Origin: a virus
Strand: one strand, 5' to 3'
DNA length: 64,000 nt
Virus record (IMG/VR): IMGVR_UViG_3300030382_001297
Coordinates: 1-64,000 of that record
Part shown: positions 1-64,000 of the stretch, in pieces
Numbering within the stretch: the stretch's first letter is position 1
How the letters are laid out: every line of letters begins with the position of its first letter
Notes under the pieces: model-generated
The model's input: the letters and a program-made list of their open reading frames with translations, nothing else
Told to the model about the DNA's origin: nothing
Databases searched by the model: none
Position numbers and translations under genes: made by a program

Positions 1-2
1 AC

Positions 3-650
3 GAGATAGAGGGATGGGATAGACTTATAGATGTAAATCGCTATATCTATACAGTTCCTACTAATGTTACTGGTGGATGGGCATCTGGCACTGCTGATGT
101 TACATTTGAATCCGATGGGCAAACTGTTACAGCTACATTAGGCACGGACTATGATGGTGGCTTTTATTTTACTACGGGAGCTACTAATACCTTAGAAGCA
201 GATAGATTACGCTTTCAAATAAAGGCTAGTGGAGCAAGCAATATAGAGCTTAGTAACTTTAAGAGCTTTAATGGAGCAACGCAAGATACTGACTATGCTA
301 TTACTTATACTCCTGCCTCATTGAGCATACCTACTGGTAGTTGGTTAACTGTGGATATGCCTTTTGTTACAGGTAGTGTAACGAGCGGTTCTTCAATATA
401 TTTAGATGGAACACGTTATGCAGTAACTATAACCTCTGGGTCTAGTTTTAATTATGAAGCAGATTTCCGTGATTTTGAATTTGGGATTTCCGGAGCAGCT
501 TCAGGTAATAAAGTCTATGTGAGGGATATAAGATATTATAAATCTATACGTTGGATGGTTCAGGCTGTCCGAGACTATAACGACGACTATGTTATTTATG
601 AGTGTGTACGTATCAAAGGCAAATCTGATAAGAATAGGAGGGCACGATAA
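3..650 (+). CDS. 5'-truncated virion neck (head-closure-like) protein with a beta-rich insertion
   Basis: Frame is open from position 3 (EIEGWDRLIDVNRYIYTVPT...), so the track's TTG start at 321 is internal. Sits just before the tail-terminator-like gene. Confidence 0.5.
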   Translation, partial: EIEGWDRLIDVNRYIYTVPTNVTGGWASGTADVTFESDGQTVTATLGTDYDGGFYFTTGATNTLEADRLRFQIKASGASNIELSNFKSFNGATQDTDYAITYTPASLSIPTGSWLTVDMPFVTGSVTSGSSIYLDGTRYAVTITSGSSFNYEADFRDFEFGISGAASGNKVYVRDIRYYKSIRWMVQAVRDYNDDYVIYECVRIKGKSDKNRRAR

Positions 651-1168
651 TGGCAGAGCCCGACCACTTGAATGTTGTTGAACGAAAAATCATAGATAAT
701 CTCCGAACGGGAACATATACATCGGGAAGTGTAGGAAGCACTGCTACTGCTTGGGATAGTGGGGATGTAACGGTTTTTGGTCAATTTCCAGAAACAGAAG
801 ATGCTTTATATCCTTGTATTATATCAGAAATGACAGCTAATGGTATAGAACAACAGTTCACTGGTCAAACTATGAATACAGGAGAAATAGGAGAATTATA
901 TGGTGTTTCTTTTAAATTTCATATTGTTGTTGATAGAGATTCTACTATTACGGTTAATAGTGTAGGCTTTAAACAAAGAAGATTATTAAATTACTTGATG
1001 TTATCTACGGCTAACATTTTAATGGATTGCGATTTTAGTGGAACAGATACTGAAGTAGTTGAACGACACTATACTGGCTTTCAGGATATGGGATACAATC
1101 CTGATTTGGAAGTCTGGGCAGCTGTGTGTAGTATGATTATAGTATTCGCTAATGATAGGCCACCATAA
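650..1168 (+). CDS. Tail terminator / tail completion protein
   Basis: 172 aa with GQFPETEDALYPCII, typical of tail-completion proteins; neck/tail position; TAATG coupling. Confidence 0.55.
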   Translation: MAEPDHLNVVERKIIDNLRTGTYTSGSVGSTATAWDSGDVTVFGQFPETEDALYPCIISEMTANGIEQQFTGQTMNTGEIGELYGVSFKFHIVVDRDSTITVNSVGFKQRRLLNYLMLSTANILMDCDFSGTDTEVVERHYTGFQDMGYNPDLEVWAAVCSMIIVFANDRPP

Positions 1169-3114
1169 TGGCAGATACAGAACACCCACCAGTAAAAGCA
1201 ATTAGATTCGCAGACATTGGTGGTTTCTTTGAAGAAGCTTTTGTTCAACAAGAAGTATATAGAACTATTACTGCTGGTATATCTCCTTATCTTTCTAAAA
1301 AAAGAGGTATATCTTTAGAACCAGTCAAAGGCGGGGGAGGAGGAGATTATAAAGGAGAATATATGGCTCCTAGAGATGTGCCCTATGAGGGCTCTCAAAA
1401 TTATATGGAAGAAAATATAACTCCATTTACCCAAAGACTGTCCCAGAGTGCAAATAATAGTAGTACCGAGCCTATCAGGGATTCTGCGAAAAGAAACAGT
1501 GCATTAAAAACTGCGCTTGATACTGGAAACGTTACATTAGCTGAAGAGTTAGCACAGATGATGTCAGGTACTCATCCTACTCAACCTACACCACACGCTC
1601 CAAGTGTGGGAGAATTACACTTACAGCGTATGGGTCAAGATATTGCTGATGCTACTCCCGGTATTGGTGTTCCCGCCGACTTGGAAGATTATGAAAATAT
1701 TATCACCAAACAGCAGCCAGCGGATATAATTGCTAATTCACCAGTCAATGTAGCTTTAATTAACACATTCATTGATGTTATAAGAGAGAGTACTCATAAG
1801 GATTGGAAGAATTTTCTCGACGGCGTCCAACTGATGGATGTAACTGAATCAGCAGGTAAAAAATGGTTCGCAAATCAGATGGCAAAAGGAGGATTTGCTC
1901 GACTCAAATTAAGAAACGAGCCTGACTTTGAACTTAACCCTGATAAATTTTTAGAAGCGTCTAAGATATGGAGTGATAGATTTGAACGAGATAGTAAGGT
2001 GATAAATGACCATATACAAAAGGAGTTTAAGAGTGTTAATATGTTAATTCAGAAATTTAATAAAGGTAGAGCAACTGCAAATGACATAGAAGCGGAAATG
2101 ATTAGAGTTATTGATGCGGGTGGAAGTTCTGGTTCAGGTAAGGGAGGCCCCCAAGTGGCATCTACGGTAGCTAACCACTATCTACAGGTTTTTGCTGATG
2201 CATTTTTGATGGGAACACTGCAAGGGAAGTCTCAAATCCCCGGTTTTATGGAACAACAACCATTAGGAGATTCAGGGATAGCTGCTTTTATATTTGCTGC
2301 ACCTTATGCAGATAATACGGGTATAGGTTTTAAGTGGCATGTAGAATTTCATGATATAGGAGGTCCCGGTGTGGCTACTGATGGTGTAATAGTAGCAATG
2401 CAAGCTATCAAGAATAAGTCAATTTCAAGTTTCACAGCACAACAGTATTATACTCATACGCGTCAAACAGCCAATGACTGGTATATTCAAACAGCCTCAA
2501 GACAGGGAGCTTCAGAGGAATTTTACGCTGGATTAATAGATTCCATAGCTCAACCCCAATTAAATATAGAATTGATGCCAGATTCTGTACCCAATGGTTT
2601 CGTAGGACCCATTACTCAACTTTCAGCAGCGGACTTTGGTAAAAATTTTATGGCACAAATTAAAGAACAAGTAGAAGGAAAAACCAATGAATCAAAATTC
2701 AAAAATTATTTTAATACAATGTTATCGGTAGCTAATGATGCAACTAAGGCATGGTATGATTCAGCTGGAGTAAATGGTGGTAAATTATACGGAGGAGATA
2801 ATACTAATCTTTTCAAGGATGGTGGTATTTGGCCTGACTCAGGCAACACTTTCGATGATTTAAACAAAGGTATCGGTCATGATTTGGGTGTTTCTCCATT
2901 TTTAGTTTCAACTAAAGAATATGTTAAAATATTTGGAGGAGAGAAAAAACCATATAATATAAGTCTTAATCCTTCTAAGCGTGCAGAAATAATTGCCAAC
3001 AGCAGCTTAGACCAGCGACAGAATAGAGGGTGGACAGAAAATGCAAAAGGAACTGTGGTTCGCTTTAAAATAGATTACCGAGAGTTAGACAGAATGGTCT
3101 TAGGTAAAGGTTAG
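1168..3114 (+). CDS. Hypothetical virion-module protein (648 aa)
   Basis: Long ORF, translationally coupled, between the terminator-like gene and the tail tube genes; no motif recognised. Confidence 0.6.
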   Translation: MADTEHPPVKAIRFADIGGFFEEAFVQQEVYRTITAGISPYLSKKRGISLEPVKGGGGGDYKGEYMAPRDVPYEGSQNYMEENITPFTQRLSQSANNSSTEPIRDSAKRNSALKTALDTGNVTLAEELAQMMSGTHPTQPTPHAPSVGELHLQRMGQDIADATPGIGVPADLEDYENIITKQQPADIIANSPVNVALINTFIDVIRESTHKDWKNFLDGVQLMDVTESAGKKWFANQMAKGGFARLKLRNEPDFELNPDKFLEASKIWSDRFERDSKVINDHIQKEFKSVNMLIQKFNKGRATANDIEAEMIRVIDAGGSSGSGKGGPQVASTVANHYLQVFADAFLMGTLQGKSQIPGFMEQQPLGDSGIAAFIFAAPYADNTGIGFKWHVEFHDIGGPGVATDGVIVAMQAIKNKSISSFTAQQYYTHTRQTANDWYIQTASRQGASEEFYAGLIDSIAQPQLNIELMPDSVPNGFVGPITQLSAADFGKNFMAQIKEQVEGKTNESKFKNYFNTMLSVANDATKAWYDSAGVNGGKLYGGDNTNLFKDGGIWPDSGNTFDDLNKGIGHDLGVSPFLVSTKEYVKIFGGEKKPYNISLNPSKRAEIIANSSLDQRQNRGWTENAKGTVVRFKIDYRELDRMVLGKG

Positions 3115-3123
3115 TTATAGCAT

Positions 3124-3135
3124 AAGCTTTATATA
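3124..3135 (+). promoter_or_regulatory. Archaeal-type TATA promoter (AAGCTTTATATA) for the tail tube operon
   Basis: Near-identical motifs lie upstream of operons at ~49417, 55008, 58005, 60566 (+) and ~24932, 33466, 35029 (-). Confidence 0.7.
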
Positions 3136-3206
3136 CTGCTTCAAACTATATTAAAGTGAATGAAGTGTATTGTGTCTAGACAACAAGAAAATAAGGAGAA
3201 AAAAAT

Positions 3207-3926
3207 ATGGTATATTTCCTAGGAAGAGACGTAGATGTCTATATCTTTTGTGAAGCCCAAGCTACTACAGCTAATGGTACAATCGGGACTAGCGGAAGCG
3301 AGGCTGTGAACGGCGCAGCGACTTTAAGTCAAACGTTCGCCACAGCAATGGCTTCAGGTGGTTCTGCAAGTAACACCTTAGCAGATTTTGATAAGCAGAA
3401 TGATATAACAGGTATAGATGTAAGCACAGGAGTTATGGATGAAGATAATTCCTTTGTAGGCCAGATGCAAGCAGGAAAGGTGGAAATTAAGAAAGAAGTC
3501 ACCGTTTCGCTTACACGCAAGAAGAATAATAATTGTTGGGACGTTATATTTAACGGACCTATCAACAGCGGTTATATGGAGATAACTAGCCAAAAAGGTG
3601 GAGCACGATGGGGTCATGCCGACAACTCGTCCGCTTTAGCAGCTGGTTTAATCAATCCAAAAGATACGCGCGACATGAATAATACAGGTGGCGGTACAAA
3701 AATTGGATATGGTTATCGTGTAGCCTTAGTATTGAAGTCAGGTTCCGGGACAGACGGAACCACAGAGACAATGACAATACCCAACTGTGCATTAAATTCG
3801 TATTCTGTAACATTAGGTGCAGACGCAGTAGATGAGGAAACTCTAGAATTCGTAACTAATCAATCACCAAGATTCTCGATTGGTACCGAATATAACTACA
3901 CCCTTACGGACAAAACTGCATTTTAG
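3207..3926 (+). CDS. Major tail tube protein, paralog 1
   Basis: Upstream of chaperones and TMP; AGGAG RBS; paralogous to the next ORF (MVYFLGRDVDV; TGIDVSTGVMDED; PNC..SYSVTL.AD...EETLEF). Confidence 0.7.
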   Translation: MVYFLGRDVDVYIFCEAQATTANGTIGTSGSEAVNGAATLSQTFATAMASGGSASNTLADFDKQNDITGIDVSTGVMDEDNSFVGQMQAGKVEIKKEVTVSLTRKKNNNCWDVIFNGPINSGYMEITSQKGGARWGHADNSSALAAGLINPKDTRDMNNTGGGTKIGYGYRVALVLKSGSGTDGTTETMTIPNCALNSYSVTLGADAVDEETLEFVTNQSPRFSIGTEYNYTLTDKTAF

Positions 3927-3935
3927 AGGATAATT

Positions 3936-4499
3936 ATGGTTTATTTTTTAGGAAGAGATGTGGATGTTGGACTGGCTACCGAATCGCAAACGATTGGTAT
4001 AACAGCAGCAGCAGACGCTCTTACAATAAGTGCCGCAGCCTCCGGAACAGCAGCGGCGACGGCTTCTGGAAGCACGTCATTTGATAACGTTACAGGTGTA
4101 GATTTATCTATCGGAGCAATGGATGAGGATATTTCTTATTTTGGTGTTCGTTCACAAACGAAAGCTGAGATTAAGAAGGAAACTACAGTCACAGTAACAA
4201 AGAAGAAGACAAACGATGAGTGGGATACTGTATTCAACAAGGCTCGTTTTGGTGTATCCGGAGCTAGTCAAGAATGGTATGGTTTAGAAGAACCCACCGT
4301 ATCGCACGGATATAGACTTTATATCCAATTAAAAAGTGGAAGTGAAGTATTTACAGTACCGAACGCTTGTGTACAATCACACACTACAACAATTAACGCA
4401 GACGGAACCCAAGAGGAAACTATTGAGTTTATGTCATACGTAACGCCACGCATAGGTACAACTGATTATACAGCTGCTACCAGTGGTGCAGCACTATAA
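3936..4499 (+). CDS. Major tail tube protein, paralog 2
   Basis: First 11 aa identical to 3207..3926, with shared core motifs. Confidence 0.7.
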   Translation: MVYFLGRDVDVGLATESQTIGITAAADALTISAAASGTAAATASGSTSFDNVTGVDLSIGAMDEDISYFGVRSQTKAEIKKETTVTVTKKKTNDEWDTVFNKARFGVSGASQEWYGLEEPTVSHGYRLYIQLKSGSEVFTVPNACVQSHTTTINADGTQEETIEFMSYVTPRIGTTDYTAATSGAAL

Positions 4500-4523
4500 G
4501 GGGGGACATAGTCCCCTCCTTTT
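4500..4523 (+). terminator. GC hairpin followed by a T-tract after the tail tube genes
   Basis: GGGGAC-ATA-GTCCCC followed by CCTTTT. Confidence 0.4.
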
Positions 4524-4537
4524 AGGAGGAATTAAAA

Positions 4538-4939
4538 ATGTCTGAAGAAGAAATAGCAGAAGAAACGGTTCACGAAGAACCTGATAAAGAAATGTGGTCA
4601 ATGGATGACCTTATTGGTTTGACTGATGCAGTACAAACTGAAGAAATAGAGTATAGAAAAAAGACAGTAGTTTTTCAATTCTGTGAATTAGCAGAAAAAG
4701 AAGAGCCTAAAATGTCAAAAAATAAGTTCAAGAATGATGAGGAACAAAATGAATACTTTCAGAAAATTGGCTCAGAGCGTGTCATTAAGATGATAGAAAA
4801 AGCTAATAAAAAGAACCCTGAAGGTACTAGCCTTACAAAAGAACACTGGGAAAAACTCCCTACAACACTAAAATATACCATAGCAAACAAAGTAATAGGA
4901 TTGGAGCAAGACGCAGCCGAAAATTTTACAATCGGATGA
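4538..4939 (+). CDS. Tail assembly chaperone (G-like)
   Basis: Acidic 133 aa between tube and TMP; ends at slippery site A AAT TTT (4921-4927). Confidence 0.7.
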   Translation: MSEEEIAEETVHEEPDKEMWSMDDLIGLTDAVQTEEIEYRKKTVVFQFCELAEKEEPKMSKNKFKNDEEQNEYFQKIGSERVIKMIEKANKKNPEGTSLTKEHWEKLPTTLKYTIANKVIGLEQDAAENFTIG

Positions 4940-5241
4940 TGGATACACCTGAACCGGTGTTAATCTGGATTCCGTTAATGAAAGACCTCGGCATGAGTTG
5001 GAATGAAATAAAATGCACCCCAGCCTACGAATTACGTGGCATATTAGGGGCTCTTAATGAATATGAGGAGCTCCATTCTATGGACGGATACGAAGACTCG
5101 GATATAAGTGATATGGCAAAGAATAGGCCAAGCATTAGACAATCTTGGCATGCGTATAAAGCAAAGCAAGCGAAATATAACGAAATGATTGGAAAAGAAA
5201 ATAAAAAGGATTTTTCTTCATTGAAAGCCTTAAAAAATTAA
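4936..5241 (+). CDS. Tail assembly chaperone T-like segment (probably a -1 frameshift fusion)
   Basis: In the -1 frame of the upstream ORF and open through the slippery site (TAC AAT CGG ATG). Confidence 0.65.
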   Translation: MMDTPEPVLIWIPLMKDLGMSWNEIKCTPAYELRGILGALNEYEELHSMDGYEDSDISDMAKNRPSIRQSWHAYKAKQAKYNEMIGKENKKDFSSLKALKN

Positions 5242-5257
5242 ATCAGGCACAGATAAT

Positions 5258-8200
5258 ATGGGATTTGCAGGTCAGGTTTTTGCGGCGCGTGTAGCCGTCG
5301 GGTTAGCTGTACCTTCGCAGCAATCTTTGAATAAGGCAGGGGGTCTCATAGCACGAAGTGTTGGCGGTATTTATACCAAAATGCGTCAAAAGAAGATTGA
5401 GGCAGCAAAACAGAACTTATCAGCTACTCAGAAAGGACTTGATGAACATGCTTCTAAGGTTGAAGCATTTCAGAAAAAGACTACTGGAAAGTTATGGAAA
5501 TCATCTAACAACACCATCATGAAATTAAAGGGCTTAGCCAAAGGAGGCGAGCTGGCAATGGAAACTGGTGGTGCTATCGCTAAATTGAAAAAGGGCATGG
5601 ATTCTACCGGAGGCTCTGAAGCGTTCAGTAAACTTTTTAAAGGAATCAAAACGACAGGAAAGGCGGCTCATACCGAATTTCAACAAATGGTCGGGATGAT
5701 GGGCAATTTTAACAAGCTGAATGCTCAACAAAAAGAAGAAGTCATAGGGTTCCTTAAAGATAGGGAACTCATGCAGAAACGTGTTATTAAACAGACTGCC
5801 GAGGACGTTAAAGCTGGAAAAGCTACTGTAGAACAACTTAGAAAGGAAGCCGAAGTTTTTAAGGTATATAAAGAAGAAAGAGAGGAAATGGAAGTTCTAG
5901 CGAGGGACTACAAGATAGTAGTTGCGGCGCTAGCAAAAGAGGAAGCGGAATTAAATGATGAAGAACGGGAATTATTAAGACTTCATAAGAAACACGAAAA
6001 AGCATTTGAAGATTTAACAGTTGATACTAAAAGATATAGACTAGAATTAATGCAGCTCACAGGAACTGTAGTTAATCAACTTAAAAGAGGATTTACCGAT
6101 GCCGTAAGAGAGTCGGTAGCAGCACTAACTGCCTTCTACTATAAGCTCAATCAAAGCACGCAAGAATTAATTGAATTTGAAGCTGAATTACTCAATGCAA
6201 ATTCGGTATGGAATGAGACTAGAGAAACCTTATTTGATACATCTGACATGATTGTTCAATTTGGACAGCAATTTGGAATGGAGATGCAAAACGGTGCAAC
6301 TGGATTATACCAACTTGCTTCGGCTGGTCTTACTGCTTCTGAGTCTATGACAGTGTTACCAGAAACTTTAAAGTTATCTATGGCGGTTCAAGGAGACCAC
6401 AACACTATTGCTAAATTAACCACTCAGACTATTAAAGGTTTTGATATGGAGATGAATCAAGCAGCAGAAGTAACAGATAAGTTTGCTCATGCTATACAGA
6501 AATCTCTTATAGAGTATGAAGATTTATCAAGCGCTGTTAAGTTTGCTCTACCTTTCTTTACCGCTACAGGGCAATCTATAGACCAACTATTAGGTGCTTT
6601 ACAGGTCTTGACTAATAGAGCTTTGGAGGCTGGTATTGCAGGTCGTGGTTTAAGACAGGCTTTAGCAGAGTTTGCAGAAAATGCTGAAGATAATACAGCG
6701 GCTTTCCGCCAAATGGGTATTGAGATAACTAATGCAGATGGTTCTATGAAACAACTGACAGAGATAGCACAACTTTTTGCTCAAGCAGTAGGTGACGATG
6801 TTATCAACAATACTGAACTACTTACCACTTTAATTGATGACTTGAACGTTCGAGGTGCAACAGCATTTATACACTTAGTTCAGAATGCTGACGAGTTCAG
6901 GCAAGCAGTGGATGATACTGCCAATTCGGGTGGAGAATTAGATGAGATGGTTAGGATTCAGAACGAATCCATGAAGGCTCAGATACAAATTCTAAAGAAC
7001 AATGTACAAATGATGTTCTTTATGTCTGATGGTCAGGAATATGCGAGTGGGGCTATGAATAGGTTTCATGACGCAGTATTAAGAGGTATAGAAAGTTTAC
7101 AAAAGTTATTAGTAGTTGAAAAAGATGGAGCATATGTAATGACCGAATTTGGTGCAAATGTTCAAGAAGTAGCCATACGAGGAGTACAACTAATGACTGA
7201 CCTATTAAAACAAGCTGTTGTTATTTTGAGGCAATTCGCGGATGAAGGAGCTTTTGGTATCAGTATTCTCCATATGTATGCTATACCCTTGAAGATGGTT
7301 GCTTGGTTATTAATGACAATACCTTCAGATGTATTAAAATTGATAGTAGCGTGGCATTTATTAAATAAAGTTTTAGGCATAGGTATAATGTTATCAAATG
7401 CTGATAATATTTCCAAAGGTATAAGAATATTCTTGTTAGGTATGGAACAGAAAGAAGAACTAAAGAAAACAGCGATACAGGAAATGAGTACGTGGGCACT
7501 ATGGAAAAATACTGCGGCATCTGAGGCCGGCATTTTTGCTTCGATTAAAAGCATCTTCGTGAAGAAAAAAGAAACAACGGCAAAAGTACAAGACACAGCT
7601 GCGACACATTGGAATACCATTGCCGAGACACTCGGTACTATAGCTAAATGGGCAATGATTGCAGCCGTGTATGTAGTGATAGCCGTTTTCAGACCTCTGT
7701 ACACTGCTAAAAAGTTATATACATGGTGGACAACTTCTGAAACGGTAGCTACTAATATGGCTACTATATCAAAATGGCTTTATAGTATTGCTGCTTGGGC
7801 TGTCATTGGTGTTCTGATGCTTACCGCCCCATTGTTCGGACTCATTACTTTGGCAATCGGATTATATACTGGAACAGTCACATTAGGTACCATAGGAACT
7901 TCGTTATTGACAAATGCTTTGTGGGCAGTAACAATGGTTCCTATTGTAGCTTTGGTTGTTGCTATAGGATTAGCGATAGTTGCTGTCATTTATGGATTAT
8001 ATAAAATGAATCAGGAATTCGATGTAACAGGTAAGATATGGACATACCTTGGTGAGGTATGGGCAAGCATGGCGGATGGAATGAGGTCTGTTTGGGAAGA
8101 TGTCATTTATCCTCTTATTTATAGATTAGGTATGGAGTTTATAGCTATTATAGGTATTATTTATTTTATGATATCAAACCCGATGCTCATGTTAGAGAAG

Positions 8201-8938
8201 GCATGGAATTTCATATGGGAAAAAGGGATACAACCCGTATTAAATGGAATTAAGATGGTAGTAGATGGAATTATCTGGCTGGCTGGAGAAATAATGGAAA
8301 ATATTTTGAAACCCGCATGGGAAGGTTTTGCTAATCTCGTAAGTAGTATATTTGAGGGTATGAAGCAATGGTATAATGATTGGATAGTACCTATATGGGA
8401 AGGATTTTTGTACTATATTAATCTCATTAAGGATGCGGTAGCAGGATTAAACTTAGGAAATATCCTTAAAGCAGGACTTGACTCCGCTGTTGGGCTACTG
8501 AAAGAAGCTTGGGGTTATGTTCAAAAAATTAAAGGTAGCGAGTCGAAGAGGAAAGCAGCCAAAGATAAATCTTACTGGAAGGGAGAAGAAGGTTTGGTTC
8601 CTGATTGGACTGGTTGGGCTGGCGGAGGCTACATGAAGGCTCTTGCTGGAGGAGGTTCGTCTGGTAAACTGAATATAGTAGGTGAAAAAGGACCTGAACT
8701 CTTTATGCCTAATGTATCTGGTAGAGTTATATCAAACAAAGACTTAAATAGTGGTAGGGCTCTAGATATGTTACAGAGCGCACGTATGAGAGGCGCAGTC
8801 GGTGTACAGCAAGGACAACATATGAAAGTGGAGAGTTTAAGTGTAGGGAAATTATCGGCTAGAAATTCATCAGTGGGTATAAATGCTTTCAAGGGTGACA
8901 TAGGAATACAACCGGTTATAAACAGAGGTGGACGATGA
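5258..8938 (+). CDS. Tail tape measure protein (TP901-like core)
   Basis: 1226 aa; coiled coil, core GLYQLASAGL...AGIAGRGLRQAL, hydrophobic and Trp-periodic repeats, C-terminal VGEKGPELFMP. Confidence 0.92.
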   Translation: MGFAGQVFAARVAVGLAVPSQQSLNKAGGLIARSVGGIYTKMRQKKIEAAKQNLSATQKGLDEHASKVEAFQKKTTGKLWKSSNNTIMKLKGLAKGGELAMETGGAIAKLKKGMDSTGGSEAFSKLFKGIKTTGKAAHTEFQQMVGMMGNFNKLNAQQKEEVIGFLKDRELMQKRVIKQTAEDVKAGKATVEQLRKEAEVFKVYKEEREEMEVLARDYKIVVAALAKEEAELNDEERELLRLHKKHEKAFEDLTVDTKRYRLELMQLTGTVVNQLKRGFTDAVRESVAALTAFYYKLNQSTQELIEFEAELLNANSVWNETRETLFDTSDMIVQFGQQFGMEMQNGATGLYQLASAGLTASESMTVLPETLKLSMAVQGDHNTIAKLTTQTIKGFDMEMNQAAEVTDKFAHAIQKSLIEYEDLSSAVKFALPFFTATGQSIDQLLGALQVLTNRALEAGIAGRGLRQALAEFAENAEDNTAAFRQMGIEITNADGSMKQLTEIAQLFAQAVGDDVINNTELLTTLIDDLNVRGATAFIHLVQNADEFRQAVDDTANSGGELDEMVRIQNESMKAQIQILKNNVQMMFFMSDGQEYASGAMNRFHDAVLRGIESLQKLLVVEKDGAYVMTEFGANVQEVAIRGVQLMTDLLKQAVVILRQFADEGAFGISILHMYAIPLKMVAWLLMTIPSDVLKLIVAWHLLNKVLGIGIMLSNADNISKGIRIFLLGMEQKEELKKTAIQEMSTWALWKNTAASEAGIFASIKSIFVKKKETTAKVQDTAATHWNTIAETLGTIAKWAMIAAVYVVIAVFRPLYTAKKLYTWWTTSETVATNMATISKWLYSIAAWAVIGVLMLTAPLFGLITLAIGLYTGTVTLGTIGTSLLTNALWAVTMVPIVALVVAIGLAIVAVIYGLYKMNQEFDVTGKIWTYLGEVWASMADGMRSVWEDVIYPLIYRLGMEFIAIIGIIYFMISNPMLMLEKAWNFIWEKGIQPVLNGIKMVVDGIIWLAGEIMENILKPAWEGFANLVSSIFEGMKQWYNDWIVPIWEGFLYYINLIKDAVAGLNLGNILKAGLDSAVGLLKEAWGYVQKIKGSESKRKAAKDKSYWKGEEGLVPDWTGWAGGGYMKALAGGGSSGKLNIVGEKGPELFMPNVSGRVISNKDLNSGRALDMLQSARMRGAVGVQQGQHMKVESLSVGKLSARNSSVGINAFKGDIGIQPVINRGGR

Positions 8939-11900
8939 GTGGTATAATCCCAGAAAATAATACTTTTTATAGAAAAAACACCATATCAACAAGTGGTGCA
9001 ATTAAATTAAATGCTCATTTTAAAGATTTACCTGAATCTGGAACTACTACATGGGATTTAAAAGGTGGTCCTAACGCCAATCGTTATGTAGTTGAAGGAG
9101 AAGTACCTCTTCCCCCTAATTATGGAGGAGGTTCTTTACAAAACGTTTATTTAGAATCCATCGTAAGTGGAACAGATGTTTCAGAATCCTCTATGCTTCC
9201 GACAATATCTACTTATAAGGTTAAAAGTGGGGTTACTATGCTTGAAGGTACAGGGACTCAATTAAGTACTCAGGGTAGTGGAGGAGCAAATTTATTGGTT
9301 TTAGCTCGTACTATAGATAAAAGTCTTCCGTGGGCGGAAGAGACTTTTGATGGTAGTGAAAAGAGTTTAGGAGAAGTTCAGGTATATGGAGTTCCGGGAG
9401 GTAATACACTTTTAGGCGAAAATCCTTATGTAGAAGCTGAAGAGGCATGCAGTCGAATTTATCTGGGTGGAGATTTTTCATTTTTTCACATAGGAGAAGA
9501 TGTAGATGGGGGTTCTGCGGATTTCTTAAGAACTTATTTTGGAAAACAAGAACTTGTTACATCTTCAACTGTAGTTCATGTTCAAACAGGACAGGAATTA
9601 GAAAGTCCTAAGGTAACATCGGCTATACGGGGTAATATGAAAGACAGGAAAATATATATTAAACCTGTTAATAGGAAAAAACCGAGAGGTTTGTGGACCG
9701 CAAGATATGATAATAGAACTGGTCTTAATAAATTTACAGTATTTAAGCCTATATGGAAATTTAGTCAATTAAAATCTATTATAAGATTTGAAAGGAATTC
9801 TGCCCTTCCTAATCAACAAGATACCCCTCAACCAGTTTCAAAAAATAATACAATATTCAATATGGGTGCTCAAAAAACCCCTTCAATATCCAATTCGTGG
9901 GAAGGTAATCCTGATGGAACGGGTTGGTGTGAGAGTTGGTTAGAACTTTCTACTGAAGAATATGAAGATGGGGGTCAGTCATTAAAAATGGCCCATTTCT
10001 GGGATGATGCTTCTGAAAACCCAGCTACTAATAATATTTATGGCTCTCGTTATAAAATAAATCCGCAATTTACACGGATTTGTACAGATTTAGGCCCAAT
10101 GCCGGCCTATTTAGACCAAGCCTTGGCTTCAGCTCAAACAGGGATGGCTGTAGTTAGTGGTAATCAGACTTTAACAGCCCCTGAAATTGATATTAAATTT
10201 AAGATTACAAAAATGGGTACAGCTTTATTTGTGAGCGGAGGAACAAATGCTACTAAATATTCAGTACCTAATTTCACACCCGGCACTTCAGTTGATGCAT
10301 TAAAATCAGTCGACGTTGAGGACACAACCGCTCCTACTACACTTTTACGTAGTTTTACCGTTACATTCAGTAATGGTCCTCCTAAAGATGGAGAAAGCTT
10401 AGATGCATTTCTCGTCAGAACTATATCAGGTTCTTATATTGCTTCGCTTCGGACCCCTGCCACAGGTAATGTGGCGAGGGAACGCTCAGGAATAGTAGGA
10501 GGTGTTACATTTGTTAGATATACAAATAAGGCGGGGCATAAGAAAAATTGCGTGACGGCAACGCCTTTACTCACCGAATGTAGTTTTTATGAATATCCTA
10601 CTTATACTGGAGCCAATACTGAATATGTACAGAAAAATTGTCTTTGGTTTTACAAATCGGGAACTAACGCTGGTGACAGCAATTATGAAGATGTACAATT
10701 AGTTACAATGCCTTACAATTTAGCGGTGGGTAGTGGAGGTTGGAGTTCTAATAGAAGCCCCGCCGATGGAGGAACTACTGCTTCTACTGATGAACCTTCA
10801 GTTCAACTTTCTATGGATGAATGGGTTAATATGAAGATAGTGTGGCATCCAAATTTGAAAGCTACAGCTAATCAGACTACAGGCACTGCGTCTGCTATTG
10901 ATATTAAAAGTAATGGAAATCCTGCTGCTCGTGTATATTTTACACAAGGAGCTTATCAAGATACTGGCATTCTAACCGCTAATGACGAAAATACAAACAC
11001 TATAAATACAGGTGATGAAAAACCACCTTCTTTTAATCTAACTTTCCCTTGTCAAATTTTTCCCGGAGGAGCGGCCTTGTTAGCAAGAACTAGAATGTCT
11101 TTGGGAGATTTAAATAACACATCTGCTAGTCCTTTTGATTTAGATTTCACTAACATAGAAAGACAGTGGCCCCGATATATGACATTATGGTTACAGAATT
11201 ATAGATATGTTAAACCCGGCGATGCTGCAAATAAAGTTTGGGGACAAAATAATGGTGGTGATTCTATTTTAACAGGCGAGCCTCTTAAAGTTGATAGTAT
11301 AAGTCCTCTTAGTATATCTGTAGTTAGTGGTTCTCGCGAAAGTGAGGTTTTTGTAGATTCTATAGCATATAGAGGCTTTAATGGTGAAATTTCTAACGTT
11401 TCAGCTGGTGCGTCATCATTTACTAAACCATTGTCTATAAAGGATGTAGCCCAAAAACGATATTTCTCAAAGGGAAATAATGAAAATTCAACAGATTCTT
11501 TGTGGGCTCAAGAATTCCCTGCATCAGAAGGTGCTAGAATAGAAACAGCATATGCTCCGACTTATATTAGTATAGGATATGAAGATGGTACTGGGTCTAC
11601 CTTTACAGGAGGTACGGCTACCAACAAGGAGAATGTGATGTTATGGAATGGCTTTTCTTATGCCGGAGCATTCTCAGAATTAGCTATTAATGATTATAGA
11701 ACTACCAATGCTTGGTTCAGTACAGTAACGGGAGCTCAAGATATCAGCAATGCTGCATATTCTGATACTGCCAATTTACCAGCTCAACTATTTAGGTCTT
11801 TAGTAAATGATACTACTGCGGTAAGTGATGATGGCAAAAGAGGAGCGACATATGCTTCAGAACTTAATATTAATTCTCAAGAGTCTTCTATTACTAGGCC

Positions 11901-14169
11901 CGGCGGATTCGCGTATGGGTCGGGAAATCATGGAACTGGTACTTTCTCAACAGATGGATGGACTCAAAAGGGAACTATTATGTTCCGAGCCATGTCAGGC
12001 ACTGCTGATGGTACTCAAGCTAGCACAGGAGGAATGTTCAGAGATAGTGGAAGTGGTGTAGTATCTAATTGGGCAAAAACTGTGAATTTTGCGTGTGCGG
12101 CACGCCTTGTGGGTATTCCTTCTTTTGACGAAGATTCACCTTATTTTGATTATAATGGTTATGCGGCGATTGTAGATAACCCTGAAATTTTTGATGAAGA
12201 CCCAGTAGGGACAAATACTTATAAATTTTTCACTCAGTTGGGTTATAGGGTTATTGATAATTTAACAGTTGGCTTTAATTCCTTTGATGACGATTACGGT
12301 GTTATGACCGACGCAATGATGACTGGAACGGCTGCTTATGCTTCAACAGAAACAACTCAAACTAATATTCCAGCAATAAGCCAAGATTTAAAACAGCGTA
12401 AAAAACGTGATAATGATATTATTTTCTTTGATACAAAGATAGACGCCTTTGTAAACAATACAATGATGCCTTATATGTGGATAAGTCCTAAAAAATACTG
12501 GCTCACCTTAGAAATGTGGCCCGGTCAAAGAACTGATGCAGATTCCAGCTTAGACCCATATCAAACTAGTGGTAAAGGAGATATATGGGCTTATGGAGGC
12601 AGCAACGATACTAAAACTTATGATAATATATGTTTATTAAACAGCAATATAGCGGATTTTACATGGACAACTGGTTCTACTTTTAATGAATTCAGATATT
12701 CCTATAATAGTGCAGATGCCACTACTGTCGGAAAATCAGCCCTATATCAGAATACATGGATGTTAGATGTAGGTGCACCAACAGAAAGTGATTTAGAGTT
12801 AGCAACTGATTTTGGCTTTGGGGCATTTAGTGAGGAAAATCAAACTGGAGGAGAAGCTGATATTAAAACTGCTTATCAAGACAGACCTTTAGTAATGGAT
12901 TATACTGCTGTGGCTAAAGAAGTCTCTCCAAAAGAACCCTTCTTAGCTACTCTTCAATTAAATAAACCTACTTCTAATCAGGCAATTATTACTTATGGTA
13001 ACGATTATACTCGTACGGTAACGGATGGTGACGATGCTACAGCAGATGATAGGAAACCTAGATACATTTTTGGTTATAGAGATACTGTTCCTGTTGTTAA
13101 AAATTTAACTGTAAATCCTACTATTAATGTTGTGGGTGGAGATACAAATTTATATGAACTTACTACCGAAAACCTTAATTCTATATCTTTCGAGTGGGAA
13201 GAAGAGGGTGAGGATATCTGGTATAGACTTTTAATGGTGGATAATACTCCTATAGTTAATAAATATACTAACGCTTTATGTTGGATTCCATTTAATGATT
13301 TGCCCGGTAGCAGTGCAGGATATGACCCTCAATATGGTCTAGTGGATGGTAAGGGTGCTTCAACTATTGATTTGTACGCACCATCAGTAAGTGGGACAGT
13401 TGACCCATCTAGCCAGTTAGCTGACCCATATGGACTTGCTTCCGACAGTTATGCACGCCAACGTATAGAAGGACTTGCCGGATATGCGTATTATATGCCT
13501 AACACTACGGGTAGTGATGGAACTAAATTAAATTTCTTCCCTATTGCTCATGCAACTAATGGATTAATGAACGATTCTTCAACTGAATATACAATGATGA
13601 TACATTGTAAACCAGAAAACAACGGGGCTCTCTTTTATAAAGGAAATACTAGTACAGGATTGAATGTTAAATTAGTATCAGGGAAGGTAGTAGTTTCAGG
13701 ACAGGCTGTAACTATGACAGGAACTTCAGTTAATCCTTTGGACGGACAAACTCCTTTAGCAGTTATGGTTACTTATAAGAACGGAAGTCAAATGCCTATG
13801 ACTCTCCATGTTAATGGTCAATTAGAAGACTATGTATCTTCAGGTAGTAGTATAGCCGATTTTAGTTCTACTGCTGTTGCTTATATTGGAAGCGCAGATG
13901 GTTCTGCTACTGACCAATTCAAAGGTTATATCGAAGAATTTATAGTATGGAAAAAACGTATTTATTCTCCAGAAATGCCCGGTTATTTTGAACTTAATAC
14001 AAAGGAATTAACGGAATATAACTCTGGTAATGCAGGTACAGCAGGAGCTTCTTTAACATATCCTCACCATGCAAAAGTATTCGCAATGGATTATTGTAAT
14101 ATTCGTGGAACTTCTACAGGTGAAGTAGGTAGTTCTAGTGATGTAGGATGGAGGACTACGATAGCATGA
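8935..14169 (+). CDS. Large tail/adhesion protein with C-terminal LamG/ConA-like domain
   Basis: 1744 aa, G/S/T-rich; C-terminal VMVTYKNG...LHVNGQL...YIGS...FKGYIEEFIVW. Confidence 0.7.
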   Translation: MSGIIPENNTFYRKNTISTSGAIKLNAHFKDLPESGTTTWDLKGGPNANRYVVEGEVPLPPNYGGGSLQNVYLESIVSGTDVSESSMLPTISTYKVKSGVTMLEGTGTQLSTQGSGGANLLVLARTIDKSLPWAEETFDGSEKSLGEVQVYGVPGGNTLLGENPYVEAEEACSRIYLGGDFSFFHIGEDVDGGSADFLRTYFGKQELVTSSTVVHVQTGQELESPKVTSAIRGNMKDRKIYIKPVNRKKPRGLWTARYDNRTGLNKFTVFKPIWKFSQLKSIIRFERNSALPNQQDTPQPVSKNNTIFNMGAQKTPSISNSWEGNPDGTGWCESWLELSTEEYEDGGQSLKMAHFWDDASENPATNNIYGSRYKINPQFTRICTDLGPMPAYLDQALASAQTGMAVVSGNQTLTAPEIDIKFKITKMGTALFVSGGTNATKYSVPNFTPGTSVDALKSVDVEDTTAPTTLLRSFTVTFSNGPPKDGESLDAFLVRTISGSYIASLRTPATGNVARERSGIVGGVTFVRYTNKAGHKKNCVTATPLLTECSFYEYPTYTGANTEYVQKNCLWFYKSGTNAGDSNYEDVQLVTMPYNLAVGSGGWSSNRSPADGGTTASTDEPSVQLSMDEWVNMKIVWHPNLKATANQTTGTASAIDIKSNGNPAARVYFTQGAYQDTGILTANDENTNTINTGDEKPPSFNLTFPCQIFPGGAALLARTRMSLGDLNNTSASPFDLDFTNIERQWPRYMTLWLQNYRYVKPGDAANKVWGQNNGGDSILTGEPLKVDSISPLSISVVSGSRESEVFVDSIAYRGFNGEISNVSAGASSFTKPLSIKDVAQKRYFSKGNNENSTDSLWAQEFPASEGARIETAYAPTYISIGYEDGTGSTFTGGTATNKENVMLWNGFSYAGAFSELAINDYRTTNAWFSTVTGAQDISNAAYSDTANLPAQLFRSLVNDTTAVSDDGKRGATYASELNINSQESSITRPGGFAYGSGNHGTGTFSTDGWTQKGTIMFRAMSGTADGTQASTGGMFRDSGSGVVSNWAKTVNFACAARLVGIPSFDEDSPYFDYNGYAAIVDNPEIFDEDPVGTNTYKFFTQLGYRVIDNLTVGFNSFDDDYGVMTDAMMTGTAAYASTETTQTNIPAISQDLKQRKKRDNDIIFFDTKIDAFVNNTMMPYMWISPKKYWLTLEMWPGQRTDADSSLDPYQTSGKGDIWAYGGSNDTKTYDNICLLNSNIADFTWTTGSTFNEFRYSYNSADATTVGKSALYQNTWMLDVGAPTESDLELATDFGFGAFSEENQTGGEADIKTAYQDRPLVMDYTAVAKEVSPKEPFLATLQLNKPTSNQAIITYGNDYTRTVTDGDDATADDRKPRYIFGYRDTVPVVKNLTVNPTINVVGGDTNLYELTTENLNSISFEWEEEGEDIWYRLLMVDNTPIVNKYTNALCWIPFNDLPGSSAGYDPQYGLVDGKGASTIDLYAPSVSGTVDPSSQLADPYGLASDSYARQRIEGLAGYAYYMPNTTGSDGTKLNFFPIAHATNGLMNDSSTEYTMMIHCKPENNGALFYKGNTSTGLNVKLVSGKVVVSGQAVTMTGTSVNPLDGQTPLAVMVTYKNGSQMPMTLHVNGQLEDYVSSGSSIADFSSTAVAYIGSADGSATDQFKGYIEEFIVWKKRIYSPEMPGYFELNTKELTEYNSGNAGTAGASLTYPHHAKVFAMDYCNIRGTSTGEVGSSSDVGWRTTIA

Positions 14170-17100
14170 GTTTAACATGGAAATCAGGGTCTTCAACAAC
14201 AACTTCAGCTACAGTTTATACAGATTTAACCGCAAATTTCACCTTTACTAATGATGATGTAAGAGCTTTATATATAGATTGGGGTGATGGACAAGACCCT
14301 GATGGAAATTTTACAACAAATAAAAAATATGCTAATTATCAATGGGTAGAATTTACCGAACCTACAGGAGCAGCTATAGTAAGACATACTTATACAGCTT
14401 CGGGTACATTTAATCCCGTTGTTCAAACCATTAATTCAGAGGGATTTGCGTCAGATTATTACAGCGCTGCCGCTTCAGGTCCTTCTCCTTTCAATCAGAG
14501 GGCTCAAATATCAGGAATGTCCTCTACAGATGGAGAAGCAACAGGAGTAATGAAAATAGAAAATAAAACAATGAATTCTGGTATAGATAATTCTCTTTTA
14601 GAAAGGGAAGGAGCTAAAGATTTATATGTTATTGTAGCTCCTTTAATAGCTTCAGGCAACTTAGACGTAATTAAACATATTAACTTAGACTTAACGGTAG
14701 AAGTAGCCACCACGATGGTAAGCGCTACTGATGCCACTACAGTAGCCGGAGCTGGTAGAAGAGTAGACGTGTTTAGTGTTACTATAAGTGGTAGTAGTTT
14801 ATATGACGGAAGTGGGGCTACTGCTATTGATTTATCAGAAGGACAGTGTGCTCGACTCTTAAAGGTAGAATATAAAAATCCCAAACTCACCATTGAAAAC
14901 ACTAGTGGCGGTATTAATTCAGGTTCAACTTATGACGATTACACAAAAAATAATCTCTTTAATTTTCTTAAAATATTTATTGTAGCGAAGAGTGATGAAA
15001 CTCACGATGAAGGTGGTGCTGATGTAAACAATTATTATCCTCTTACTTATGTTACAGCGGGTTCTCCTATAAAAAGTACAGATGAGCCCGAAAGATATTC
15101 TGTTTTAGATTTTTCTCAAAGTAGGGCTAAAGCCTCAAATGTAGATTTGGCCTTTAGTCGCTATGATATAGGTAAAGTGTGGTTTAATCCCGCTTTTCAA
15201 TGGAATGCTATAACAGGAGCAACTAGTGGAGTATATGAATTTTTTGGGAGCAACACTAGTGGGGCAATTTCAGGTAATATAGGCACTACTAAGCAAGTCT
15301 CTTATACCTATGGAAGTACACGCCCTGATGGGCTTAATGGAGAATACTATGTAGGAGCTACTACTACTCCTAGTATAGCATTTGGTAATGATGCAGATGC
15401 TCATTGGGGCATGGCTGACCAGAAATATAGAATGGACCAGTTCTTAATAGATGAATTTGGTAGATTCACAGACCAATACCATTTAACTAGAGTATCAGTA
15501 CAACCTTCTCAGAGTTCTGTTTCTGAGACAGGAAGCGAAGTAAGCTCAATTAGTAATAACAAACCTCATGCGTTCTGGATGCAGCCGGCCTATCAATGGA
15601 CAGGAGCTTCAGCTGCAAATAGAGAGAAGTCTATATGTAAGATTAATAATGGAGTTGGTGGTGGTGTTCCCGGTGGAGCTACTATGAATTATACTGAAGA
15701 GGCTTTCCAAAACGGTTCTGCCAACCTTGTTTCAATTAGTGGTATGAACAGTGCAGACTATGAATTTGCTGATGGCAGTGATAGAACGACTGATTCTGAC
15801 CCTATCCAATATTTCCTATTACTTTTCACCGGAACCACAAATAAGGTATTTTTCAATATATCTAATTACGGTAATCAAATTATTAATTCTTATCTTTCAG
15901 GAACTTCTTTTACTGACAGCGTCGGTATAGCTGACGTTTCTTATTTACATATAGAAAAATCTGGCACTATCCATCAGAATGTACAGTGGAAATCAGTGCC
16001 TTTCGAGGATACTACTAAAGTAACTCTCCCTTTTAGAGACACCACTAATCAGAAATATATAGACCAAAGTAATTCTTTATCACAATCTGGGTTTGTTCAC
16101 TTTGATATGCCTTTGGATTGGGATAAGGCTAGTTTAACTGATTTGTATGGGGGGGTCGAACCCAACTCTGCATATACTGTTACAGGTACTAGATTACTAT
16201 TAACAGGAGCTTGTGGTACTTCTGCTACTGGTGGAGCAGGTACTGGTGACCAGAACCCAGTTACTCTAAACGCAGATAGTCAAACTTTAGTTGAGACTAC
16301 AAACAGCCTTTCCGATAATAATATAGGGGCTTTTAAATATATATGGGTTACAGAAGGCGGCCCCGGAGCTCAGAAAGGAAGAGCTTATTGGGTTGCTATG
16401 GGGCTTTCTAATGGTTACACTGGGTCTAGTGGTATAATGAATTTACATTATGGAGATACAACCAATGCTATAGAACCTAATGGTACTATCACTGGGTCTC
16501 TACGTAGGATTAATGTTTATGATATACTTACAGGATACAGTAAGGTTTTCCGAGGAGACTCGGCTACTGAGTTATGTCCTGTTGATTGTACCGCAGAATT
16601 TGAGAATGATTTAGTTTTCCATGATGTTACTTCAGGTGCGGAACAAGATTTATATGATGCTTGGAAGGCGGACCAGTTATATGCTTTGAAGATAGGTGTA
16701 AGTGGTACTGTAGGAGCTCATACGTTCCCTAATATATGGAACATCTTTGATGGAAATCAAGGATATGAGGATATTATTACTGAGATAGATGATTCTGCGT
16801 GGAACCTTAATTCTTTACCCATTGTTAGTGATATAGGAGTTACACGACAAGGAGCTTATTATCAAGCTATGACTAGGAAAGGTAAGGTTTTTATTGCTAG
16901 AACTGGAGATGTTATGACTACTCTAGGATTTAGTAGTGTAGCTTTGGGAGACGGAACTCGATTAAATACAGATGGTACGAAACGTGCGTTTACTGATGAA
17001 GGAGGAAGCAGCACCGGACCTTATGGTACTACTAACAGTCTTTATCAACAGCTACATAAGATTAGAAAAATACAAGCTAATAATGTCCCAGTCTATTGGG

Positions 17101-17309
17101 ACTTACAACAAAAAGATGGCACCTTTGTTAGATTCTGGGGGATAGTAACAACTGTTAATGAAACATATGGAACAGGCGGCTCACAGAATGTAGTAGGATA
17201 TAATTTTGATATGAGTATTACTAAAGTAGCTCTTATAGACGCAAATAGTACATTAATGACTGATGTATTCCCACTAGGAGGCGTAGAAGATGCCAAAAAT
17301 TTCACCTAG
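14148..17309 (+). CDS. Tail protein with N-terminal PKD domain and possible distal-tail-like C-terminus (likely start 14166)
   Basis: PKD motif IDWGDG...HTYTASGTFNPVV; lies before the hub gene. Confidence 0.65.
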   Translation: MEDYDSMSLTWKSGSSTTTSATVYTDLTANFTFTNDDVRALYIDWGDGQDPDGNFTTNKKYANYQWVEFTEPTGAAIVRHTYTASGTFNPVVQTINSEGFASDYYSAAASGPSPFNQRAQISGMSSTDGEATGVMKIENKTMNSGIDNSLLEREGAKDLYVIVAPLIASGNLDVIKHINLDLTVEVATTMVSATDATTVAGAGRRVDVFSVTISGSSLYDGSGATAIDLSEGQCARLLKVEYKNPKLTIENTSGGINSGSTYDDYTKNNLFNFLKIFIVAKSDETHDEGGADVNNYYPLTYVTAGSPIKSTDEPERYSVLDFSQSRAKASNVDLAFSRYDIGKVWFNPAFQWNAITGATSGVYEFFGSNTSGAISGNIGTTKQVSYTYGSTRPDGLNGEYYVGATTTPSIAFGNDADAHWGMADQKYRMDQFLIDEFGRFTDQYHLTRVSVQPSQSSVSETGSEVSSISNNKPHAFWMQPAYQWTGASAANREKSICKINNGVGGGVPGGATMNYTEEAFQNGSANLVSISGMNSADYEFADGSDRTTDSDPIQYFLLLFTGTTNKVFFNISNYGNQIINSYLSGTSFTDSVGIADVSYLHIEKSGTIHQNVQWKSVPFEDTTKVTLPFRDTTNQKYIDQSNSLSQSGFVHFDMPLDWDKASLTDLYGGVEPNSAYTVTGTRLLLTGACGTSATGGAGTGDQNPVTLNADSQTLVETTNSLSDNNIGAFKYIWVTEGGPGAQKGRAYWVAMGLSNGYTGSSGIMNLHYGDTTNAIEPNGTITGSLRRINVYDILTGYSKVFRGDSATELCPVDCTAEFENDLVFHDVTSGAEQDLYDAWKADQLYALKIGVSGTVGAHTFPNIWNIFDGNQGYEDIITEIDDSAWNLNSLPIVSDIGVTRQGAYYQAMTRKGKVFIARTGDVMTTLGFSSVALGDGTRLNTDGTKRAFTDEGGSSTGPYGTTNSLYQQLHKIRKIQANNVPVYWDLQQKDGTFVRFWGIVTTVNETYGTGGSQNVVGYNFDMSITKVALIDANSTLMTDVFPLGGVEDAKNFT

Positions 17310-18339
17310 GGTTGCTATAGAAGGAGCTGAGGTAGAATATATAGAAGGTTCTTATTCACAGAATGGAGGAGGTTCAGCAGCTGAATTATCATTTACTCTT
17401 CCTTTAACTTATGGTGGTGGAAAAAAATTATGGAATAGGGAAGTCACTATGTATTTGAATGACCAAGATAGTACTCCTCTTTTCAGGGGTTGGATTAGAA
17501 GAGCAAATCCTACTTTTAATGAAATAGAAATATTAGCAATGGATGCTTTAGGATATTTAGTTAAAGGTGGAGGAGAATCCAAAGCTACGATTAATCTTAC
17601 TCCTACTGATAATCTAGATGGTTATACTGCTGGGGGAGCTATTACTACTGCGATTAAGAAAGCTAAGCTTAATACAAAAATAGGAACTGACATGATAGGA
17701 GACACCAAACCTTCTATCAGTGCTAGTAGACCTCCACTAAGAGGACAAATACATCTAGAAGAACTTGTTAAAAGTCTTGTATCAGCAGCTGTAGATAATT
17801 CTGGTAGTATCCCACGCCCTAATATATATAAATTAATTGATGATGGTAGTCAATCTCAGTTAGTGATAGAACTACAAGCAGATGTAGACACCGACCAAGT
17901 AGTACATGTTTTTACAGAAGAAAATAATATAACAAGTTTATCCATTAATGAGAAAAAAATACCCACTATTATTAATGTAACAGGTAAAGGAGTTAATGGA
18001 ACCTTTTCTCATGACGGAGCTATCACAGCTTTGGATAGAACTTATTTAGAAGTCCAAAATAATGAATTAAAATCTCCAGCGGAATGTGTAGATTTTGGAA
18101 GAAAAATATTTCAAGCCAACCTAAAAGACAGATATGAATATGGTATAGAAGTTACAGAAGGTGCATATCTCATGGAAAATGATGTTATCAGAGTAGAAAC
18201 AAGTGATAGGAATTTTACGGGTAATTATAGAGTTATAGGAAAGAGTATATCTTTTTCTCCTTCTGATTTCAGTATAGGTATTGTTATTAATAAGAAACCA
18301 CCAACACTGGCGGAATATATATCTGCTAGAGATAACTAG
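17290..18339 (+). CDS. Baseplate hub / tail tip protein
   Basis: 349 aa; LFRGWIRR...ILAMDALGYL and NDVIRVE...GNYRVIGKS patterns; last gene of the tail module. Confidence 0.6.
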   Translation: MPKISPRVAIEGAEVEYIEGSYSQNGGGSAAELSFTLPLTYGGGKKLWNREVTMYLNDQDSTPLFRGWIRRANPTFNEIEILAMDALGYLVKGGGESKATINLTPTDNLDGYTAGGAITTAIKKAKLNTKIGTDMIGDTKPSISASRPPLRGQIHLEELVKSLVSAAVDNSGSIPRPNIYKLIDDGSQSQLVIELQADVDTDQVVHVFTEENNITSLSINEKKIPTIINVTGKGVNGTFSHDGAITALDRTYLEVQNNELKSPAECVDFGRKIFQANLKDRYEYGIEVTEGAYLMENDVIRVETSDRNFTGNYRVIGKSISFSPSDFSIGIVINKKPPTLAEYISARDN

Positions 18340-18623
18340 TTACGTGGATATTGGGCGCTAGGTAATTGTGGTTGTCCTGAACCAGATACATTATTCAATC
18401 TGTTAGTTCCCCATGCATTTCCAGCTTGACCATTACCGCCGCTTGATTCTCCATTACCTGCATACATAGTACGATAAGTAATTGTACCTGCTGGCATTGA
18501 AGTTCCATCACCTTGTACACCAAGATAGTGTACACTGTCTAATCTACCTTCTCCGTTTCCACATGCGTTAAGGCCCATCTTACGGCCATATCCTGTTATG
18601 TCTGTTGCGTCGCTCCATCCCAT
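18336..18623 (-). CDS. Small Gly/Asn-rich hypothetical protein
   Basis: 95-aa ORF directly downstream of RNR, converging on the tail operon. Confidence 0.55.
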   Translation of the reverse strand: MGWSDATDITGYGRKMGLNACGNGEGRLDSVHYLGVQGDGTSMPAGTITYRTMYAGNGESSGGNGQAGNAWGTNRLNNVSGSGQPQLPSAQYPRN

Positions 18624-18625
18624 GT

Positions 18626-20491
18626 TTAAATCTCACATTTGTCGCCCATACAAGCATACTCAGCTTTTCCTTGAGTATTGTCATTCATTTCGTATTTCGA
18701 CAACTGTCTATAATCTATTCGGGGTAGCTTCTTTATAAGCCTTTCGTAGGTTCTATGGTCGATTTCCTCATAAGGGGCCAATTTATAATGTCCTCCATCG
18801 TAAGGTAGGAAGGAAACTCCGTTAATGATATCCCAGTTTTGATATACCCAATTACCTACTTCAAACCATTCATCATCTCTGACGTATACAGTCATACTAG
18901 CATTATGTTCACACCAGTTATGTTGTAAGTTTTTATAATGTTTTAATTGGTCTAACGCAGTTACATCCTTTCGAGTTATACAATTTTCAGGAGATTTAAC
19001 AGGAAATTCTAATACCCAAGTAGAAACATTCCTTTTAGTCTGTCCATTTTCAGGATTACATTTTATCCCTGAGTCCTTCATTAATTTAAATAAGGGGTCT
19101 CTGTCTGCAATTCTATAGCGTCGGATGTAGTAATCTGACCAACGTGGATGTACTCCACTAGAAGAATCTACTAATTGTGAAACTGTGCCTGAAGGCTTGA
19201 CACAAGTAGTGGCAGATGGCATCTTTGTACCGAGGATACTCGAAGCTTTGCGAGAAATGCGTAAAACGCGGCTTTTAAGGGCCTTTAAAGCCTCCGAAGT
19301 CATCAAGGTGGGGTTATCCATCTGTCCGGTCAAACTAACGCCTAGAAGCGCTTCTATGTCACAATTCTTTTTCCAGCCTTCTCTAAGGTATGGAAAGTAG
19401 GTAAATGAGCTCTGTATAACACCGAGCCATGTAGCAGTCTCTACCTTATCTAAAAGGGTATCTAAATTATCCTCTGCTCTAACAACCACTTCGCTTAGGT
19501 TACAGAACTCCATATCTCTAAGCATTATCTCACCACAAGGGTTAGTACCCTGTATTAATGGAGCATATCTGCGTGATGGAGCTTTGCTCTGTGCAGCTTG
19601 GAGATTAAATATACCTCTCTCTCCTGTGCCTGATAGAGCTAATTCTGCCCATTCTTTTAGAAATTGTCCTGCTGAGGGCTTTTCTCTATATATAGCGCTA
19701 TTGTTTGCCATAGCACGTTTAATAGGGAAAGGCCACTCTTTTGCATGACGCATGTCTTCATCATCAAGGCCACTCAAAGAGATTTGTGAGCTGCGTCTAA
19801 CTCCACCCACTACCACGATTTCAGCAATTTGATTACAAATATCATGAGCTTCCAACGTTGTGAGCTTTCGACCTTGGGCATTATGCATGGTTTCACGAAT
19901 GAAATCATGTAACTTAATAAGAGGAGCTGGACCTGAGGCACGACCTCCCATAGTGCGTAAGCGAGCTCCCTCTGGTCTAATTTGAGAATAATCAAAATGT
20001 ATGTTTTGACCATCATATAAATTTTGCATGAGCATCTTCACAGAGTCTGACCATCCAGCTTTGGAATCAAAGATAGGGATTTTGTCTAACGCTCTCCCCG
20101 ATTTAATTTCCGGAATATCCGGAAGTTTATCCACTTCTTCCTTCTCTACTGAAAAACCAAAGCCAGTCCCACACATTAGGATGTAAAGACACTCGGCAAA
20201 AGCTTCAACACAATTTATTTTAGTAAAGGAGCAGTTATAAATGCATGTGTTATCAAACTTAGCAGCTGGTCCTGCTGCCCATAAAAATCTCATTGACGGC
20301 ATTACGCCGAATTCTTTCATGTACTTTCTAATTTTATTAACCGTTTTCTCAGGTATCTCTGGCCTCTCTGAATAGATGAAATCTAAAAATCTCTCTATGG
20401 TTTCGGGCCACTCTTCTCTTCTTTTATCCTCATCAATCCAACGAGAATATGTTCTCTTATATATAAATTCTGCTACTTCGTTTTTAAACAT
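18626..20491 (-). CDS. nrdJ: Class II (adenosylcobalamin-dependent) ribonucleotide reductase
   Basis: RTYSR, PSMRFLW, TNPCGEI, FCNLSEV, TTCVKPSGTVSQL and a C-terminal CxxxxC pair; no beta subunit present. Confidence 0.92.
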   Translation of the reverse strand: MFKNEVAEFIYKRTYSRWIDEDKRREEWPETIERFLDFIYSERPEIPEKTVNKIRKYMKEFGVMPSMRFLWAAGPAAKFDNTCIYNCSFTKINCVEAFAECLYILMCGTGFGFSVEKEEVDKLPDIPEIKSGRALDKIPIFDSKAGWSDSVKMLMQNLYDGQNIHFDYSQIRPEGARLRTMGGRASGPAPLIKLHDFIRETMHNAQGRKLTTLEAHDICNQIAEIVVVGGVRRSSQISLSGLDDEDMRHAKEWPFPIKRAMANNSAIYREKPSAGQFLKEWAELALSGTGERGIFNLQAAQSKAPSRRYAPLIQGTNPCGEIMLRDMEFCNLSEVVVRAEDNLDTLLDKVETATWLGVIQSSFTYFPYLREGWKKNCDIEALLGVSLTGQMDNPTLMTSEALKALKSRVLRISRKASSILGTKMPSATTCVKPSGTVSQLVDSSSGVHPRWSDYYIRRYRIADRDPLFKLMKDSGIKCNPENGQTKRNVSTWVLEFPVKSPENCITRKDVTALDQLKHYKNLQHNWCEHNASMTVYVRDDEWFEVGNWVYQNWDIINGVSFLPYDGGHYKLAPYEEIDHRTYERLIKKLPRIDYRQLSKYEMNDNTQGKAEYACMGDKCEI

Positions 20492-20556
20492 TTTTTACCA
20501 CTCCTTTTGCGGTTCATTACTATAGGTTTAGCCCCTATAAAAGGCTTACTACAAAC

Positions 20557-20667
20557 TTATTTATAGTCTATTAAAACACGGTGACCACAAGTGCAATCCT
20601 CGTCGGTGTTGCACTTGCATTCACTTACTGATGATAGTGTCCCAGTAAAGCTTCCTAGCTTTACCAT
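20557..20667 (-). CDS. 36-aa Cys-rich microprotein resembling the capsid N-terminus
   Basis: MVKLGSFTGTLSSVSECKCNTDEDCTCGHRVLIDYK; ATG overlaps the upstream stop (TAATG); below the ORF-track cutoff. Confidence 0.65.
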   Translation of the reverse strand: MVKLGSFTGTLSSVSECKCNTDEDCTCGHRVLIDYK

Positions 20668-20843
20668 TAAAGTGGGGCACCATCTTCATCGCAGACAACG
20701 TCTGCGTAATAACCTGTAGGGATAATATCACTTTTCTTAATTGTCATAAGCTCTCGCTTCTGTAATTCCTTATTAAATCTCCTAACTGTTACCATTGGTA
20801 CTGAAGGCTCAGCCTTCTTTTTTGTTGCTTTTTTTGCTGCCAT
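20667..20843 (-). CDS. Small basic hypothetical protein
   Basis: MAAKKATKKK...; AGGTGA RBS upstream. Confidence 0.6.
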   Translation of the reverse strand: MAAKKATKKKAEPSVPMVTVRRFNKELQKRELMTIKKSDIIPTGYYADVVCDEDGAPL

Positions 20844-20852
20844 CGTTTTCAC

Positions 20853-21005
20853 CTATTGAACTGGAACAACTCTTCCGTCTTTGTATCTTCGTACTAAAAC
20901 CCCTGTTGGAGTCATATCTTCTACAAAGTCGCTTGAAGGGTCTACTTCTTTTTCCACCACTACGGGTGCTTCTTTCTTAGCTGCTTCCTTTTTATCTTTT
21001 GCCAT
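20853..21005 (-). CDS. 50-aa hypothetical protein
   Basis: MAKDKKEAAKKEAPVVVEKEVDPSSDFVEDMTPTGVLVRRYKDGRVVPVQ; tightly packed in the operon. Confidence 0.55.
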   Translation of the reverse strand: MAKDKKEAAKKEAPVVVEKEVDPSSDFVEDMTPTGVLVRRYKDGRVVPVQ

Positions 21006-21007
21006 GA

Positions 21008-21172
21008 TTAATCACTTTTCCTGCTACGTCTAGCGTTTTTCTTTTTCTTCATTTTGTTCGTTGAACGTTCTGGAAGTTTACTCCCCTTCGGAGTCTCCTT
21101 CTCCCATCTCTTCGCCATCTCCGGCTTCTTCTTGTACATCCAACGTCTCTGTGCTTTGCTCTTGAACGGCAT
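21008..21172 (-). CDS. 54-aa highly basic microprotein (MPFKSKAQRRWMY type)
   Basis: GGAGG just upstream; overlaps the 3' end of 21078..21452 in another frame. Confidence 0.65.
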   Translation of the reverse strand: MPFKSKAQRRWMYKKKPEMAKRWEKETPKGSKLPERSTNKMKKKKNARRSRKSD

Positions 21173-21452
21173 CTTCCTCCGGTGTTATCTCCTTGATGTA
21201 TAGTTGCCAGTCTTTGACTAAGTCATTAGATTCCAAGAACTGTTGAAGGATTGTATTGTTTTGTTCTAACGCTCCTCTAAGTTCGTTTATATGACTGTCA
21301 GCACCTTGCATTCTTTCACCAAGTTGTCTGGTTTGCGTAACTAGGAAATTCATGTTATCCATAGTTTGCGCTGGTCCTGAGTTATTCTCAAACTCTTTTA
21401 TCCATTTCTCTACGTCGTTCAAACGCTTATCTACTCTTTTTAATGTTGCCAT
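21078..21452 (-). CDS. Coiled-coil hypothetical protein
   Basis: 124 aa with heptad pattern; GGAG RBS. Confidence 0.6.
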   Translation of the reverse strand: MATLKRVDKRLNDVEKWIKEFENNSGPAQTMDNMNFLVTQTRQLGERMQGADSHINELRGALEQNNTILQQFLESNDLVKDWQLYIKEITPEEDAVQEQSTETLDVQEEAGDGEEMGEGDSEGE

Positions 21453-21465
21453 TGTTCATTTCTCC

Positions 21466-22533
21466 TTAGGCACACCCACATTTTTCAGTGCATATACCAA
21501 GTTGTATTAACTTATCCCTTGAATACCTATTTAAAGCTTTCGACCTAATTAGCTCTATTTGCCGTCCTGCGACGTTTGGGTCGTCAGTATACCAACCATA
21601 ATCTCCTGCTGGTTCATTGTAGATACTGTTGAAGATAAAGTAAATGTCTCGATTGCTATAAGCTGCTGTTATTAGCTCAGTAGCAATTATGTTATTATGT
21701 TCGTGACTGCTATGTCCACGCTCTATATTAAGCTCTATTAGCTTCATTATACATCCCCTTAAAGGCTTTATATAATCATTGCTTATATCAGAGCCTATCT
21801 TAATAGAGCCTGATGCCTTCTCTATTTCATTCAATAAATAATCTATACTATTAGATACTGTATGTTTTATTTCTAATGTATCACAAATAAATTCTACAAA
21901 ATTACGTTGTGCTTTTTTACTTTTCTCTGGAGGTATGGTTGTACCATTATCTTCTTGAGCTAAAGCATACAGTTCTTCTATACTCATTTTCATTATATTA
22001 TCTACAGAAAACTGAGTACACCAAACACCAGTAGGCTCTCCTGTAATCTTAGATATATAAGGTGTGTTAACTATACGTCTCATACAGGACACACTGTTGT
22101 TTATACATATCTCATCTAGTGTTGAAAGGTGGTATTTCTTTTTAAGATGTAAAAGATATTCCTTGATTGACTTACGTTTAAGATGGTCAGGTAAATCTAC
22201 ATAGGTCCAGAAATCTATATTCATCTGAAATCCTTTTCCTCCCGTTAAATATATACGTGGAGTTATCCCTAATGGTTTACAAAATCTTCTTATGAATTTT
22301 CTAACATCCATAAGACATTTCTTAACGTCTTTATTATGGTCAAAGTCAAACCATATGGTATTAAGGACCGCAGATTCATATTTTGATTTTCCATCTTCTT
22401 TCTCTTCTGCGAAAACATATACACTAGAATAACAGTTTTTCTTTCCGCTATACTTCTTTACTTGCTTTTCGATGTCTTCGACTGTTTTGCACTTTGCGAT
22501 TCTTGCTGGGATTCCAAATTCTCTATAATACAT
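21466..22533 (-). CDS. Archaeo-eukaryotic primase: PriS-like catalytic domain fused to a PriL-CTD-like domain
   Basis: WFDFD and YLTGGKGFQ motifs; Cys-containing C-terminus (RGCI...LGICTEKCGC). Confidence 0.78.
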   Translation of the reverse strand: MYYREFGIPARIAKCKTVEDIEKQVKKYSGKKNCYSSVYVFAEEKEDGKSKYESAVLNTIWFDFDHNKDVKKCLMDVRKFIRRFCKPLGITPRIYLTGGKGFQMNIDFWTYVDLPDHLKRKSIKEYLLHLKKKYHLSTLDEICINNSVSCMRRIVNTPYISKITGEPTGVWCTQFSVDNIMKMSIEELYALAQEDNGTTIPPEKSKKAQRNFVEFICDTLEIKHTVSNSIDYLLNEIEKASGSIKIGSDISNDYIKPLRGCIMKLIELNIERGHSSHEHNNIIATELITAAYSNRDIYFIFNSIYNEPAGDYGWYTDDPNVAGRQIELIRSKALNRYSRDKLIQLGICTEKCGCA

Positions 22534-22841
22534 AATTCATTTCTCGTTGGTTCTATAATACCGTCTCCTACTTTTTCCATTACTTCAATGCTTTGACACC
22601 AATCTCTAGGGATTGCTAGTATGTCAATTCCATCTGTATCAGACCAATGCTGTACCAGTATTAAAGCCTTTCGGTCTTTAACTATCAGTTCACCTATAGT
22701 CTCGCATACTGCTAGGTGTTCTTCTGGTTTAGCTGCATTGATTGTGTGTACTTTTATCTGCTGTGCTGCGTCATTCCATGTGACTTTTACTATAGGGCCT
22801 ACCGCCCCAATTCCTCTTGCTTCGTTGTCCATTCTTTCCAT
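22458..22841 (-). CDS. Hypothetical viral protein
   Basis: VKVTWNDA...CETIGELI...IPR pattern, common in phage small proteins. Confidence 0.55.
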   Translation of the reverse strand: MERMDNEARGIGAVGPIVKVTWNDAAQQIKVHTINAAKPEEHLAVCETIGELIVKDRKALILVQHWSDTDGIDILAIPRDWCQSIEVMEKVGDGIIEPTRNELCIIENLESQQESQSAKQSKTSKSK

Positions 22842-23179
22842 TCCTCAAATAACATTGCTATGATACCACAATCTCCAAAGTTTGTGTGGTATTTTGCGTT
22901 AGGTGGTGTTTCATCTACAAATATAGGATTCTTCGGCCTATCAAACAATAACCTATCATAAGGCACTTGCTGTAATTGTAACCACTGTTCTGTTATTAAC
23001 TTCACTTCCAATGTGTTAGGTCGAACACACCATATAGTTATATGATGGTCTCGATTTTTTAACCATTGCATAAATTCAACTACATTCATTAAAGGCTGGG
23101 CGTGTTTCCAAAGTAATTTATCTTCGGGCTTACAGATAACACCGTCTAGTTGAAAAACTAAGTGCATCTTTCCTCCCAT
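22799..23179 (-). CDS. HAD-superfamily phosphatase-like protein
   Basis: FQLDGVIC, ITIWCVR, VPYDRLLFDRPK, IFVDE; the nucleophile Asp position is Gln. Confidence 0.7.
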   Translation of the reverse strand: MGGKMHLVFQLDGVICKPEDKLLWKHAQPLMNVVEFMQWLKNRDHHITIWCVRPNTLEVKLITEQWLQLQQVPYDRLLFDRPKNPIFVDETPPNAKYHTNFGDCGIIAMLFEEWKEWTTKQEELGR

Positions 23180-24651
23180 ACCTTAGCCATTGCTATCCAC
23201 CGCTTATCAACCTGCTTCCAGTCATATTCTTTTAAAACTTTTTTACGGGCTTCTTTACCCATAGTTAAAGCCTTTTTAGGGTTGTGATATATATAATCAC
23301 ATGCATCCGCTATAGCTACTGCGGAACATATTGCTCTCTGAGGAGCAGCTCGATTAGGTGTATCCCACCACATATCTTTATAAGGTAGTAATATACCTGC
23401 TTTACATATATCTTCTTCTATTAATTTATTCCTACCATTTTCCATTTCAGACGTACCGGGTTCTCCTCCTAAAGGATATAAAGGTATATCTGCGGTTTCT
23501 GGGTCTTCTTCTCTAATAATCTCCCATGCTGTTGTATAATTAGTTACAGCTACAGGTACTCCACATGACATTGCTTCTACAGTAGGAATTCCAAAACCTT
23601 CACCAGCAGTAGGTAAAACAAAAAGGTCCATACAATTATATAGATTGGCTAGTCCTTCTTCATCTAATGCTTGTCCTAAATCTAATACACCCATCATAGG
23701 TGGTAGTAAGTATTCTTCTATACCATAGTGTTTTGCATAGTCTGGTAGAGGCCATCCCATTGCATCCTTCCAATCCATATGTAAAATCAATCTAACGTCT
23801 TTAGGTTTTAAATTATTTCTATCTACGAATTCTTTAAATCCTTTCAATAAAATAGGTATATTTTTTCTATGTTGATTTCTTGCGACACACCCCACAACGA
23901 AAGCGTTTCCTGCTAATTCTTTAAGGGGTTTATCACCATACATCGGATTGAGTATAGGTTTAAATACATCTTGAGCATCAACACCATGAGGTATATACCA
24001 AGACTCTTCACAACCTGTAAACTGTTGCTCCATACATAGTTGTCCATATCTAGACATACATATCTTATAATCTATATGGTTTAGTGAGTTTTGCCATGAA
24101 GGTATACATGGTGTTCCATCAAATGGTATAGTAGCTGCCCACTTCCATTTGGTTTTTAATTTAATATCTTTATATATTTTCTTGAACATTTCATTTTGTT
24201 CTTTGTTTGTTGTTCTCTTACCTGTTTCTGGGTTCCATAAAGGAACATTTGCATTAGCGGGTTGTTTATGTGCAGCAACATGACCGAACATTTGAAAATC
24301 TAAATGTGTCCATATTATATCGGGTCTAAAATTCTGACACCATATAGGGAAAGACTTTTCACCAAACTTCTCCTGTCCCGGCGCAGTGATAGGAAGATTT
24401 TCTATAGTATAGGTTTCTCCTTCATAAGGTATCTCATAAGGAGTGTGCTGTGGATTTTGACATCCTCCATATCCTACATGATGACCTTCTCTAGTAAAGA
24501 TAGCTGATACATTTTTAGTATTAGTTCCGAAACCAGTAGGGGCCCATGGGCTGTCCGATATAGGCATTATCCTTAATTTACCCTTCTTTGGTGTGTCCCA
24601 TTTAAACTCGTGTGAGCTGGGGTCATTAGGGTTTTGTAGTTTCTTAGTCAT
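23158..24651 (-). CDS. GT-B glycosyltransferase (GT4-like)
   Basis: SDSPWAPTGFG, IPHGVD, VARNQHRKNI, DLFVLPTAGEGFGIPTVEAMSCGVPV. Confidence 0.9.
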   Translation of the reverse strand: MTKKLQNPNDPSSHEFKWDTPKKGKLRIMPISDSPWAPTGFGTNTKNVSAIFTREGHHVGYGGCQNPQHTPYEIPYEGETYTIENLPITAPGQEKFGEKSFPIWCQNFRPDIIWTHLDFQMFGHVAAHKQPANANVPLWNPETGKRTTNKEQNEMFKKIYKDIKLKTKWKWAATIPFDGTPCIPSWQNSLNHIDYKICMSRYGQLCMEQQFTGCEESWYIPHGVDAQDVFKPILNPMYGDKPLKELAGNAFVVGCVARNQHRKNIPILLKGFKEFVDRNNLKPKDVRLILHMDWKDAMGWPLPDYAKHYGIEEYLLPPMMGVLDLGQALDEEGLANLYNCMDLFVLPTAGEGFGIPTVEAMSCGVPVAVTNYTTAWEIIREEDPETADIPLYPLGGEPGTSEMENGRNKLIEEDICKAGILLPYKDMWWDTPNRAAPQRAICSAVAIADACDYIYHNPKKALTMGKEARKKVLKEYDWKQVDKRWIAMAKVWEERCT

Positions 24652-24658
24652 AAAAATC

Positions 24659-24853
24659 TCACTGTTTTATAGCAATGACATCTCTCTTATTCACTACGAC
24701 TGTACCTTTCTCTCCAGTAAGGTACACAAAATTATCATCGTCGTGTTTTATCATTCCTCTGCCGACCTTAGTCTTTTCCTCTTCTCGCCATACTACTTTA
24801 ACCTCTTTATCTTGTAAAAAAGAAGCAAGTCCTTTACCATCATTTTCGTCCAT
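24659..24853 (-). CDS. Sm/Lsm/Hfq-like small protein
   Basis: 64 aa: helix, KEVKVVW, GMIKHDDDNFVYL, TVVVNKRDVIAI, matching the Sm1/Sm2 pattern; own TATA at ~24932-24944. Confidence 0.55.
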   Translation of the reverse strand: MDENDGKGLASFLQDKEVKVVWREEEKTKVGRGMIKHDDDNFVYLTGEKGTVVVNKRDVIAIKQ

Positions 24854-24950
24854 TATATTTCTCCTTGTCGTCTAAATGGAAGCCAATCTTATGCCTCAAC
24901 TTATAGACTAGAGATATATATGTCGGTGGCCTATATAAAGATTGTGGCAT

Positions 24951-27170
24951 CTATATCCACTCCAATAAGCTCTTTTGTTTCTTATCTAAGACCGTTAATG
25001 GTGGTCTTTTCTTTATCCATTTCTGTAATTGAAACTTATGTAGTAATGTACTAATAGTGTCCCAATAGTATCTCATATCTATCTCATCTATATCTTTGAC
25101 GGTAGATTCTAACTTATAACCTTCTTTAGTTTTAACATAATAATATGTAGTGCCTTCAGTAGGTTCTATACCTATCTTCTCACCCATATCAATCAACTTC
25201 AAAATCAAATCTGTTTCTGATTTGTAGTCTCCTTTTTTACGACCTTGACTCTTTCGCATAACAAAGTCATCTAATTCATATTCTTGTAACTCATATAGTT
25301 TATCAATGAAACTACTGTTAACGGTATTGTTTATACGACTATTTATGATTTTATCCAATACCTTAAGATAGAATTTAGAGCGACTCGTTGCTTTGAATGT
25401 ACTTCCATGTTTGGTCAGACTACCATCTTCATTTCTCAGTACATAATTACCTATTTGAAGCCAAACACCTTCTTTATAGTAGTCTTTATCCATTGAAATA
25501 TGTTCAGACTCAGAATCAGGGACAACATGTTTTAGTAAACTCCTTAATCTTTTTACCAACCATTCGACATCCACATCCACATTAGTATTAATCCCATCTG
25601 TATGTACATATACCACAGCATCTTCTCCATACCTGCCACGGATGATATTGACCCCCGATAAAAGGAGCCATCTGGCAACCGCTGTGATAGTAATACCCAC
25701 AGCCATATCACCATAAGAGATGTAAGGATTAGCGTTTGCACCATAGAATGTATTCACCATTATTTTTAGAGCATTGGACTTGCTCTTATCTTCTTTCGTC
25801 GACCCAAGTTTATAAGGCTTTCGCATTTCGGTAAATTCGGTACACATATTATATAGACAGCTCTTCCGAGACTGGTCTATTTTAACCTTTATTCTTTTAC
25901 CCACCTTGTTATCAGGTACATAAAGTACTCCATCTTTGAATTCTAGTTTCTCATTATAGTCCTCATAACCTATTATTTGAGTAGTATCTGGCCCCAAATT
26001 AAGCGCCATTGAGATAGAGGGATAGAACGCACTAAAGTCTACCTTTATATTCTTCTGATGAAAACCGGGGCGATAAAGCTCTATGTGGGCAGCTTGATAG
26101 TTGCCCCTGTCAGCTTTATATATCTCAGGGTGTCTGTCCTTATTCCTATCAAGCGTTACTATGCTTTGCTCAAATAAGCTCCTCCCTTGTAATATTTTAG
26201 TTATATAACTAGATGGAGCATTGGTATAAGTTGCCAGTGGAACGCATAGTGTCTCAGCGACATACTGAATCTGAGGGAAATAATGGTTGTAAAGATACAT
26301 CGTAGCGTCAACATCACTTAAGACGTATTCGTGTATCTCTTCTATTGAATAATCCAAAAGGTCATTGTTAGCAAAGTCGAGCTCAATAGGCTCTAGTCCA
26401 AAATTCTTTGCTACACTTTTTAAACCTCGTGGTATACCTGATAGGGAGTAATCAAGTCTTGTCCATCTCAGTAAGTCTAGAACTATGCGTCCTCCAGCGT
26501 TCATCTTCAATTCTTTCTGGTCTTTAGGTGGTTCCCATCCCCACTCACTATTATCTCTATTTAATATCTTTTTATATCCTTTAAGGCCATGAAACTTAGC
26601 TCTGTGCAGTATTTGTGGTATATCATAACCTACTAAGTTATATCCACAAATTATATCTGGGTCATAGTCGTGTACATACTCAGCGAACTTCAGTATAACA
26701 TCTCTGTCATCCTCTCCATCCCAAAGTAATACTTCACGCTCTCCAGTAGACGTTACTATTCCTATAGCTACGACAGGATATTTTTCACCAAAAGGAAAAC
26801 CTCCGTCGGGTGAGTGCGTTTCTATATCGAATACGAGACATTTTAAATCATCCGTATTAGGGTATGATTTAAAGAAGTCAGGGTGTTCAATTAAGAGTCG
26901 CTCAAGTAAGGCTTCACGTCCACCATCATAGAGCGCATTCGGTGGCACAGCATCTCTCTTCGGCACGTAATTATGTTTTGAGAGCTTAACGGTTTTGTCA
27001 CTAGCGATGGTCTTATACTCCTCACCAGTTTCATCAGCCGTATAGTAATATGGAATAAGAGGACTCTTAACTGCCTCTGTCTTTCCATTTCGGTATATCT
27101 TAATTTTCAAAGAGCCATCTCTTAAATCAATAGTTCTATGACTAACAGTGGCTATTAGGGGTACATTCAT
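24951..27170 (-). CDS. polB: Family B DNA polymerase
   Basis: ExoI VFDIET, ExoII GYNLVGYDIP, motif A DFSAFYPSI, motif B KIMVNTFYG, motif C YVHTDG. Confidence 0.93.
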   Translation of the reverse strand: MNVPLIATVSHRTIDLRDGSLKIKIYRNGKTEAVKSPLIPYYYTADETGEEYKTIASDKTVKLSKHNYVPKRDAVPPNALYDGGREALLERLLIEHPDFFKSYPNTDDLKCLVFDIETHSPDGGFPFGEKYPVVAIGIVTSTGEREVLLWDGEDDRDVILKFAEYVHDYDPDIICGYNLVGYDIPQILHRAKFHGLKGYKKILNRDNSEWGWEPPKDQKELKMNAGGRIVLDLLRWTRLDYSLSGIPRGLKSVAKNFGLEPIELDFANNDLLDYSIEEIHEYVLSDVDATMYLYNHYFPQIQYVAETLCVPLATYTNAPSSYITKILQGRSLFEQSIVTLDRNKDRHPEIYKADRGNYQAAHIELYRPGFHQKNIKVDFSAFYPSISMALNLGPDTTQIIGYEDYNEKLEFKDGVLYVPDNKVGKRIKVKIDQSRKSCLYNMCTEFTEMRKPYKLGSTKEDKSKSNALKIMVNTFYGANANPYISYGDMAVGITITAVARWLLLSGVNIIRGRYGEDAVVYVHTDGINTNVDVDVEWLVKRLRSLLKHVVPDSESEHISMDKDYYKEGVWLQIGNYVLRNEDGSLTKHGSTFKATSRSKFYLKVLDKIINSRINNTVNSSFIDKLYELQEYELDDFVMRKSQGRKKGDYKSETDLILKLIDMGEKIGIEPTEGTTYYYVKTKEGYKLESTVKDIDEIDMRYYWDTISTLLHKFQLQKWIKKRPPLTVLDKKQKSLLEWI

Positions 27171-27421
27171 GACGCAGGTAACTCCTTAATATCATCATCT
27201 TCAGTTACTTCCCACATCTGTATCAAACCAATGGCATCACGCACAGCGTTAGCCATAGAGGAATGATACATAAACATTGCTTTACTTTCTTCATCTCCTA
27301 GTATATCTGATTTAACTTCTTCAGCTATCGACTCATGGAAGTTAACGCAGTGGTATAAAAGGTCTATCCATTGTTCACGTTCTTTATCGGTATTAACTTT
27401 TAATGTTTTTATCTCACTCAT
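27167..27421 (-). CDS. Hypothetical protein
   Basis: 84-aa ORF coupled to both neighbours. Confidence 0.55.
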   Translation of the reverse strand: MSEIKTLKVNTDKEREQWIDLLYHCVNFHESIAEEVKSDILGDEESKAMFMYHSSMANAVRDAIGLIQMWEVTEDDDIKELPAS

Positions 27422-27792
27422 CTATCGTCGCCATCACCCTTTATGGTGTCTTTCACCATGCGTTGATTGAGTTTGTCTATATTGTTTATCATAACGTCAT
27501 AGAAAGTTATTCCTAGTACGTCTAATATGCGTGTGTAGTACCATAAAACATCTCCTAACTCAGACTCCATCGCCTTATTAAAATCTTGTACTACCATCAT
27601 ATCTCCTCTAAGATGTTTCTTAAATTTTCCTAGTACTTCACCCACTTCATTTGCTAGCCCTATCATTAGGTATTCCATTTCTACTTCTTTAGGATACTGG
27701 GCTGTAGTTCTTGTGAACTCTTTATATGTTTCTTCCCATCCTAGATTGATAGTCATGCCCTGTGGCTCTTTCTTCTTTTCTTCTTTCACCAT
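27418..27792 (-). CDS. MazG-like NTP pyrophosphohydrolase
   Basis: GLANEVGEVLGKFKKHLR, ELGDVLWY, NIDKLNQR...IKGDGDDR. Confidence 0.88.
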   Translation of the reverse strand: MVKEEKKKEPQGMTINLGWEETYKEFTRTTAQYPKEVEMEYLMIGLANEVGEVLGKFKKHLRGDMMVVQDFNKAMESELGDVLWYYTRILDVLGITFYDVMINNIDKLNQRMVKDTIKGDGDDR

Positions 27793-28106
27793 ATGTTCAT
27801 CTCCTCTGGTATTATATCTCTATTTAAAATCCATTTTCTCTCTGTTGGTAAATATCTATGTACTAAATCAGCCTTGTGTTCTGCTTGTACCACCCACGGC
27901 TTAACAAGTATAAGGTCTCTTTCTCTTACCCACATTCTCCTTTTAAATTTACCACCTATTCTAACCATGCGTATCTTTCCATCTTCACACATAGCTAAAA
28001 GTCTCGAACCCCCAGACATCTCACGGACAACAGCGAACTGTTCATTTTTCACTGGTAATTTAACCTTTCTTGTAATGTGTCCTGATGGCTTTGGTTTCTT
28101 TTTCAT
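27786..28106 (-). CDS. eif1a: Translation initiation factor 1A (aIF-1A/eIF1A family)
   Basis: KLPVKNEQFAVVREMSGGSRL...CEDGKIRMVRIGGKFKRRMWVRERDLILVKPW...KADLVHRY; start probably 28106 (track gives 28124). Confidence 0.9.
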   Translation of the reverse strand: MKKKPKPSGHITRKVKLPVKNEQFAVVREMSGGSRLLAMCEDGKIRMVRIGGKFKRRMWVRERDLILVKPWVVQAEHKADLVHRYLPTERKWILNRDIIPEEMNIW

Positions 28107-29532
28107 TGTAATCTCCTTCTGCATTTAATAGAAAGGACTCGTAGTCCTTAATCTCTGAATCCCGTTTGGTTTTAAAAACCTTTGGGTAATCCATTTTCTC
28201 TACTTCTGTGGCTTTCTTTGCTCTCGAACCCAACTCAACGTTGTCGCCAGTAAACGGGTCAACAATTTTAATATCGCTACAAAAGCGCCCATTGTACTCG
28301 CTAGCCACGGTAGTCCAGTTCTCTGCCATAAACTTTTTTGTTTCTTCAACTAACTCACTCCATTTTATTTTTGCCACTGGTTCGTCTATCAGTGGACTTT
28401 TGTAATACATACGCTTACCCTTTTCATCATCCATCTCTAAGAACCCTGTCATAACTAAACCCATTAAGATAGGGTCCAGTTTAGTGAAAGGTAGTCCTAC
28501 AGCCTTAGCCGCTTTCTTTATCTCATTGGTAGACATTCTTATTGTCTCTCCATCTGCAAAACCAAATCTATCTAATCTTGTGTCAGGAAACAACTTAAGT
28601 ATGTCTGTTCCATGAGCTGGCATATGTAAACATTCTTCTACAAAGGAATTAAGATATATACGCAACCCTAACCAATTATGTTTAGGTGTTACCATTCCAT
28701 ATTCAATTCCATCTCTTTCTACCTTCAGTATCTCATCAGGATAGAACCTCGCAACTGCATTAATTAATTTTAATAAGTATTGAACCTTTGACCTTGATAC
28801 AGGGAAGGCACTAGGGATTGCATCAAACAAAAAGGGTGCGCAGGGATTCTTAAGCTTAATAGCCTTCTCTTCATCTCTGTTCACAATCACATCTAATATA
28901 TGTCTGCGTAAGCCCTCTATCTCTTCATCATCCATAGTAGTCATGTCTGACATAGGAGAAGCGGCTTCTTTCAGTTTATGTTTGATTACTCTCTCTGTCT
29001 GTATCACAGTAGGGTTAGTATGCATTATCATACATCTACGCTCCAACTCTGCGTCGAAATAAGCTGAACCCTTTGTGTTCTCTACTGCCACACACATAAA
29101 GACATACTTAGGATTCAGTGTTTGTTTTACTGTTTCTCCTATTGTTATATCTGTTTTCTTTCTGAAAGCGGCTCTATTATCACCCCAAGTCTTTATCACT
29201 TCCATAATTCCTTCGGGTAACTTTTGAGCTTCTGGTATAGCTACAAATCTTGAACGATTAATTTTGTCAGACTCATACCATACTGCTGTCTCAGACATAT
29301 GTTCTATTGTGTGATAGAACTCATCAGGCAACAGACCAAAGATAGCATCCATGATGACTGTCTTACCTGTGCCCGAATAAGCTTTAATAACAAAGTTAGT
29401 ATCTTCTAAAAGATATGATAAACATGCTGTTAAAGCTGTTGCATCCTCTCCTAAGATAGGATTAAGGTCTCCTTTCCTATTCTTTACATTGTGGAAATAT
29501 CTTGTTAAATCATGAACTTCATATTTTTTCAT
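28060..29532 (-). CDS. P-loop AAA+ ATPase, putative replicative helicase
   Basis: Walker A AYSGTGKT, ELERR arginine-finger-like motif, C-terminal winged-helix-like segment; lies in the replication module. Confidence 0.6.
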   Translation of the reverse strand: MKKYEVHDLTRYFHNVKNRKGDLNPILGEDATALTACLSYLLEDTNFVIKAYSGTGKTVIMDAIFGLLPDEFYHTIEHMSETAVWYESDKINRSRFVAIPEAQKLPEGIMEVIKTWGDNRAAFRKKTDITIGETVKQTLNPKYVFMCVAVENTKGSAYFDAELERRCMIMHTNPTVIQTERVIKHKLKEAASPMSDMTTMDDEEIEGLRRHILDVIVNRDEEKAIKLKNPCAPFLFDAIPSAFPVSRSKVQYLLKLINAVARFYPDEILKVERDGIEYGMVTPKHNWLGLRIYLNSFVEECLHMPAHGTDILKLFPDTRLDRFGFADGETIRMSTNEIKKAAKAVGLPFTKLDPILMGLVMTGFLEMDDEKGKRMYYKSPLIDEPVAKIKWSELVEETKKFMAENWTTVASEYNGRFCSDIKIVDPFTGDNVELGSRAKKATEVEKMDYPKVFKTKRDSEIKDYESFLLNAEGDYNEKETKAIRTHYKKG

Positions 29533-29622
29533 TTATTTACTCTCCATAAATAATATTCAAGCATTAAGAAAGACCACACTATACTAAAGAATATTAAATC
29601 CAAGTGATTGGGGCTTTCATAA

Positions 29623-29907
29623 TCAGTCCAGTTCAACGTGATTCCTCCAATTAGCCAACCATGAAGGGGGTAGACGAGACTTATCTTCATATGCTTCATC
29701 TACTTCTCCATCACAGCCAACCTTTCTGAATGATAACCTATACCATTCAACTATCCATTTCTCTATATTATTTGCTGAGAGAGGTTCACACTCTTCATCT
29801 TCAAACATCTTCCTACTCTCTGCATATATCTTTTCATATAAATACTCATTGAGTTTCATTATAATATTTTCTCCACAATAAGTATAAGAAGGCCATCGCT
29901 GGCCCAT
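29623..29907 (-). CDS. Hypothetical protein
   Basis: ORF in a co-directional operon. Confidence 0.45.
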   Translation of the reverse strand: MGQRWPSYTYCGENIIMKLNEYLYEKIYAESRKMFEDEECEPLSANNIEKWIVEWYRLSFRKVGCDGEVDEAYEDKSRLPPSWLANWRNHVELD

Positions 29908-29943
29908 CTAATATCGCAAATAATGTTATCCATTCCATTAATG

Positions 29944-30636
29944 TTATATCCATTTTTTCCTCGCTTTTCTTAAATTTAGAACATTGTTCTCACATAGCCT
30001 AATGGCATATGTTTTCAGTTCTTTCTCTTTCATACCACCAAAATTATCTTTCAATAGTAGGAATAAATCAATTAGAGACATAGGGTCTCCATCTTTATCT
30101 TCTAAAAACTTAACTATCTCTTCAGGAACAATCCAATGATATTCCTGTTCTTCAGAATTAAATAAGGAGGGCCGGAACTTCTCTTTAACAAAAGGTTCCA
30201 TATCACTTGAGCTTAAGGCATAGCCGTTAACTGTCCTACCATGTGCTGTAGTAATTTTAGTTCGTTTAAAACCGAACACCACATCAGTGGGGTTAACGTT
30301 TTCATCTATTAGCTTAGTGAAAGTCTTTTGAAAGTGAGTATGCGTAGCTAACGTAGCAGAGAGATAAGATATATTATGCTTACCTCCTCCTACATATTCT
30401 GTTTCATTATGGTATAGACCATATGTAAATTCATTTATACGAGGTATATCTTGTTTACAGAAAACACATTCTCCATCCTCAGCCCAACATTTAACTCTAC
30501 GTCTAGTTGATTGATTCCAATGTTTAACTCTGTGTATTGGTGATATAAATGCAAATTGACCCAACGCACTCATAGAGTCCTCTAACCAAACTCTTTGACT
30601 TTTGGGTGACTGAATCCAATCTGAGTAAACACTCAT
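29944..30636 (-). CDS. Putative Zn-binding ssDNA-binding protein
   Basis: HW...RVKC...ECVFC motif and OB-like FKRTK...GYAL; next to the helicase. Confidence 0.45.
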   Translation of the reverse strand: MSVYSDWIQSPKSQRVWLEDSMSALGQFAFISPIHRVKHWNQSTRRRVKCWAEDGECVFCKQDIPRINEFTYGLYHNETEYVGGGKHNISYLSATLATHTHFQKTFTKLIDENVNPTDVVFGFKRTKITTAHGRTVNGYALSSSDMEPFVKEKFRPSLFNSEEQEYHWIVPEEIVKFLEDKDGDPMSLIDLFLLLKDNFGGMKEKELKTYAIRLCENNVLNLRKARKKWI

Positions 30637-31007
30637 TTAATGGTTATCTTTTTTCCTTTACTTTCTTCTTGTTTTTGGATTTTAATATCTAATACACCGT
30701 TGTTGAACTTAGCTTCGACCTTATCAGGGTTTAGCTCAGGAGTGAAACGTTTTCCAAAACTATAATCTCTCTCCTCTGTGGTAGCTTTTACTTCTACCAT
30801 ATGGTTGTCAACATGCATCTCTATATCCTTCTTAGCTACTCCGGGCATATCAACGGTGATAGTTATCTCACCGTTCTTATCTTCCCAGTCTCCTATGTCA
30901 CTTTCTTTATTCCATGTTGGAAACTGTGTAGCTCTGAAGCGAGGGGGTCTACTAGTTATCATATCCATCCAAGCGTCCATAAGGTCGTCCAATGGGTTAC
31001 TTCTCAT
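30633..31007 (-). CDS. Small heat-shock protein (Hsp20)
   Basis: ITVDMPGVAKKDIEM, AKFNNGVLDIKIQK, C-terminal ITI motif. Confidence 0.9.
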   Translation of the reverse strand: MRSNPLDDLMDAWMDMITSRPPRFRATQFPTWNKESDIGDWEDKNGEITITVDMPGVAKKDIEMHVDNHMVEVKATTEERDYSFGKRFTPELNPDKVEAKFNNGVLDIKIQKQEESKGKKITIK

Positions 31008-31009
31008 AT

Positions 31010-31222
31010 CTAATCCTCTACTGTTGTTGCTTTTGCTTCTGTTCTCTTCATTAATCTGAAGTATGGCTTACTTGCGCCTTCCTTCCAATATGAATTCCTG
31101 AACATAACGAATTCGTCACCAGCTTCGTTCTTGCCGGTGTAGTATACGTTACCGTTCTTATCTGTGTTTCGGAACAATCCGACTACTAGTTCTAATCCAG
31201 TTTTCTTTCTTTCGTCTGTCAT
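31010..31222 (-). CDS. Small hypothetical protein
   Basis: VGLFRNTDKNGNVYYTG...KPYFRL pattern seen in phage small beta proteins. Confidence 0.55.
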   Translation of the reverse strand: MTDERKKTGLELVVGLFRNTDKNGNVYYTGKNEAGDEFVMFRNSYWKEGASKPYFRLMKRTEAKATTVED

Positions 31223-31224
31223 AG

Positions 31225-31542
31225 TTATACTTCCTTGCTATCCACCAATGTGGACTCTCTATTTAAGGCTTTCCTTTTCTTTAGTTTGCCTGTTTTTGGG
31301 TCTATTGATATACCGTAATTATTAGCTATCTTTTCTTCTTTAGTCTTATTCTCATTAACATGAGCTTTATATCTCTTTAAAGCTTCTGTTGCTGGTCTCC
31401 AAAGATTTGCTAAACATTCTCCGCATATCCATACCGCATTTATCACTACGGATGTCTGACCTACCCAATAATCATTGTCATGAATACCTGTTTTACACAA
31501 GCTACAATGACTCATGAGTGTATCTTTTTTGATAGTGTTCAT
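31225..31542 (-). CDS. Zn-finger hypothetical protein
   Basis: CSLC...CGEC. Confidence 0.55.
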   Translation of the reverse strand: MNTIKKDTLMSHCSLCKTGIHDNDYWVGQTSVVINAVWICGECLANLWRPATEALKRYKAHVNENKTKEEKIANNYGISIDPKTGKLKKRKALNRESTLVDSKEV

Positions 31543-31808
31543 GAGTAGTGTTTACCATCCTGTTGTCCTTCCCCTGCGTTCCAGAACTTAGGGTTGTTCT
31601 CATACCTATCACATATATATTTATATGTATCGGTAAAGAACCTTTCTATGTCAATCTTCTCATCTGGTATAATTTCCATATGGAAAGGACCAATGCGTAA
31701 CATATGAGTTTGTTGCGTTTCTCTCCTCGCAGCGTCTATCTTTGTGCTTATCAATTCAGCCGCCATTTGGGCGACTTCTTCTCTATGCTCAGAAGATGAA
31801 TCTGTCAT
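31539..31808 (-). CDS. Hypothetical protein
   Basis: Coupled ORF with GGAGG RBS. Confidence 0.5.
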   Translation of the reverse strand: MTDSSSEHREEVAQMAAELISTKIDAARRETQQTHMLRIGPFHMEIIPDEKIDIERFFTDTYKYICDRYENNPKFWNAGEGQQDGKHYS

Positions 31809-32055
31809 CTATAACCTCCAGTTTGATTAATATCTTTCTCAGGTTATTTATCTTCCCATCTACTTCACTTATTCGGTTCTCTAAGTCATCAAAACGTTGA
31901 GACATATAGTCTATTCTTTTTAGTATCTCTTCTACGTTAGTGACAAAAGGAAACCAATTACTATCTTCGCTGTATTGGGCGTTTCTTTTGTTTATTTCTT
32001 CGGCCCACCTTATGTGGTGGTCTCTTTTTGCCTTCTTTTCTGATTCTATTGTCAT
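31789..32055 (-). CDS. Coiled-coil hypothetical protein
   Basis: Heptad pattern in the C-terminal half. Confidence 0.5.
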   Translation of the reverse strand: MTIESEKKAKRDHHIRWAEEINKRNAQYSEDSNWFPFVTNVEEILKRIDYMSQRFDDLENRISEVDGKINNLRKILIKLEVIDDRFIF

Positions 32056-32287
32056 GTCTGTTTCTCTTTAACATTTTCATTGTCGATTTATTCTTTCGTG
32101 GATTTAGATGATACTCCATGCCTGTATGCGCATCTTTATAATAACGGATATAACCCATCCAATAATCTCTACAATTATCTTCTGTAGGTTCTAACCCTCT
32201 TTGAACACACTTAGCCATAAGACGTTGAACCATTTTATTCTGCTTACCTTTAGCCCATATCTTATCAAATGCATCCCATCTACTCAT
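31961..32287 (-). CDS. Hypothetical protein
   Basis: ORF in the operon; its basic tail overlaps the next gene. Confidence 0.5.
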   Translation of the reverse strand: MSRWDAFDKIWAKGKQNKMVQRLMAKCVQRGLEPTEDNCRDYWMGYIRYYKDAHTGMEYHLNPRKNKSTMKMLKRNRHDNRIRKEGKKRPPHKVGRRNKQKKRPIQRR

Positions 32288-32381
32288 CTTTCTCTACCTT
32301 TAACTCACCACAGTGGGGACAGTTAAACTTATTAGCTTTCTTCATCCCCACGTAGTCTCTATCACACTGTAAACATCTCAT
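32280..32381 (-). CDS. 33-aa Zn-ribbon microprotein
   Basis: MRCLQCDRDYVGMKKANKFNCPHCGELKVEKDE; GGAGG upstream. Confidence 0.55.
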   Translation of the reverse strand: MRCLQCDRDYVGMKKANKFNCPHCGELKVEKDE

Positions 32382-32612
32382 AGGGAGTCCTCCCATTGAA
32401 TCTTATCTACTTCCACTTCAGGTATCTGATAGAAACCCTTTCTACCACATATGTTACATTTATATTCTGCCATAGTGACCTCCGAATATGCATGTTCATT
32501 AACTATTTTAACCTTTTCGTGTTTGCATCTCATGGTATAATGTAATATCCTAATATCATTCCAAATCCTAGTCCGAATAGGAACCCTGATAGCATATCCA
32601 TCGCTTGATTAC

Positions 32613-32954
32613 TCATGAGAACATACCATCATATGACTTGGTGTCTATACCATCTAGTGTATCCATTGATTTCTTTAGTTGTAAAAATTTCTCCTCCTCG
32701 TCGGTAGCAGTCTTTATCATTAACTCAAAATGTTTTACTAAGGCTAGTATAGCCATCTCTTGCCATCTTTCTAAATTGTAGAAAGAGGATACTTTCTTTA
32801 GGTCTTTACCTATGTTAGTGACGTTTATATCTCTAAAAGCTTTGACGAGTAGTTCCCATTGCTGAATCTCTTCAGTAGTCATTAATTCAGCAATAGACAT
32901 AACATCCTCATCAGCTTCTATAAGCTTACAGAAGCCGTCGAGCAATTCACCCAT
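32613..32954 (-). CDS. Hypothetical protein
   Basis: 113-aa ORF. Confidence 0.55.
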   Translation of the reverse strand: MGELLDGFCKLIEADEDVMSIAELMTTEEIQQWELLVKAFRDINVTNIGKDLKKVSSFYNLERWQEMAILALVKHFELMIKTATDEEEKFLQLKKSMDTLDGIDTKSYDGMFS

Positions 32955-32956
32955 AT

Positions 32957-33127
32957 TTAATCAACTATCTCTACGTTGACTTTCTTAAGAGCAAAGTGGC
33001 CGTCGTCTTCACATTGCATCCAAACAACGTTACTTCCTATGGCACATTCCATCTCTTCCAATATGTTATCAGGTATGTAAACCCTCTTATATTGGTCGAT
33101 TGTTTTTATGGTTCCCATTTGTTTCAT
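32957..33127 (-). CDS. AbrB/SpoVT-type DNA-binding protein (56 aa)
   Basis: TIDQYKRVYIPDNILEEMECAIGSNVVW...DDGHFALKK matches the AbrB swapped-hairpin pattern; not in the ORF track. Confidence 0.65.
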   Translation of the reverse strand: MKQMGTIKTIDQYKRVYIPDNILEEMECAIGSNVVWMQCEDDGHFALKKVNVEIVD

Positions 33128-33441
33128 TATATCACCATTCTATCAATACGATAAGCTCGGACATGCTGAGGGTGTTTATTAGTAAACTGTTTAAGGTTAT
33201 ACCTGTTGTCTACACCAATAGCATATACCATGCCTTCACTTGATACTCTTACATCCTCTACTAGGATATTTCTAACTGAGTCACTATCTCTCTCATGTTT
33301 CCATGTAGAGAAGTCGAACTCTGTTCTTACTTCAGGATTATACCTGAAGCTTACTTGCTTGTGGTTTCCGGTGGTCTGATAGTGTTCAGCCGCCCGATAA
33401 ACCTTATCGAATACGTTTGTTCTTGATTCCATATTAATCAC
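33127..33441 (-). CDS. Stand-alone WYL-like domain protein
   Basis: VSFRY...RNILVEDV...YAIGVD...RAYRIDRM; TATA promoter at ~33466-33480. Confidence 0.6.
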   Translation of the reverse strand: MINMESRTNVFDKVYRAAEHYQTTGNHKQVSFRYNPEVRTEFDFSTWKHERDSDSVRNILVEDVRVSSEGMVYAIGVDNRYNLKQFTNKHPQHVRAYRIDRMVI

Positions 33442-33566
33442 TCCGTGAACCTAATAACTAGTGTATATATAAAGCTTTCGCTATTGTATATATCACTGCT
33501 TGTAAAGTATAGACTTTCATCTGGTCTATACGTGAAATTTCTAATGGTAAATGAGTCCAAAATATA

Positions 33567-33695
33567 TCACTCATATCTCATTGTCTTCTTGTTCCATTTA
33601 AACTCTTTGGGGTCGCATATAACACAACGCCAACTACCATCAATTCCATAAACGATGGCTCTACCATCACACCTTTCGCATCTACTTATCGACAT
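33567..33695 (-). CDS. Zn-ribbon microprotein
   Basis: CERC...CVIC; GGAG RBS before MSISR. Confidence 0.5.
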   Translation of the reverse strand: MSISRCERCDGRAIVYGIDGSWRCVICDPKEFKWNKKTMRYE

Positions 33696-33712
33696 AATAC
33701 TCCCTATGTATT

Positions 33713-33997
33713 TCACCTGAGCCATAGATAATACGCTATGACCACTAAACATATTAGGTTGCCAACCGTATATAAGAGTATCTCTGTCATAGATATATCT
33801 CTTAGAATGTGGGGTAATTTATAGGTCGGCCCTTTCTTTACTTTTTGCGATTTAATATGGTCTACCTTATAATGGGGCATACTGTTCCAACACTCATCAC
33901 AAAGGTATGCTCTAATGTGAGGTTGTTCAGACATATAATGTATCCTACATTTATGACAGTTATGCCATAAAGCCTCATAGTATGGAGGTCTAGACAT
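33713..33997 (-). CDS. Zn-finger protein with C-terminal membrane anchor
   Basis: CHKC...CDEC and a hydrophobic C-terminus. Confidence 0.55.
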   Translation of the reverse strand: MSRPPYYEALWHNCHKCRIHYMSEQPHIRAYLCDECWNSMPHYKVDHIKSQKVKKGPTYKLPHILRDISMTEILLYTVGNLICLVVIAYYLWLR

Positions 33998-34448
33998 CTA
34001 TCCCCCAAATACTCAGCAGTATGAACAACTGCATCCAACCATAGCTAAATTCTTCTAAGCTCATAAAAAATAATTAGTAAATATTAGTCCTGCGTAGAGT
34101 AGAGCTATTAACAATGTAAAATAATTCCATTTAGTTAATTTGGCTAACTCATTTCGTTGTGCTTCATTCAGTCTCATATAGCTCCGGATGTAATATCTTT
34201 TTTTCTGCTTGCATCTTTACATAGCAGTCATCACATACATATGTTTGAATATGTTTACTCACTACGCTTACTCTTCTACAGTATACGCAGTCATTTATCT
34301 TAGGCATCTTATCTCCTCTTGGTCTTTACTACTCTCTTTATAGGGACTTTACTCTTATAAGGTTCGTTAAAGTCTATAAACTGTCCACCCTTCTCCGAAC
34401 TTGGCGGGAGGGTATATCCTTCATATGGTTGCTTGCTTGCTTTCTTTC

Positions 34449-34952
34449 TCATAGTATCTCTTCATATAACTTATGTAAGTTCCATCTCAATGGTGCTTTC
34501 AATCGTTCCACTTTATATGCATGTTCCTCGAACCATGCCCACTTCACTGATTTACTTTTATACTTCTTGCTGTATAGATATAACGCCTGACTTGGTGTTA
34601 TAGCATAACATTTTTTATTTCTATACTCTTCTCTTCTAATTAGGATAAGCGATATTCCGCCCTTCCTTACTAACTTGTTGCCCTCATCTATTTGGTGTTT
34701 AGCGATAGCACGCCCACTACCATAATATAGAGGAAAAGAAGTAAGATTCCTACTTGTTTTAGCCTCAAGCATAATAGGTCTACTTCTGTATACCGTAAAG
34801 AAGTCTGCTGGTTGTTTCTCAGCAACAGCTTGTTTAACGAATCTATTAATGTCATTGGTATCTTGTATCCTGAACCACCATATATGTCTTGACGACTTTA
34901 GGCTACGTCTGATTTCATTTTCAAAGTTCTTTCCTGTGTCTTTCTTTCCCAT
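34449..34952 (-). CDS. Holliday junction resolvase (RecU/Hjc-like PD-(D/E)XK nuclease)
   Basis: GKNFENEI, PADF, MLEAKTS, IAKHQI...GGISLILI. Confidence 0.8.
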   Translation of the reverse strand: MGKKDTGKNFENEIRRSLKSSRHIWWFRIQDTNDINRFVKQAVAEKQPADFFTVYRSRPIMLEAKTSRNLTSFPLYYGSGRAIAKHQIDEGNKLVRKGGISLILIRREEYRNKKCYAITPSQALYLYSKKYKSKSVKWAWFEEHAYKVERLKAPLRWNLHKLYEEIL

Positions 34953-35206
34953 ACAGCATCACTACGCTATTATAGTAGAACACAGTCATTATAGAACAGT
35001 GCTCTATATAGTAATACTATAAGGAGTTATATAAAGCTTTGCTAAATAGGGCTTATTCCTTATGTCTAAAGTAAGTTTGATGGTCGCCATAGAAGTCATA
35101 TGGGTCTTTATTGTTAATCCATTTCAATGTGCAGTCAGAACAATATCCTCCGAATAAGTCTGATTCTGCTGATGACATACGCTTCCTGCATCTTTTACAC
35201 CATTTA

Positions 35207-36103
35207 TCACTGTATTGCACGTTCCCTCACACTCTTAGGTATTTGGTCATATGTGCAATCTTCTACGTCCTTATCGTCTCTCCAATGTAAAAACTTAGGG
35301 TGTCTTATACTCCCTGATGGATACCATGTATTACCTTTAGCCTTAAAGACCTGACCAATATAAACTTCTGGGTTCTTAGTAAAATCCTGTCGCATGGCCT
35401 CAGTGAGACCCCCACAGGTGACATATACTTCTTTATCATAAAATGTTCCAATTACTCCCCCTACTTGTCCCTCATACTTTGTTCCTTCGTCTGCCATCCT
35501 AAAGGAATGACATACATATTCTACTTCAACTACTGCTTTCATTCTCGCCCATGCGTTTCGGTGTTGATACTCACTCGTGCTATCTTTAAACACAAGCCCT
35601 TCATATGCTTCACCTATAACATAGTGGTCCCATAACTCAGGCCACTGATAAGTCTCATATGTCTCTAAAATGTCGAGCCATTCTAATTCTTGTTTACATT
35701 GTTCCCAAGCCCATTCCGAACATAAAGTTCTTTCAGCTAACTCTTTTGATTCAATGTTTTTACCTTCAAATCTCAAGCAATCGAATATATAAAACTCACC
35801 ATCTATATCTCTTGTGTGCGCCCAATGGGAACCATACATATATTCTCCCAACAGAACAGAGTCTATTGTTGAATCTGATATAACTCCCTCACTCTTTTTC
35901 TTACCTGTTCTTGAGTATATAGCCCACTGTCCATTATTTATTATAAGACAACCCCAGATACCATCCATCTTCATTTGAACCATATCGTATTGTATTGGAA
36001 TCTCCCTATCCTTACGATAGATTAACTCTCTAAACTTCGGTCTATCTACTCTTGCTGAATCTATAAACTTCTCATGTGCGGGAAACCCTGTTATATCTTT
36101 CAT
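35207..36103 (-). CDS. lig: ATP-dependent DNA ligase (minimal)
   Basis: KMDGIW, LLGE, IFDCL, YEGLVFKD, WARMK, OB domain GSIRHPKFLHWRDDK. Confidence 0.88.
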   Translation of the reverse strand: MKDITGFPAHEKFIDSARVDRPKFRELIYRKDREIPIQYDMVQMKMDGIWGCLIINNGQWAIYSRTGKKKSEGVISDSTIDSVLLGEYMYGSHWAHTRDIDGEFYIFDCLRFEGKNIESKELAERTLCSEWAWEQCKQELEWLDILETYETYQWPELWDHYVIGEAYEGLVFKDSTSEYQHRNAWARMKAVVEVEYVCHSFRMADEGTKYEGQVGGVIGTFYDKEVYVTCGGLTEAMRQDFTKNPEVYIGQVFKAKGNTWYPSGSIRHPKFLHWRDDKDVEDCTYDQIPKSVRERAIQ

Positions 36104-36262
36104 TATTCCTCTAAATATCTTCTTACCATTTTTATGCTATCTTTAAGGGATTCATTTTCTGTTGTCTCAGCTACTTCAAAATCCATATCACATAACATAT
36201 GTAATGCCTTCTTCCTATCCATGTATCGAAGAACTACTCCCACTAAATGTAGGGCTTCTCCT

Positions 36263-36490
36263 CTATTGGTGACCATTCGTTTCTCCTATGTCTAATTTCT
36301 CTCCGTAAGGTCTCCACTCACTATCAGTCTGTTCGTGTCCTTCTATCTGACATTCTGGACAGTAGTGTTCAATATACCTACTATCATATCCATGTCTCCT
36401 TTGGGAAGTCATAAGCGTATTGCATGGTCTCTCATCGAGTGTCTTTCTTTGACATCTCTTATAGTATAGAGGACTTCTCATTGTTCGCAC
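36263..36490 (-). CDS. Zn-binding hypothetical protein
   Basis: Several Cys residues including CPEC. Confidence 0.45.
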   Translation of the reverse strand: MRTMRSPLYYKRCQRKTLDERPCNTLMTSQRRHGYDSRYIEHYCPECQIEGHEQTDSEWRPYGEKLDIGETNGHQ

Positions 36491-36774
36491 CTCTCACATC
36501 CGTTCCGGCAACATTCTTTACTCATGCCTTCTTCTATCTCTGGGTCAGGTTTCCAAATACCTTTAGCCATTATATCTTTCAGCCATTCATCTTGATACCT
36601 TAGTGGCATCTCCATATATATAATCTCAGCTATAGTGCTGATACATTCCTCATATTCTTTATATGTTTTGACTAAGCGTGTCTCTTCATTCTCACCACTA
36701 CCTTCTGCGATAGGGGTAACCATCTGGTTTTTCTCATACGTTCTACCGTCAGTGTATTCTGTTTTATATGTCAT
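36478..36774 (-). CDS. Hypothetical protein
   Basis: AGGAG RBS; C-terminal CCRNGCERC. Confidence 0.55.
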   Translation of the reverse strand: MTYKTEYTDGRTYEKNQMVTPIAEGSGENEETRLVKTYKEYEECISTIAEIIYMEMPLRYQDEWLKDIMAKGIWKPDPEIEEGMSKECCRNGCERCEQ

Positions 36775-36923
36775 TATTACTCCTGTTTATATTTTCTTGG
36801 TCTTAATGTTAATTTCTTTTTACTAAATCCAAATTTAGTGTCTATCCATACTACTATTTCTCTTATCATTTTTCATTTCTCCATAATGATATTTCAATAT
36901 ATATCAAATATCTATTTAAAGGT

Positions 36924-37527
36924 TGTGGTAGAGAGAGATATGAACCCAAAACAAAACTGAAAGATATAAAACCGTCATCCTTGTTTATCACTCGCAATGA
37001 GCTTACTCCTTGTGTAGTTATATATCACACTATACTTATCTTAACTACCGCATCGGCTGTTGTGCAGAGGTATAATGTTCTCAGTATATAGTTCAACAGT
37101 GACATATGCTTCTCACGAACTAAAATCGGTCTATGTCTTTCATCCTTATATACCTGCGTTCACAGTTGGTAAGCATATATGTTCATGCTCATTATGTCCT
37201 TCTAACGGACAGTGAACTACCACATGACTCAGTGACTCTACTTCTTCTGTCGTGAACGCTTTGATAGGTCTCGCTTGACGTATAGGCATGCCATCTCTCA
37301 AGATGGACGCACTCCTATACTTGGTTCTCTTATGTGTAGCACCATAACTGCTACCACACCTATCTCATAGTGTTTCTGTCCTAACTCCCCGCTTAGGGTA
37401 ATGACGCTATTATGATTAAGCGTATGGGCTTTGTTATCACTATGTATCTCATAGAGCTTGCTTGATTAGCTCAATCACTCTATGTTTCTCAGCGACTTTT
37501 GGGCGTATGATTCAGGTCTCTACCACA
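36924..37527 (-). ncRNA. Candidate ~600-nt large structured non-coding RNA
   Basis: No ORF of 60 aa or more. Ends form a perfect 11-bp stem extended by CCCAAAA/TTTTGGG, enclosing at least six nested helices. Strand inferred from flanking genes and purine richness. Confidence 0.7.
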
Positions 37528-37531
37528 TTTA

Positions 37532-37608
37532 GTGGGATAGGAGCTTCGAGAGGTAAAATGAGCCAAACAACTGTTAAGAAATAAGGTTTGAAACTCCTAT
37601 CCTATCAC
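37532..37608 (-). ncRNA. Candidate antisense hairpin sRNA
   Basis: Stem GGATAGGAG (37535-43) / CTCCTATCC (37594-602); loop complementary to RBS plus start codon sequences. Confidence 0.5.
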
Positions 37609-37716
37609 CTTAGGTTTAAAACTTTAGGAACATCCACATCCATATCATAGTAAAGAATGCTATAAGTATATACCATTCAGCTTCTTGTATGTCTCGTGGA
37701 TTACTCCATAATTCTT

Positions 37717-38244
37717 TTAGTCTTTTATATATTCTCCTGTATGTATCTTTATGCATTGTTGCTTTCCTCTATCATATGCTTCGAGATGTCCTCTGTAAAA
37801 ATCCCATGCATCTCTATTAGCATATAATTTCTTCTTATCATAAGTAGTGGCATAGTAACTCTTTGACTTACTTGCCTCCCAATCATCTTTCTTTAGGTTT
37901 TTCCCAGCGATAAAAAACTCAGGAGTATTATCAGTTCTCAGTATCCAATGGAGGAATATAAAATATCCTTCCCTCTTACTGTAAGTTCCACTGAACCACG
38001 TTTCTCCTGATGTTGTCTTTATCTCTACTGGATGACCACCCAAACGTATGTCTGGTTCAGCATCTATCTTTGGTGCTACGGCATCCTCTATCAATTCAGC
38101 CATAGCATTTTCAAGTAGTCCACTTATATCTTCTGACTTTTGTTTCTTAGTTTTAAAGAGACTCTTCTTATCATAGAAGTCAAACAACTCTTTAGTATCG
38201 CTTGTCAATCTCTCTATCACTGCTTTGTTTATGATTTCCTTCAT
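37717..38244 (-). CDS. Restriction endonuclease-like PD-(D/E)XK protein
   Basis: SGLLE...EPDIRLGGHPVEIKTT; no DNA methyltransferase recognised in the window. Confidence 0.6.
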   Translation of the reverse strand: MKEIINKAVIERLTSDTKELFDFYDKKSLFKTKKQKSEDISGLLENAMAELIEDAVAPKIDAEPDIRLGGHPVEIKTTSGETWFSGTYSKREGYFIFLHWILRTDNTPEFFIAGKNLKKDDWEASKSKSYYATTYDKKKLYANRDAWDFYRGHLEAYDRGKQQCIKIHTGEYIKD

Positions 38245-38508
38245 CTATACTGTGCCTCCTATTCTCACGTAGCAAATCTGACAATAGGGGTTTCCGCTTG
38301 TATCTCTATACCTGATATACTCTAATGCTAATCTACATTTACACGTATTACAATTACTCATCCGTCATCTCCATCTCTTCGCATTCCCAGTCATATATTG
38401 CTTGGTCTATCTCACTCCAAACTTCTTTAGGCATAGGGACATCAACTTCATTATCATCTTCATCATAGAAGACTATCTTATAAGATATAATCTTTTGCTT
38501 ATAATCCT

Positions 38509-40653
38509 TCATACTTTTATAACCCTCCTGATTATCTTTGATACTGCTGGCGCAAGGTTATCTATATTACTAACCATTATATGGTTGTTAAACATCTTTT
38601 GTTGTGCATACTTATCTGCTCCGCTTATTCCTACTTGAATAATTGACCATCCTTTACCTTCTAAATGATTTACTACCTTTCGCACGTGACTCATACCATC
38701 ATAACCACCATATCCAGACGCAGCCGGCTGACCGTCGGAGTATATAATCATAAGCTTGTTAGACATAGGCTGTGAAGATTCTTTACTAACTCTTTCAGCC
38801 GCCGCCCATATAGCCATACCATCTCTATTTTCATATCGAGCTATCATAGCTCCCATAGCCATAGGTCTATCTTTCATATTCGGCCCCCAATATTCAGTCA
38901 TATTGGTCGAACCACAATCTGTATGCCATCCAGCTTCACCATCAGCAGTATGACCAAATACCCATAAGTCTAATTTGGGATTATCCTGTAAAGCTTCTTT
39001 CGTAGCGATAGCTGACTGTCGAGCCATCTCCATCTTCCACGAACCCATACTACCTGATTCATCTACCAATATACAAATGTCTAATGGTTTATCATCTTCA
39101 ATTATATCATTCTTAAACAAATCCTTACGACCTAATGGTATTCTGTGAAGCATACGCTTATCTATCTTACCACGCTTCTGATTACGGATAGTATGTTTTT
39201 GTGTATTACCATATAAATCTATCTTACGCTTGAGTGAATTACTTATCTTCTTCATATTTTTAGATTCTGCCTTATATTTAACTCTTTGACCTTCAGTAGG
39301 TCGAGCTTTACGCCAAGTGATTTTCTTTTGGTTCTTGTATATAAGACCAACCTCAGTCATCTCAGTTTCCATATAGTCACTATCTTCAAGTTCTTCTATC
39401 TCTTTTGATATTTCATCGGCTAATGCACTACTCTTAGCATCTAACGTATAGTCTACTGCTTCTTCAAGTTCCCTCATCCCATCTGAGTCTTTCATTAGCT
39501 TACGAACATCAGACATACGACTTCTTTTACGTTCTATGTCTTTCTTAATTGAATCCTTTATGGATTCCCACTGTTCATCAGTTAATAAATCACCATCAGT
39601 CATAGACTTTTTGAGTTTGTCCATCTCTTTCTCGATATCTTTCTTCATATCCTCGCCGGAGCCTTTATCTTTAACCATCTTTTCGGCTACTGCTTTAAGA
39701 TAATGGAATAGTGCTTCTATACATTCAAAGGTATTTTCTCTACTATCCAATCCATTCTTTAACGCACGTGCAAAAAATCTTATATGCTTTCCGTGACGCT
39801 TTCTGCGAGTGTCGCCCATATGTTCCGGCCATCTAATGAAAGCTAATAGAGTATTCAGTATATCCATAAATGGATTATCTTCTATCATTTCTAATTTAGT
39901 TTCCATCTTCTCCTTGAAAAAGTGTTTCTTAACTTCAGAAATATATGTCACAAACCCAGCGTTATCTTTAGCTAACTGCTTTTCTATGTATTCATCTTCT
40001 ACTGAATTAGCGATAGTATGTAGTAATGTTCCTTCATATGTATCTTTTACTAATTCTGTTGCTTTCCTCTTTTCCCATCTATATAATGGTTTACTATGAA
40101 TGAGGTGTAACTTTTCGTGTATAGCTAATCCTGCTGTTATATCTAAATTGTCATCACTCTTCTTTAGTAGAGACCCATCTATGCGTATGAGTCCTCTTTC
40201 TAAATCAGAATAGTTCTGACCTTCATAATTGTAATCTAACTTATGCGATACTGTTGGGTCTACAACTTTACATAGAGAATCTAAATGTCTCTTATGTTTC
40301 AGTAATCTGGTCGCATCATCTTTATCAGCGTGGGAACTACCCCAACTACCCCACATACTTGACGTAGAGCCTGTGGATTGTCCTTGCCACCAGCCACCAC
40401 CACCCCAAGTATAGGAACTACTACGGTTCCACATATCTCCGGTGGAAGATATAACGGGTGAATCTTTTATCGCAACTTTTGCTGTTGAAGCAGTAGTGAA
40501 TCTATCATCATAATCTAATGGAGTTTCACATATAGGACATTTATCCTCATGCGTAGCTTCTATCCATTTACTACAATCATAGCAGTAATCATCATCTGAT
40601 ACGCCTGTCCACTTATCTATATCGGTGTGGTGTGGTTCGTGTTTAATAACCAT
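38509..40653 (-). CDS. VWA-domain protein (CobT/NorD-like) with HEXXH zincin-like region
   Basis: MIDAS ILVDESGSM, IYSDGQP, GKIDKRML; AIHEKLH...NSVEDEYIE; N-terminal Cys pairs. Confidence 0.82.
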   Translation of the reverse strand: MVIKHEPHHTDIDKWTGVSDDDYCYDCSKWIEATHEDKCPICETPLDYDDRFTTASTAKVAIKDSPVISSTGDMWNRSSSYTWGGGGWWQGQSTGSTSSMWGSWGSSHADKDDATRLLKHKRHLDSLCKVVDPTVSHKLDYNYEGQNYSDLERGLIRIDGSLLKKSDDNLDITAGLAIHEKLHLIHSKPLYRWEKRKATELVKDTYEGTLLHTIANSVEDEYIEKQLAKDNAGFVTYISEVKKHFFKEKMETKLEMIEDNPFMDILNTLLAFIRWPEHMGDTRRKRHGKHIRFFARALKNGLDSRENTFECIEALFHYLKAVAEKMVKDKGSGEDMKKDIEKEMDKLKKSMTDGDLLTDEQWESIKDSIKKDIERKRSRMSDVRKLMKDSDGMRELEEAVDYTLDAKSSALADEISKEIEELEDSDYMETEMTEVGLIYKNQKKITWRKARPTEGQRVKYKAESKNMKKISNSLKRKIDLYGNTQKHTIRNQKRGKIDKRMLHRIPLGRKDLFKNDIIEDDKPLDICILVDESGSMGSWKMEMARQSAIATKEALQDNPKLDLWVFGHTADGEAGWHTDCGSTNMTEYWGPNMKDRPMAMGAMIARYENRDGMAIWAAAERVSKESSQPMSNKLMIIYSDGQPAASGYGGYDGMSHVRKVVNHLEGKGWSIIQVGISGADKYAQQKMFNNHIMVSNIDNLAPAVSKIIRRVIKV

Positions 40654-41012
40654 TTTTCTATATCCTCTTCCGGTTGCATAGCTTCTGCTATCATCTTATA
40701 TTCAAAACATTTTAAGGTTCGTTTAGCTGACCCTACTGCACATTTATATACAAATCTATCATCGTCAGTAATCATACCTTCTATCATAGCATATGCATCT
40801 TGTATGTCTATCGTTTGTGGTAGGTTAGTCTCTAACATATTATCATTCTTAAGTCTACGACTATATCCTCCAACGTGCCTACCTGTGATTTCACCCTGTG
40901 GGTATGCTATCTTCAGGGCTTTGGCTACCATTGCTGGCTTCATTCCATGCTCTAATAAAATTTTTGCTGGAGTATGCCAATACATATGTTTCTTACTTCT
41001 TACTTTTGCCAT
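40617..41012 (-). CDS. Hypothetical protein (possible HTH)
   Basis: Lies between the AAA and VWA genes; LLEHGMKPAMVAKAL. Confidence 0.5.
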   Translation of the reverse strand: MAKVRSKKHMYWHTPAKILLEHGMKPAMVAKALKIAYPQGEITGRHVGGYSRRLKNDNMLETNLPQTIDIQDAYAMIEGMITDDDRFVYKCAVGSAKRTLKCFEYKMIAEAMQPEEDIEKWLLNTNHTTPI

Positions 41013-41014
41013 AC

Positions 41015-42319
41015 TTAATCACCCATTGATTGTATTGCTTGAATAACTTTAACTCTATCAGTGTCGTCACCAGCAGTTATAGGATAGAATGGTAAGCAAG
41101 TATGCTTAAGTGCATCAAGCAAAGTCATACCATCTACTACTAATTCACCTACTGACAAACACATACGAGTAGAAACAGCTACGTTTAACTCTTCTGCTTT
41201 ATATAAATCTCTAATCTTCTTAGCAAATTCAGTTATACGCCTTGCGTCATCATCTTCGAGATGTGGAACACGATTCTGTAATAGTTCCTGTTCTTTATTC
41301 TGTGGTAGGTAATCTAATTCGTATATACCTCCAGTGAATCTATCCTTCCAAGCTCTATCTAAGTCGTTGGCCGCCCCAAGATATTCTCTACCTATGTTAG
41401 CAGTAGCGAAGAAGAATACGTTAGTATCTAACTTAACTATGTCTGCGTCATCACTTTCGTCTAACGCTAAGTATCTTTGACCATCTAACACAGGCATAAG
41501 TATATTACCTAAGTCGCCTGTCCTATCTCTTGTCACTTCGTCAAGCATAATGAATGCTCCACTGTTATCTTCTAAGGCTGATACGAAACGAGATGGCTTA
41601 AACCACGTTCCATCCTCTTGATTATACTTTGTGTCTCCTAATAGCTTTGCCGCCGGATTCATAGTATCCCCAAAATTGAACTGATGGAATGGTTTGTTAG
41701 TTATCTCTGCCAATATCTTACCTAAAGATGACTTACCGCAACCGGATGGCCCTGTCACAAGTATATACTTATTCCTAAAGATGTTGCGTAGCATAGTATA
41801 AAATGTCATACTATCTGCGAACTTAAACTCTTCAGGTATAGCTACGCTTGACTTAAGCTTTCCTATCACACTGTCATCAATAACAGGTATAATAGGTTCT
41901 TCTTTTATTGCTTCAGCCATAAAATCATCTACGGCTGTCTCCCTATCATCTCGCATAGCGTCACCGCTTTCTATATCCTCATCCAATACTGAATGGTCTG
42001 GACTATCTCCTATATCTTCTATCGGAGTCTCATGCCCTATGGCATCTTCTGCTGGCTCGGATGACTCAGGATATCCTCCTACGTCATCTCTATATGTCTC
42101 TTCTGACTTCATTTTTTTTACCTCTTTATGTATATCTTCGAGTTCTACCTCTAATCTTGATATCATTTTGTTGTATTCTTCGAGAGCTTCGTGGTCTATC
42201 ACAGGCTCTCCCATAACTTTATCTTTGCATTCATTCATGAAACGTAGCTTATCTTCTACTTTTACTTGCTTAGTTGTTAGTTCACCTAATTTAGCGAACT
42301 TCTCACTTCTACTACTCAT
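41015..42319 (-). CDS. MoxR/CbbQ/CobS-family AAA+ ATPase
   Basis: GPSGCGKS, IMLDEVTR, FFATAN, DLDRAWKDRF, VSTRMC. Confidence 0.88.
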   Translation of the reverse strand: MSSRSEKFAKLGELTTKQVKVEDKLRFMNECKDKVMGEPVIDHEALEEYNKMISRLEVELEDIHKEVKKMKSEETYRDDVGGYPESSEPAEDAIGHETPIEDIGDSPDHSVLDEDIESGDAMRDDRETAVDDFMAEAIKEEPIIPVIDDSVIGKLKSSVAIPEEFKFADSMTFYTMLRNIFRNKYILVTGPSGCGKSSLGKILAEITNKPFHQFNFGDTMNPAAKLLGDTKYNQEDGTWFKPSRFVSALEDNSGAFIMLDEVTRDRTGDLGNILMPVLDGQRYLALDESDDADIVKLDTNVFFFATANIGREYLGAANDLDRAWKDRFTGGIYELDYLPQNKEQELLQNRVPHLEDDDARRITEFAKKIRDLYKAEELNVAVSTRMCLSVGELVVDGMTLLDALKHTCLPFYPITAGDDTDRVKVIQAIQSMGD

Positions 42320-42429
42320 CTACCAACCTCTCATATCACATAGGCATTTATTATGTTCTACTGCACAGTCGCATACTATACATACTTCTATACCCATCTC
42401 ATCTATCCTTAAAGGTTCTATATCTTTAT

Positions 42430-42963
42430 TCATTCTCTATCCTCCGGCTCACACCATTCCCATCCGAGTGCTTCGTATATCCCTGTCTCAGTTGGTCCTG
42501 CTATCTTTTCGCCTTCTTTATTATATAATCCGTATTGATTTAGTTTATATCCCATTCTTTTAACAAGATATCTCTTACGGATGTTATATCTTTGAGGTCC
42601 AGTCGTATACATCATTGCTGTCCCCCAGCTATCGTGTTCTGTGAAGAATATATTATATAACATTCCTTCACTATCTTTAAATATAATTCTCTTTGAACCT
42701 GCACTAAGGATGTCATATCTGTCATCACCTGTTGTAGCAAGATAGTCAAAGACTTTCTTCCATCCGTTGGTGGTTAGTATATCTATATCTCCTATCATCT
42801 CTTCACACCTACGCATCGAACCTGTTATCATTGTTCCTTGATGTTCATCTCCTATATCGCATATTCTATGCCACATCAGGTTAGCTTTATCATAGGCTTC
42901 TGCGTATCTTATCTTTTCTCCGCTACTCATACATCTCCTCCGCTTTCTTAATCTCAGCTTCAT
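42430..42963 (-). CDS. polX: Minimal family X DNA polymerase (palm and thumb only; probable start 42929)
   Basis: TGSMRR...GDIDIL, YTTGPQRYN...GYKLNQYGLY, ETGIYEALG..WCEPEDRE. Confidence 0.85.
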   Translation of the reverse strand: MKLRLRKRRRCMSSGEKIRYAEAYDKANLMWHRICDIGDEHQGTMITGSMRRCEEMIGDIDILTTNGWKKVFDYLATTGDDRYDILSAGSKRIIFKDSEGMLYNIFFTEHDSWGTAMMYTTGPQRYNIRKRYLVKRMGYKLNQYGLYNKEGEKIAGPTETGIYEALGWEWCEPEDRE

Positions 42964-43085
42964 CGACCTCTACGTTTGATTGGTCATTACTAATACTCAT
43001 CTCTATATCTTTAAGCAACGTGGCTAATAATATAAGCCATTCAATGTCCATCTTCCTAAATGGATTGTCGTCTATACTACTCATT

Positions 43086-43433
43086 TTAATTACTTCGCTT
43101 ACGTTTATACATTGACCTATCTAATCTACTCTTATCGTAGCCGTAGGTTTTCCTACCACTAACTGGTCGGACACTACCTTTCACTTCGTATTTACGTATA
43201 GTATTCACTATCTTTAAGAAATCATTTGGTTCCATTATACTCAGCGTATCTCTAATACGCTTCAGTCCTATACTTGTTTCGTATAGGTTTTCACCTGATT
43301 CAGGATAGACTTTCTTTACAAGCGTAGCCCAAGTCTTATAGTCACTATCTTTATCATTCGCTACACTTAAGAGAGGATAGTTATATCTTCCCTTCATCAT
43401 CGTGCGGATGTCATCTAATGTTATATCACTCAT
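43086..43433 (-). CDS. Hypothetical protein
   Basis: 115-aa ORF. Confidence 0.5.
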   Translation of the reverse strand: MSDITLDDIRTMMKGRYNYPLLSVANDKDSDYKTWATLVKKVYPESGENLYETSIGLKRIRDTLSIMEPNDFLKIVNTIRKYEVKGSVRPVSGRKTYGYDKSRLDRSMYKRKRSN

Positions 43434-43586
43434 CTGGAACTTCTCCCATTAACTTCATTGCTTCTATTGTTGTGTTAGATTCTCTACCATTACATTTCCA
43501 TCCTATCCCTATAACTCTTAGTCTATCTTCTACCATTGTAGTTAGCTCGTCTGCCGTATAGGTTCCGTGTGGACTATCGTATAACA

Positions 43587-43820
43587 TTATAAATCTACTC
43601 CTGATATTACTTGCTGTCTTATACCTTCAGCGTGCAACTTATATTCTTCGTAAGTTGTTTTGTGAGGTAGTGGGGCAACAGAAAAGTATAGGTCATTCAT
43701 CTTATTCCTACGCATCCTGTGGCCTGTGTCTATTCTTCTAACACCTGTTTTAATATCCTTCATTATTGATAGGACTTGTTCGGGTGTTATATCTTTAAGC
43801 ATTTCTTCGATTGAACTCAT
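43587..43820 (-). CDS. Hypothetical protein, first gene of the long leftward transcription unit
   Basis: AGGT RBS and a TATA (TTTAAATAC) at ~43850. Confidence 0.55.
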   Translation of the reverse strand: MSSIEEMLKDITPEQVLSIMKDIKTGVRRIDTGHRMRRNKMNDLYFSVAPLPHKTTYEEYKLHAEGIRQQVISGVDL

Positions 43821-43976
43821 TTTTAACCTAAATATTAGAACGTTTCAAAGTATTTAAAGGTGTCGGCGGTTTTGGGGGTCTAAGCGTATAGACTCGTGCT
43901 CAACTCTAAAAGTATAGAATCCCGCTCATCATCCGCAGAAAATCGGGGTTACTATATTATACTATATTAAGATAAG

Positions 43977-44104
43977 GCTCTATTAAGTGCTATATAGACG
44001 CAAGCTTTATATAGTTCTATAATTATATATCTTAATAGAGCAAAGATATATTGCTTAATAGAGCCTATTAATATCTTAATAGAGCTTAATTATAATATTA
44101 GAGC
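43977..44104. repeat. Iteron-like CTTAATAGAGC repeats in AT-rich DNA (candidate replication origin)
   Basis: Direct copies at 44031, 44054, 44075; exact inverted copy at 43977-43987; degenerate copy at ~44095. Confidence 0.6.
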
Positions 44105-44419
44105 AACGTATTGTTTATAGTATTTTTTTCTTCTTACACGTATAGAATAAAAAAGCTCTATACCGCATTTTCTCATTGAGCCTCTCAGTTTCTCACCTGC
44201 GCAGTGCGTAGTAGGGCCTACTAATGAGCGATATAAAGCTCTCAAAGTCTATTATAGAGTTTATAAGCTCCATTGTGCACACAGTTGGATACAAATGAAT
44301 CTCACCTCGACGTCACGACGATAGCGTAGTGCTTTTATAGAGCCTTGTTGAAATATAAGAGATATAAACTTCCTATCCCAGCATGTGTAAATGGACATGT
44401 CTGAACGGATAGAACGAAA

Positions 44420-44500
44420 AGTAGTGAGCGGGCCTTAAACAAGGGTATATAAGGGTCGAGGGGTTTTATATACGATTTATAGGGAAAGCTTTATATACTT
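44420..44500 (+). promoter_or_regulatory. Triple-TATA promoter cassette, copy E (inverted orientation)
   Basis: TGAGCGG box plus three TATA elements at the same spacing as the four minus-strand copies. Confidence 0.7.
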
Positions 44501-44536
44501 TCAAACCATCTGTATTATAGAGAAAAAGGAGGAAAA

Positions 44537-44893
44537 ATGCCTAAAACAACTGAAACGCAAAAATCTACTGCAATGGATTATTTGGCGGCCCCACGTGGTG
44601 AAGGAATTGTAAAGAACCTAATGGCTCTTTTAGGATTCCAAGCCCCAAAGGGTGGTCGATTGCCTGTTGGAGTAAAATACGATACACTTGTAGCAATGAA
44701 CGACGTATTAAGCGCTGAAATAAGTGCTGAAACGACTTCGATGATTACAAGTAGGATTGTTGAGCTACAAGCGTCACGACGTTTAAGCACTGGAAAAGTT
44801 TCCGCAACACCGGAAAGTATAATCAGTGCAATTAAGTCGGGTCGTATTTCATTGACCGAACTTCAAGCGAAGCTCGAAGCAATGGAGTCTTAA
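44537..44893 (+). CDS. Hypothetical protein (118 aa), the only credible + strand gene in the control region
   Basis: GGAGG RBS, dedicated promoter, downstream G7/C7 hairpin. Confidence 0.7.
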   Translation: MPKTTETQKSTAMDYLAAPRGEGIVKNLMALLGFQAPKGGRLPVGVKYDTLVAMNDVLSAEISAETTSMITSRIVELQASRRLSTGKVSATPESIISAIKSGRISLTELQAKLEAMES

Positions 44894-44922
44894 ATAAAAT
44901 ATCTCACCTGAGATAAAACGTA

Positions 44923-44941
44923 GGGGGGGCGATTCCCCCCC
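44923..44941 (+). terminator. G7/C7 hairpin
   Basis: GGGGGGG-CGATT-CCCCCCC about 30 nt after the stop. Confidence 0.45.
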
Positions 44942-44980
44942 AAACCATTCGCACTTATATTTATCTGACGTCGATAATAA

Positions 44981-45247
44981 GGACGGGAGCATTTAAGACG
45001 CTTCTCGACTTTTAGCAGATTGAAGCCAATTTAAATTGTAGACAAATCACTCCGGAAAATATACCTATCACTTGTTTAAGTTACTTATTAAAGCAGACTT
45101 GCGCTTACTCTCAAATAGATTAATAACGAGAAATTCTTTATCACATTCCCTAATACCGAGCACAACTTCTAAAACTGAATTGTCAAGCTTTTCTCACTTG
45201 CGCAGAAACTCACCTGACGGGTTAACCGTTTGTAGTTTCTCCCGTCC
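44981..45247. ncRNA. Candidate ~270-nt structured RNA
   Basis: Closing stem GGACGGGAG/CTCCCGTCC; internal AGAAACT/AGTTTCT and ACGG/CCGT hairpin; followed by ACCTTATA. Confidence 0.4.
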
Positions 45248-45403
45248 AACCTTATAATGACACCTGTTCTAAACAGGGAGGGCTTAAAAGCGGGACGCCC
45301 AAAACTATAACCTTATATAGTGCCCTCCCGAAATGAACAATTTGCGCATGTCCGAATGGGGACCCCCAGAAACTTGTAGGGGGTCCTTTCGAGGTTGACT
45401 TCT

Positions 45404-45643
45404 TTATAATACTCTGTGAGCGTTTTCTTTAATCTCAGATACGTAAACGTCTCCGAGCTCGAATTCTCCGTAAGTCATCGGTGATTTCACACCACAAAAC
45501 CATCTGGCGTATTTGTTCTTAGCTTCCAGTTCTGGCTTTTGGTATTTCTTCAGGACTCGCCATTCAAATCCTGCACCGTGTTTATCCACCCAAATTTCGT
45601 AGGGCTTCGCTATTTCTCTTGTCTTCTTTTGTGATTCTGTCAT
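45404..45643 (-). CDS. Hypothetical protein
   Basis: AGAGGT RBS, own TATA; WFCGVKSP..GEFELGDVYVSEI. Confidence 0.65.
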   Translation of the reverse strand: MTESQKKTREIAKPYEIWVDKHGAGFEWRVLKKYQKPELEAKNKYARWFCGVKSPMTYGEFELGDVYVSEIKENAHRVL

Positions 45644-46189
45644 TGTTTGACCTCTAATATACCAAGGGTTAGGTCCTATTTAAGCTTTTGCACATGTCTA
45701 AAATTAGGGAGCCCTAAACTGTAAGGCTCCACATTAAAATTAAGAAGCTCCCAAACTTTTCAAATGGGAAACAAGAGGGATTTAACATTCCCCTGTTTCC
45801 TCATCGAAGACACCACAACAAAGGCAAGTGTATTTATCTCCACTACATTTAAGATTGTGGTCTTCTATCTTTTTGCGTTCTATCTCAAACTCTACGTTTT
45901 CGTCGTATAGGTCGTCTACATTAGGCATTGTTCACTCTCCAATATAAATTGTTGTGCGTTGTCTATCACTGAATGATATTCTGAAAGGTTTTCATCTCCA
46001 ACCTCTACCAATACCTGACGGATAGAGTCAAGACCGTAAATGATTTCGTCCTGTCTCATTTTGATTCACCTAATATCTGTTCTACTATATCGTGCCACAA
46101 GTCAAGCATTTGGTCTGTGGTAAACGGCTTATCATTATAATAATGATTTTTTAAAACTTTCATTTCGTCTGCTGTTAATATTATTTCAC

Positions 46190-46441
46190 TCATTCTAAAC
46201 CTCTTATTTGTTCGTCTTCTTTAAAGATTGCGTCTAATTCCTGAATCCTTGCGTAGACTTCTTTTTTCCATCTTACTAAATCCTGACCTTTTAGCTTGTC
46301 ACCTCTTAAGGTGTATTCGTCAGCCCAAAAGCTAACCATTCCTCTTACAGTTCCAAGAATCCAAGATTCAATAGAATATTGTTCTTTGCTTAAAGCGTCG
46401 GCTTCCCTTGCTCTTTTTAAATTTCTTCTTATCGTTTCCAT
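46190..46441 (-). CDS. Hypothetical protein
   Basis: GGAG RBS; 83 aa. Confidence 0.55.
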   Translation of the reverse strand: METIRRNLKRAREADALSKEQYSIESWILGTVRGMVSFWADEYTLRGDKLKGQDLVRWKKEVYARIQELDAIFKEDEQIRGLE

Positions 46442-46443
46442 TT

Positions 46444-46626
46444 TTAGTATTCTCCATTATCTTCCCAATCGTAATTTAACTCGAATTTTTCATTCTGTCC
46501 ACAGGTGCAATTATCGTAAATCCAATCGCAACCGTCTGCGTGTTGGTTTTCTTCGTGCGTTGCTCCGCTGTTTTCGTATTGAAAGGCCATTTCATCTGTT
46601 AGATTTTGTAATAAGGTTTTTCTCAT
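46444..46626 (-). CDS. Acidic Cys/His microprotein
   Basis: AGAGGT RBS; HADGCDWIYDNCTC. Confidence 0.55.
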   Translation of the reverse strand: MRKTLLQNLTDEMAFQYENSGATHEENQHADGCDWIYDNCTCGQNEKFELNYDWEDNGEY

Positions 46627-46794
46627 TTTGCGACCTCTTTATCAAGTCCCAACTTTTGGGCCTCTATTGCCTCGTAAATTTCGAGGGTGTGACTCATCGG
46701 TAATTTAAACCGACGGCTGGCTTTCCTGAAACGGAATTCGTTTCTTAAAATGTTTTCTTTGAAGCTCATTTTTTCTCTCTAATTCTACTCTAAC

Positions 46795-46880
46795 GAGAGA
46801 GTATTTAAGGGTTTGGGTCATTTTAGTATATAAGTATCGAGGGGGTATATATAGTCCGTTTTAGGTTCCGCTCGCACTTT
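46795..46880 (-). promoter_or_regulatory. Triple-TATA promoter cassette, copy A
   Basis: On +: GTATTTAA 46801, GTATATAA 46826, TATATAGT 46848, CCGCT 46868. Confidence 0.72.
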
Positions 46881-47149
46881 TTCGCGCATGTCCTTAAAAG
46901 GAATATACAATCTCACAGTCAAAACAAAACTGTGCGTCTGGTAGTTTTGTAAATGGGTTATCCTTTTGGTAACCGTCTACTAATTCTCTTTTACATTCTT
47001 GGCAATTCTTATATCGTCCGTGTTTCATATTTTACCTTATATTACCTATAACGAGGGAGGTTATAAAGGTTTGCACATGTCCAAAGTTTTTAATACCGCT
47101 GGCCTAAGAGCGCCACATTAATGACTGAGCTTAGGCCTTGAGTATAAGG

Positions 47150-47225
47150 TTTAGGGGTGTAGGTCGTGAGAACCCACTCGCACTAACCACGGGATTACAA
47201 CCGCGTGCCTCCGGAAGGCCTATAA
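47150..47225 (-). ncRNA. Degenerate tRNA-like element
   Basis: Anticodon-like hairpin CACG(C)GG-TTGTAAT-CCCGTG and T-arm-like GTGGG-TTCTCACGA-CCTAC; no canonical D-arm. Confidence 0.3.
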
Positions 47226-47365
47226 ATTTTGTGCTTCGCCATTCTTGTCAAGCGCCCCTATTTTTATACTGGGGTATTAATCCAGTCTTAAAACAAATAT
47301 CAGAACGACAACGCTAAAGTATACGTCTTAGCGTCTGTGAACTTCCTACTCATTAATAAGTATAA

Positions 47366-47525
47366 GGTGTGAGGGAGGATTCAAGGTTAACCTCCAAAGA
47401 CTACCGGCCCAAATACCTAAGTATTGTCCGCACTTACCACTCACCACCCTCTCACGCATTTGCGCATTGAGGCAGGTTTGTGTGCCTTACCCCCTTTGGG
47501 AAGGGGTTATTCAGCCACTCACGAT
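47366..47525 (-). ncRNA. manA-motif-like structured RNA with a tRNA-like 3' end
   Basis: 5' UGGCUGAAUAACCCCUUCCCAAAGGGGGUAAGGCACAC resembles, from memory, the manA RNA motif of marine phages; 3' GGAGG-UU...GAAU-CCUCC-CUCACACC. Confidence 0.5.
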
Positions 47526-47626
47526 AACGGGATATCTCCCATTAATATAAGGTGTTGGGTCGGGATTCGGCCCCTGAAACCCAACACGGGATATTGTATT
47601 TTTAATTACAGTTTAATTCTGTTTGC

Positions 47627-47710
47627 TTACTTTGACCATCGGCTTGACTTTGTCGAAGTTGGAATACGTCCAATCTTAAGCCAAAGCTTCTGAATTCGTG
47701 TTAGTTTCAT
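47627..47710 (-). CDS. 27-aa basic peptide heading the ncRNA transcription unit
   Basis: AGAGGTAAA RBS downstream of promoter B; MKLTRIQKLWLKIGRIPTSTKSSRWSK. Confidence 0.45.
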   Translation of the reverse strand: MKLTRIQKLWLKIGRIPTSTKSSRWSK

Positions 47711-47739
47711 TGTTCTTTTACCTCTAACTTACTTGTAGC

Positions 47740-47825
47740 GAGAGAGTATTTAAAGCTTTGCCTCAAAATAGTATATAAGACACGAGGAGACTTATATAGT
47801 GCGTTTTGGGTTCCGCTCACTGTTT
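47740..47825 (-). promoter_or_regulatory. Triple-TATA promoter cassette, copy B
   Basis: Elements at 47746, 47771, 47793 and 47813. Confidence 0.72.
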
Positions 47826-48173
47826 TTGAAAAAATTTGGACATGTCGATTTTAAAAATTAAATATAAAATCTTTGGCGTCCCAGCTTTCTGGTGCCTCTT
47901 GGTCTGATAGACCAATGGCATCCGCTACCTGTTGCTCTCTAATTGGACAGTTACCAAAATAAACCTCCATCGCTAAGGATAGGATGAAATCAGTCCAATT
48001 TAAATTATTGTGGTTGCTCATTCTTTACCTCGTATTATACTAAACAGTTCTGCTAATACGTCGTCGTAATATTCCACATCGTTAGGACTGCGGACGTTCC
48101 ACGTATTAAGTTTACTAATATCGTATCTTAAGGAGTCTATCGCTACCAATAGCTCTGTTGTAGTGAAAGCCAT

Positions 48174-48446
48174 TTAAGCACCTCTCTTATAAATTTCTTT
48201 GTTAGGATAGGCCACGAATCTGGCCCCTACGCTATTAATAACGTCCCAAACTTCAGCGTCGTTAAGACTACCGTGTTTAGTTCCAAAAGAGTGGAGATTA
48301 ACCCAGCCTATTGTGTGGCAATAGGTAGAGTTTGGCCCCTCCATTCGGGAACCCATTAGTTCCACCCAAAAATTGTGGATACTCATCAATCGACCATCCC
48401 AGTCGACGAAGCCAGTTTTATTTGTTGTATAAGTTGTTTTATTCAT
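48174..48446 (-). CDS. Hypothetical protein
   Basis: AGAGGTAAAA RBS downstream of promoter C. Confidence 0.65.
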   Translation of the reverse strand: MNKTTYTTNKTGFVDWDGRLMSIHNFWVELMGSRMEGPNSTYCHTIGWVNLHSFGTKHGSLNDAEVWDVINSVGARFVAYPNKEIYKRGA

Positions 48447-48472
48447 TCTTTTACCTCTATTATTACTGTAGC

Positions 48473-48558
48473 GAGAGAGTATTTAAGGGTTTGGGTCATT
48501 TTAGTATATAAGGCACGAGGGAGTATATATAGTGCGATATACGTCCCGCTAACGTTTT
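48473..48558 (-). promoter_or_regulatory. Triple-TATA promoter cassette, copy C
   Basis: Elements at 48479, 48504, 48526 and 48546. Confidence 0.72.
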
Positions 48559-48577
48559 TTTAAAAATTTGCATGTCT

Positions 48578-48948
48578 GGGTATACCCCCCCTACCCCATG
48601 GGGGTATCTCTTCTAGAGAGGATAGCTATATATAGTGGGTATATAAGGGTGGGGGGTCATTTATATATAGGGGGTATATAAGACAAGTGCCACCCCCCCA
48701 TGCATGTGTTGACATGTACATGATTAGACATGTCCCGGTTTTGGGATTGGCTGATGATTAACATTATAATATTAAATAGAAAGTCTACTTAGTATTACCA
48801 TTACTTCTGTTAAATATTTTTGGTATTCGTCCATTACTTAGTGTCACCCCTTAGTTGTTTTTTTGATTTTTTTATTTGTTTATCGAGCATCTTTTCCAAT
48901 TTTTCTAAAATTTCCATTGGGTCTGCGGTGGGGTATACCCCCCCTACC
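48578..48948. repeat. 18-bp direct repeat GGGTATACCCCCCCTACC flanking G/C tracts and a CATG cluster
   Basis: Identical copies at 48578-48595 and 48931-48948; five CATG within 48699-48732. Confidence 0.7.
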
Positions 48949-48965
48949 TCTATTAAACGCATTGA

Positions 48966-49103
48966 TTACCTCTTATTCCAAGTGGAGTATCGGGTAGGTG
49001 TGTCCCTACGGCTGGTCTGCTTCCAGATTTGGGTTGCCACGATGCGAGCTATAAGGGCCCTGTTGTGGTTATCTACTTGCTGTTGTGTTGGTGTAGTTGT
49101 CAT
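48966..49103 (-). CDS. 45-aa microprotein (true start inside track ORF 48966..49307)
   Basis: AGAGGTAAAA RBS before MTTTPTQQQ; promoter D upstream. Confidence 0.55.
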   Translation of the reverse strand: MTTTPTQQQVDNHNRALIARIVATQIWKQTSRRDTPTRYSTWNKR

Positions 49104-49130
49104 TTCTTTTACCTCTATATTACTTATAGC

Positions 49131-49216
49131 AACCAAGTATATAAGGCTATCGCTGGTTTTAGTATATAAGGAAGGAGGAAGTATATATAGTGCAATATAG
49201 CGTCCGCTCACTATTT
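49131..49216 (-). promoter_or_regulatory. Triple-TATA promoter cassette, copy D
   Basis: Elements at 49137, 49162, 49184 and 49204. Confidence 0.7.
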
Positions 49217-49464
49217 TTATTATATTTTTATCTTGCTGCGCGGATGGCCCCCGGTCTAAAAAATCGCATGCCCACCTGTGCTTAACGTCGTGTAGGGGTA
49301 CAAACAAATCGTCTGAATTTTGAAAGTAGTAGTTCTACATAGTAAGAGCTATATAGATATATTATATAGAGTAAGCATTTCAGGACAGGCATTAGTGTCT
49401 ATATGTCATGTTAACAGAAAGTTTTATATACTAATGTGGTCTTAGTAGTTTCAGTGAAAAAATT

Positions 49465-49887
49465 ATGACGAAAAAAACACGCAATAATATCAAGTGGACA
49501 TGTAATGAAATACGTGATTTACTATTAAGCAAGAATGAAGCTTATGGTGATTCAGCGTTAAGTCCAGAAAATATTTTTAGTAAGCTCGATTCAGCACAGG
49601 CCATCTGTGCACGTATCGATGATAAACTCAGTCGTATTGCGAACATTGGGCTCGATGATGCAACTGAAGATACTTTGGACGATTTGATAGGATATCTTAT
49701 CCTGCTCAAAATCGCGAGGAGCGAAGCGGCAGCTAATGTGACTGTATTTACCACGTGTAATTGTGTACATGGGTGTACAGTATGTGGACCGACATGTGAA
49801 TGCGTATGCAATGAAGAGGATGGATATGCTCCACCATGGAGCCACGAAGTTCCGAAGGAAGTGAGAGTATTTACGAGCAATGCTTAA
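49465..49887 (+). CDS. DUF1599/nucleotide-modification-associated-like protein with Cys-rich tail
   Basis: LLLSKNEAYGDS, RIDDKLSRI, EDTLDDLIGYLIL; tail CNCVHGCTVCGPTCECVC. Confidence 0.7.
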   Translation: MTKKTRNNIKWTCNEIRDLLLSKNEAYGDSALSPENIFSKLDSAQAICARIDDKLSRIANIGLDDATEDTLDDLIGYLILLKIARSEAAANVTVFTTCNCVHGCTVCGPTCECVCNEEDGYAPPWSHEVPKEVRVFTSNA

Positions 49888-49919
49888 TGGAGCTTATAAT
49901 CAAAAGTAGAGTTGATTAA

Positions 49920-50984
49920 ATGATAGAGATGAAAGACCTAATGGAGACTTCTCTGGTAGCACAGTTACTAGAGAAGGGAGGCAGAATTGAGCCTCTTATA
50001 GTAGAGAACAGTAAGTCAGATGGGTTGGGATTATGCAACCCGTCAATTTGGCATAAAGAAGGTACAACCAAGTACTTAGTTAATGTAAGGAAAGTTTCTT
50101 ATTACTTACACCACTGTGAAGGAGAACAGAAGTATCAGACCCCTTGGGGCCCCCTGAATTATGTTCGCCCCGACGATGACCCTTATTTAAGAACAGATAA
50201 TTTTATCTGTGACTTTAATTTAAGGAATATGAAATTAACTAACCCCCGAAAGATAAACACTAACAAGTTTACCAAAGAACCTGAATGGGACTTTGTGGGA
50301 CTAGAGGACGCTAGGATTGTCGAGTGGGAAGGAAAGATGTACGTAACTGGCGTTCGGCGCTACGCGCCGGATGGAAAGGGAAGGATGGTATTGTCCGAAA
50401 TTGATATTACACCAAAAGGTGTGAAGGAGATAGGACGTTATGTCATGTTACCCCCAGAAGGTGAAGAGAATTACTGTGAGAAGAATTGGATGCCTATATT
50501 AGATAAGCCGTTTCACTTCGTGAAATGGTCTAATCCTATAGAGGTTATTAAAGTGGATATAAATAAAAAGTGGAAGAACAACCCTAAGAAATATCGATGT
50601 CCAAGTAGTTACGTATTCAAAGGAGACCCTAAGAAGAAACTACCCTTCCAGTTAGACCCACGTGGTAGCTCTCAGGTAATACCTTATCATGGTTATTACA
50701 TGGCTATCGTACACGAGTGTGATTACTGGCACAATGATAAGAACGATAGAGATTCACATTATTACCATAGATTTATGGTATGGGATAAAAAGTGGAACGT
50801 AGTGACTTATTCAGACCCATTCAAGTTTATGGATGGACGTATAGAGTTCTGTTGTGGAATGGCTGTGCACCCAGATGGAAATGACGTTTACGTTACCTTT
50901 GGGTTCCAAGATAATTCTGCATACAAACTACATATACCTGCTGAACACTTAAACACTATGTTGGAGTTCCCTAAGAAAGAATGA
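49920..50984 (+). CDS. Five-bladed beta-propeller glycosidase/phosphorylase-like protein (GH130-like)
   Basis: CNPSI, GLEDARIV, CEKNWMP, RGSSQ, YYHRF, IEFCCGM, VTFGFQDN. Confidence 0.75.
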   Translation: MIEMKDLMETSLVAQLLEKGGRIEPLIVENSKSDGLGLCNPSIWHKEGTTKYLVNVRKVSYYLHHCEGEQKYQTPWGPLNYVRPDDDPYLRTDNFICDFNLRNMKLTNPRKINTNKFTKEPEWDFVGLEDARIVEWEGKMYVTGVRRYAPDGKGRMVLSEIDITPKGVKEIGRYVMLPPEGEENYCEKNWMPILDKPFHFVKWSNPIEVIKVDINKKWKNNPKKYRCPSSYVFKGDPKKKLPFQLDPRGSSQVIPYHGYYMAIVHECDYWHNDKNDRDSHYYHRFMVWDKKWNVVTYSDPFKFMDGRIEFCCGMAVHPDGNDVYVTFGFQDNSAYKLHIPAEHLNTMLEFPKKE

Positions 50985-52558
50985 AGAACGACTATTGGAG
51001 AACCACAGACTGGCCTACGCTAGAAATAACAACATCTATACCTAAAGCAGGGTGTGTAGTTGATTGTGTCTTTTGCCCACAACGAGTTTTACAAAAGGTG
51101 TGGGATAGCGAACACTTCACTACAGAAAAAGCTAGAATCATGAGGTTAGAAGACTTCAAGATGGTAGTTGATAAATTACCTAAAGAAGTTAGAATAACCT
51201 TCTCTGGTTTTACTGAACCTTGGTTAAACAAAGATTGTTCAACGATGGTGCAATATGCACATCTCAAGGGACACCCTGTATCTGTATTCACTACAGCCGT
51301 AGGTATGAGTCTTAAAGATGTTAAAATGATTTCGCATATACCTTTCTGTGGAGGACCCAATGGTGGATTTACATTACATCTACCTGATAAAGAAAGACTG
51401 GCTAAACACCCAGTAACTAAAACATATATTAAAGTAGTACAAGCGTTAAAGGACGCTGACATTACAAACTTCCAAACCATGTCAATGGGGGAAGTCCACG
51501 AAGAAGTGGAACATATATATCCCGATAAGACAGTTAATAAATATGAAATGTGGCATCGAGCAGGTAACCTATTAGGTGAAGCTCAACTGAAGCCAGAAGT
51601 AAAAGAAGTATGGGATAGATTCAAATCTGTTTACCATGAAGGAGATAAAACATGTGGTTGTATAGAAGGTTTATATCATAACATACTATTACCTAATGGT
51701 GAAGTATCGCTATGTTGTATGGATTATAACCTAGAAGAAATAATAGGTAATTTGTATACACAAGAATATGATGATATAATGCCTAAACCACAAACATGCT
51801 ATGACATGTGTAAAAGATGTGAGAATGGAGTAGACCCCATAACTAGCAATTCTAGTATGGTTAAAGAGTATGGTGTCGCAGACGCATTGTCTTGCGACCA
51901 CTTTATAGCACCTGATGAGATGGTACAGTATTTAGGCTTCGATATGAACCCTGATAAACGTGTACCTGAAGCAGACATCATACAAAGCATGAGGGAATAT
52001 ATAAACCCTAGTGGAACATTTGTAGATGTGGGTGCACATATAGGAACTTATACATGGTTATTAGGACCTTATGCTAAGGAGGTTTATGCCTTTGAGCCTA
52101 CTCGTAGAATTTATAATCATCTATGCGCTAATGTTTTATTAAAGAACCTTTCTGACAAAGTAGAAACTTATAATATAGGATTATCTGATACTAATGGTAA
52201 ATTACCATTTTATGAGAGACAACCTGATGGAGGAACTAATGGTTTCACAGAAATTGGTTGGAAAGAAGATGATTCTTATATGCTGCCTGTTCTTAAAATG
52301 GATGAGTTTGATATAAAAGATATAAGTTTAATTAAGATAGATGTAGAGGGACACGAGCTTCAAGTTATCAAAGGAGCTTCTGAAACCCTTAAGAATAATA
52401 ATTACCCTCCTATTCTCTTTGAAAGTTGGGAACCTACGAGGTCCCAAAGAGCAGGAGAACTTAGAACGGAGCTGTTTAATTATTTATATGAAATAGGATA
52501 TACTGTCTGCCAGACAGAATCTCCTGAGATATTTTTAGCAAAGAAGGAAAAATTATGA
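50981..52558 (+). CDS. Radical SAM/SPASM domain fused to an FkbM-family methyltransferase
   Basis: CVVDCVFC, FSGFTEP, GEVSLCCMDY; then VDVGAHIG, AFEP, LIKIDVEGHELQVIKGA. Confidence 0.85.
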   Translation: MKNDYWRTTDWPTLEITTSIPKAGCVVDCVFCPQRVLQKVWDSEHFTTEKARIMRLEDFKMVVDKLPKEVRITFSGFTEPWLNKDCSTMVQYAHLKGHPVSVFTTAVGMSLKDVKMISHIPFCGGPNGGFTLHLPDKERLAKHPVTKTYIKVVQALKDADITNFQTMSMGEVHEEVEHIYPDKTVNKYEMWHRAGNLLGEAQLKPEVKEVWDRFKSVYHEGDKTCGCIEGLYHNILLPNGEVSLCCMDYNLEEIIGNLYTQEYDDIMPKPQTCYDMCKRCENGVDPITSNSSMVKEYGVADALSCDHFIAPDEMVQYLGFDMNPDKRVPEADIIQSMREYINPSGTFVDVGAHIGTYTWLLGPYAKEVYAFEPTRRIYNHLCANVLLKNLSDKVETYNIGLSDTNGKLPFYERQPDGGTNGFTEIGWKEDDSYMLPVLKMDEFDIKDISLIKIDVEGHELQVIKGASETLKNNNYPPILFESWEPTRSQRAGELRTELFNYLYEIGYTVCQTESPEIFLAKKEKL

Positions 52559-53223
52559 ACGAACTACAAGCAAAATTAGAACAATACATCGAAGCCCCTG
52601 ATGTCCCCGAACATTCATTTGAATGCGGGTGGGAGTATGAACTCATCGGGCAATACGCATCTGCCATGGGTTATTACCTTAAATGTGCAGAGTTAACAGA
52701 TAACGACCTTTTAGCATATGAGTGCTTAATGCGCAAAGCTATATGCTTTAGAAGGTTGGGAGGAAGAGAACACCACGTACAGAACTGTTGTCAGATGGCA
52801 ATATCACTGCTACCCGGAAGACCTGAAGCTTATCATTACTTAAGCCAGTCTTTGGAGTATTCGGCCCGTTGGGTAGAATCCCATATGGTGGCTAGAGCAG
52901 GTCAACGCTTAAACGCAGAACGTGACTCATTAATGTTTGATATAGATGGGATGGATTTAGATTATCCGGGCCCTTTCGCGTTACCTTTCCAAGAAGCAGT
53001 AGCTTTGTGGTGGATTGGGCGATTTAAAGAATGTATAGAAAAATTCAAAGAAGTACAGGAAATGGAGTTAGACGTAGCATATACAGGCCACGTTAAGTGG
53101 AATATTGATAATCTAGAAGGTAGAGACGCTGATGCTTTAGCAGGAATAAAAAAGCATAAAAAGAAGAGCATTACTAATAAAGATGACATAATAAAGAAAA
53201 TGCTTACGGAGTCAAAGAAATGA
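52555..53223 (+). CDS. TPR-repeat protein
   Basis: AMGYYLKCAE, AISLLPGRPEAYHYL. Confidence 0.7.
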   Translation: MNELQAKLEQYIEAPDVPEHSFECGWEYELIGQYASAMGYYLKCAELTDNDLLAYECLMRKAICFRRLGGREHHVQNCCQMAISLLPGRPEAYHYLSQSLEYSARWVESHMVARAGQRLNAERDSLMFDIDGMDLDYPGPFALPFQEAVALWWIGRFKECIEKFKEVQEMELDVAYTGHVKWNIDNLEGRDADALAGIKKHKKKSITNKDDIIKKMLTESKK

Positions 53224-54044
53224 AGGACAGTTCAAAATCCCCTGTAGTGATGCCCGGCCCTAAACCAGATGGGTGGATATCCACGGACGATTTTGAGCAT
53301 ATGAGGTCATTAGGTATGAACGACCCAAAAGAATACGAAAGACTAAAAGGACTATCTACAGAAGAACTTATGGAAGAGTATGTTGAGGATATAAGACCCA
53401 CAGATAACTACCTGTCGTATATAGTAGTGGATGACTTTTATAACGACCCAGATATTGTAAGGGAATATGCTTTGACACGTGATTATGTACCTCGTGGAGA
53501 ACATGGGGCTGTAGGTCATCGAACTCACGCAAAAAAGATATTCAAAGGAACTAAAGAAAAGTTTGAAACTCTAATTGGTGATAAGACCGTTAAAGGAACG
53601 GAGCTTGGTGGATGGGACTATACTACTAATGGCGTCTTCCAACACTGTATGGCAGAGGACCCCTTCGTCATACACGCAGATACTCAACGTTGGGCAGCTC
53701 TGGTGTATCTTACTCCAGACCCTCCTCCTCAATGTGGAACCAATTTATATAGACATAAAGCTACAGGCAAGTTCTCAGTAGAGAATGATGGTGATTGGAA
53801 TATGTTCGCAGGGAACTTTTATGATGAAACCCCTTTTGAATTAGTGGATAGAATAGGAAATAGATATAATAGAATGGTATTGTTCGATGCAAGGAATATA
53901 CATGCAGCAGCACAATATTTTGGAAATGATATAGATAATGATAGACTCTTCCAGATATTCTTTTTTAACACAAAGAATGCAGAAGGTATAAGAGTACATG
54001 GAATGGATATGAAGGAAATGGAGAAGAACGCATATGGAAACTAA
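53220..54044 (+). CDS. 2OG-Fe(II) oxygenase-like protein (DUF6445-like)
   Basis: IVVDDFYNDPD, IHAD, AALVYLTP, GTNLY, NRMVLFD..IHAA, RLFQIFF. Confidence 0.78.
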   Translation: MKDSSKSPVVMPGPKPDGWISTDDFEHMRSLGMNDPKEYERLKGLSTEELMEEYVEDIRPTDNYLSYIVVDDFYNDPDIVREYALTRDYVPRGEHGAVGHRTHAKKIFKGTKEKFETLIGDKTVKGTELGGWDYTTNGVFQHCMAEDPFVIHADTQRWAALVYLTPDPPPQCGTNLYRHKATGKFSVENDGDWNMFAGNFYDETPFELVDRIGNRYNRMVLFDARNIHAAAQYFGNDIDNDRLFQIFFFNTKNAEGIRVHGMDMKEMEKNAYGN

Positions 54045-55005
54045 ATGGACCGCAAGTCATATGAGGTTGAGCCCTAGTAAAATAAATACGTATATGAAAT
54101 GCCCTAGGGAATTTTATTATAAATATATAGCGAAGATACCTGAGAAGAAAACAATTCACTTGTTTCGTGGTACATTAGTACACAAAGTATTAGAGAACTT
54201 ATTTAAAAATAAATTTAAAACCTTACCCCAATGGGAGAAGGGTGGACCCTCTGAATGGGTTCAAGAACAGTTTGAAACAGGCTGGGAAGAAAAGATAGGT
54301 AAACATAAATGGCTGTGGGAAATACACACCAAAGAAGAGATGGATGCTATGTATGTTGAGACTGAGGACTTATTACAGAATTTTGTTAAGTCCGTTGATA
54401 AAAAATTAACAGAAATGGTAAAATGGAAAATATTCAAAAATAAGTATCAAGCTTGGAATGCAGTAGCTCCTAAGTATGCTGAAAAATGGGTTAAGTCTTC
54501 AGAGTATGCTATAGTAGGAGTTGTTGACGTAGTATGTAATGATTTCGATGGTGGTACAACTTTGCTGGACTACAAGACCAGTAAGCGTTATGGTGCATAC
54601 CTTCCAGAGGAATATTATCGCCAATTAATTATCTATGCATTTTTGTATACATTAGAGATGGGTGAGATGCCTAATTTTGTAGGCGTTAATTATCTACGCT
54701 TTGATGATACATTCTTTGTTAAGGTTAATCAACAAGTGCTTGATGAAGCTAAAGATATAATCAAGATGGTACATGATTGCATAAAGGAACGTGAAGAATA
54801 TGAGGACCGATATGAACAAGTGCCTCAGAATCTCTGTAAGTGGTGTTCATTCAATAAAGAACACAACGGTGGGCCATGTGACGTGGTAATACCAAAGTGG
54901 GAACCTAAATACAAGAAAAAGAAGGAAAACTATGAAGATATCTCTAAGCAGTCCAAACTCCTCATTGAATTGGAAAACCAAGAACAGTTTCCTGAGTTTG
55001 ATTAG
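54034..55005 (+). CDS. Cas4/AddB-like PD-(D/E)XK nuclease
   Basis: LSPSKINTYMKCP, GTLVHKVLE, GVVD..LLDYKTS, QLIIYA, CKWCSF....C. Confidence 0.85.
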   Translation: METKWTASHMRLSPSKINTYMKCPREFYYKYIAKIPEKKTIHLFRGTLVHKVLENLFKNKFKTLPQWEKGGPSEWVQEQFETGWEEKIGKHKWLWEIHTKEEMDAMYVETEDLLQNFVKSVDKKLTEMVKWKIFKNKYQAWNAVAPKYAEKWVKSSEYAIVGVVDVVCNDFDGGTTLLDYKTSKRYGAYLPEEYYRQLIIYAFLYTLEMGEMPNFVGVNYLRFDDTFFVKVNQQVLDEAKDIIKMVHDCIKEREEYEDRYEQVPQNLCKWCSFNKEHNGGPCDVVIPKWEPKYKKKKENYEDISKQSKLLIELENQEQFPEFD

Positions 55006-55043
55006 GGCAATCTTTATATACTTGCGCGGTGTAGAAAATATCT

Positions 55044-56003
55044 ATGGCGCGCGACGATTATGGAGCCATAAACGTGATTTCTGATGAGGAACGCGAAATC
55101 CTAGGCATAGGAGGCTCCAAGAAACCTGATGATGACGATGAGAAATTGTTCGAGACTATTGGTAAAGCTGCTGATAAGATAGGGGAAACCCAAGTAGGCA
55201 AGAAGATAGGAACAATAATAACTATAGTATTGCTAGCTCTCTTGAGTGGAGGGGCCAATATGTCTATCATTCACGATTATTTAAACGGTGATGAAGAAAT
55301 TGGTCCTGTCGGGGGCTGTTTACAGACAGATGCTACCAATTATAACCCACAAGCTACTTTCGACGATGGAAGTTGTAACTTCTTGATTATTATATATGGT
55401 TGTACGAATTCTCAAGCTGAGAACTATCAACCTAATGCTACGCATGACGATGGTCGTTGTGTAGTTATAAATGATAATCCCAATGGCACCAATGGTAATG
55501 GTAATGAAACCGCTGCCATCTATGGTTGTACAGATATAGAAGCCAATAATTATGATGATAAAGCTACTGAAGATGATGGTTCATGTGATTACGAGGATGA
55601 ATATGAAGAAGAACACGGGAACCACACATCGGTACACTTTTATCCCGGTTGGTATAACGAAGAGACCGATAATATGTCTGTCTTCTGGGTAGACCCAGAT
55701 GCTGACGGTATTTCCGTATTAACAGATATAGATACAGATTGTTATGATTATAGTACGTCTGTATTAGTTTATGTGGATGTATGGCATGAGGAATCTGGTG
55801 ATTATAACTGGACCGATTTATATTTTACAGTTAATGGTAATGATTGGGACGACCATTGGTTTAATTTCACTTTTGAAGAACTTAATAATACAGAAGGTAC
55901 ATGGTCCATGTGGGTAGCATTACTCGTATGGGACGATGTAGATGAAGAATATATCTTTCAACAACAGTTTGATATACCAATGATAAGAGTGGAGGAGCCA
56001 TGA
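55044..56003 (+). CDS. Membrane-anchored acidic protein with three GCxD/N-A-NY-AT-DDGxC repeats
   Basis: One TM helix followed by three Cys repeats; own TATA at 55008-55020. Confidence 0.75.
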   Translation: MARDDYGAINVISDEEREILGIGGSKKPDDDDEKLFETIGKAADKIGETQVGKKIGTIITIVLLALLSGGANMSIIHDYLNGDEEIGPVGGCLQTDATNYNPQATFDDGSCNFLIIIYGCTNSQAENYQPNATHDDGRCVVINDNPNGTNGNGNETAAIYGCTDIEANNYDDKATEDDGSCDYEDEYEEEHGNHTSVHFYPGWYNEETDNMSVFWVDPDADGISVLTDIDTDCYDYSTSVLVYVDVWHEESGDYNWTDLYFTVNGNDWDDHWFNFTFEELNNTEGTWSMWVALLVWDDVDEEYIFQQQFDIPMIRVEEP

Positions 56004-56124
56004 AGGCCAAAGATATGATGCAGTTAACAGATAAATTAGATATGATATTGTCAGAACTGGACGACTTGAGAACATTAGTTATAAAGTCTACAGCAGACGA
56101 ATATAAAAGAAGTATGGAGGAAGA

Positions 56125-56448
56125 ATGAGTAATCATAAAAAAGATGCAGCATCCCCTGATGGGAACTTTGCTAACTTTATGATGATGTTAGTAGCAGCAC
56201 CAGTAGTTATGGCATGGGTAGGACTATCTATATTTTTAGTTACTATGGCGTTCAGAGAACCCACAATAGTACAAGATATAGAGTCATATAAATCAGTATT
56301 ACTGATTATAGGTTCACCTGCGCTAGTAATTATATATAAGGTATTAGAGTTATGGACTGCTCAACAGAACAGTCAGATAGAACAAACAAGAAAAGGTACG
56401 TTTCGTAATGGAGACGAACACGAACACGAAGAGGAGATAAAGAAATGA
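56125..56448 (+). CDS. Two-TM membrane protein
   Basis: Two hydrophobic helices and a charged C-terminus; GGAGG RBS. Confidence 0.6.
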   Translation: MSNHKKDAASPDGNFANFMMMLVAAPVVMAWVGLSIFLVTMAFREPTIVQDIESYKSVLLIIGSPALVIIYKVLELWTAQQNSQIEQTRKGTFRNGDEHEHEEEIKK

Positions 56449-56584
56449 ACGATTTTGAAATAAGAGCGATGTATGAACAAGTACAACAGATGGAAGTGAA
56501 AATGAAAGCATTAGAGGTAGTATTGAACGATTGCCTCGACAGACTTGGCCTAGAGAGATTAGCTAGGCTAAAAGGAGAAGAATA

Positions 56585-56992
56585 ATGCCAACGAAAGAAC
56601 TATATGAAAAATATCAAGGTAACCAATCAGATAAGAAACCTGTGGAGTCATCCGCAGGAGGATTGTTTAAAGGAGAACACTGGTCAGAAGAGTACGCAAA
56701 GACTCTAGACTGGGAACACCCATCACAAGCAGAAATAAATGAGATGGCTCACGCTTCTCATAAAGCTATTACCTGTATGGATAAAATGCCCGAAGATATT
56801 AAAGATAAGCCCGCAATTAGAGAAGTATATGATGGTACAACTTATAGCTTAGCCTACATTCCTACTCAAGAATATCTAGAAGATATGAAAGAGAGTCACG
56901 AACGAGGAGACCGTGAATACGGTGCCCAGAACGAAGAGAGTGACCCAATGGATGTTTATACTGCAAAGTATGATAGGAAAGGAGATGAGTAA
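56585..56992 (+). CDS. Hypothetical protein
   Basis: AGGAG RBS; 135 aa. Confidence 0.55.
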   Translation: MPTKELYEKYQGNQSDKKPVESSAGGLFKGEHWSEEYAKTLDWEHPSQAEINEMAHASHKAITCMDKMPEDIKDKPAIREVYDGTTYSLAYIPTQEYLEDMKESHERGDREYGAQNEESDPMDVYTAKYDRKGDE

Positions 56993-56994
56993 TC

Positions 56995-57198
56995 ATGGCT
57001 GACGATATTGTGGACGACGGGGCTGAGCCCTCAGAAGAAAAAACATGTTGCGACTGTTGTTGCACCAAAACAATCTTAGCTAAAATAGATAAGGAGAACT
57101 TTATTAATATGAACTATCAAGGTGAAAATGATAATAGTTTTACTACTCTAATAGGTAAGGTAGACGAAATACTTAAATTATTAAATAAAGAGGATTAA
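56995..57198 (+). CDS. Small protein with CCDCCC motif
   Basis: ORF in the operon. Confidence 0.5.
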   Translation: MADDIVDDGAEPSEEKTCCDCCCTKTILAKIDKENFINMNYQGENDNSFTTLIGKVDEILKLLNKED

Positions 57199-57199
57199 T

Positions 57200-57451
57200 A
57201 TGGCAGAAAATCAAAATAAAAAATACAACATAGATAAAACTCTTACAATGAGGAAGAGCGGACAAGGTGAAAAGGTTTACAGCCACGTTGGTGGTAAAAC
57301 TCATGCCCTTGAACATCATGCTATATCTAAAGAGACAGCTCTTAAACAAATTAGAGATGTAACTGAATCAGAGATAGCACGCCGTGAACATCATGGTCAT
57401 CATATTGGTAAGAGACAACATTCCAAAACCAAATACACCCATCATGGTTAG
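57200..57451 (+). CDS. His/Lys-rich small protein
   Basis: GAGG RBS; HHGHH and terminal HHG. Confidence 0.55.
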   Translation: MAENQNKKYNIDKTLTMRKSGQGEKVYSHVGGKTHALEHHAISKETALKQIRDVTESEIARREHHGHHIGKRQHSKTKYTHHG

Positions 57452-57453
57452 AT

Positions 57454-57723
57454 ATGGCTTACAACAGTAAATCTAAAAAACGTCGTGAAGCGGCAGCAAG
57501 AAAGAAGCCGGGAGGCTCAAACGTAGGAGATTATCCTAACGTTAGTAAATTTGCTGGCCCATCAGGAGGAGCACCTAAAGGTAGCTATCCTATTAATACT
57601 AAGAAGAGAGCTAAATCAGCTCTTAAGCTGGCACATAATGCGCCAAACCCAGCTGGTATCAAAAAGGCAGTATACAAAGAGTATCCTTCTTTAAAGAAGA
57701 AAAAGAATGGTAAGAAAAAATAA
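57454..57723 (+). CDS. Highly basic small protein
   Basis: FAGP..SYPINTKKRAKSAL motif seen in phage head-associated small proteins. Confidence 0.6.
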   Translation: MAYNSKSKKRREAAARKKPGGSNVGDYPNVSKFAGPSGGAPKGSYPINTKKRAKSALKLAHNAPNPAGIKKAVYKEYPSLKKKKNGKKK

Positions 57724-57823
57724 GAACGGAGTTCCACGTAAGAAGCCCAAGAAACGTAGAGTTAAAAAGGGCGAGAAAGCTTATCGTGGTAAAGATGGTA
57801 AACTCAGGAAGAAAAAGAGATGA
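57707..57823 (+). CDS. 38-aa protamine-like K/R-rich peptide
   Basis: MVRKNKNGVPRKKPKKRRVKKGEKAYRGKDGKLRKKKR; ATGA-coupled to the next ORF. Confidence 0.5.
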   Translation: MVRKNKNGVPRKKPKKRRVKKGEKAYRGKDGKLRKKKR

Positions 57824-58002
57824 GTATCACAAAAGAAGAAATTATCGCCACAATAGAGGCAGACTTAGCTGACGCTGAAACCAAGTTAAGTTCTCTTATG
57901 TCTACAGGAAGTATGAGTGAGGATGAAAGTAAGGTAGCTAATTATATAGGCAGATGTACCCTCCTCAATGATACAAAAACGTGGGTAACGGATAACCTCT
58001 AA
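57820..58002 (+). CDS. Hypothetical protein
   Basis: 60-aa coupled ORF. Confidence 0.5.
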   Translation: MSITKEEIIATIEADLADAETKLSSLMSTGSMSEDESKVANYIGRCTLLNDTKTWVTDNL

Positions 58003-58038
58003 GTAAGCTTTATATAGTAGGGGGTCCTACTATGTATA

Positions 58039-58100
58039 GGCTCTCACAGAAGGGCCAAGGCACCACAGGACACTTAAACGCAAGCGTCACGGTGGGAGCC
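58039..58100 (+). promoter_or_regulatory. Structured 5' leader of the terminase operon
   Basis: GGCTCTCAC/GTGGGAGCC closing stem begins ~23 nt after the TATA at 58005-58016. Confidence 0.45.
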
Positions 58101-58118
58101 CCAAAAAAGGAAAAAAAT

Positions 58119-58562
58119 ATGTCAAATAATACGACAAACGAACCAGCAACTAACGAGACTCTAGATAACGTTACTGCTGACGAAGTAAGCGAATCTGGAA
58201 TGATAGATGGTATATTGGATGCATTAACTGACTCACCTGAGCTCATGCTCGCCGTAGCAGTTATAGGAGCACTTGTTGCTTATATTGCATACACACAGCC
58301 AGCTGTAAAAGCGTTAATATATAAATTCGGAGGCTCTTATTTGAAGAACCACGAAGCCGAGATAGATAAATTAATCGAGGTACATTTAACGTCTGCCCAG
58401 TTGAAAGCTTATGAGAAGCTAGATGTTCTAGCACAAAAGCATGTTAAAGATGCAATGCTCAAAAACGTAATACTATCTGTATGGGACCAGAACGACGACA
58501 AATTTGTTGCCGCGGTCAAAGCAGAAACCAAAGCAGCTTTTGCTAGCGCAAAGACTCTTTGA
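58119..58562 (+). CDS. Single-TM membrane protein
   Basis: Start MSNNTT after the structured leader; TM segment LMLAVAVIGALVAYIAY. Confidence 0.6.
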   Translation: MSNNTTNEPATNETLDNVTADEVSESGMIDGILDALTDSPELMLAVAVIGALVAYIAYTQPAVKALIYKFGGSYLKNHEAEIDKLIEVHLTSAQLKAYEKLDVLAQKHVKDAMLKNVILSVWDQNDDKFVAAVKAETKAAFASAKTL

Positions 58563-58906
58563 ACGAACACGAGTATGAGCAGCGGTTACGCCAGCGAGTA
58601 GGTGAAGGAGAATATGAACGTCATAAAGAACTTGTACGCTTGCTGGCTCGCAATCTTGCTCTTGAAGACATATTGTGGGAAGAAATTTCTTTACATATTC
58701 GGGATGTTAACTTACGAACAGAGCTCTTGCGCCAAAGAAATTCAATCGTTCGTGACATACATACGGAATTCAGAGCATTAAACATAGAGATACCTACTGT
58801 AGTGGAACAGCGGACGGAAGGGTTTGCTAGTTTCTTGGAGGATTTAACAGATGACGAAAGCGATAAGAAACGAGACAAAGAAACTGAAAGCGACACTGAC
58901 AGGTAA
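58559..58906 (+). CDS. Putative terminase small subunit
   Basis: Helical 115-aa ORF (TTG start) overlapping the TerL start. Confidence 0.5.
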   Translation: MNEHEYEQRLRQRVGEGEYERHKELVRLLARNLALEDILWEEISLHIRDVNLRTELLRQRNSIVRDIHTEFRALNIEIPTVVEQRTEGFASFLEDLTDDESDKKRDKETESDTDR

Positions 58907-60563
58907 GAGCGCACATGATTCAAGAGAATTAGAAGAGATATTTGAAAGCTGTAGATATGATGAAGACAAAATGCTTAAATTGGTTAGAGCTTTTTGTGAA
59001 ACCTATTTAATTGATAATAAACAGCGCGCTTTAAAATTAAGACCACTCCAAGAAGAGATAATAGTTAAATCATTAACTCACCGTGAAGATGGTGGTCAAC
59101 GTAAATTAGCTATCTTAGCTCCACGAGGCAGTGGTAAATCTTATGCCTTAGCTGTAGCTGTGACTATCTATATGTTCTTTAAAAGATTTCGAGATTTAAT
59201 ATTTGTATTGGCTCCATCAGAGGACCAAGCAGCATTAATCTTTGGTTATGTTTATAGAAACTTTAAGGATAATAGATTTTTAGATAGCTTAGTAGATAAT
59301 TATAAATTTCACAATAAGCCCCATATACGCATGAAGGGGGGCACAATGATGCGTAGAGCTCCATTAGCGCCTAGTAATCAAGGGCAAGCTATACGAGGAC
59401 AACATCCTACTTTATGTATTGTGGACGAAAGTCCTCTAATTGATGACCATTTATTTGTAGATAACGTAGAACCAGCGATAGTTTCAAATAAGGCCCCGTT
59501 CATAAATTTAGGTACACCAAAGTCAAAAGAGAATCACATGTACCGATATCTCTACTCAGAAGCTTATGAAAGTAGTTTCACGAGATTGGTGTTTTCATGG
59601 AAAGACGCAATTAAACAAGGAGATGCTTATTCACCTCCTTATACTGAATTAGAAATGTTAGATAAGATGACGGAATGGGGGGAAGATTCTATCTACTGGA
59701 GGACAGAATACGAATGTGAGTTTGTAGAGAGTGTATCGCAAATATTCAATCCAGAAAAATTAAGGGACTGTTTTGATGAATACGAACCGTGGACCAGAGA
59801 GACTCTCGATGACGAGCGAGGAAATCTTCCTAATGAAATTTCTGTCGGTGTTGATGTTGGGAAATCTATTAACTCTACTGTTATTACCGGATGGGCAAGG
59901 GAAAAACTTACTACTGAGGACGGTGGACATGATATTGCCCGTCTTATATACGTGGAAGAAATCAATCCTAGAAGTGGTGGACACGATATTCCATACCAGC
60001 GTCAGCGTATCATTGACGTCTGTAATCGTTTGCACGCTAAGCGTCTTATCGTTGATTGTACTGGTATTGGTGGTGCGATTGAACAAGACTTAAGGGTAGA
60101 GTGTATAAATAGTAGTCCCCAGATACATTTCCTACCTTTCATTTTTACGGGTGGTCCGAGAGGGACGAAGACCCAGATATATAGAGATTACGTTTCTTAT
60201 ATCCAACAAAAACTAGTAAAGGTACCTAATCCAGAAAGCCAAGAACCTCATATAAAGAGATTAATTTTAAAATGGTATGCAGAACATAGAGACCTTGAAT
60301 ATACTATGGATGCAGCCAATAAGACCGAAAAGATAGCAGCTCCTTCCGGAAAACACGATGATTATTGTGATAGTTCGGTAATGGCGCTACATGCTACCTT
60401 ATCTATGCTTCCTGCTGGTGCAGGAGTGGCCTCATCTAATAGAGGCGGAAGTAATAGCGATAGAATACGAAGAGCACCCACTAGACAACAAAATTGGAGT
60501 GGAAAGTCTGTTTTAACCACAGCTGCTCGCTCTCATCGCCTTAATAAAGGTATACGCTTTTAG
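58851..60563 (+). CDS. terL: Terminase large subunit
   Basis: LRPLQ, APRGSGKS, CIVDES, LGTP, EYECEF, VGVDVG, HDDYCDS. Confidence 0.93.
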   Translation: MTKAIRNETKKLKATLTGKSAHDSRELEEIFESCRYDEDKMLKLVRAFCETYLIDNKQRALKLRPLQEEIIVKSLTHREDGGQRKLAILAPRGSGKSYALAVAVTIYMFFKRFRDLIFVLAPSEDQAALIFGYVYRNFKDNRFLDSLVDNYKFHNKPHIRMKGGTMMRRAPLAPSNQGQAIRGQHPTLCIVDESPLIDDHLFVDNVEPAIVSNKAPFINLGTPKSKENHMYRYLYSEAYESSFTRLVFSWKDAIKQGDAYSPPYTELEMLDKMTEWGEDSIYWRTEYECEFVESVSQIFNPEKLRDCFDEYEPWTRETLDDERGNLPNEISVGVDVGKSINSTVITGWAREKLTTEDGGHDIARLIYVEEINPRSGGHDIPYQRQRIIDVCNRLHAKRLIVDCTGIGGAIEQDLRVECINSSPQIHFLPFIFTGGPRGTKTQIYRDYVSYIQQKLVKVPNPESQEPHIKRLILKWYAEHRDLEYTMDAANKTEKIAAPSGKHDDYCDSSVMALHATLSMLPAGAGVASSNRGGSNSDRIRRAPTRQQNWSGKSVLTTAARSHRLNKGIRF

Positions 60564-60609
60564 CACAATCTTTATATACTCCTTTCGGTTTATATATATG
60601 TGACTAGCC

Positions 60610-61929
60610 ATGTCAATAATTGATAGAGTGCGAAGAAGGTTCGCAAATGTGGGGGCTAATCCCCCTTTCAAAGAGAACGACCCACGAGATTTCGGAGCAG
60701 GTGTCATTAAAAGACTCAAACTTCAAAATAACGGTTACAATGTAAGAGGAAAAGGAGATTTTGAACCACATATAGGTGCTCCACGTACTTATATGAATGT
60801 TTATTTACAAGACCCTGTTGTAAGAACATTAATAGACCTTCCATGCTTTTATGCTGTAAAAGATAACTTTGATATAGTAACAGAAGATGATGGTGTCCGA
60901 GATACTATCGAAGAGATGTTCAGAGATATAAATATTGAACAAACTATATATGGTTGGGTAAGAAACGCCCGTGTTTTTGGTACGGGTTATCTGGAGTGGA
61001 CTGGAGACAACTTAGTTCTTCGTTCTAGCCAAAACATGTACGTTAAGAGAAACGAGCATGGACAAATAATGTATTATTATCAAGATGTCGGAGATGATAA
61101 AGAAAATATCAGATTTGAAGAAGATGAGATAATAGAACTTAAAAATAATCCCTTTGACGATTATGCATATGGTTTATCTGATATACACCCTATAATGTAT
61201 CTGATAGACTTAAAAGATTATGCAGAAAGGGATATAGGAGCCGCACTTAATAAATATGCGATATCAAGATTTGATATATCTTGCGGTCTACCTGATATGC
61301 CCTATGGCCCTGATAAGATTAATGAGGTTGTAGACGCTTTTAATAATTTAGCACCCGGTGAAGATATAATTCACGGCAATGATATAGCTATTAAAGAATT
61401 AGGTGGAACACAGAGAGCATTTGAGTATGGAAAATATACTGACGATTTACTGGCTAAAATACACATGGCTTTAAAGGTTCCTTTAACTATGTGGAGCGAC
61501 CCTGAAAAGGCTCGTCCCATATTTGAGCCATATGTTAATTATTTACAGTCTGCGATAGAAGGTGCATTAAATGCACAGTTGATGCCTCAATTAGAATCCG
61601 GCGAAGCTAAATTTAGATTCCGAGCCGTTAATATAGATGATGCATTTACTAAAGCTAAGACAGACATGATATATTTATCTGAAGGCGTACTCTCACCCGG
61701 CGAAGTTAGAGAAGAACGTGGTCTTGACCCTGAAGGAGTTGTAGAATTAGATATGGAAACTTCTGAAGATGTTAAAGCATCACCACTCGAAGGTGGACCC
61801 GGTAAAAAGGAGAGCAGTAAGAACGCTAACATATCTGGAGGAAAAGATACAGATAAAAAAGAAGAGAGTGCGAGAGCACCAAATAGGGGAAACAAACCCT
61901 CCGCTAACGCGACAGGAGATAGAAAATGA
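60610..61929 (+). CDS. Portal protein
   Basis: Follows TerL; RNARVFGTGYLE, YGLSDI, ALKVP, GVLSPGEVREERGL. Confidence 0.88.
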   Translation: MSIIDRVRRRFANVGANPPFKENDPRDFGAGVIKRLKLQNNGYNVRGKGDFEPHIGAPRTYMNVYLQDPVVRTLIDLPCFYAVKDNFDIVTEDDGVRDTIEEMFRDINIEQTIYGWVRNARVFGTGYLEWTGDNLVLRSSQNMYVKRNEHGQIMYYYQDVGDDKENIRFEEDEIIELKNNPFDDYAYGLSDIHPIMYLIDLKDYAERDIGAALNKYAISRFDISCGLPDMPYGPDKINEVVDAFNNLAPGEDIIHGNDIAIKELGGTQRAFEYGKYTDDLLAKIHMALKVPLTMWSDPEKARPIFEPYVNYLQSAIEGALNAQLMPQLESGEAKFRFRAVNIDDAFTKAKTDMIYLSEGVLSPGEVREERGLDPEGVVELDMETSEDVKASPLEGGPGKKESSKNANISGGKDTDKKEESARAPNRGNKPSANATGDRK

Positions 61930-63191
61930 CGTACGAAAAATGTAAGACAACCGTAAGTGCAACACTAAAAAAGCGTGGTTTTGATAACCACAGCAATATG
62001 GCAGCTAGCATGTGTTCCATGTGGGCTGAGGAGAATGGTGTCGAGCGGGAATTTGCAGGAGAAACCGACAGAGTTGCTACTCAACGTACATTCGCTATTT
62101 CCCTTGAGGGAAATTCCGACATGACATTTAATAGCGATGAGGGGGTTGATTCTGTAACTTTCCCTGTGATAGCTATTACTTCTGGTCTCCATAAGTATAT
62201 GGAAGACGAGATAAACAAAAAGGTTTATATAGAACCGACCATCTTAAAAGATAGTATAGAGAAGTTCTCAGAGCTTCCTATATATATTAATCATCAACGA
62301 ACGCCTGAGGATTTAATCGGCATGGCTACTGACCCTGAGGTAATAGAATTGAAAGATGGAAAATATGGAATGCAAATGAAAGCTACTGTTAGTAACAAGA
62401 CAGGACACGGACAAGAAGTGATGAATAAGGTCAAGGACGGGGATATGACTCACGTTAGTATTGATTGGTTCTCCAATGATATTGACGTTATGGGTGACAC
62501 ATACGCCACCAAGTTACGTCCCACAGAGGTAAGTTTCATTGACAATGAAAAAATGGACCCCGTCTGTAAGGAATGTACGATAGGAAAGGAATGTAGTTTA
62601 CATGAGGCTAGTGACGACCACGACTGTGGTTGTGGTGGCACTGAAGGTTCATGTGAATGTGAAGACGGGAAGACAGAGGTCAAAACTATGACAGAAGAAA
62701 AAGTAGAAACCAATGTGAAATCCGATGCAGAGAACATTGTTGAACGCGAATTCGCTTCACTACGTGCTCAGCTGGAAGAGTTGAATGCTTCTAAAACGGA
62801 AGTCGAATCCCAGTATGCTGATGCTTTAAAACAAATTGAAGCATTTAAGCTCGCTGAGGAAGAGAGAGCCGCAAAGGAAGCTGAAGCAAGAAAGCTAGAG
62901 ACTATTGAAACGATTATATCCAAGGAAGTTCTTTTCGGCACAGTCGAAGAGGAAAAGAAGGATGCACGCGTTGAGGAACTATCTGCTTGGGATGAACCAA
63001 GGCTGACTGGATTCAGCGACGCATTAAATGCAATGCCTGTCCCAGAAGTAGACACAGAGAGACAATTCGGAAAAGGAAAATCCAATGACGGAGAAGCTCC
63101 AGCTGCTGAAGAGACAGAAAGGCAATTTAGTGTAGAATTAATAAAAGATGGGCAAGTAAGGCTCAACAAAGAATTACTAAGAGGTAATTAA
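61926..63191 (+). CDS. Prohead protease / scaffold fusion
   Basis: PIYINHQR..DLIG, VSIDW, EVSFID; Cys-rich linker; coiled-coil C-terminal half. Confidence 0.8.
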   Translation: MTYEKCKTTVSATLKKRGFDNHSNMAASMCSMWAEENGVEREFAGETDRVATQRTFAISLEGNSDMTFNSDEGVDSVTFPVIAITSGLHKYMEDEINKKVYIEPTILKDSIEKFSELPIYINHQRTPEDLIGMATDPEVIELKDGKYGMQMKATVSNKTGHGQEVMNKVKDGDMTHVSIDWFSNDIDVMGDTYATKLRPTEVSFIDNEKMDPVCKECTIGKECSLHEASDDHDCGCGGTEGSCECEDGKTEVKTMTEEKVETNVKSDAENIVEREFASLRAQLEELNASKTEVESQYADALKQIEAFKLAEEERAAKEAEARKLETIETIISKEVLFGTVEEEKKDARVEELSAWDEPRLTGFSDALNAMPVPEVDTERQFGKGKSNDGEAPAAEETERQFSVELIKDGQVRLNKELLRGN

Positions 63192-63193
63192 AT

Positions 63194-63583
63194 ATGGCAA
63201 CAGAAATATTAGTAAATGACGGTGGTGCACCAGCAAGAATTTTACCATTCACAGCTGGCAGCACAATTACCGCAGGATACCCTGTGCAGATGGGAGCAGA
63301 TGCAGAAATCGACCAGAACACAGTGGCAAACGGCAAACCACTAGGTTTTGCTTTGACCACGGTAACCAGCGGAAACGTAGCAAGTATTATAACAGGTCAC
63401 GGTATTGTAATCAATGCGTACTGCTCTGGAACTATTGGACGAGGAGACGGTGTAGCTACATTAGCTGACGGTAACCTAGGACAATCTTCCGCAGTAGCTA
63501 ACTCAATCGGTTATTACATCGACCCAAGTGGTGCGCACTCAGGTGCAGCTACATTACAACGTATACTGTATCAGGGGCTATAA
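63194..63583 (+). CDS. Capsid decoration/cement protein
   Basis: 129-aa G/A/T-rich protein between protease and MCP; FTAGSTITAG, PLGFAL. Confidence 0.65.
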   Translation: MATEILVNDGGAPARILPFTAGSTITAGYPVQMGADAEIDQNTVANGKPLGFALTTVTSGNVASIITGHGIVINAYCSGTIGRGDGVATLADGNLGQSSAVANSIGYYIDPSGAHSGAATLQRILYQGL

Positions 63584-63597
63584 GGAGAACATAAAAC

Positions 63598-64000
63598 ATG
63601 GCAGCATTAAACTCAAATTTAGCACCCGGTGTACTGACGACCCTAAATACAGGAGCGGCAGATGGCGGCGTGGGCGAACGTGTACTTATTGACTATAAAG
63701 ATGCAATTCAGGACTACAAAGTTGTAGACCTACCTGCATTGTCAATGTTCTGCGACCCTATGACTACAGACACCGGCGGTGATATTGATATCACCTTCGC
63801 AAAACCCTCAATGGGTATGGAAGAAATCAACGAAGGAAACACTCCTAAGTACCAACACACCAACTTACGCTCCGAGAGAGTGTCCGTTGATGAGTGGGGA
63901 CTTGCAGTAGGTGTAACCCGAAGAATGATAGAAGACTCAAGATTCAACGAAGTAGAAATGGCTTTGAACGAAGCACGAAGAGCAGTTGATAGACACGTTA
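63598..64000 (+). CDS. Major capsid protein (HK97 fold), 3'-truncated by the window end
   Basis: AGGAG RBS; EEINEGNTPK...VDEWGLAVGVTRRMIEDS; frame open to the window end. Confidence 0.85.
   Translation, partial: MAALNSNLAPGVLTTLNTGAADGGVGERVLIDYKDAIQDYKVVDLPALSMFCDPMTTDTGGDIDITFAKPSMGMEEINEGNTPKYQHTNLRSERVSVDEWGLAVGVTRRMIEDSRFNEVEMALNEARRAVDRHV

Follow-up and report, generated by a model that had tools for sequence, protein, structure and literature searches.

We describe here a micro-protein of 36 residues that is very likely a selected copy of the N-terminal arm of the virus's own major capsid protein (MCP). Its gene lies on the minus strand at positions 20557..20667 of the window, the 64,000-nucleotide stretch of viral DNA that was analyzed, and consists of 36 codons followed by a stop at 20557-20559. 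The template of this stand-alone copy, residues 1-34 of the MCP, is encoded on the plus strand at 63598..63699. During head assembly, the micro-protein probably binds whatever the MCP arm binds. An earlier note on this DNA, made from the letters alone, had singled out the ORF at 20557-20667 and quoted its 36 residues; the ORF does encode them, and the strand, which the note had left out, is minus.

Genomic context of the micro-gene

The ATG of the micro-gene overlaps the TAA of an upstream 61-aa ORF, so that the TAATG coupling claimed earlier is indeed seen in the sequence. This ORF (20667..20852, minus strand) encodes a small Lys-rich protein. On its other side, the micro-gene is separated by a gap of 65 nt from the gene of a class II ribonucleotide reductase (RNR; 18626..20491, minus strand), which was assigned by Pfam and PHROG and is the conserved downstream neighbor of the micro-gene. 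In addition to RNR, the surrounding minus-strand operon encodes a family-B DNA polymerase, an eIF-1A-family factor, and an ATP-dependent ligase, as well as a glycosyltransferase and a MoxR-type AAA+/VWA pair. This operon represents the replication-type module of a tailed virus of archaeal appearance, and the virus itself, whose whole record comprises 72,517 bases, is probably marine, tailed, and archaeal. The micro-gene thus lies in the replication module, on the opposite strand from the head module and about 43 kb away from it.

The 36-aa protein matched no Pfam family and 0 PHROG families at E <= 0.01, and the T4 gene 61.1-like family (phrog_1823) was likewise unmatched in this PHROG scan at the same threshold. 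Neither a blastn search with positions 20300-21500 nor a tblastn search with the MCP returned a match in the named phage collection. When modeled alone by AlphaFold2, the micro-protein reached a pLDDT of 56 and was predicted to be without secondary structure. A neighboring 50-aa protein harbors the stretch GVLVRRYKD, a weak look-alike of the arm. It was considered as a further arm copy and dropped, being absent from the matches of the hidden Markov model (HMM) of the arm described below.

The micro-ORF is conserved and under purifying selection

Relatives of the micro-gene were found by anchoring on two neighboring genes, a 355-aa gene and the RNR gene. The 355-aa gene led to 8 IMG/VR loci, and a syntenic small ORF of like design was present in all six that cover the interval (6/6). 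The RNR gene led to 55 loci, 44 of which contain the RNR start together with upstream sequence. In 43 of these 44 loci, a homologue of the micro-ORF was found upstream of RNR and on the same strand, with its starts and stops kept, while the 44th locus (L048) has only 123 nt of upstream sequence. The presence of an intact ORF in close relatives had been posed as a test in the earlier note, and this is what the RNR-anchored loci display. The distance between the micro-ORF and RNR is usually 50 to 250 nt, with a maximum of 1970 nt. The distinct variants of the micro-protein number 37, and their lengths range from 19 to 39 residues.

Across 27 unique cores of 84 nt, pS was 0.675 and pN was 0.268, which corresponds to a pN/pS of 0.40. 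In the same 27 cores, the variability at codon positions 1, 2, and 3 was 0.233, 0.165, and 0.377, respectively. The micro-ORF is under purifying selection in its frame. This ratio also bears out the former claim that the ORF is protein coding and selected at the protein level.

When 1.84 billion proteins were searched with a profile, 15 clusters matched at E <= 0.001, all of them of 30 to 94 aa. In two of these public proteins (P0001 and P0002), the micro-protein is fused in frame to an upstream Lys-rich protein; P0002 has a tail that looks like translated intergenic DNA.

The micro-protein resembles the N-terminal arm of the MCP

The micro-protein and the MCP arm correspond in two blocks. Block 1 (residues 9-15, GTLSSVS; 20623..20643, minus strand) pairs with MCP residues 11-17 (GVLTTLN). 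Block 2 (residues 28-36, G-H-RVLIDYK; 20560..20586, minus strand), which forms the C terminus of the micro-protein, pairs with MCP residues 26-34 (G-E-RVLIDYK). Between them lies a variable middle (residues 17-27; 20587..20619, minus strand) with the pattern CxC-x5-CxC, which replaces the Gly-rich spacer of the MCP. These are the correspondences that had first drawn attention to the ORF, and all of them hold: in the window, RVLIDYK is identical in the two proteins and the G at -2 is kept; the alignment of GTLSSVS with GVLTTLN is genuine and stands out better in relatives (MGLLTSLS versus G-LLTSLN); and the location of the CxC...CxC insert at the position of the Gly-rich spacer is supported by the family alignment and by hhalign. 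The consensus of the whole family is M-G-LLTSLS-R-CxC-x5-CxC-G-K-RVL[IT]D[YF]K, and that of block 1 is G-[LI]-L-[TS]-[TS]-L-S. The longer variants, which begin with M-[VP]-x-L-S-x-N-[LF]-A-x-G, also match the start of the arm (M-V-A-L-S-D-N-L-A-P-G).

The six-frame translation contains RVLIDYK at exactly two places, the micro-ORF and the MCP. The tryptic peptide VLIDYK is accordingly the same for the two proteins of this genome and does not discriminate between them. As proof of copying, the 7-mer alone was rejected, since it is not beyond chance when the window is compared all against all: 13 pairs of exact shared 7-mers were counted among 910 stop-to-stop segments, versus 6.7 ± 2.7 in 100 residue shuffles. 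With the micro-peptide taken by itself, 0.3% of 2000 shuffles gave any match. Because the shared 7-mer is unremarkable by itself, the case rests on the family profiles.

When the micro-protein alignment (35 members) was compared by hhalign with the alignment of the MCP N-arms, the probability was 97.4%, with P = 1.4e-11 and a score of 47.6. The match paired columns 1-38 with columns 1-35, extending from Met1 to the C terminus. Against 40 full-length MCPs, the probability was 95.2% (E = 2.6e-8), and the micro-protein mapped to MCP residues 1-39. As controls, 200 column-shuffled micro profiles scored 5.8 ± 1.5 (maximum, 10.7), and the reversed profile scored 6.7. We also searched 17,107 six-frame segments (484 kb) with an HMM built from the 41 unique N-arms found among 96 MCPs. 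The MCPs ranked 1 to 4 and the micro-ORFs 5 to 38; the best E value of a micro-ORF was 2.9e-5, and the micro-ORFs were the only other strong matches. Conversely, the weak matches of the micro-protein HMM included all 4 MCPs in the searched set. Within the 72.5-kb genome, the N-arm HMM matches only the MCP and the micro-ORF.

Both arm-like blocks are kept in every variant. At the C terminus, 25 of 35 variants stop exactly at the motif, 9 carry one extra residue, and a single one carries five. The middle has the form CxC-x(3-9)-CxC in 30 of 37 variants and is a Cys-free, Lys-rich linker in the remaining seven (L024, L033, L038, L039, L041, L030, and L031). Since the Cys module is absent from these 7 variants while the blocks remain, it represents a connector and not the functional core. 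Where present, the CxC-x5-CxC knuckle probably binds metal. An assignment to the zinc-ribbon or zinc-knuckle class of small proteins was rejected, as the four Cys are not found in all members (7/37 are without them) and the protein has no Pfam match.

The likeness is preserved at the protein level

The 16 cognate micro-protein/MCP pairs give 420 aligned columns, of which 177 hold the same residue in both proteins. Among the identical residues that have more than one possible codon, only 53 of 169 use the same codon, a share close to what the codon usage of the genome predicts. In block 2 alone, third-position identity is 0.44 over 16 rows, one of which (L014) is invalid, being an unrelated ORF that ends in RVIISYQ. 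Given that codon identity stands at the level of codon usage, the likeness is old and held at the protein level. Gene conversion from the 5' end of the MCP gene, as a source of the likeness or of the tracking described below, is ruled out by the same codon identity. This is in agreement with the earlier reading of a protein-level copy rather than a recent DNA duplication, and the synonymous differences that had been listed in its favor (GGT/GGC, GTT/GTA, TTA/CTT, and ATA/ATT) are all correct.

The earlier note had also asked whether the motif follows the MCP sequence of each virus, and here the answer differs between parts of the peptide. The 18 contigs that carry both genes yielded 16 unique pairs. 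The N-terminal block does track its own MCP, with a cognate mean of 8.25 versus 4.55 ± 1.22 (p = 0.003), and the length of this block follows the length of the arm (rho = 0.82), in a test of block and length that was chosen post hoc and covers 16 pairs from about 5 to 6 lineages. Block 2 hardly varies in either protein, and where it does change, the two proteins do not change together residue by residue: RILTDYK in the micro-protein is paired with RVLIDYK in the MCP, and RVLIDYK with RVLVDYK. For the whole peptide, a permutation test gave p = 0.053. In one lineage, the short, spacer-poor MCP arm MVTAKEGLMSSNLSSTANRVLVDYK is paired with the 20-residue, Cys-free peptide MVLTSNSSKKPVKRILVDYK. Exceptions to tracking are L012, with a short micro-protein and a long arm, and L051, with a long micro-protein and a short arm. 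Overall, the evidence that the micro-protein tracks the MCP of its own virus is suggestive.

The capsid protein and its head module

The MCP gene, which encodes a protein of the HK97 fold, starts at 63598 on the plus strand with the sequence quoted for it earlier. Its first 134 codons lie in the window (63598..64000), and the gene runs past it to genome position 64665, encoding 355 aa in total. The MCP matches Pfam Phage_capsid_4 (E = 4.5e-10), and its AlphaFold2 model (mean pLDDT, 70) has its best Foldseek matches in the capsids of SU10, Patience, and HK97. Of the 419 MCP relatives reported, 80 were kept. Across 40 MCPs, G11, R28, L30, D32, and K34 are invariant, and the N-arms of 96 MCPs (41 unique) follow the pattern M-x(3-9)-G-[LIV]LT[ST]LNTG-(Gly-rich spacer)-G-E-RVL[IV]DYK. 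Among relatives whose MCP identity ranges from 53 to 100%, the arm motif hardly changes. Residues 1-30 have a pLDDT below 50 in the monomer prediction, as expected of an arm that becomes ordered only in the lattice. According to this model, the MCP arm is a flexible, assembly-dependent element.

On the plus strand, the head module comprises, in this order, the large terminase (58851-60563), the portal (60610-61929), a 421-aa protein (61926..63191), a 129-aa protein (63194..63583), and the MCP (63598). The 421-aa protein, located between portal and MCP, is scaffold-like and possibly a protease-scaffold. It matches the scaffolding family phrog_2932 at E = 4e-4 and Pfam Phage_scaffold at E = 1.1. 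Its look-alikes in an atlas search (score, 0.93; 149 to 163 shared features) belong to clusters with Peptidase_S78 in 36 to 37% of their members or Mu-like_Pro in 11 to 16%, which we take as a lead only. A PDB sequence search with this protein returned nothing useful. The 129-aa protein, encoded just 5' of the MCP gene on the plus strand, weakly resembles scaffolding and cement/decoration proteins: it matches phrog_673 (E = 1.6e-5), and its match to Pfam Phage_cement_2 (E = 0.015) is below the family cut-off. The 421-aa and 129-aa proteins are candidate partners of the N-arm. No prohead protease was detected by Pfam or PHROGs across the head module and nearby ORFs.

Proposed role in head assembly

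Sequence and selection support the capsid N-arm mimic of the earlier note, for which an assembly or size regulator, a cargo-docking peptide, and a decoy for a host capsid sensor had been named there as candidate functions. The N-arm of HK97-fold capsid proteins is gripped by scaffolding proteins and is part of inter-subunit contacts. Because the micro-protein keeps only the conserved contact blocks of this arm, it would bind in trans where the arm normally sits. The docking site may be on a neighboring capsid subunit or on a scaffold or protease-scaffold protein, and the micro-protein would be an accessory or a regulator of head assembly. It could cap arm-docking sites on unassembled subunits until nucleation, compete at the scaffold, or fill the sites that go unoccupied where a penton gives way to the portal. 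That its action consists in occupying the docking site of the arm in head assembly is a tentative proposal, to which we give slightly less than an even chance. The joint statement, according to which a free-standing, selected copy of MCP residues 1-34 occupies this site in trans, we regard as evenly balanced.

Being encoded in the operon of replication genes, the micro-protein is probably present before or alongside the MCP. The location of its gene in the replication module, and not with the head genes, counts against the proposal and would equally suit a regulator or a decoy. A complex prediction from the MCP and micro-protein alignments, run without controls, gave a score of 0.00 and weighs neither way.

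Alternative explanations

The blocks of the arm might also be directed at the host. In this alternative, which we consider unlikely, the micro-protein is a decoy or antagonist of a host factor that recognizes the MCP N terminus, such as an immune sensor, a protease, or a chaperone, and by being made early it would occupy this factor first. A gene in an early or replication-type operon and the retention of the conserved arm blocks alone both speak for a decoy, and prokaryotic immune proteins that sense phage MCPs do exist, for example Avs7 and Dsr1, which are described in the accessible text of PMC13581612. However, the MCP sensors described there recognize the whole MCP, and that same text contains no MCP-derived decoy. 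Furthermore, nothing in our analysis points to a host partner, and the near invariance of the arm motif at MCP identities of 53 to 100% looks like a structural constraint and not like an arms race.

We hold it to be improbable to the same degree that a prohead protease removes residues 1-34 from the MCP by cleaving behind the Lys of DYK, with the micro-protein being a free copy of this propeptide. Its mode of action, which we also deem unlikely, would be that of a product-like regulator of the protease or the scaffold, or of a mini delta-domain in trans. The protease of HK97 cleaves its MCP after a Lys, and the 25 of 35 variants that stop at the last residue of the motif would fit such a product. 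In addition, a prohead protease has been reported in magroviruses (accessible text of PMC5434244), and clusters with Peptidase_S78 or Mu-like_Pro are found, as a lead only, among the look-alikes of the 421-aa protein. On the other hand, the head module is without a protease according to Pfam and PHROGs, and 10 of the 35 variants carry 1 to 5 extra residues.

Less probable again is a packaged internal peptide, in which the arm-like blocks would act as a capsid-targeting tag on the inner capsid surface and the fused forms would bring a Lys-rich, DNA-binding segment. This is suggested by the Lys-rich linker of 7/37 variants, by the two public in-frame fusions with the Lys-rich protein, and by the translational coupling of the micro-gene to the Lys-rich 61-aa protein, and the T4 capsid targeting sequence offers a precedent (PMC3012670, as far as its accessible text goes). 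However, the middle of the window's copy is acidic (N-T-D-E-D between the Cys pairs), which argues against a DNA binder, and the motif is limited to the MCP and the micro-protein, which argues against a tag common to several cargo proteins. Both fusions, moreover, may be stop-codon variants or artifacts of gene calling.

Finally, an incidental likeness, with the ORF being a small metal-binding protein, an RNR leader ORF, or a decaying duplicate of the MCP 5' end, is very improbable and already largely refuted: although the single shared 7-mer is within chance for the window, the ORF usually lies 50 to 250 nt upstream of RNR, and most copies have four Cys, the hhalign match (P = 1.4e-11) has clean shuffled controls and is seconded by the reciprocal HMM search, the Cys can be lost whereas the arm blocks cannot, the distance to RNR reaches 1970 nt, and purifying selection, together with starts and stops kept in 43/44 loci, speaks against a decaying fragment.

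Besides these, a precursor of a ribosomally synthesized and posttranslationally modified peptide (RiPP) for a radical-SAM/SPASM enzyme was considered and rejected, since the two do not co-occur among 20 records. The radical-SAM/SPASM part of a 525-aa protein (50981-52558) was matched only in this genome, 3 other records matched only the methyltransferase half of that protein, and the records G008 and G009, which are estimated to be 90% complete and encode Cys-containing peptides, had no match to it.

Comparison with known systems

In function, the micro-protein appears closest to the motif mimicry of CpmB and to the tags of the T4 capsid targeting sequence (CTS), and it lacks what defines either of them. 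In the procapsid of 80alpha, the C-terminal helix-and-hook of the scaffold contacts the capsid N-arm, and CpmB of SaPI1 copies this motif in order to compete (PMC5644958, accessible text). Like the micro-protein, CpmB is a small protein that copies a contact motif of capsid assembly, and its site involves the capsid N-arm; but the motif it copies is the helix-and-hook at the C terminus of the scaffold (RIIK), and CpmB comes from a parasite of the phage and changes the size of the capsid, as the same portion of PMC5644958 describes. The micro-protein, in contrast, copies the N-arm of the virus's own MCP, and the copy, known here from sequence, is the entire protein. A scaffold-motif mimic of the CpmB type was rejected, as the copied motif is the MCP N terminus and the 421-aa and 129-aa proteins are absent from the HMM matches.

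The T4 CTS is likewise a short terminal peptide that head-associated proteins have in common and that guides them to the head as it assembles; according to the accessible text of PMC3012670, it is found in several cargo proteins, and its target is the scaffolding core. Unlike the CTS, the motif described here is found in the MCP and the micro-protein only, is the MCP's own arm, and comes without a cargo domain. A T4-type CTS protein was rejected on the same grounds: the tag is not in several proteins, and the N-arm HMM has no match in the genome beyond the MCP and the micro-ORF.

In the HK97-type delta domain, or capsid N-arm, an N-terminal segment governs the contacts of assembly. It is to exactly this segment that the micro-protein is homologous. 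However, unlike the delta domain, it is a separate product of 36 residues, encoded 43 kb away in another operon, and it has a Cys knuckle where the MCP has its Gly-rich spacer. In the literature searched, the supplementary gene tables that accompany the papers on magroviruses (PMC5434244, PMC11706807, and PMC10160649) being outside its scope, we came across no account of a capsid N-arm copied as a separate protein.

Occurrence and significance

DNA nearly identical to positions 19800-21500 was found in marine and hydrothermal-vent metagenome runs. At least half of the sampled words of this interval were present in 14 rows from 8 studies, one of which is perhaps the source of the DNA analyzed here. 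RNA-library contigs cover positions 20391-20604 (X16) and 20614-20785 (X15), as contigs that carry neither strand nor level and in which DNA carry-over is possible; transcription of the micro-gene is thereby weakly indicated. A further contig (X17) represents a relative with a differing micro region.

There is a fair chance that the micro-protein family belongs to a wider class that has yet to be described. More specifically, and with considerable doubt, we suggest that tailed viruses of archaea and bacteria may share a class of "self-mimic" micro-proteins, that is, separately evolving copies of the N-arm that would act in trans for head assembly or for protection. Such proteins could fill vacant docking sites at the portal vertex or keep subunits assembly-incompetent until nucleation. 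No case of such a self-mimic would be clearer than the archaeal-type family, in which Cys-knuckle and Lys-rich connectors are exchangeable, since the copy is the whole protein there.

As moving parts of the capsid, the N-arms offer scaffolds a hold and lock capsomers to one another. If the arm is made a second time as a loose peptide, this would amount to a means of controlling or completing head assembly that is absent from current models. The family is short, conserved, and built of two blocks, which makes the proposal easily testable. It would also mean that genes of 20 to 40 codons, missed by gene callers, can serve virion morphogenesis in abundant uncultured marine viruses.

Fused and look-alike forms of the micro-protein

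Two public proteins matching the profile of the micro-protein, the small copy of the N-terminal arm that the major capsid protein (MCP) carries, have a composite architecture. In both P0001 and P0002, a lysine-rich small protein beginning MAAKKK is joined in frame to the micro-protein and followed by a tail, which in P0002 resembles the translation of the intergenic DNA preceding the class II ribonucleotide reductase (RNR) gene. These proteins may represent genuine fusions, the product of a variant stop codon, or an artefact of gene calling. An 81-kb relative (locus L014) also has a lysine-rich small ORF at about 1840-1990 on the plus strand, with 512 nt separating it from the RNR gene downstream. 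It ends in RVIISYQ, similar to the C-terminal motif of the micro-protein, and SYQ is also the end of some micro-protein variants. This likeness may be due to chance, or the ORF may encode a second tagged protein.

A differing micro-ORF region in a relative

From an RNA library (run X17), an 863-base contig of a relative was recovered, whose flanks are about 90 to 95% alike to the window. At window positions 20504-20665, the 160 bases holding the micro-ORF are exchanged in this contig for 150 different bases, a replacement that fits a faster divergence of the micro-gene than of its neighbouring genes at the DNA level.

Repeats and other genes in the window

Repeats and paralogues within the window were picked up as runs of shared 7-mers. 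One such run corresponds to two adjacent paralogous plus-strand genes of 239 and 187 aa (3207-3926 and 3936-4499) that have MVYFLGRDVDV in common, and another to a plus-strand stretch repeated at about 46760-46860 and 48357-48560, in the gene-poor region at 46.7-48.5 kb. The third connects minus-strand frames within the gene at 14148-17309, pointing to a putative internal DNA repeat.

The replication-side operon includes, on the minus strand, a MoxR/CbbQ-type AAA+ ATPase paired with a CobT_C-like VWA-domain protein (38509-40653 and 41015-42319), which look like a chaperone-type pair. The virus also encodes a translation factor of the eIF-1A family (27786-28124, minus strand; Pfam eIF-1a, E = 1.3e-15).

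A 525-aa plus-strand protein (50981-52558) consists of a radical-SAM/SPASM enzyme fused to an FkbM-type methyltransferase. Among 20 related records, its radical-SAM half is present in this genome only; the methyltransferase half alone was matched in three others, two of which carry a TAG inside the match.

Head genes around the MCP

The 129-aa protein encoded just upstream of the MCP gene (63194-63583, plus strand) received two weak and conflicting labels, "head scaffolding" from PHROG (E = 1.6e-5) and phage cement proteins from Pfam (E = 0.015-0.019, below the cut-off). The order of the scaffold-like 421-aa protein, the 129-aa protein, and the MCP resembles a protease/scaffold, decoration, MCP arrangement. 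Directly after the MCP gene, just past the window end (genome positions 64748-70546, equivalent to 1749-7547 of locus L161), lies the gene for a 1,932-aa protein with collagen triple-helix repeats over nearly its whole length (Pfam Collagen, E = 2.2e-155, seven stretches). It possibly serves the virion as an exceptionally long fibre or decoration protein.

Follow-up and report, generated by a model that had tools for sequence, protein, structure and literature searches.

A covarying hairpin with a putative anti-start-site loop beside a large RNA in uncultured marine tailed viruses

To our knowledge, hardly any regulatory RNAs have been described in archaeal viruses, and we know of none for magrovirus-like viruses. 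Staphylococcus aureus RNAIII and similar multi-hairpin regulatory RNAs carry several C/U-rich loops which bind ribosome-binding sites (RBS), and the c4 RNA of phages P1/P7, the sar RNA of phage P22 and the antisense RNA of halovirus phiH show an extended and specific complementarity to one known target. In Methanosarcina mazei, loop 2 of sRNA154 contains an anti-RBS sequence masking the ribosome-binding site of glnA2, and sRNA41 masks ribosome-binding sites inside polycistronic mRNAs (PMC5867862, from the part of the text available). Tan1, an abundant 229-nt ncRNA, is located on metagenome contigs of 'Candidatus Thalassoarchaea' (marine group II) according to the accessible text of Hou et al. 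2016 (PMC5069720).

By analogy, and within what the available text on them describes, the anti-RBS loops of the archaeal sRNA154 and sRNA41 would be closest by mechanism to the viral hairpin analysed here. As in these two sRNAs, the loop is complementary to an RBS and a masking of initiation sites, polycistronic ones included, is proposed. Whereas sRNA154 and sRNA41 are cellular and independently transcribed and have experimentally supported targets, the hairpin is viral and lies between an ORF and a large RNA; unlike them it could in principle pair with both the RBS and the AUG, and it has no Rfam or sequence relationship to them. The association of a large structured RNA with an anti-RBS hairpin loop recalls RNAIII, which however possesses several such loops and belongs to another organism with another sequence: here the motif is borne by one hairpin only, and anti-RBS motifs show no enrichment within the large RNA body (12 seen, 9.3 expected). 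With c4, sar and the phiH RNA the hairpin would share the proposed role of a virus-encoded RNA that pairs with the start regions of viral mRNAs and times their expression, but it conserves only two short boxes and no co-varying target was found. The large RNA adjoining the hairpin is, like Tan1, a structured and unexplained ncRNA of the same ecological setting and, compared by description, might be Tan1; the accessible part of the Tan1 paper (PMC5069720) makes no mention of a hairpin with an anti-start loop.

The hairpin and its genomic context

The window, i.e., the whole stretch of 64,000 nucleotides that was analysed, encodes a family-B polymerase, an ATP-dependent ligase, RecU, a class II ribonucleotide reductase, a terminase and a portal protein, as well as a CobT-type VWA protein with its AAA partner and a GT4 glycosyltransferase. 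Magroviruses are characterized by a head-tail structural module and an archaeal-type replisome (DNAP, clamp, RFC, AEP, MCM) (PMC5434244), and CobT-VWA and GT4 genes were reported for those of group E (PMC11706807). To the extent covered by the available text of these two papers, the genes identified in the window would fit magroviruses, group E particularly; a search of the same text for ncRNA, intergenic regions or promoters returned no mention of them. Among the scanned ORFs, neither Pfam nor PHROGs revealed MCM, the AEP primase, RFC or the clamp, the polymerase and terminase were at most 23% identical to GenBank phage records by tblastn, and the protein atlas placed the virus in 'Viruses, Uroviricota' only. 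We infer that Poseidoniales are a plausible host, and the reading of the hairpin is independent of the host domain. MazG-like and Hsp20-like genes are also present in the window, as is a borderline manA RNA (47364-47544), which was alone in reaching its gathering score when the whole window was compared with Rfam 15. Between 36400 and 38000, with both strands included and E values up to 10 allowed, Rfam gave four weak matches; the best of these, to U6 (E 0.11, 18.7 bits against a gathering score of 44), lies outside the hairpin, for which there is no matching Rfam family.

The hairpin sits where a first-pass annotation of the window had placed it, and with the sequence given there. On the plus strand, GGATAGGAG (37535-37543) is complementary to CTCCTATCC (37594-37602), and this stem encloses the plus-strand loop sequence AGAGGTAAAATGAGCCAAACAACTG (37549-37573). 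The pairing 37535-43/37594-602, announced as a stem of "9+ bp", was correct and proved to be part of a larger element extending over 37531-37609, in which a basal helix of 4 bp, a bulge of 3 nt and a main helix of 13 bp lead to a loop of 42 nt. Read as minus-strand RNA, the 5' strand of the basal helix (GGUG, 37606-37609) pairs with its 3' strand (CACU, 37531-37534). The bulge (37603-37605) is AUA in the window and AAA in some relatives, and is found in 30 of 30 homologues. The 5' strand of the main helix (37590-37602) pairs with the 3' strand (37535-37547) and comprises the 9-bp core, one U.G pair and three covarying pairs. In the loop (37548-37589) the 5' part is rich in pyrimidines and variable, and the 3' part is conserved and contains two boxes, CUCAU (37558-37562), the antisense of AUGAG, i.e., a start codon plus two nucleotides, and ACCUC (37550-37554), the antisense of a GAGGU ribosome-binding site. 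Folding either strand alone produced the hairpin, and neither fold was remarkable compared to shuffles, with z values of -1.9 for the minus strand and -2.2 for the plus strand and 6 of 200 shuffles as good on each; the single sequence is unable to settle the reality of the hairpin, and it is its conservation which indicates more than chance. A k-turn or C/D box, considered by eye against the consensus, does not fit owing to the absence of G.A pairs after the bulge, and a pseudoknot with the linker AAAUG, also seen by eye, is not conserved, being missing in the relatives L005 and L009.

All the ORFs of at least 90 aa tiling 18336-43433 are on the minus strand. Long ORFs are absent for about 850 nt between a 175-aa gene (37717-38244) and the minus-strand genes that come next, and it is in this gap that the hairpin is found. 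Just before it ends a small minus-strand ORF of 46 aa (37616-37756), with a hydrophobic C-terminus and tandem stops. In the relatives this upstream ORF is either a conserved one of 38-46 aa with a hydrophobic tail or, in another clade, a different ORF of 72-90 aa, and in 30 of the 33 distinct upstream ORFs the end is 0-13 nt before the basal helix. No Pfam family was found for the adjacent small ORFs.

On its other side the hairpin abuts the large RNA and is positioned just 5' of the closing helix with a linker of 4-8 nt. This geometry suggests that the hairpin and the large RNA may be co-transcribed. The closing helix is formed on the minus strand by the 5' strand GUGGUAGAGA (37526-37517) and the 3' strand UCUCUACCAC (36934-36925). 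It covaries among the relatives (GU../..AC, UU../..AA, UC../..GA, and G-C to A-U) and is present in the minimum-energy fold of the 701-nt unit (fold z of -3.3). The body of the RNA (36935-37516, minus strand) is a mosaic of variable length in which conservation is limited to approximately the first 140 nt and the last 50 nt, the internal modules being reordered; the whole unit measures from 288 to 704 nt in 24 relatives. It ends with a TTTAAATA box (36913-36920, minus strand), conserved together with its flank in the 24 relatives. A GGAG ribosome-binding site and a small ORF come after the box, at the start of a new gene cluster. The box is possibly promoter-like. The region 36979-37522 is covered by contigs from four RNA libraries belonging to three studies, and such contigs give neither strand nor level. 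Within 35800-38800 the only further RNA-library cover is X17 at 37929-38121; the hairpin (37535-37602) is uncovered, which contigs cannot turn into a proof of absence. In one relative, an RNA-library contig extends 101 nt beyond 37509 and may cover the hairpin of that relative.

Homologues, covariation and functional strand

Thirty distinct homologues of the hairpin were found in viral and metagenomic contigs, one per genome. They were collected by two retrievals. The first used the neighbouring VWA protein as query and provided 10 viral loci. By pattern search the hairpin was located downstream of the VWA gene, in gene-sense orientation, in eight of them, and the covariance model recovered it in the most divergent relative, L012 (29.5 bits, E 1.7e-4), i.e., it is present in the nine protein-retrieved loci that contain the region, the tenth (L003) ending before it. 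The second retrieval used a pattern fixing only the 9-bp core stem and leaving the loop unconstrained. It returned 7 viral and 55 metagenomic stretches corresponding to 41 distinct cores, among which 28 possess the characteristic flanks. All 28 carry CUCAU-N(2-8)-ACCUC in the loop, compared to none of the 13 unrelated cores. The 30 variants correspond to these 28 pattern homologues and to loci added via the protein retrieval. The covariance model found exactly one copy in each of six full virus records. A scan of GTDB genomes with the stem pattern gave five stretches, none of them homologous, and blastn of the hairpin region against GenBank phage records found nothing. An exact search for the loop motif in viral contigs yielded 44 stretches, with the hairpin in only two contigs; in the remaining 42 the motif is simply the opposite strand of an ordinary gene start in an unrelated phage, and the motif alone is therefore not diagnostic.

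RNAalifold applied to the 30 distinct homologues gave the same architecture, with the 3-nt bulge separating a basal helix of 4 bp from a helix of 13 bp. Standard pairs occupy 99.6% of the 510 cells (17 pairs in 30 homologues), and pairing falls to 36-54% in a control in which the partners were slid. Five pairs change on both sides (22 cells), with a covariation score that none of 500 shuffles reached. Since the core was fixed by the retrieval pattern for most of the sequences, its constancy proves little. The covarying positions are mostly outside this core, namely the outermost pair and four inner pairs. The outermost basal pair is G.U in 18, C-G in 9, G-C in 2 and A-U in 1 of the 30 homologues, and the inner extension of the stem occurs as UUUC/GAAG, UGAC/GUUG, UGUC/GAUG and UGGA/UCCG. 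The one core position left free by the pattern, R and Y independently, also covaries (A-U in 26, G-C in 3, G.U in 1). Several main-stem pairs of L012 have both of their bases changed. The conservation of the hairpin, without which the first-pass interpretation would have fallen, is thus found in 30 homologues with a covarying stem.

The same alignment identifies the strand. G.U pairs account for 72 of the 510 stem cells and, at two adjacent positions, U.G is seen in 29 and G.U in 21 of the 30 homologues. On the plus strand these pairs would be A.C mismatches, and the selected structure is therefore that of the minus-strand, gene-sense RNA. The choice of the minus strand as the functional one, made initially from the single sequence, agrees with this result, as only on this strand is the helix continuous.

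The conserved loop and its possible partners

The anti-RBS/anti-start motif that had been noticed in the window is located in the loop in 30 of 30 variants, always as CUCAU, then 2-8 nt, then ACCUC on the 3' side, and a purine precedes CUCAU in each of the 30. The spacer measures 2 nt in 13 variants, 3 nt in two, 4 nt in two, 5 nt in six, 6 nt in one, 7 nt in five and 8 nt in one. In 19 of the 30, 6 nt separate ACCUC from the core stem, and the motif is displaced from the stem by 51 nt in L008 and 21 nt in L063. Elsewhere the loop differs between variants both in sequence and in length, with indels; the longest T run in its 5' part reaches at least 5 in 18 of 30 variants and only TTT in the window. 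The loop of L012 has CGU in place of CAU, and CCUCC instead of ACCUC. The motif is predicted to be more accessible than the rest of the RNA in each of the 24 full-length RNAs, with a mean unpaired probability of 0.87 compared to 0.39. A search for a conserved partner of the loop within the large RNA itself, in the 24 RNAs, provided only scattered weak sites (-8 to -17 kcal/mol). Computationally, the hairpin therefore possesses what is expected of a riboregulator, a single-stranded loop complementary to an RBS and a start codon.

We propose, with a confidence that stays somewhat short of even, that the hairpin is an RNA module which pairs with the translation initiation regions of mRNAs. In this model, the module would be part of a gene-sense transcript, between the stop codon of the small ORF and the closing helix of the large RNA. 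The long covarying stem would keep the loop open, its 3' half displaying unpaired ACCUC and CUCAU separated by a U-rich spacer of variable length. The loop would then base-pair with mRNA initiation regions, viral or host, covering the RBS and the AUG together, and this pairing may block 30S binding as do the anti-RBS loops of known regulatory RNAs. It could act either attached to the large RNA or once released by processing. Two invariant boxes separated by a spacer of 2-8 nt are the expected look of the complement of an RBS plus an AUG, and this counts for pairing with mRNAs. The antisense repressor initially suggested is in this respect plausible.

The search for individual targets gave a less definite picture. 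GAGG/GGAG-type ribosome-binding sites are present at 36-51% of crude viral gene starts as compared to 18-22% of internal ATGs. The ungapped match of 19 out of 24 positions between 37550-37573 and 44529-44552, at the start of gene 44537, on which the first-pass annotation relied, was confirmed. Neither strand of the window contains another 24-mer that matches as well, and the runners-up are six sites with 16/24. The likeness to the starts at 48446, 48021, 49103 and 47710 is also present. The best non-self duplex sites in the window include the gene starts 46193, 44537, 48021 and 48446, in the 44-49 kb block, and the background tail of the whole-window duplex scan attains the same energies. For 116 crude starts, the mean duplex energy is -10.8 compared to -9.6+-0.6 for 100 shuffled probes. 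Shuffles were as good as the real loop in 1/100 for the mean, 5/100 for the top 10 and 10/100 for sites at or below -18. An enrichment over shuffled probes, foreseen if the loop is antisense to gene starts, thus exists in a weak form and no specific target is singled out by it.

A co-variation of the loop with viral gene starts, also foreseen at the outset, was not observed: in six genomes the loop of a virus was no better on its own starts than the loops of other viruses, with the exception of G003. The G003 loop forms a duplex of -32.2 kcal/mol with the start of a 1038-aa gene, the ortholog of which in G004 is only fourth with G004's own loop (-21.4). The members of the gene 44537 family, each with the loop of its own virus, rank 18/887, 3/849, 97/721, 10/998 and 8/563, never first; these ranks are suggestive, although the sites are strong, A-rich starts to which any anti-start probe would be drawn. 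In G001, the closest full genome, which has the same loop, the ungapped 19/24 match is lost because the RBS-to-start spacing of the ortholog differs, and the coding start is still complementary to the loop in another register. The start site of the downstream gene showed no own-virus advantage (-14.9 vs -14.9), the start of the upstream AAA gene was not singled out as a target (orthologs were found only in G001 and L003), and the ACCUCU or ACCUCC variant of the loop does not track the genome-wide use of AGAGG or GGAGG. The spacing in 15 of the 30 variants implies 3-4 nt between GAGG and AUG, whereas viral genes mostly have 6-10 nt and only 9 of 105 GAGG-bearing viral starts have 3-4 nt, so that pairing with real start sites would need a bulge. 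A pattern search in 81 genomes belonging to the order of one MAG, which was reached by a chance match and which may or may not represent the host, gave 51 matches against 14 in the reversed control. Recurrent genes in this search were a protein of at least 503 aa with no assigned function and the electron-transfer flavoprotein alpha subunit. Altogether, no target mRNA with a start co-varying with the loop was found in the six genomes, the 44537 family or the downstream gene, and with target tests lacking an own-virus advantage the loop looks like a generic, compact anti-start-site module.

A broader version of this idea, which we consider rather unlikely when taken in all its parts, is that the loop copies the reading heads of the small subunit, i.e., the anti-RBS tail and the CAU anticodon, and clamps RBS-led starts of host or early viral genes. 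Carried on, or released from, a large viral RNA that would be very abundant, it would switch translation during infection.

It is also conceivable, with a rather low probability, that the hairpin acts as an element for protein binding, processing or stability where the upstream mRNA meets the large RNA, and that the likeness to an anti-start sequence is incidental. It could be a protective 3' hairpin, or a cleavage or assembly site, with the boxes being read by a viral or host RNA-binding protein or nuclease. The constant position of the hairpin (0-13 nt after the stop codon of 30 of 33 upstream ORFs and 4-8 nt before the closing helix), the conserved 3-nt bulge in the stem, the near-fixed distance of 6 nt between ACCUC and the stem in 19 of 30 variants and the lack of a consistent RNA target for the loop would all suit such an element. 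However, two invariant boxes with a spacer varying from 2 to 8 nt would be an uncommon arrangement for one protein site, the motif lies 51 nt from the stem in L008 and 21 nt in L063, and the boxes match exactly the virus's own type of RBS and the AUG. No candidate protein is at hand, the adjacent small ORFs being without a Pfam family.

The loop might instead consist of transcription signals acting at the DNA level, the T-rich 5' half being a terminator of the upstream operon and/or the motif being an internal promoter for the large RNA, a reading to which we attribute a small probability. T runs of at least 5 in the 5' part of the loop in 18 of 30 variants are in line with it, as are the resemblance, by eye, of this part to the flank of the downstream TTTAAATA box and the start of the RNA-library contigs, which in the window is about 22-27 nt downstream of the motif's T-rich stretch. 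Against this, covariation including G.U pairs reflects selection on an RNA which holds both strands of the stem. The distance between CUCAU and the stem is variable, with shifts of 21-51 nt in L063 and L008, 8 of 30 spacers contain G (UGUUGUU and similar) unlike a TATA box, and CUCAU and ACCUC do not fit the archaeal BRE/TATA consensus. An archaeal BRE/TATA promoter is not supported on this consensus, there being no A/T-only box at a fixed distance from the RNA start (G in 8/30 spacers, displacements of 21 and 51 nt).

Even less probable, in our opinion, is a loop serving as a mimic or decoy, for a host factor or ribonuclease, of the 3' tail of 16S rRNA together with the anticodon loop of methionine-tRNA. 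We take the anti-RBS core of the 16S rRNA 3' tail to be CCUCC, and CUCAU to be the first five bases of the methionine-tRNA anticodon loop. The invariance of CUCAU including the two bases 5' of CAU, that of ACCUC[C/U], and the predicted single-stranded state of both are compatible with mimicry. This likeness is one to consensus sequences, however, and the bases following CAU differ from the anticodon loop in most variants, L012 has CGU rather than CAU, and no nuclease or defence gene is linked to the hairpin.

The plus-strand ATG at 37558 opens an ORF of 8 codons (MSQTTVKK in the window), and a real translation start there, with the RBS and AUG of a mini-ORF inside the hairpin loop, is hardly credible: GAGGT and ATGAG[C/T], with a spacer between them, are conserved, the purine before CUCAU in 30/30 variants makes AGY (serine) the second codon throughout, and the plus-strand fold has an energy similar to that of the minus strand, but the ORF ranges from 2 codons (L007, L075) to 56 (G005), a 1-nt indel between the window and L004 shifts the frame, the G.U pairs of the stem are mismatches on this strand, the neighbouring genes from 18336 to 43433 are all on the minus strand, and half of the variants have an unusually short distance between RBS and AUG. 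With neither frame nor length conserved (2-56 codons, frame-shifting indel) the protein-coding reading was rejected, and the peptide, which the first-pass annotation had named among the possibilities that would speak against an antisense role, is not conserved.

Significance for uncultured marine viruses

The hairpin is an RNA element supported by covariation, found in metagenomes of many marine samples and belonging to a family of uncultured marine tailed viruses. It anchors one end of a large mosaic RNA seen in metatranscriptome contigs, and the content of its loop predicts a direct masking of translation start sites. If this mechanism fails, the invariant two-box loop still requires a binding partner. 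If it is true, the hairpin would give access to the ways in which translation is timed or hijacked by these uncultured viruses, and it could supply a compact natural anti-start-site module. Should the broader proposal of a mask for RBS-led start sites also be true, the viruses of abundant planktonic marine archaea would gain in the hairpin their first described riboregulator, and it might give a function to part of a Tan1-like abundant marine ncRNA.

The large RNA and its flanking elements

The large non-coding RNA adjoining the hairpin covered positions 36914–37526 on the minus strand and was closed by a covarying helix of 10 bp, in which the segment 37517–37526 pairs with 36925–36934. The interior of this RNA was a mosaic and differed in length between relatives, the whole unit measuring 288 to 704 nt. 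Contigs from four RNA libraries were placed within it, at positions 36979–37522. The large RNA may correspond to Tan1, a published ncRNA.

A small ORF of 46 aa ending with tandem stop codons was located on the same strand at positions 37616–37756. It belonged to a conserved family of 38–46 aa ORFs without a Pfam family. Its members are characterised by the motif RLK.IWSNPRDI.EAEWYIL, have a hydrophobic tail (WMW) and always end just 5' of the hairpin. At positions 36777–36920, also on the minus strand, a TTTAAATA box and a small ORF downstream of it were conserved in relatives, as was the flank upstream of the box. Approximately 32 nt past the box, a GGAG site preceded this conserved ORF, which encodes a basic peptide of 30 aa (MIREI...). 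The box looks like a strong promoter opening the next gene cluster.

The hairpin loop in related viruses

The most divergent homologue of the hairpin was found at positions 9254–9364 of the related viral locus L012, with several pairs of the main stem changed on both sides. Its loop was at least 75 nt long, and the CCUCC box was predicted to lie within a small internal hairpin and not to be free.

In the related virus G003, the loop possessed an unusual UUGUUGUU spacer and matched the start region of a gene encoding a 1038 aa protein (position 21906, plus strand) at -32.2 kcal/mol, the second-best site being well behind at -24.3 kcal/mol. The ortholog of this gene in another relative, G004, ranked only fourth with that virus's own loop (-21.4).

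Small genes and auxiliary genes

Between positions 44537 and 49103, several small genes of unknown function and without a Pfam family had start regions that were almost the same and followed the pattern AGAGGTAAAAGA-ATG. The genes starting at 44537, 46193, 46626, 48021, 48446 and 49103 represented families kept in some related viruses. A match to the Rfam manA RNA within this 44–49 kb block (47364–47544, minus strand; E-value 2e-11) was only just over the gathering score, with 55.4 bits versus 55.2.

Elsewhere, the genome encoded a class II ribonucleotide reductase (18626–20491), a MazG-like pyrophosphatase (27418–27792), an Hsp20-like protein (30633–31007) and a radical-SAM/SPASM domain fused to an FkbM methyltransferase (50981–52558), an auxiliary set typically carried by marine phages.

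Follow-up and report, generated by a model that had tools for sequence, protein, structure and literature searches.

Candidate Same-Strand Cluster of Conserved Structured RNA Modules, Including a Divergent manA RNA, in a Virus with Archaeal-Type Promoters

Introduction

Virus record IMGVR_UViG_3300030382_001297 holds, near 47 kb, about 500 bases that were initially annotated as lacking a credible ORF and as a minus-strand row of structured small RNAs, cut from one precursor at a repeated signal and possibly mimicking tRNAs. Do these bases encode RNAs that act in their own right, or do they serve as promoters or untranslated regions of the neighboring genes? We analyzed the window (the whole stretch of 64,000 nucleotides at positions 1 to 64,000 of the record) together with related loci in viral and metagenome contigs. 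We hold, with moderate confidence, that the region is a same-strand cluster of independently folding, conserved non-coding RNA modules, for which we propose transcription from a single promoter followed by cutting.

Results

Strand and conservation of the array

The array occupies the minus strand from 47587 to 47101 and contains, in order, the hairpin H1, a divergent manA RNA, the element U2, and the hairpin H2; with its flanks, the order is promoter, 27-codon ORF, H1, manA, H3 plus P0 plus U2, H2, and the promoter of the next gene (Table 1). The annotated lack of a credible ORF extends to relatives, which keep no plus-strand reading frame: both plus-strand ORFs are broken there, by a 1-nt insertion behind 47157 and by a 2-nt insertion in the center of manA. 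G-U pairs are frequent in every module and, because they would read C-A on the opposite strand, assign the structures to the minus strand, as first proposed. All four modules recur and covary in viral and metagenome contigs, where comparison across related viruses finds them in varying combinations, and, judged from these sequence comparisons, each module is a real RNA-level structure of the minus strand.

It is scarcely conceivable that the copies of TATAAGGT at the module junctions are plus-strand promoters and the structures incidental. The motif is TATA-like on the plus strand, but a sigma-70-type scan of 46700-47950 returned 1 site versus 2.5 expected and none at the repeated motifs, the indels described above break the plus-strand ORFs, the minus strand accommodates all of the covariation and every G-U pair, and the surrounding genes, from 18 to 49 kb, lie on the minus strand.

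Table 1. Positions of the modules, junctions, and flanking elements in the window
Feature	Position	Strand	Remarks
Canonical promoter CAAAGCTTTAAATA, BRE/TATA-like	47747..47760	-	Sole copy near the array
27-codon ORF MKLTRIQKLWLKIGRIPTSTKSSRWSK	47627..47710	-	Heads the proposed transcription unit
H1	47552..47587	-	Covarying 9-bp outer stem, conserved inner UUCAGGGG-CCGAAU-CCCGA, 7-nt loop GCCGAAU
Tail/junction ACCUUAUA after H1	47546..47553	-	Shares its first two bases with the end of the H1 stem
Divergent manA RNA	47364..47544	-	P1 hairpin, closing helix GUGAG/CUCAC, four inner branches, tail ACCUU
Tail/junction ACCUUAUA after manA closing helix	47361..47368	-	ACC directly after the helix in 11/16 lineage manA
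H3 hairpin	47299..47349	-	Conserved loop ACGUAUAC, flanks AGGAAGUUCA and GUCGUUCUGA; stands at the U3 position of relatives
P0	47268..47286	-	5-bp hairpin, loop AUUAAUAC; first conserved element of the U2 family
U2 cloverleaf	47153..47259	-	Closing helix AGGGG/CCCCU plus 4-bp hairpin with loop UGACAAGAAU
Tail/junction ACCUUAUA after U2	47143..47150	-	CCTTAT after the closing helix in 17/41 distinct U2
H2	47101..47137	-	GGCCUAAG/CUUAGGCC, inner stem GUCAU-UAAU-GUGGC
Promoter-like CAAACCTTTATAAC of the next gene (44-codon ORF, 47028-46894)	47060..47073	-	Read from the sequence

The modules

(i) Hairpins H1 and H2. Both hairpins of the initial annotation (GTGTTGGGT/ACCCAACAC for H1 and GGCCTAAG/CTTAGGCC for H2) are real. 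Compensatory double changes affect 8 of the 12 predicted pairs of H1 among 15 distinct sequences, and the window differs from relative L002 by a U-A to C-G change. For H2, 8 distinct sequences show compensation in 3 of 13 pairs, with U-G pairs that fit the minus strand only. This hairpin lies 74 to 76 nt past the U2 anchor, a site taken by tRNA-Glu in some relatives.

(ii) The manA module. The manA-like RNA proposed earlier matches Rfam model RF01745 at 47544-47364 over model positions 1-192, with 55.4 bits (E = 2e-11), which exceeds the gathering score of 55.2 bits by 0.2 bits; scores in relatives range from 49.6 to 58.2 bits. P1, the closing helix, and the branches all reappear when 16 lineage sequences are folded with RNAalifold independently of the Rfam model, and 19 of the 42 pairs are compensatory. 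No manA was found in the records of L007 and L009, whose neighboring gene is at most 69% identical; for L010, the search covered its 15-kb locus.

(iii) H3, P0, and U2. In an alignment of six sequences, the H3 stem differs yet stays paired in L166, L196, and L206, and P0 (columns 4-20 of alignment A2) carries double changes in 4 of its 5 pairs. The third part of U2 is a 4-bp stem bearing two hairpins, one of them invariant (CGCGG-UUGNAANC-CCGUG), and the last arm is a 5-bp hairpin (GUGGG-UUCUCACGA-CCUAC). Among 41 distinct U2 sequences, 21 of 35 pairs are compensatory; this alignment omits L205, whose center is truncated, and 9 of 73 loci, those 9 lacking the second U2 motif, some cut by contig ends and some false. 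An nhmmer profile of U2 matches 47284-47144 with an E value of 4e-34, and Rfam returns no match for U2 either here or in the relatives' loci searched. The same profile matched nothing in 120 loci with cyanophage-type manA (866 kb), in 120 archaeal tRNA-Glu loci (870 kb), or in 11 loci with Shine-Dalgarno-linked manA and 2 false-positive loci; it did match L135, L136, L142, and L143 of the set that holds the Shine-Dalgarno-linked loci. In genome contigs, the U2 pattern hit once, within coding sequence of a Chitinophagaceae MAG, and this was dismissed as a chance match.

Relatives, host, and likeness to tRNA

Among the 66 loci listed, the order H1-manA-(U3)-U2-H2 occurs in eight, of which two include U3 and six do not; elsewhere, U2 is followed by tRNA-Glu, U3, or H1. 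Relatives often carry a tRNA-Glu(UUC) of the type found in Marine Group II archaea, and this gene follows U2, directly or past U3, in 11 of the 66 loci listed (duplicates included), the tail after U2 standing 9 to 12 nt before the mature 5' end of the tRNA. The whole 72.5-kb genome studied here contains no tRNA gene, so the adjacency to tRNAs that marks non-coding RNAs of viral tRNA gene clusters is missing from it.

These tRNAs bear on the host. When the D-arm of tRNA-Glu from the relatives was looked up, 79 of the 80 titles listed among the matches were archaeal MAGs; the majority bore the name Marine Group II (Poseidoniales), and the others were other archaea or unnamed Euryarchaeota. The genome also encodes a CobT-VWA protein, a GT4 glycosyltransferase, and a PD-(D/E)XK nuclease, all three of which appear in the gene list of magrovirus group E in the available text on that group. 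We conclude that this marine tailed virus with archaeal-type promoters probably infects Marine Group II. Comparison of TerL and PolB with cultured phages gave identities of only 20 to 23%, which name no host, and a blastn search of 46800-47900 against the phage collection gave no match. A TerL match among genome contigs, on one 2.7-kb contig binned with a "Candidatus Ruthturnera" MAG, was set aside as too short for naming a host.

The element annotated as tRNA-like does possess a conserved four-way junction of cloverleaf topology and a helix-A-CC end, but it is not a tRNA: ARAGORN calls none in the window, the Rfam tRNA model (RF00005) finds none at E <= 10 in 46000-48600, and in four relatives' loci that model recognizes true tRNA-Glu genes only, never U2. 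In place of an anticodon stem-loop (5 bp plus a 7-nt loop), U2 has a 4-bp stem with two or three hairpins of variable size. The suggestion that the modules are tRNA mimics that counter host anticodon nucleases, or other defenses directed at tRNAs, in the role of decoys or substitutes would account for the cloverleaf topology, the 5-bp hairpin with a loop starting UUC beside the closing helix, the A-CC tail, the abutment of U2 on tRNA-Glu(UUC) in relatives, and the H1 loop GCCGAAU, which we take to resemble a T loop. Against it count the branched, variable domain in the anticodon position, the negative tRNA searches, and a genome without any tRNA in need of protection, and we find the suggestion most improbable.

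A shared tail at the junctions

On the plus strand, TATAAGGT stands at 47143, 47361, and 47546, as annotated; the window contains 13 copies versus 4.1 expected, a number reached in 0 of 100 shuffles. In relatives, CC lies within 6 nt of the U2 closing helix in 28 of 41 distinct sequences, and CCTTAY follows U3 in 19 of 27 distinct sequences, compared with 1.7% of random 24-nt windows; for H1, the corresponding count is 3 of 17 distinct sequences, and for H2 it is 0 of 10. The Rfam manA consensus itself ends in aCcuu. (For manA, we used the alignment of 16 lineage sequences; the corresponding row of the broad tail count was dropped for an anchor pattern so loose that it gave 101 "distinct" hits.) The motif is not due to chance, given that relatives have related tails behind the closing helices of their modules: ACCUUAUA is the version found in this lineage of a tail (helix, A, CC, UUAY) placed after the closing helix in manA, in U2, and, in relatives, in a further module. 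The tail has exceptions, as 24 of 41 distinct U2 sequences lack CCTTAT. The original statement that each unit ends in the 8-mer is thus right about a recurring tail, but across relatives only ACC/CCUUA recurs widely. We know of no nuclease that reads such a tail.

A second element, CATTAAT, had been placed shortly before each copy. It precedes two copies (a gapped pattern) but overlaps the third by one base (CATTAATATAAGGT at 47540-47553), and it fails as a shared signal, its three occurrences having nothing in common: one forms the 5' strand of manA stem P1, one is a variable linker (ATAAATG in L002/L003), and one makes up the apical portion of H2.

Promoters and transcription

The promoter motif of the genome, AAGCTTTAWATA, occurs 19 times in the window at no more than 1 mismatch (2.0 expected), in most cases on the strand that carries the local genes. 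Its nearest copy, at 47758-47747, precedes the 27-codon ORF, and no copy at this threshold lies within 47100-47700. The short peptide annotated there is conserved, all four of its differences from L002/L003 being synonymous, and in L199 its homologue stops 19 nt upstream of manA. The element CAAACCTTTATAAC ahead of the 44-codon ORF is absent from the listing of AAGCTTTAWATA copies because it has 2 mismatches to the genome-wide motif. A scan for intrinsic terminators found nothing at the repeated motifs. We infer a single precursor, with which the lack of AAGCTTTAWATA inside the array and an RNA-library contig bridging modules (run X17, below) are consistent.

Alternatively, each module could be its own transcription unit, with the junction CCTTATA(T/C) acting as a weak archaeal TATA box for the next RNA. 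The manA of L166 is preceded by a canonical promoter of its own (AAAGCTTAAATA, 19 nt before P1), so modules can be primary transcripts; moreover, CTTATATAC also occurs about 25 nt ahead of the main TATA in the promoter cassettes that are repeated between genes, and some relatives' tails after U2 read CTATATAAGC or CCCTATATAAAGG. The junction motif, however, lacks the AAAG(C) part, and the genome-wide promoter is absent from the array. Archaeal transcription starts about 22 to 25 nt after the TATA box, and starts at that distance would land within conserved structures: one past manA P1, one in H3, and one in H2. P1 and H3 covary, and the RNA contig from run X16 begins 12 nt after the box. In relatives, the tail is too close for a TATA box, being only 9 to 12 nt ahead of mature tRNA-Glu. 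Separate transcription of every module is therefore unlikely.

A third possibility is that the array acts in cis, as the 3' untranslated region of the 27-codon gene or as a leader controlling the 44-codon gene, whose ribosome-binding site holds UAUAAGGU (47041-47034, minus strand, 6 nt before the ATG at 47028), with which the three copies of ACCUUAUA could pair. A cis role would agree with the proposal of manA as a 5'-UTR riboswitch candidate, made in the available text of Weinberg et al. 2010 (PMC2864571), with a separate group of manA variants that directly precedes a Shine-Dalgarno sequence and ATG in other viral contigs, and with the small ORFs that end 5 to 100 nt upstream of manA in many relatives. 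Here, manA does not occupy such a 5'-UTR position: it is followed by H3 and U2, and the next ORF is 336 nt away, behind the promoter-like element that separates H2 from the 44-codon gene. What lies downstream of U2 also varies (tRNA-Glu, U3, H1, or H2), leaving no constant gene to control, the X16 contig covers U2 with H3 alone, and free-standing manA assemblies are described in the accessible part of a cryo-EM preprint (10.64898/2026.07.01.735769). Taken together, these points make control in cis very unlikely.

RNA-library contigs and a manA end-to-start joint

The virus occurs in DNA runs X1-X14, and the RNA runs X16 and X17 come from vent and seawater studies. Run X16 yielded a 186-nt contig identical to 47164-47349 (the H3-U2 unit) at a depth of 18 and no other identical piece of the array. 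It begins 11 nt inside the predicted 5' boundary; on the 3' side, the closing helix ends 11 nt, and the predicted ACC|UUAUA cut lies 16 nt, beyond the contig, positions to be read with the proviso that contigs cannot show RNA starts, ends, or strand. A 463-nt contig from run X17 (96% alike, of L002 type) bridges H2, U2, and the 3' half of manA, although it could stem from DNA carried over into the RNA library. In runs X15 and X18, the only pieces recovered came from outside the array or, at 31 nt, from an H2 look-alike; lack of cover in any run carries no weight as evidence.

One RNA-library contig of a relative, from one run, joins the 3' end of manA to its 5' start, the joint (47368 to 47548) leading 181 nt back. 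It falls precisely behind the A next to the closing helix of manA (47368), and the contig measures 212 nt, or 181 plus 31. This suggests circular or tandem manA, and tandem DNA copies would fit as well. Two short motifs from its loose ends match only L166 among the loci, but the relative that gave the joint is not among these loci, since L166 has a single manA with its own promoter. A search of viral contigs for tandem manA (a manA end, 1 to 25 nt, and a manA start) returned one match, a coding false positive, and would miss diverged relatives. Cofolding the flanks of manA and of unit 2 revealed no flank pairing of the bulge-helix-bulge kind cut by archaeal splicing endonuclease, within the reach of a simple energy fold that a weak motif could escape.

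Discussion

A same-strand cluster of conserved non-coding RNA modules, the reading that we favor, would work as follows. Transcription of the whole array would start at the one canonical promoter, which precedes the 27-codon ORF, and the precursor would be cut in the short A/U-rich linkers after each closing helix (helix, A, CC, UUAY), yielding stable free RNAs that may act in trans. In relatives, U2 would probably be released before tRNA-Glu by host tRNA-end enzymes, and in the present virus by another nuclease. The manA module, judged by the family to which it belongs, probably forms closed RNA oligomers by self-assembly; as its score barely reaches the Rfam cut-off, cage formation is extrapolated from distant members. 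A bolder version holds that manA, U2, and the relatives' U3 share a tRNA-style end (closing helix, discriminator-like A, CC, and 5-bp hairpin), that the host tRNA-end machinery excises them from a common precursor directly after the A, and that at least manA is ligated to a 181-nt circle, such circles building RNA-only cages in Marine Group II cells; we consider this version decidedly unlikely as a whole.

The available text of the cryo-EM preprint newly reports that manA self-assembles into closed homo-oligomers, that is, RNA-only cages, and here a distant manA is accompanied by other conserved RNAs, namely, a cloverleaf RNA outside Rfam, two hairpin modules, and, in relatives, tRNA-Glu. Since its carriers use archaeal-type promoters, the host range of manA widens beyond bacteria and cyanophages. 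The array offers a defined operon-like context with a shared end motif for processing studies, and the 41 distinct, strongly covarying U2 sequences are material for structural and functional work on a new RNA family. Should the circular form prove true, RNA cages would be linked to archaeal RNA circularization.

How do these modules compare with known systems? The viral manA shares with the described motif the core strings CUGAAUAA, GGUAAGG, and AAUCC, the 5' hairpin, the closing helix around four branches, and the tail ACCUU. It differs in its score (55 bits versus 89 to 197 for 35 cyanophage-type copies in 49 records), in a divergent and shorter center, in preceding another RNA rather than a gene, and in its carrier, a virus with archaeal-type promoters, whereas the papers, in their available text, name gamma-proteobacteria and cyanophages. 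With archaeal circular non-coding RNAs, as portrayed in the accessible portions of PMC3326292 and PMC9014305, it has in common the end-to-start joint of one relative, but here this is one contig in one run, and the flanks have no bulge-helix-bulge.

U2 is a family absent from the Rfam models. The catalog of 8,495 candidate structured RNAs from IMG/VR (PMC10690425) draws on the same source collection and on covariation evidence from intergenic regions; the comparison with its candidates goes by stated length alone, the 29 to 151 bases given in the available text, which would exclude the long form of U2. With tRNA and viral tRNA-like structures, U2 shares the four-way junction, a 4-bp first arm, a 5-bp last arm beside the closing helix, and a tail starting N-CC; unlike them, it lacks an anticodon arm, the GG of the D loop, and a 7-nt T loop in its last arm.

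Phage tRNA clusters hold structured RNAs as well, among them the stable RNAs C and D of T4, and GOLLD and ROOL adjoin tRNAs. The present array departs from these in a genome without tRNA, a probably archaeal host, and modules that carry the helix-A-CC-UUAY tail, yet it resembles them in its plan: unrelated structured RNAs arranged head to tail on one strand, with short linkers between them and, in relatives, modules that abut tRNA.

RNA modules and their genomic setting

The array is well supported as a group of conserved RNA modules on the minus strand, among them one distant manA RNA and one new family, the cloverleaf U2. It sits within a block of minus-strand genes (see table) in a 72.5-kb IMG/VR record that CheckV rates as complete; the window covers the first 64 kb of this record. 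The window has a G+C content of 38% and carries genes for a large terminase, portal, tape-measure protein, family-B DNA polymerase, class II ribonucleotide reductase, and ATP-dependent ligase, as well as for a GT4 glycosyltransferase, a PD-(D/E)XK nuclease, and a CobS-like AAA protein together with a CobT-like VWA protein. The best matches to cultured-phage proteins are just 20 to 23% identical, and 40 of 47 further ORFs lack a PHROG family match.

Features of the RNA array and of other sites in the window
Feature	Position	Strand	Remark
AAGCTTTAWATA sites, examples	3124, 33466, 35028, 44002, 44486, 47747, 58005		
CobS-like and CobT-like genes; B12-dependent class II ribonucleotide reductase gene	38509-42319; 18626-20491	-; -	
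177-residue protein	42430-42963	-	
~110-nt cassette copies	46766-46882, 47702-47846, 48436-48570, 49094-49218		
Promoter-like CAAAGCTTTAAATA	47760-47747	-	
27-codon ORF	47710-47627	-	
Hairpin H1	47587-47552	-	
manA	47544-47364	-	Rfam
Hairpin H3	about 47349-47299	-	
Hairpin P0	47286-47268	-	
Cloverleaf U2	47259-47153	-	
Hairpin H2	47137-47101	-	
Promoter-like CAAACCTTTATAAC	47073-47060	-	
UAUAAGGU	47034-47041	-	
44-codon ORF	47028-46894	-	CxxC...CxxC
TATAAGGT copies in the array	47143, 47361, 47546		

An archaeal host, probably of Marine Group II, is likely from the promoter form, the matches of a tRNA-Glu D arm, and a gene set like that of magrovirus group E. Allowing at most 1 mismatch, AAGCTTTAWATA occurs 19 times in the window (2.0 expected); most copies share the strand of the local genes, and they usually stand 30 to 47 nt upstream of start codons. 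The motif consists of a purine-rich element and then TTTAWATA, a form that matches the archaeal BRE/TATA consensus. A string from the D arm of tRNA-Glu in the relatives has at least 120 matches in genome contigs, and 79 of the 80 matches listed are in archaeal MAGs, most of these 79 titles naming Marine Group II (Poseidoniales) and the rest other archaea or unnamed Euryarchaeota. Magroviruses of group E are described as having CobT-VWA, a GT4 glycosyltransferase, and PD-(D/E)XK nucleases (PMC11706807), and a host has likewise been assigned from tRNA likeness before (PMC5434244). The single hint against an archaeal host is the only terminase relative in the genome collection (64% identical), on a 2.7-kb contig (L161, CAYUWB010000069.1) in a gamma-proteobacterial “Candidatus Ruthturnera” MAG, a placement that is probably a binning artefact.

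Several further features of the genome are recorded here. The sole tRNA of the relatives is tRNA-Glu(UUC), and the C5 tetrapyrrole pathway starts from Glu-tRNA; it is conceivable that this tRNA and the CobS-like, CobT-like, and class II ribonucleotide reductase genes are tied to cobalamin supply. The 177-residue protein, encoded about 4 kb from the array, matches the thumb domain of DNA polymerase beta (E 1e-18) and, weakly, its palm domain, and is predicted to be a small Pol-beta-type nucleotidyltransferase. An intergenic cassette of about 110 nt recurs upstream of successive small minus-strand genes in copies 72 to 83% identical, each with three TATA-like boxes and a 3' end of ...CTCTCTCG; upstream of it, a palindrome of the GACATGTCC type with a T run may form a terminator. 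Small basic ORFs of 22 to 34 codons end 5 to 100 nt upstream of the RNA array in the window (the 27-codon ORF) and in L199, L177, L193, L201, and L149, and comprise two recurring families, MKLTRIQK(L/I)WLKIGRIPT... and ...LLTWLVG(I/V)SYATRKL. Between the window's ORF and those of L002 and L003, all 4 of 4 changes are synonymous.

Conservation of the modules

A search with the 354-residue neighbouring protein returned 9 viral loci; in L002 and L003 the array is present and 95% identical. Relative to the window, these two show paired substitutions in the H1 stem (U-A to C-G), the U2 closing helix (A-U to G-C), and a U2 hairpin (C-G to U-A), and insertions of 1 and 2 nt disrupt both plus-strand ORFs, in agreement with the initial annotation of this stretch as lacking a credible ORF. 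No manA was found in records whose neighbouring protein is at most 69% identical (L007 and L009, whole records; L010, locus only). Comparison across related viruses shows that the structures of the modules are conserved, with compensatory pairs in U2, manA, H1, and H2.

The RNA initially described as manA-like is a match to the Rfam manA model (RF01745; score 55.4 bits, cut-off 55.2). A manA core pattern retrieved 49 viral records, and the 35 with an above-cut-off copy, one per record, score 89 to 197 bits, which makes the window copy a distant variant. A search pattern tailored to it matched 17 loci, among them the window's own lineage, two loci (L135 and L142) with near-identical manA and different flanks, and a separate group of 10 on other viral contigs (L131-L134, L138-L141, L144, and L145; 60 to 68 bits), in which manA stands directly 5' of a Shine-Dalgarno sequence and ATG. 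The gene behind it is small and conserved, a classic 5'-UTR arrangement. L137, L146, and L147 were discarded as false matches in coding sequence, and the Rfam search likewise shows no manA in them. Folding 16 distinct lineage sequences without the Rfam model recovers P1, the branches, and the closing helix (variants GUGAG/CUCAC, GCGAG/CUCGC, and GGGUA/UACCC), with compensatory double changes at 19 of 42 pairs.

For U2, a 20-nt degenerate string from the second unit matched 16 viral and 58 metagenome loci, and a second family motif is also present in 64 of 73 loci (window included), giving 42 distinct sequences; the alignment holds 41, L205 having a truncated centre. RNAalifold predicts 35 pairs, with compensatory double changes at 21. 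The fold opens with P0, a 5-bp hairpin with loop (U)UAAUAC, followed by UAAAA and the closing helix P1 (AGGGG/CCCCU, GGGGG/CCCCC, UGUCG/CGACA, GAGGGA/UCCCUC, or UGUCUG/CAGACA). Within P1 lie a first arm, a 4-bp hairpin with invariant loop GACAA(C)GAAU; a 4-bp stem, P3, carrying a variable domain and the invariant hairpin CGCGG-UUGNAANC-CCGUG; and a last 5-bp hairpin whose loop begins UUC, followed by one base and the 3' strand of P1. The window has the short form, with a single hairpin as its variable domain. The initial reading of a tRNA-like element holds for the cloverleaf topology, but an anticodon arm is absent. ARAGORN finds no tRNA in the window, and the whole genome is also without one. 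U2 has no Rfam match at E<=10 in the window and four relatives' loci. A U2 nhmmer profile has a single match in the window (47284-47144, E 4e-34). Searches with it of 120 manA loci of the cyanophage type (866 kb), of 120 loci of the archaeal host type (870 kb), of the 10 Shine-Dalgarno-linked manA loci, and of the other non-lineage loci matched by the variant pattern gave no match. The sole match in 185,579 species genomes was dismissed as a chance one in coding sequence.

Among the hairpins, H1 (15 distinct sequences) has compensatory changes at 8 of 12 pairs and a conserved inner part, UUCAGGGG-CCGAAU-CCCGA, with a covarying 3-bp stem (GGG/CCC, GGA/UCC, GGU/ACC). H2 (8 distinct sequences) is nearly invariant, with 3 of 13 pairs compensatory and U-G pairs compatible with the minus strand only. 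In H3 the flanks and the loop, ACGUAUAC, are retained, and the stem is altered in L166, L196, and L206. In most relatives the place of H3 is taken by U3, a module missing from the window, with a covarying 7- to 9-bp closing stem, a conserved loop AAGAUGAAAAUAGCAAAAUAGUAUUGCA, and sometimes an extra hairpin (27 to 28 distinct sequences). U3 is carried by L135, L148, L149, L151-L159, and numerous metagenome loci. As a rule it stands ahead of tRNA-Glu or separates manA from U2, and it has no Rfam match in the loci searched.

Module order was mapped in 66 loci, a set that keeps duplicates and includes a few false U2 matches. The order H1, manA, (U3), U2, H2 is seen in 8 of the 66, 6 without U3 (window included) and 2 with it; others lack a leading H1. 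H2 is found 74 to 76 nt past the U2 anchor in the majority of loci and, in a single case, 110 nt past it. In 8 loci, U2 is followed by tRNA-Glu(UUC), 66 to 70 nt from the anchor, and in 3 more this tRNA follows U3; in others, U3 or H1 comes next after U2. The relatives' tRNA genes encode CCA, and their mature 5' ends lie 9 to 12 nt past the U2 or U3 closing helix.

A shared tail at the module ends

The repeated motif TATAAGGT is present at all three array positions reported in the initial annotation and in 13 copies across the window (4.1 expected; 13 reached by 0 of 100 shuffles). CATTAAT does precede each of the three copies, as noted there; one CATTAAT copy is lost in L002/L003. Read on the minus strand as ACCUUAUA, the motif begins, at all three places, at or just past the 3' strand of a closing helix.

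This exact 8-mer is restricted to the window's close kin, and looser forms of the tail reach further. CCTTAY follows U3 in 19 of 27 distinct sequences, U2 in 14 of 43 (inside a 24-nt frame), H1 in 3 of 17, and H2 in 0 of 10, compared with 1.7% of 20,000 random 24-nt windows, all tail counts coming from related sequences and hence not being independent events. In the U2 alignment, 17 of 41 sequences have CCTTAT, and 28 of 41 have CC within 6 nt of the helix. Past the manA closing helix (16 sequences), ACC follows in 11, ACACC or AAACC in 3, and ACUUAA in 2. The Rfam manA consensus ends in aCcuu, and among 120 loci matched by a general manA pattern, the 38 with a parsable 3' end finish ...CCUCCCUC(C)UU, mostly followed by a U run. 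The sequence beyond the tail varies (tRNA, H2, U3, or promoter-like boxes), which argues that the tail is part of the module; where a tRNA 5' end lies 9 to 12 nt past the closing helix, the tail is therefore the tRNA leader.

UAUAAGGU, exactly complementary to the three ACCUUAUA tails, makes up the ribosome-binding region 6 nt upstream of the ATG of the 44-codon ORF.

Expression and processing

Fourteen DNA-type sequencing runs contain the stretch almost whole, and 6 RNA runs contain 6 to 14% of its sampled words. Four RNA runs were compared with the stretch as assembled contigs, which give no strand, starts, or ends. In a vent metatranscriptome (X16), a contig of 186 nt (depth 18) agrees at every base with 47164-47349 and so covers H3, P0, and most of U2; no other array part is present there at that identity. 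A 463-nt contig from rRNA-depleted seawater (X17), 96% alike and of the L002 type, spans 47016-47448 and bridges two junction motifs.

A second X16 contig (212 nt, depth 33), from a relative that is not among the collected loci, leads from 33 nt of the manA 3' end (to 47368) directly into a 53-nt piece of its 5' start (from 47548). The joint steps back 181 nt, and 212 = 181 + 31 is the length expected of a cyclic path if the assembly words are 31 letters long. Either a circular RNA or tandem gene copies would account for the joint; viral contigs and the 66 mapped loci showed no tandem manA.

We infer that a single transcript would start at 47760 and be cut within the tails, because the array contains no promoter motif, because one contig (X17) spans junctions, and because the same tail stands just 9 to 12 nt ahead of tRNA-Glu. 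Conserved structure also adjoins the tails, such that a TATA role for the motif would put starts inside covarying stems. A scan detected neither a sigma-70-type promoter at the motifs nor an intrinsic terminator. A bulge-helix-bulge stem was sought, and none was found. One universal mode of transcription is disfavoured by L166, in which a canonical promoter (AAAGCTTAAATA, within 1250-1330) stands 19 nt upstream of manA P1, with no H1, so that manA RNA can be a primary transcript.

Comparison with known RNAs

The literature, as far as covered, yielded neither manA in archaeal viruses nor the other array modules. Some of these modules may be among the 8,495 unnamed candidate RNAs predicted from IMG/VR, which are listed only in supplements (PMC10690425). 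Published accounts place manA in gamma-proteobacteria, cyanophages, and marine metagenomes. It is now also described as forming cages, a July 2026 preprint (10.64898/2026.07.01.735769) reporting closed assemblies of 8, 10, and 60 manA subunits.
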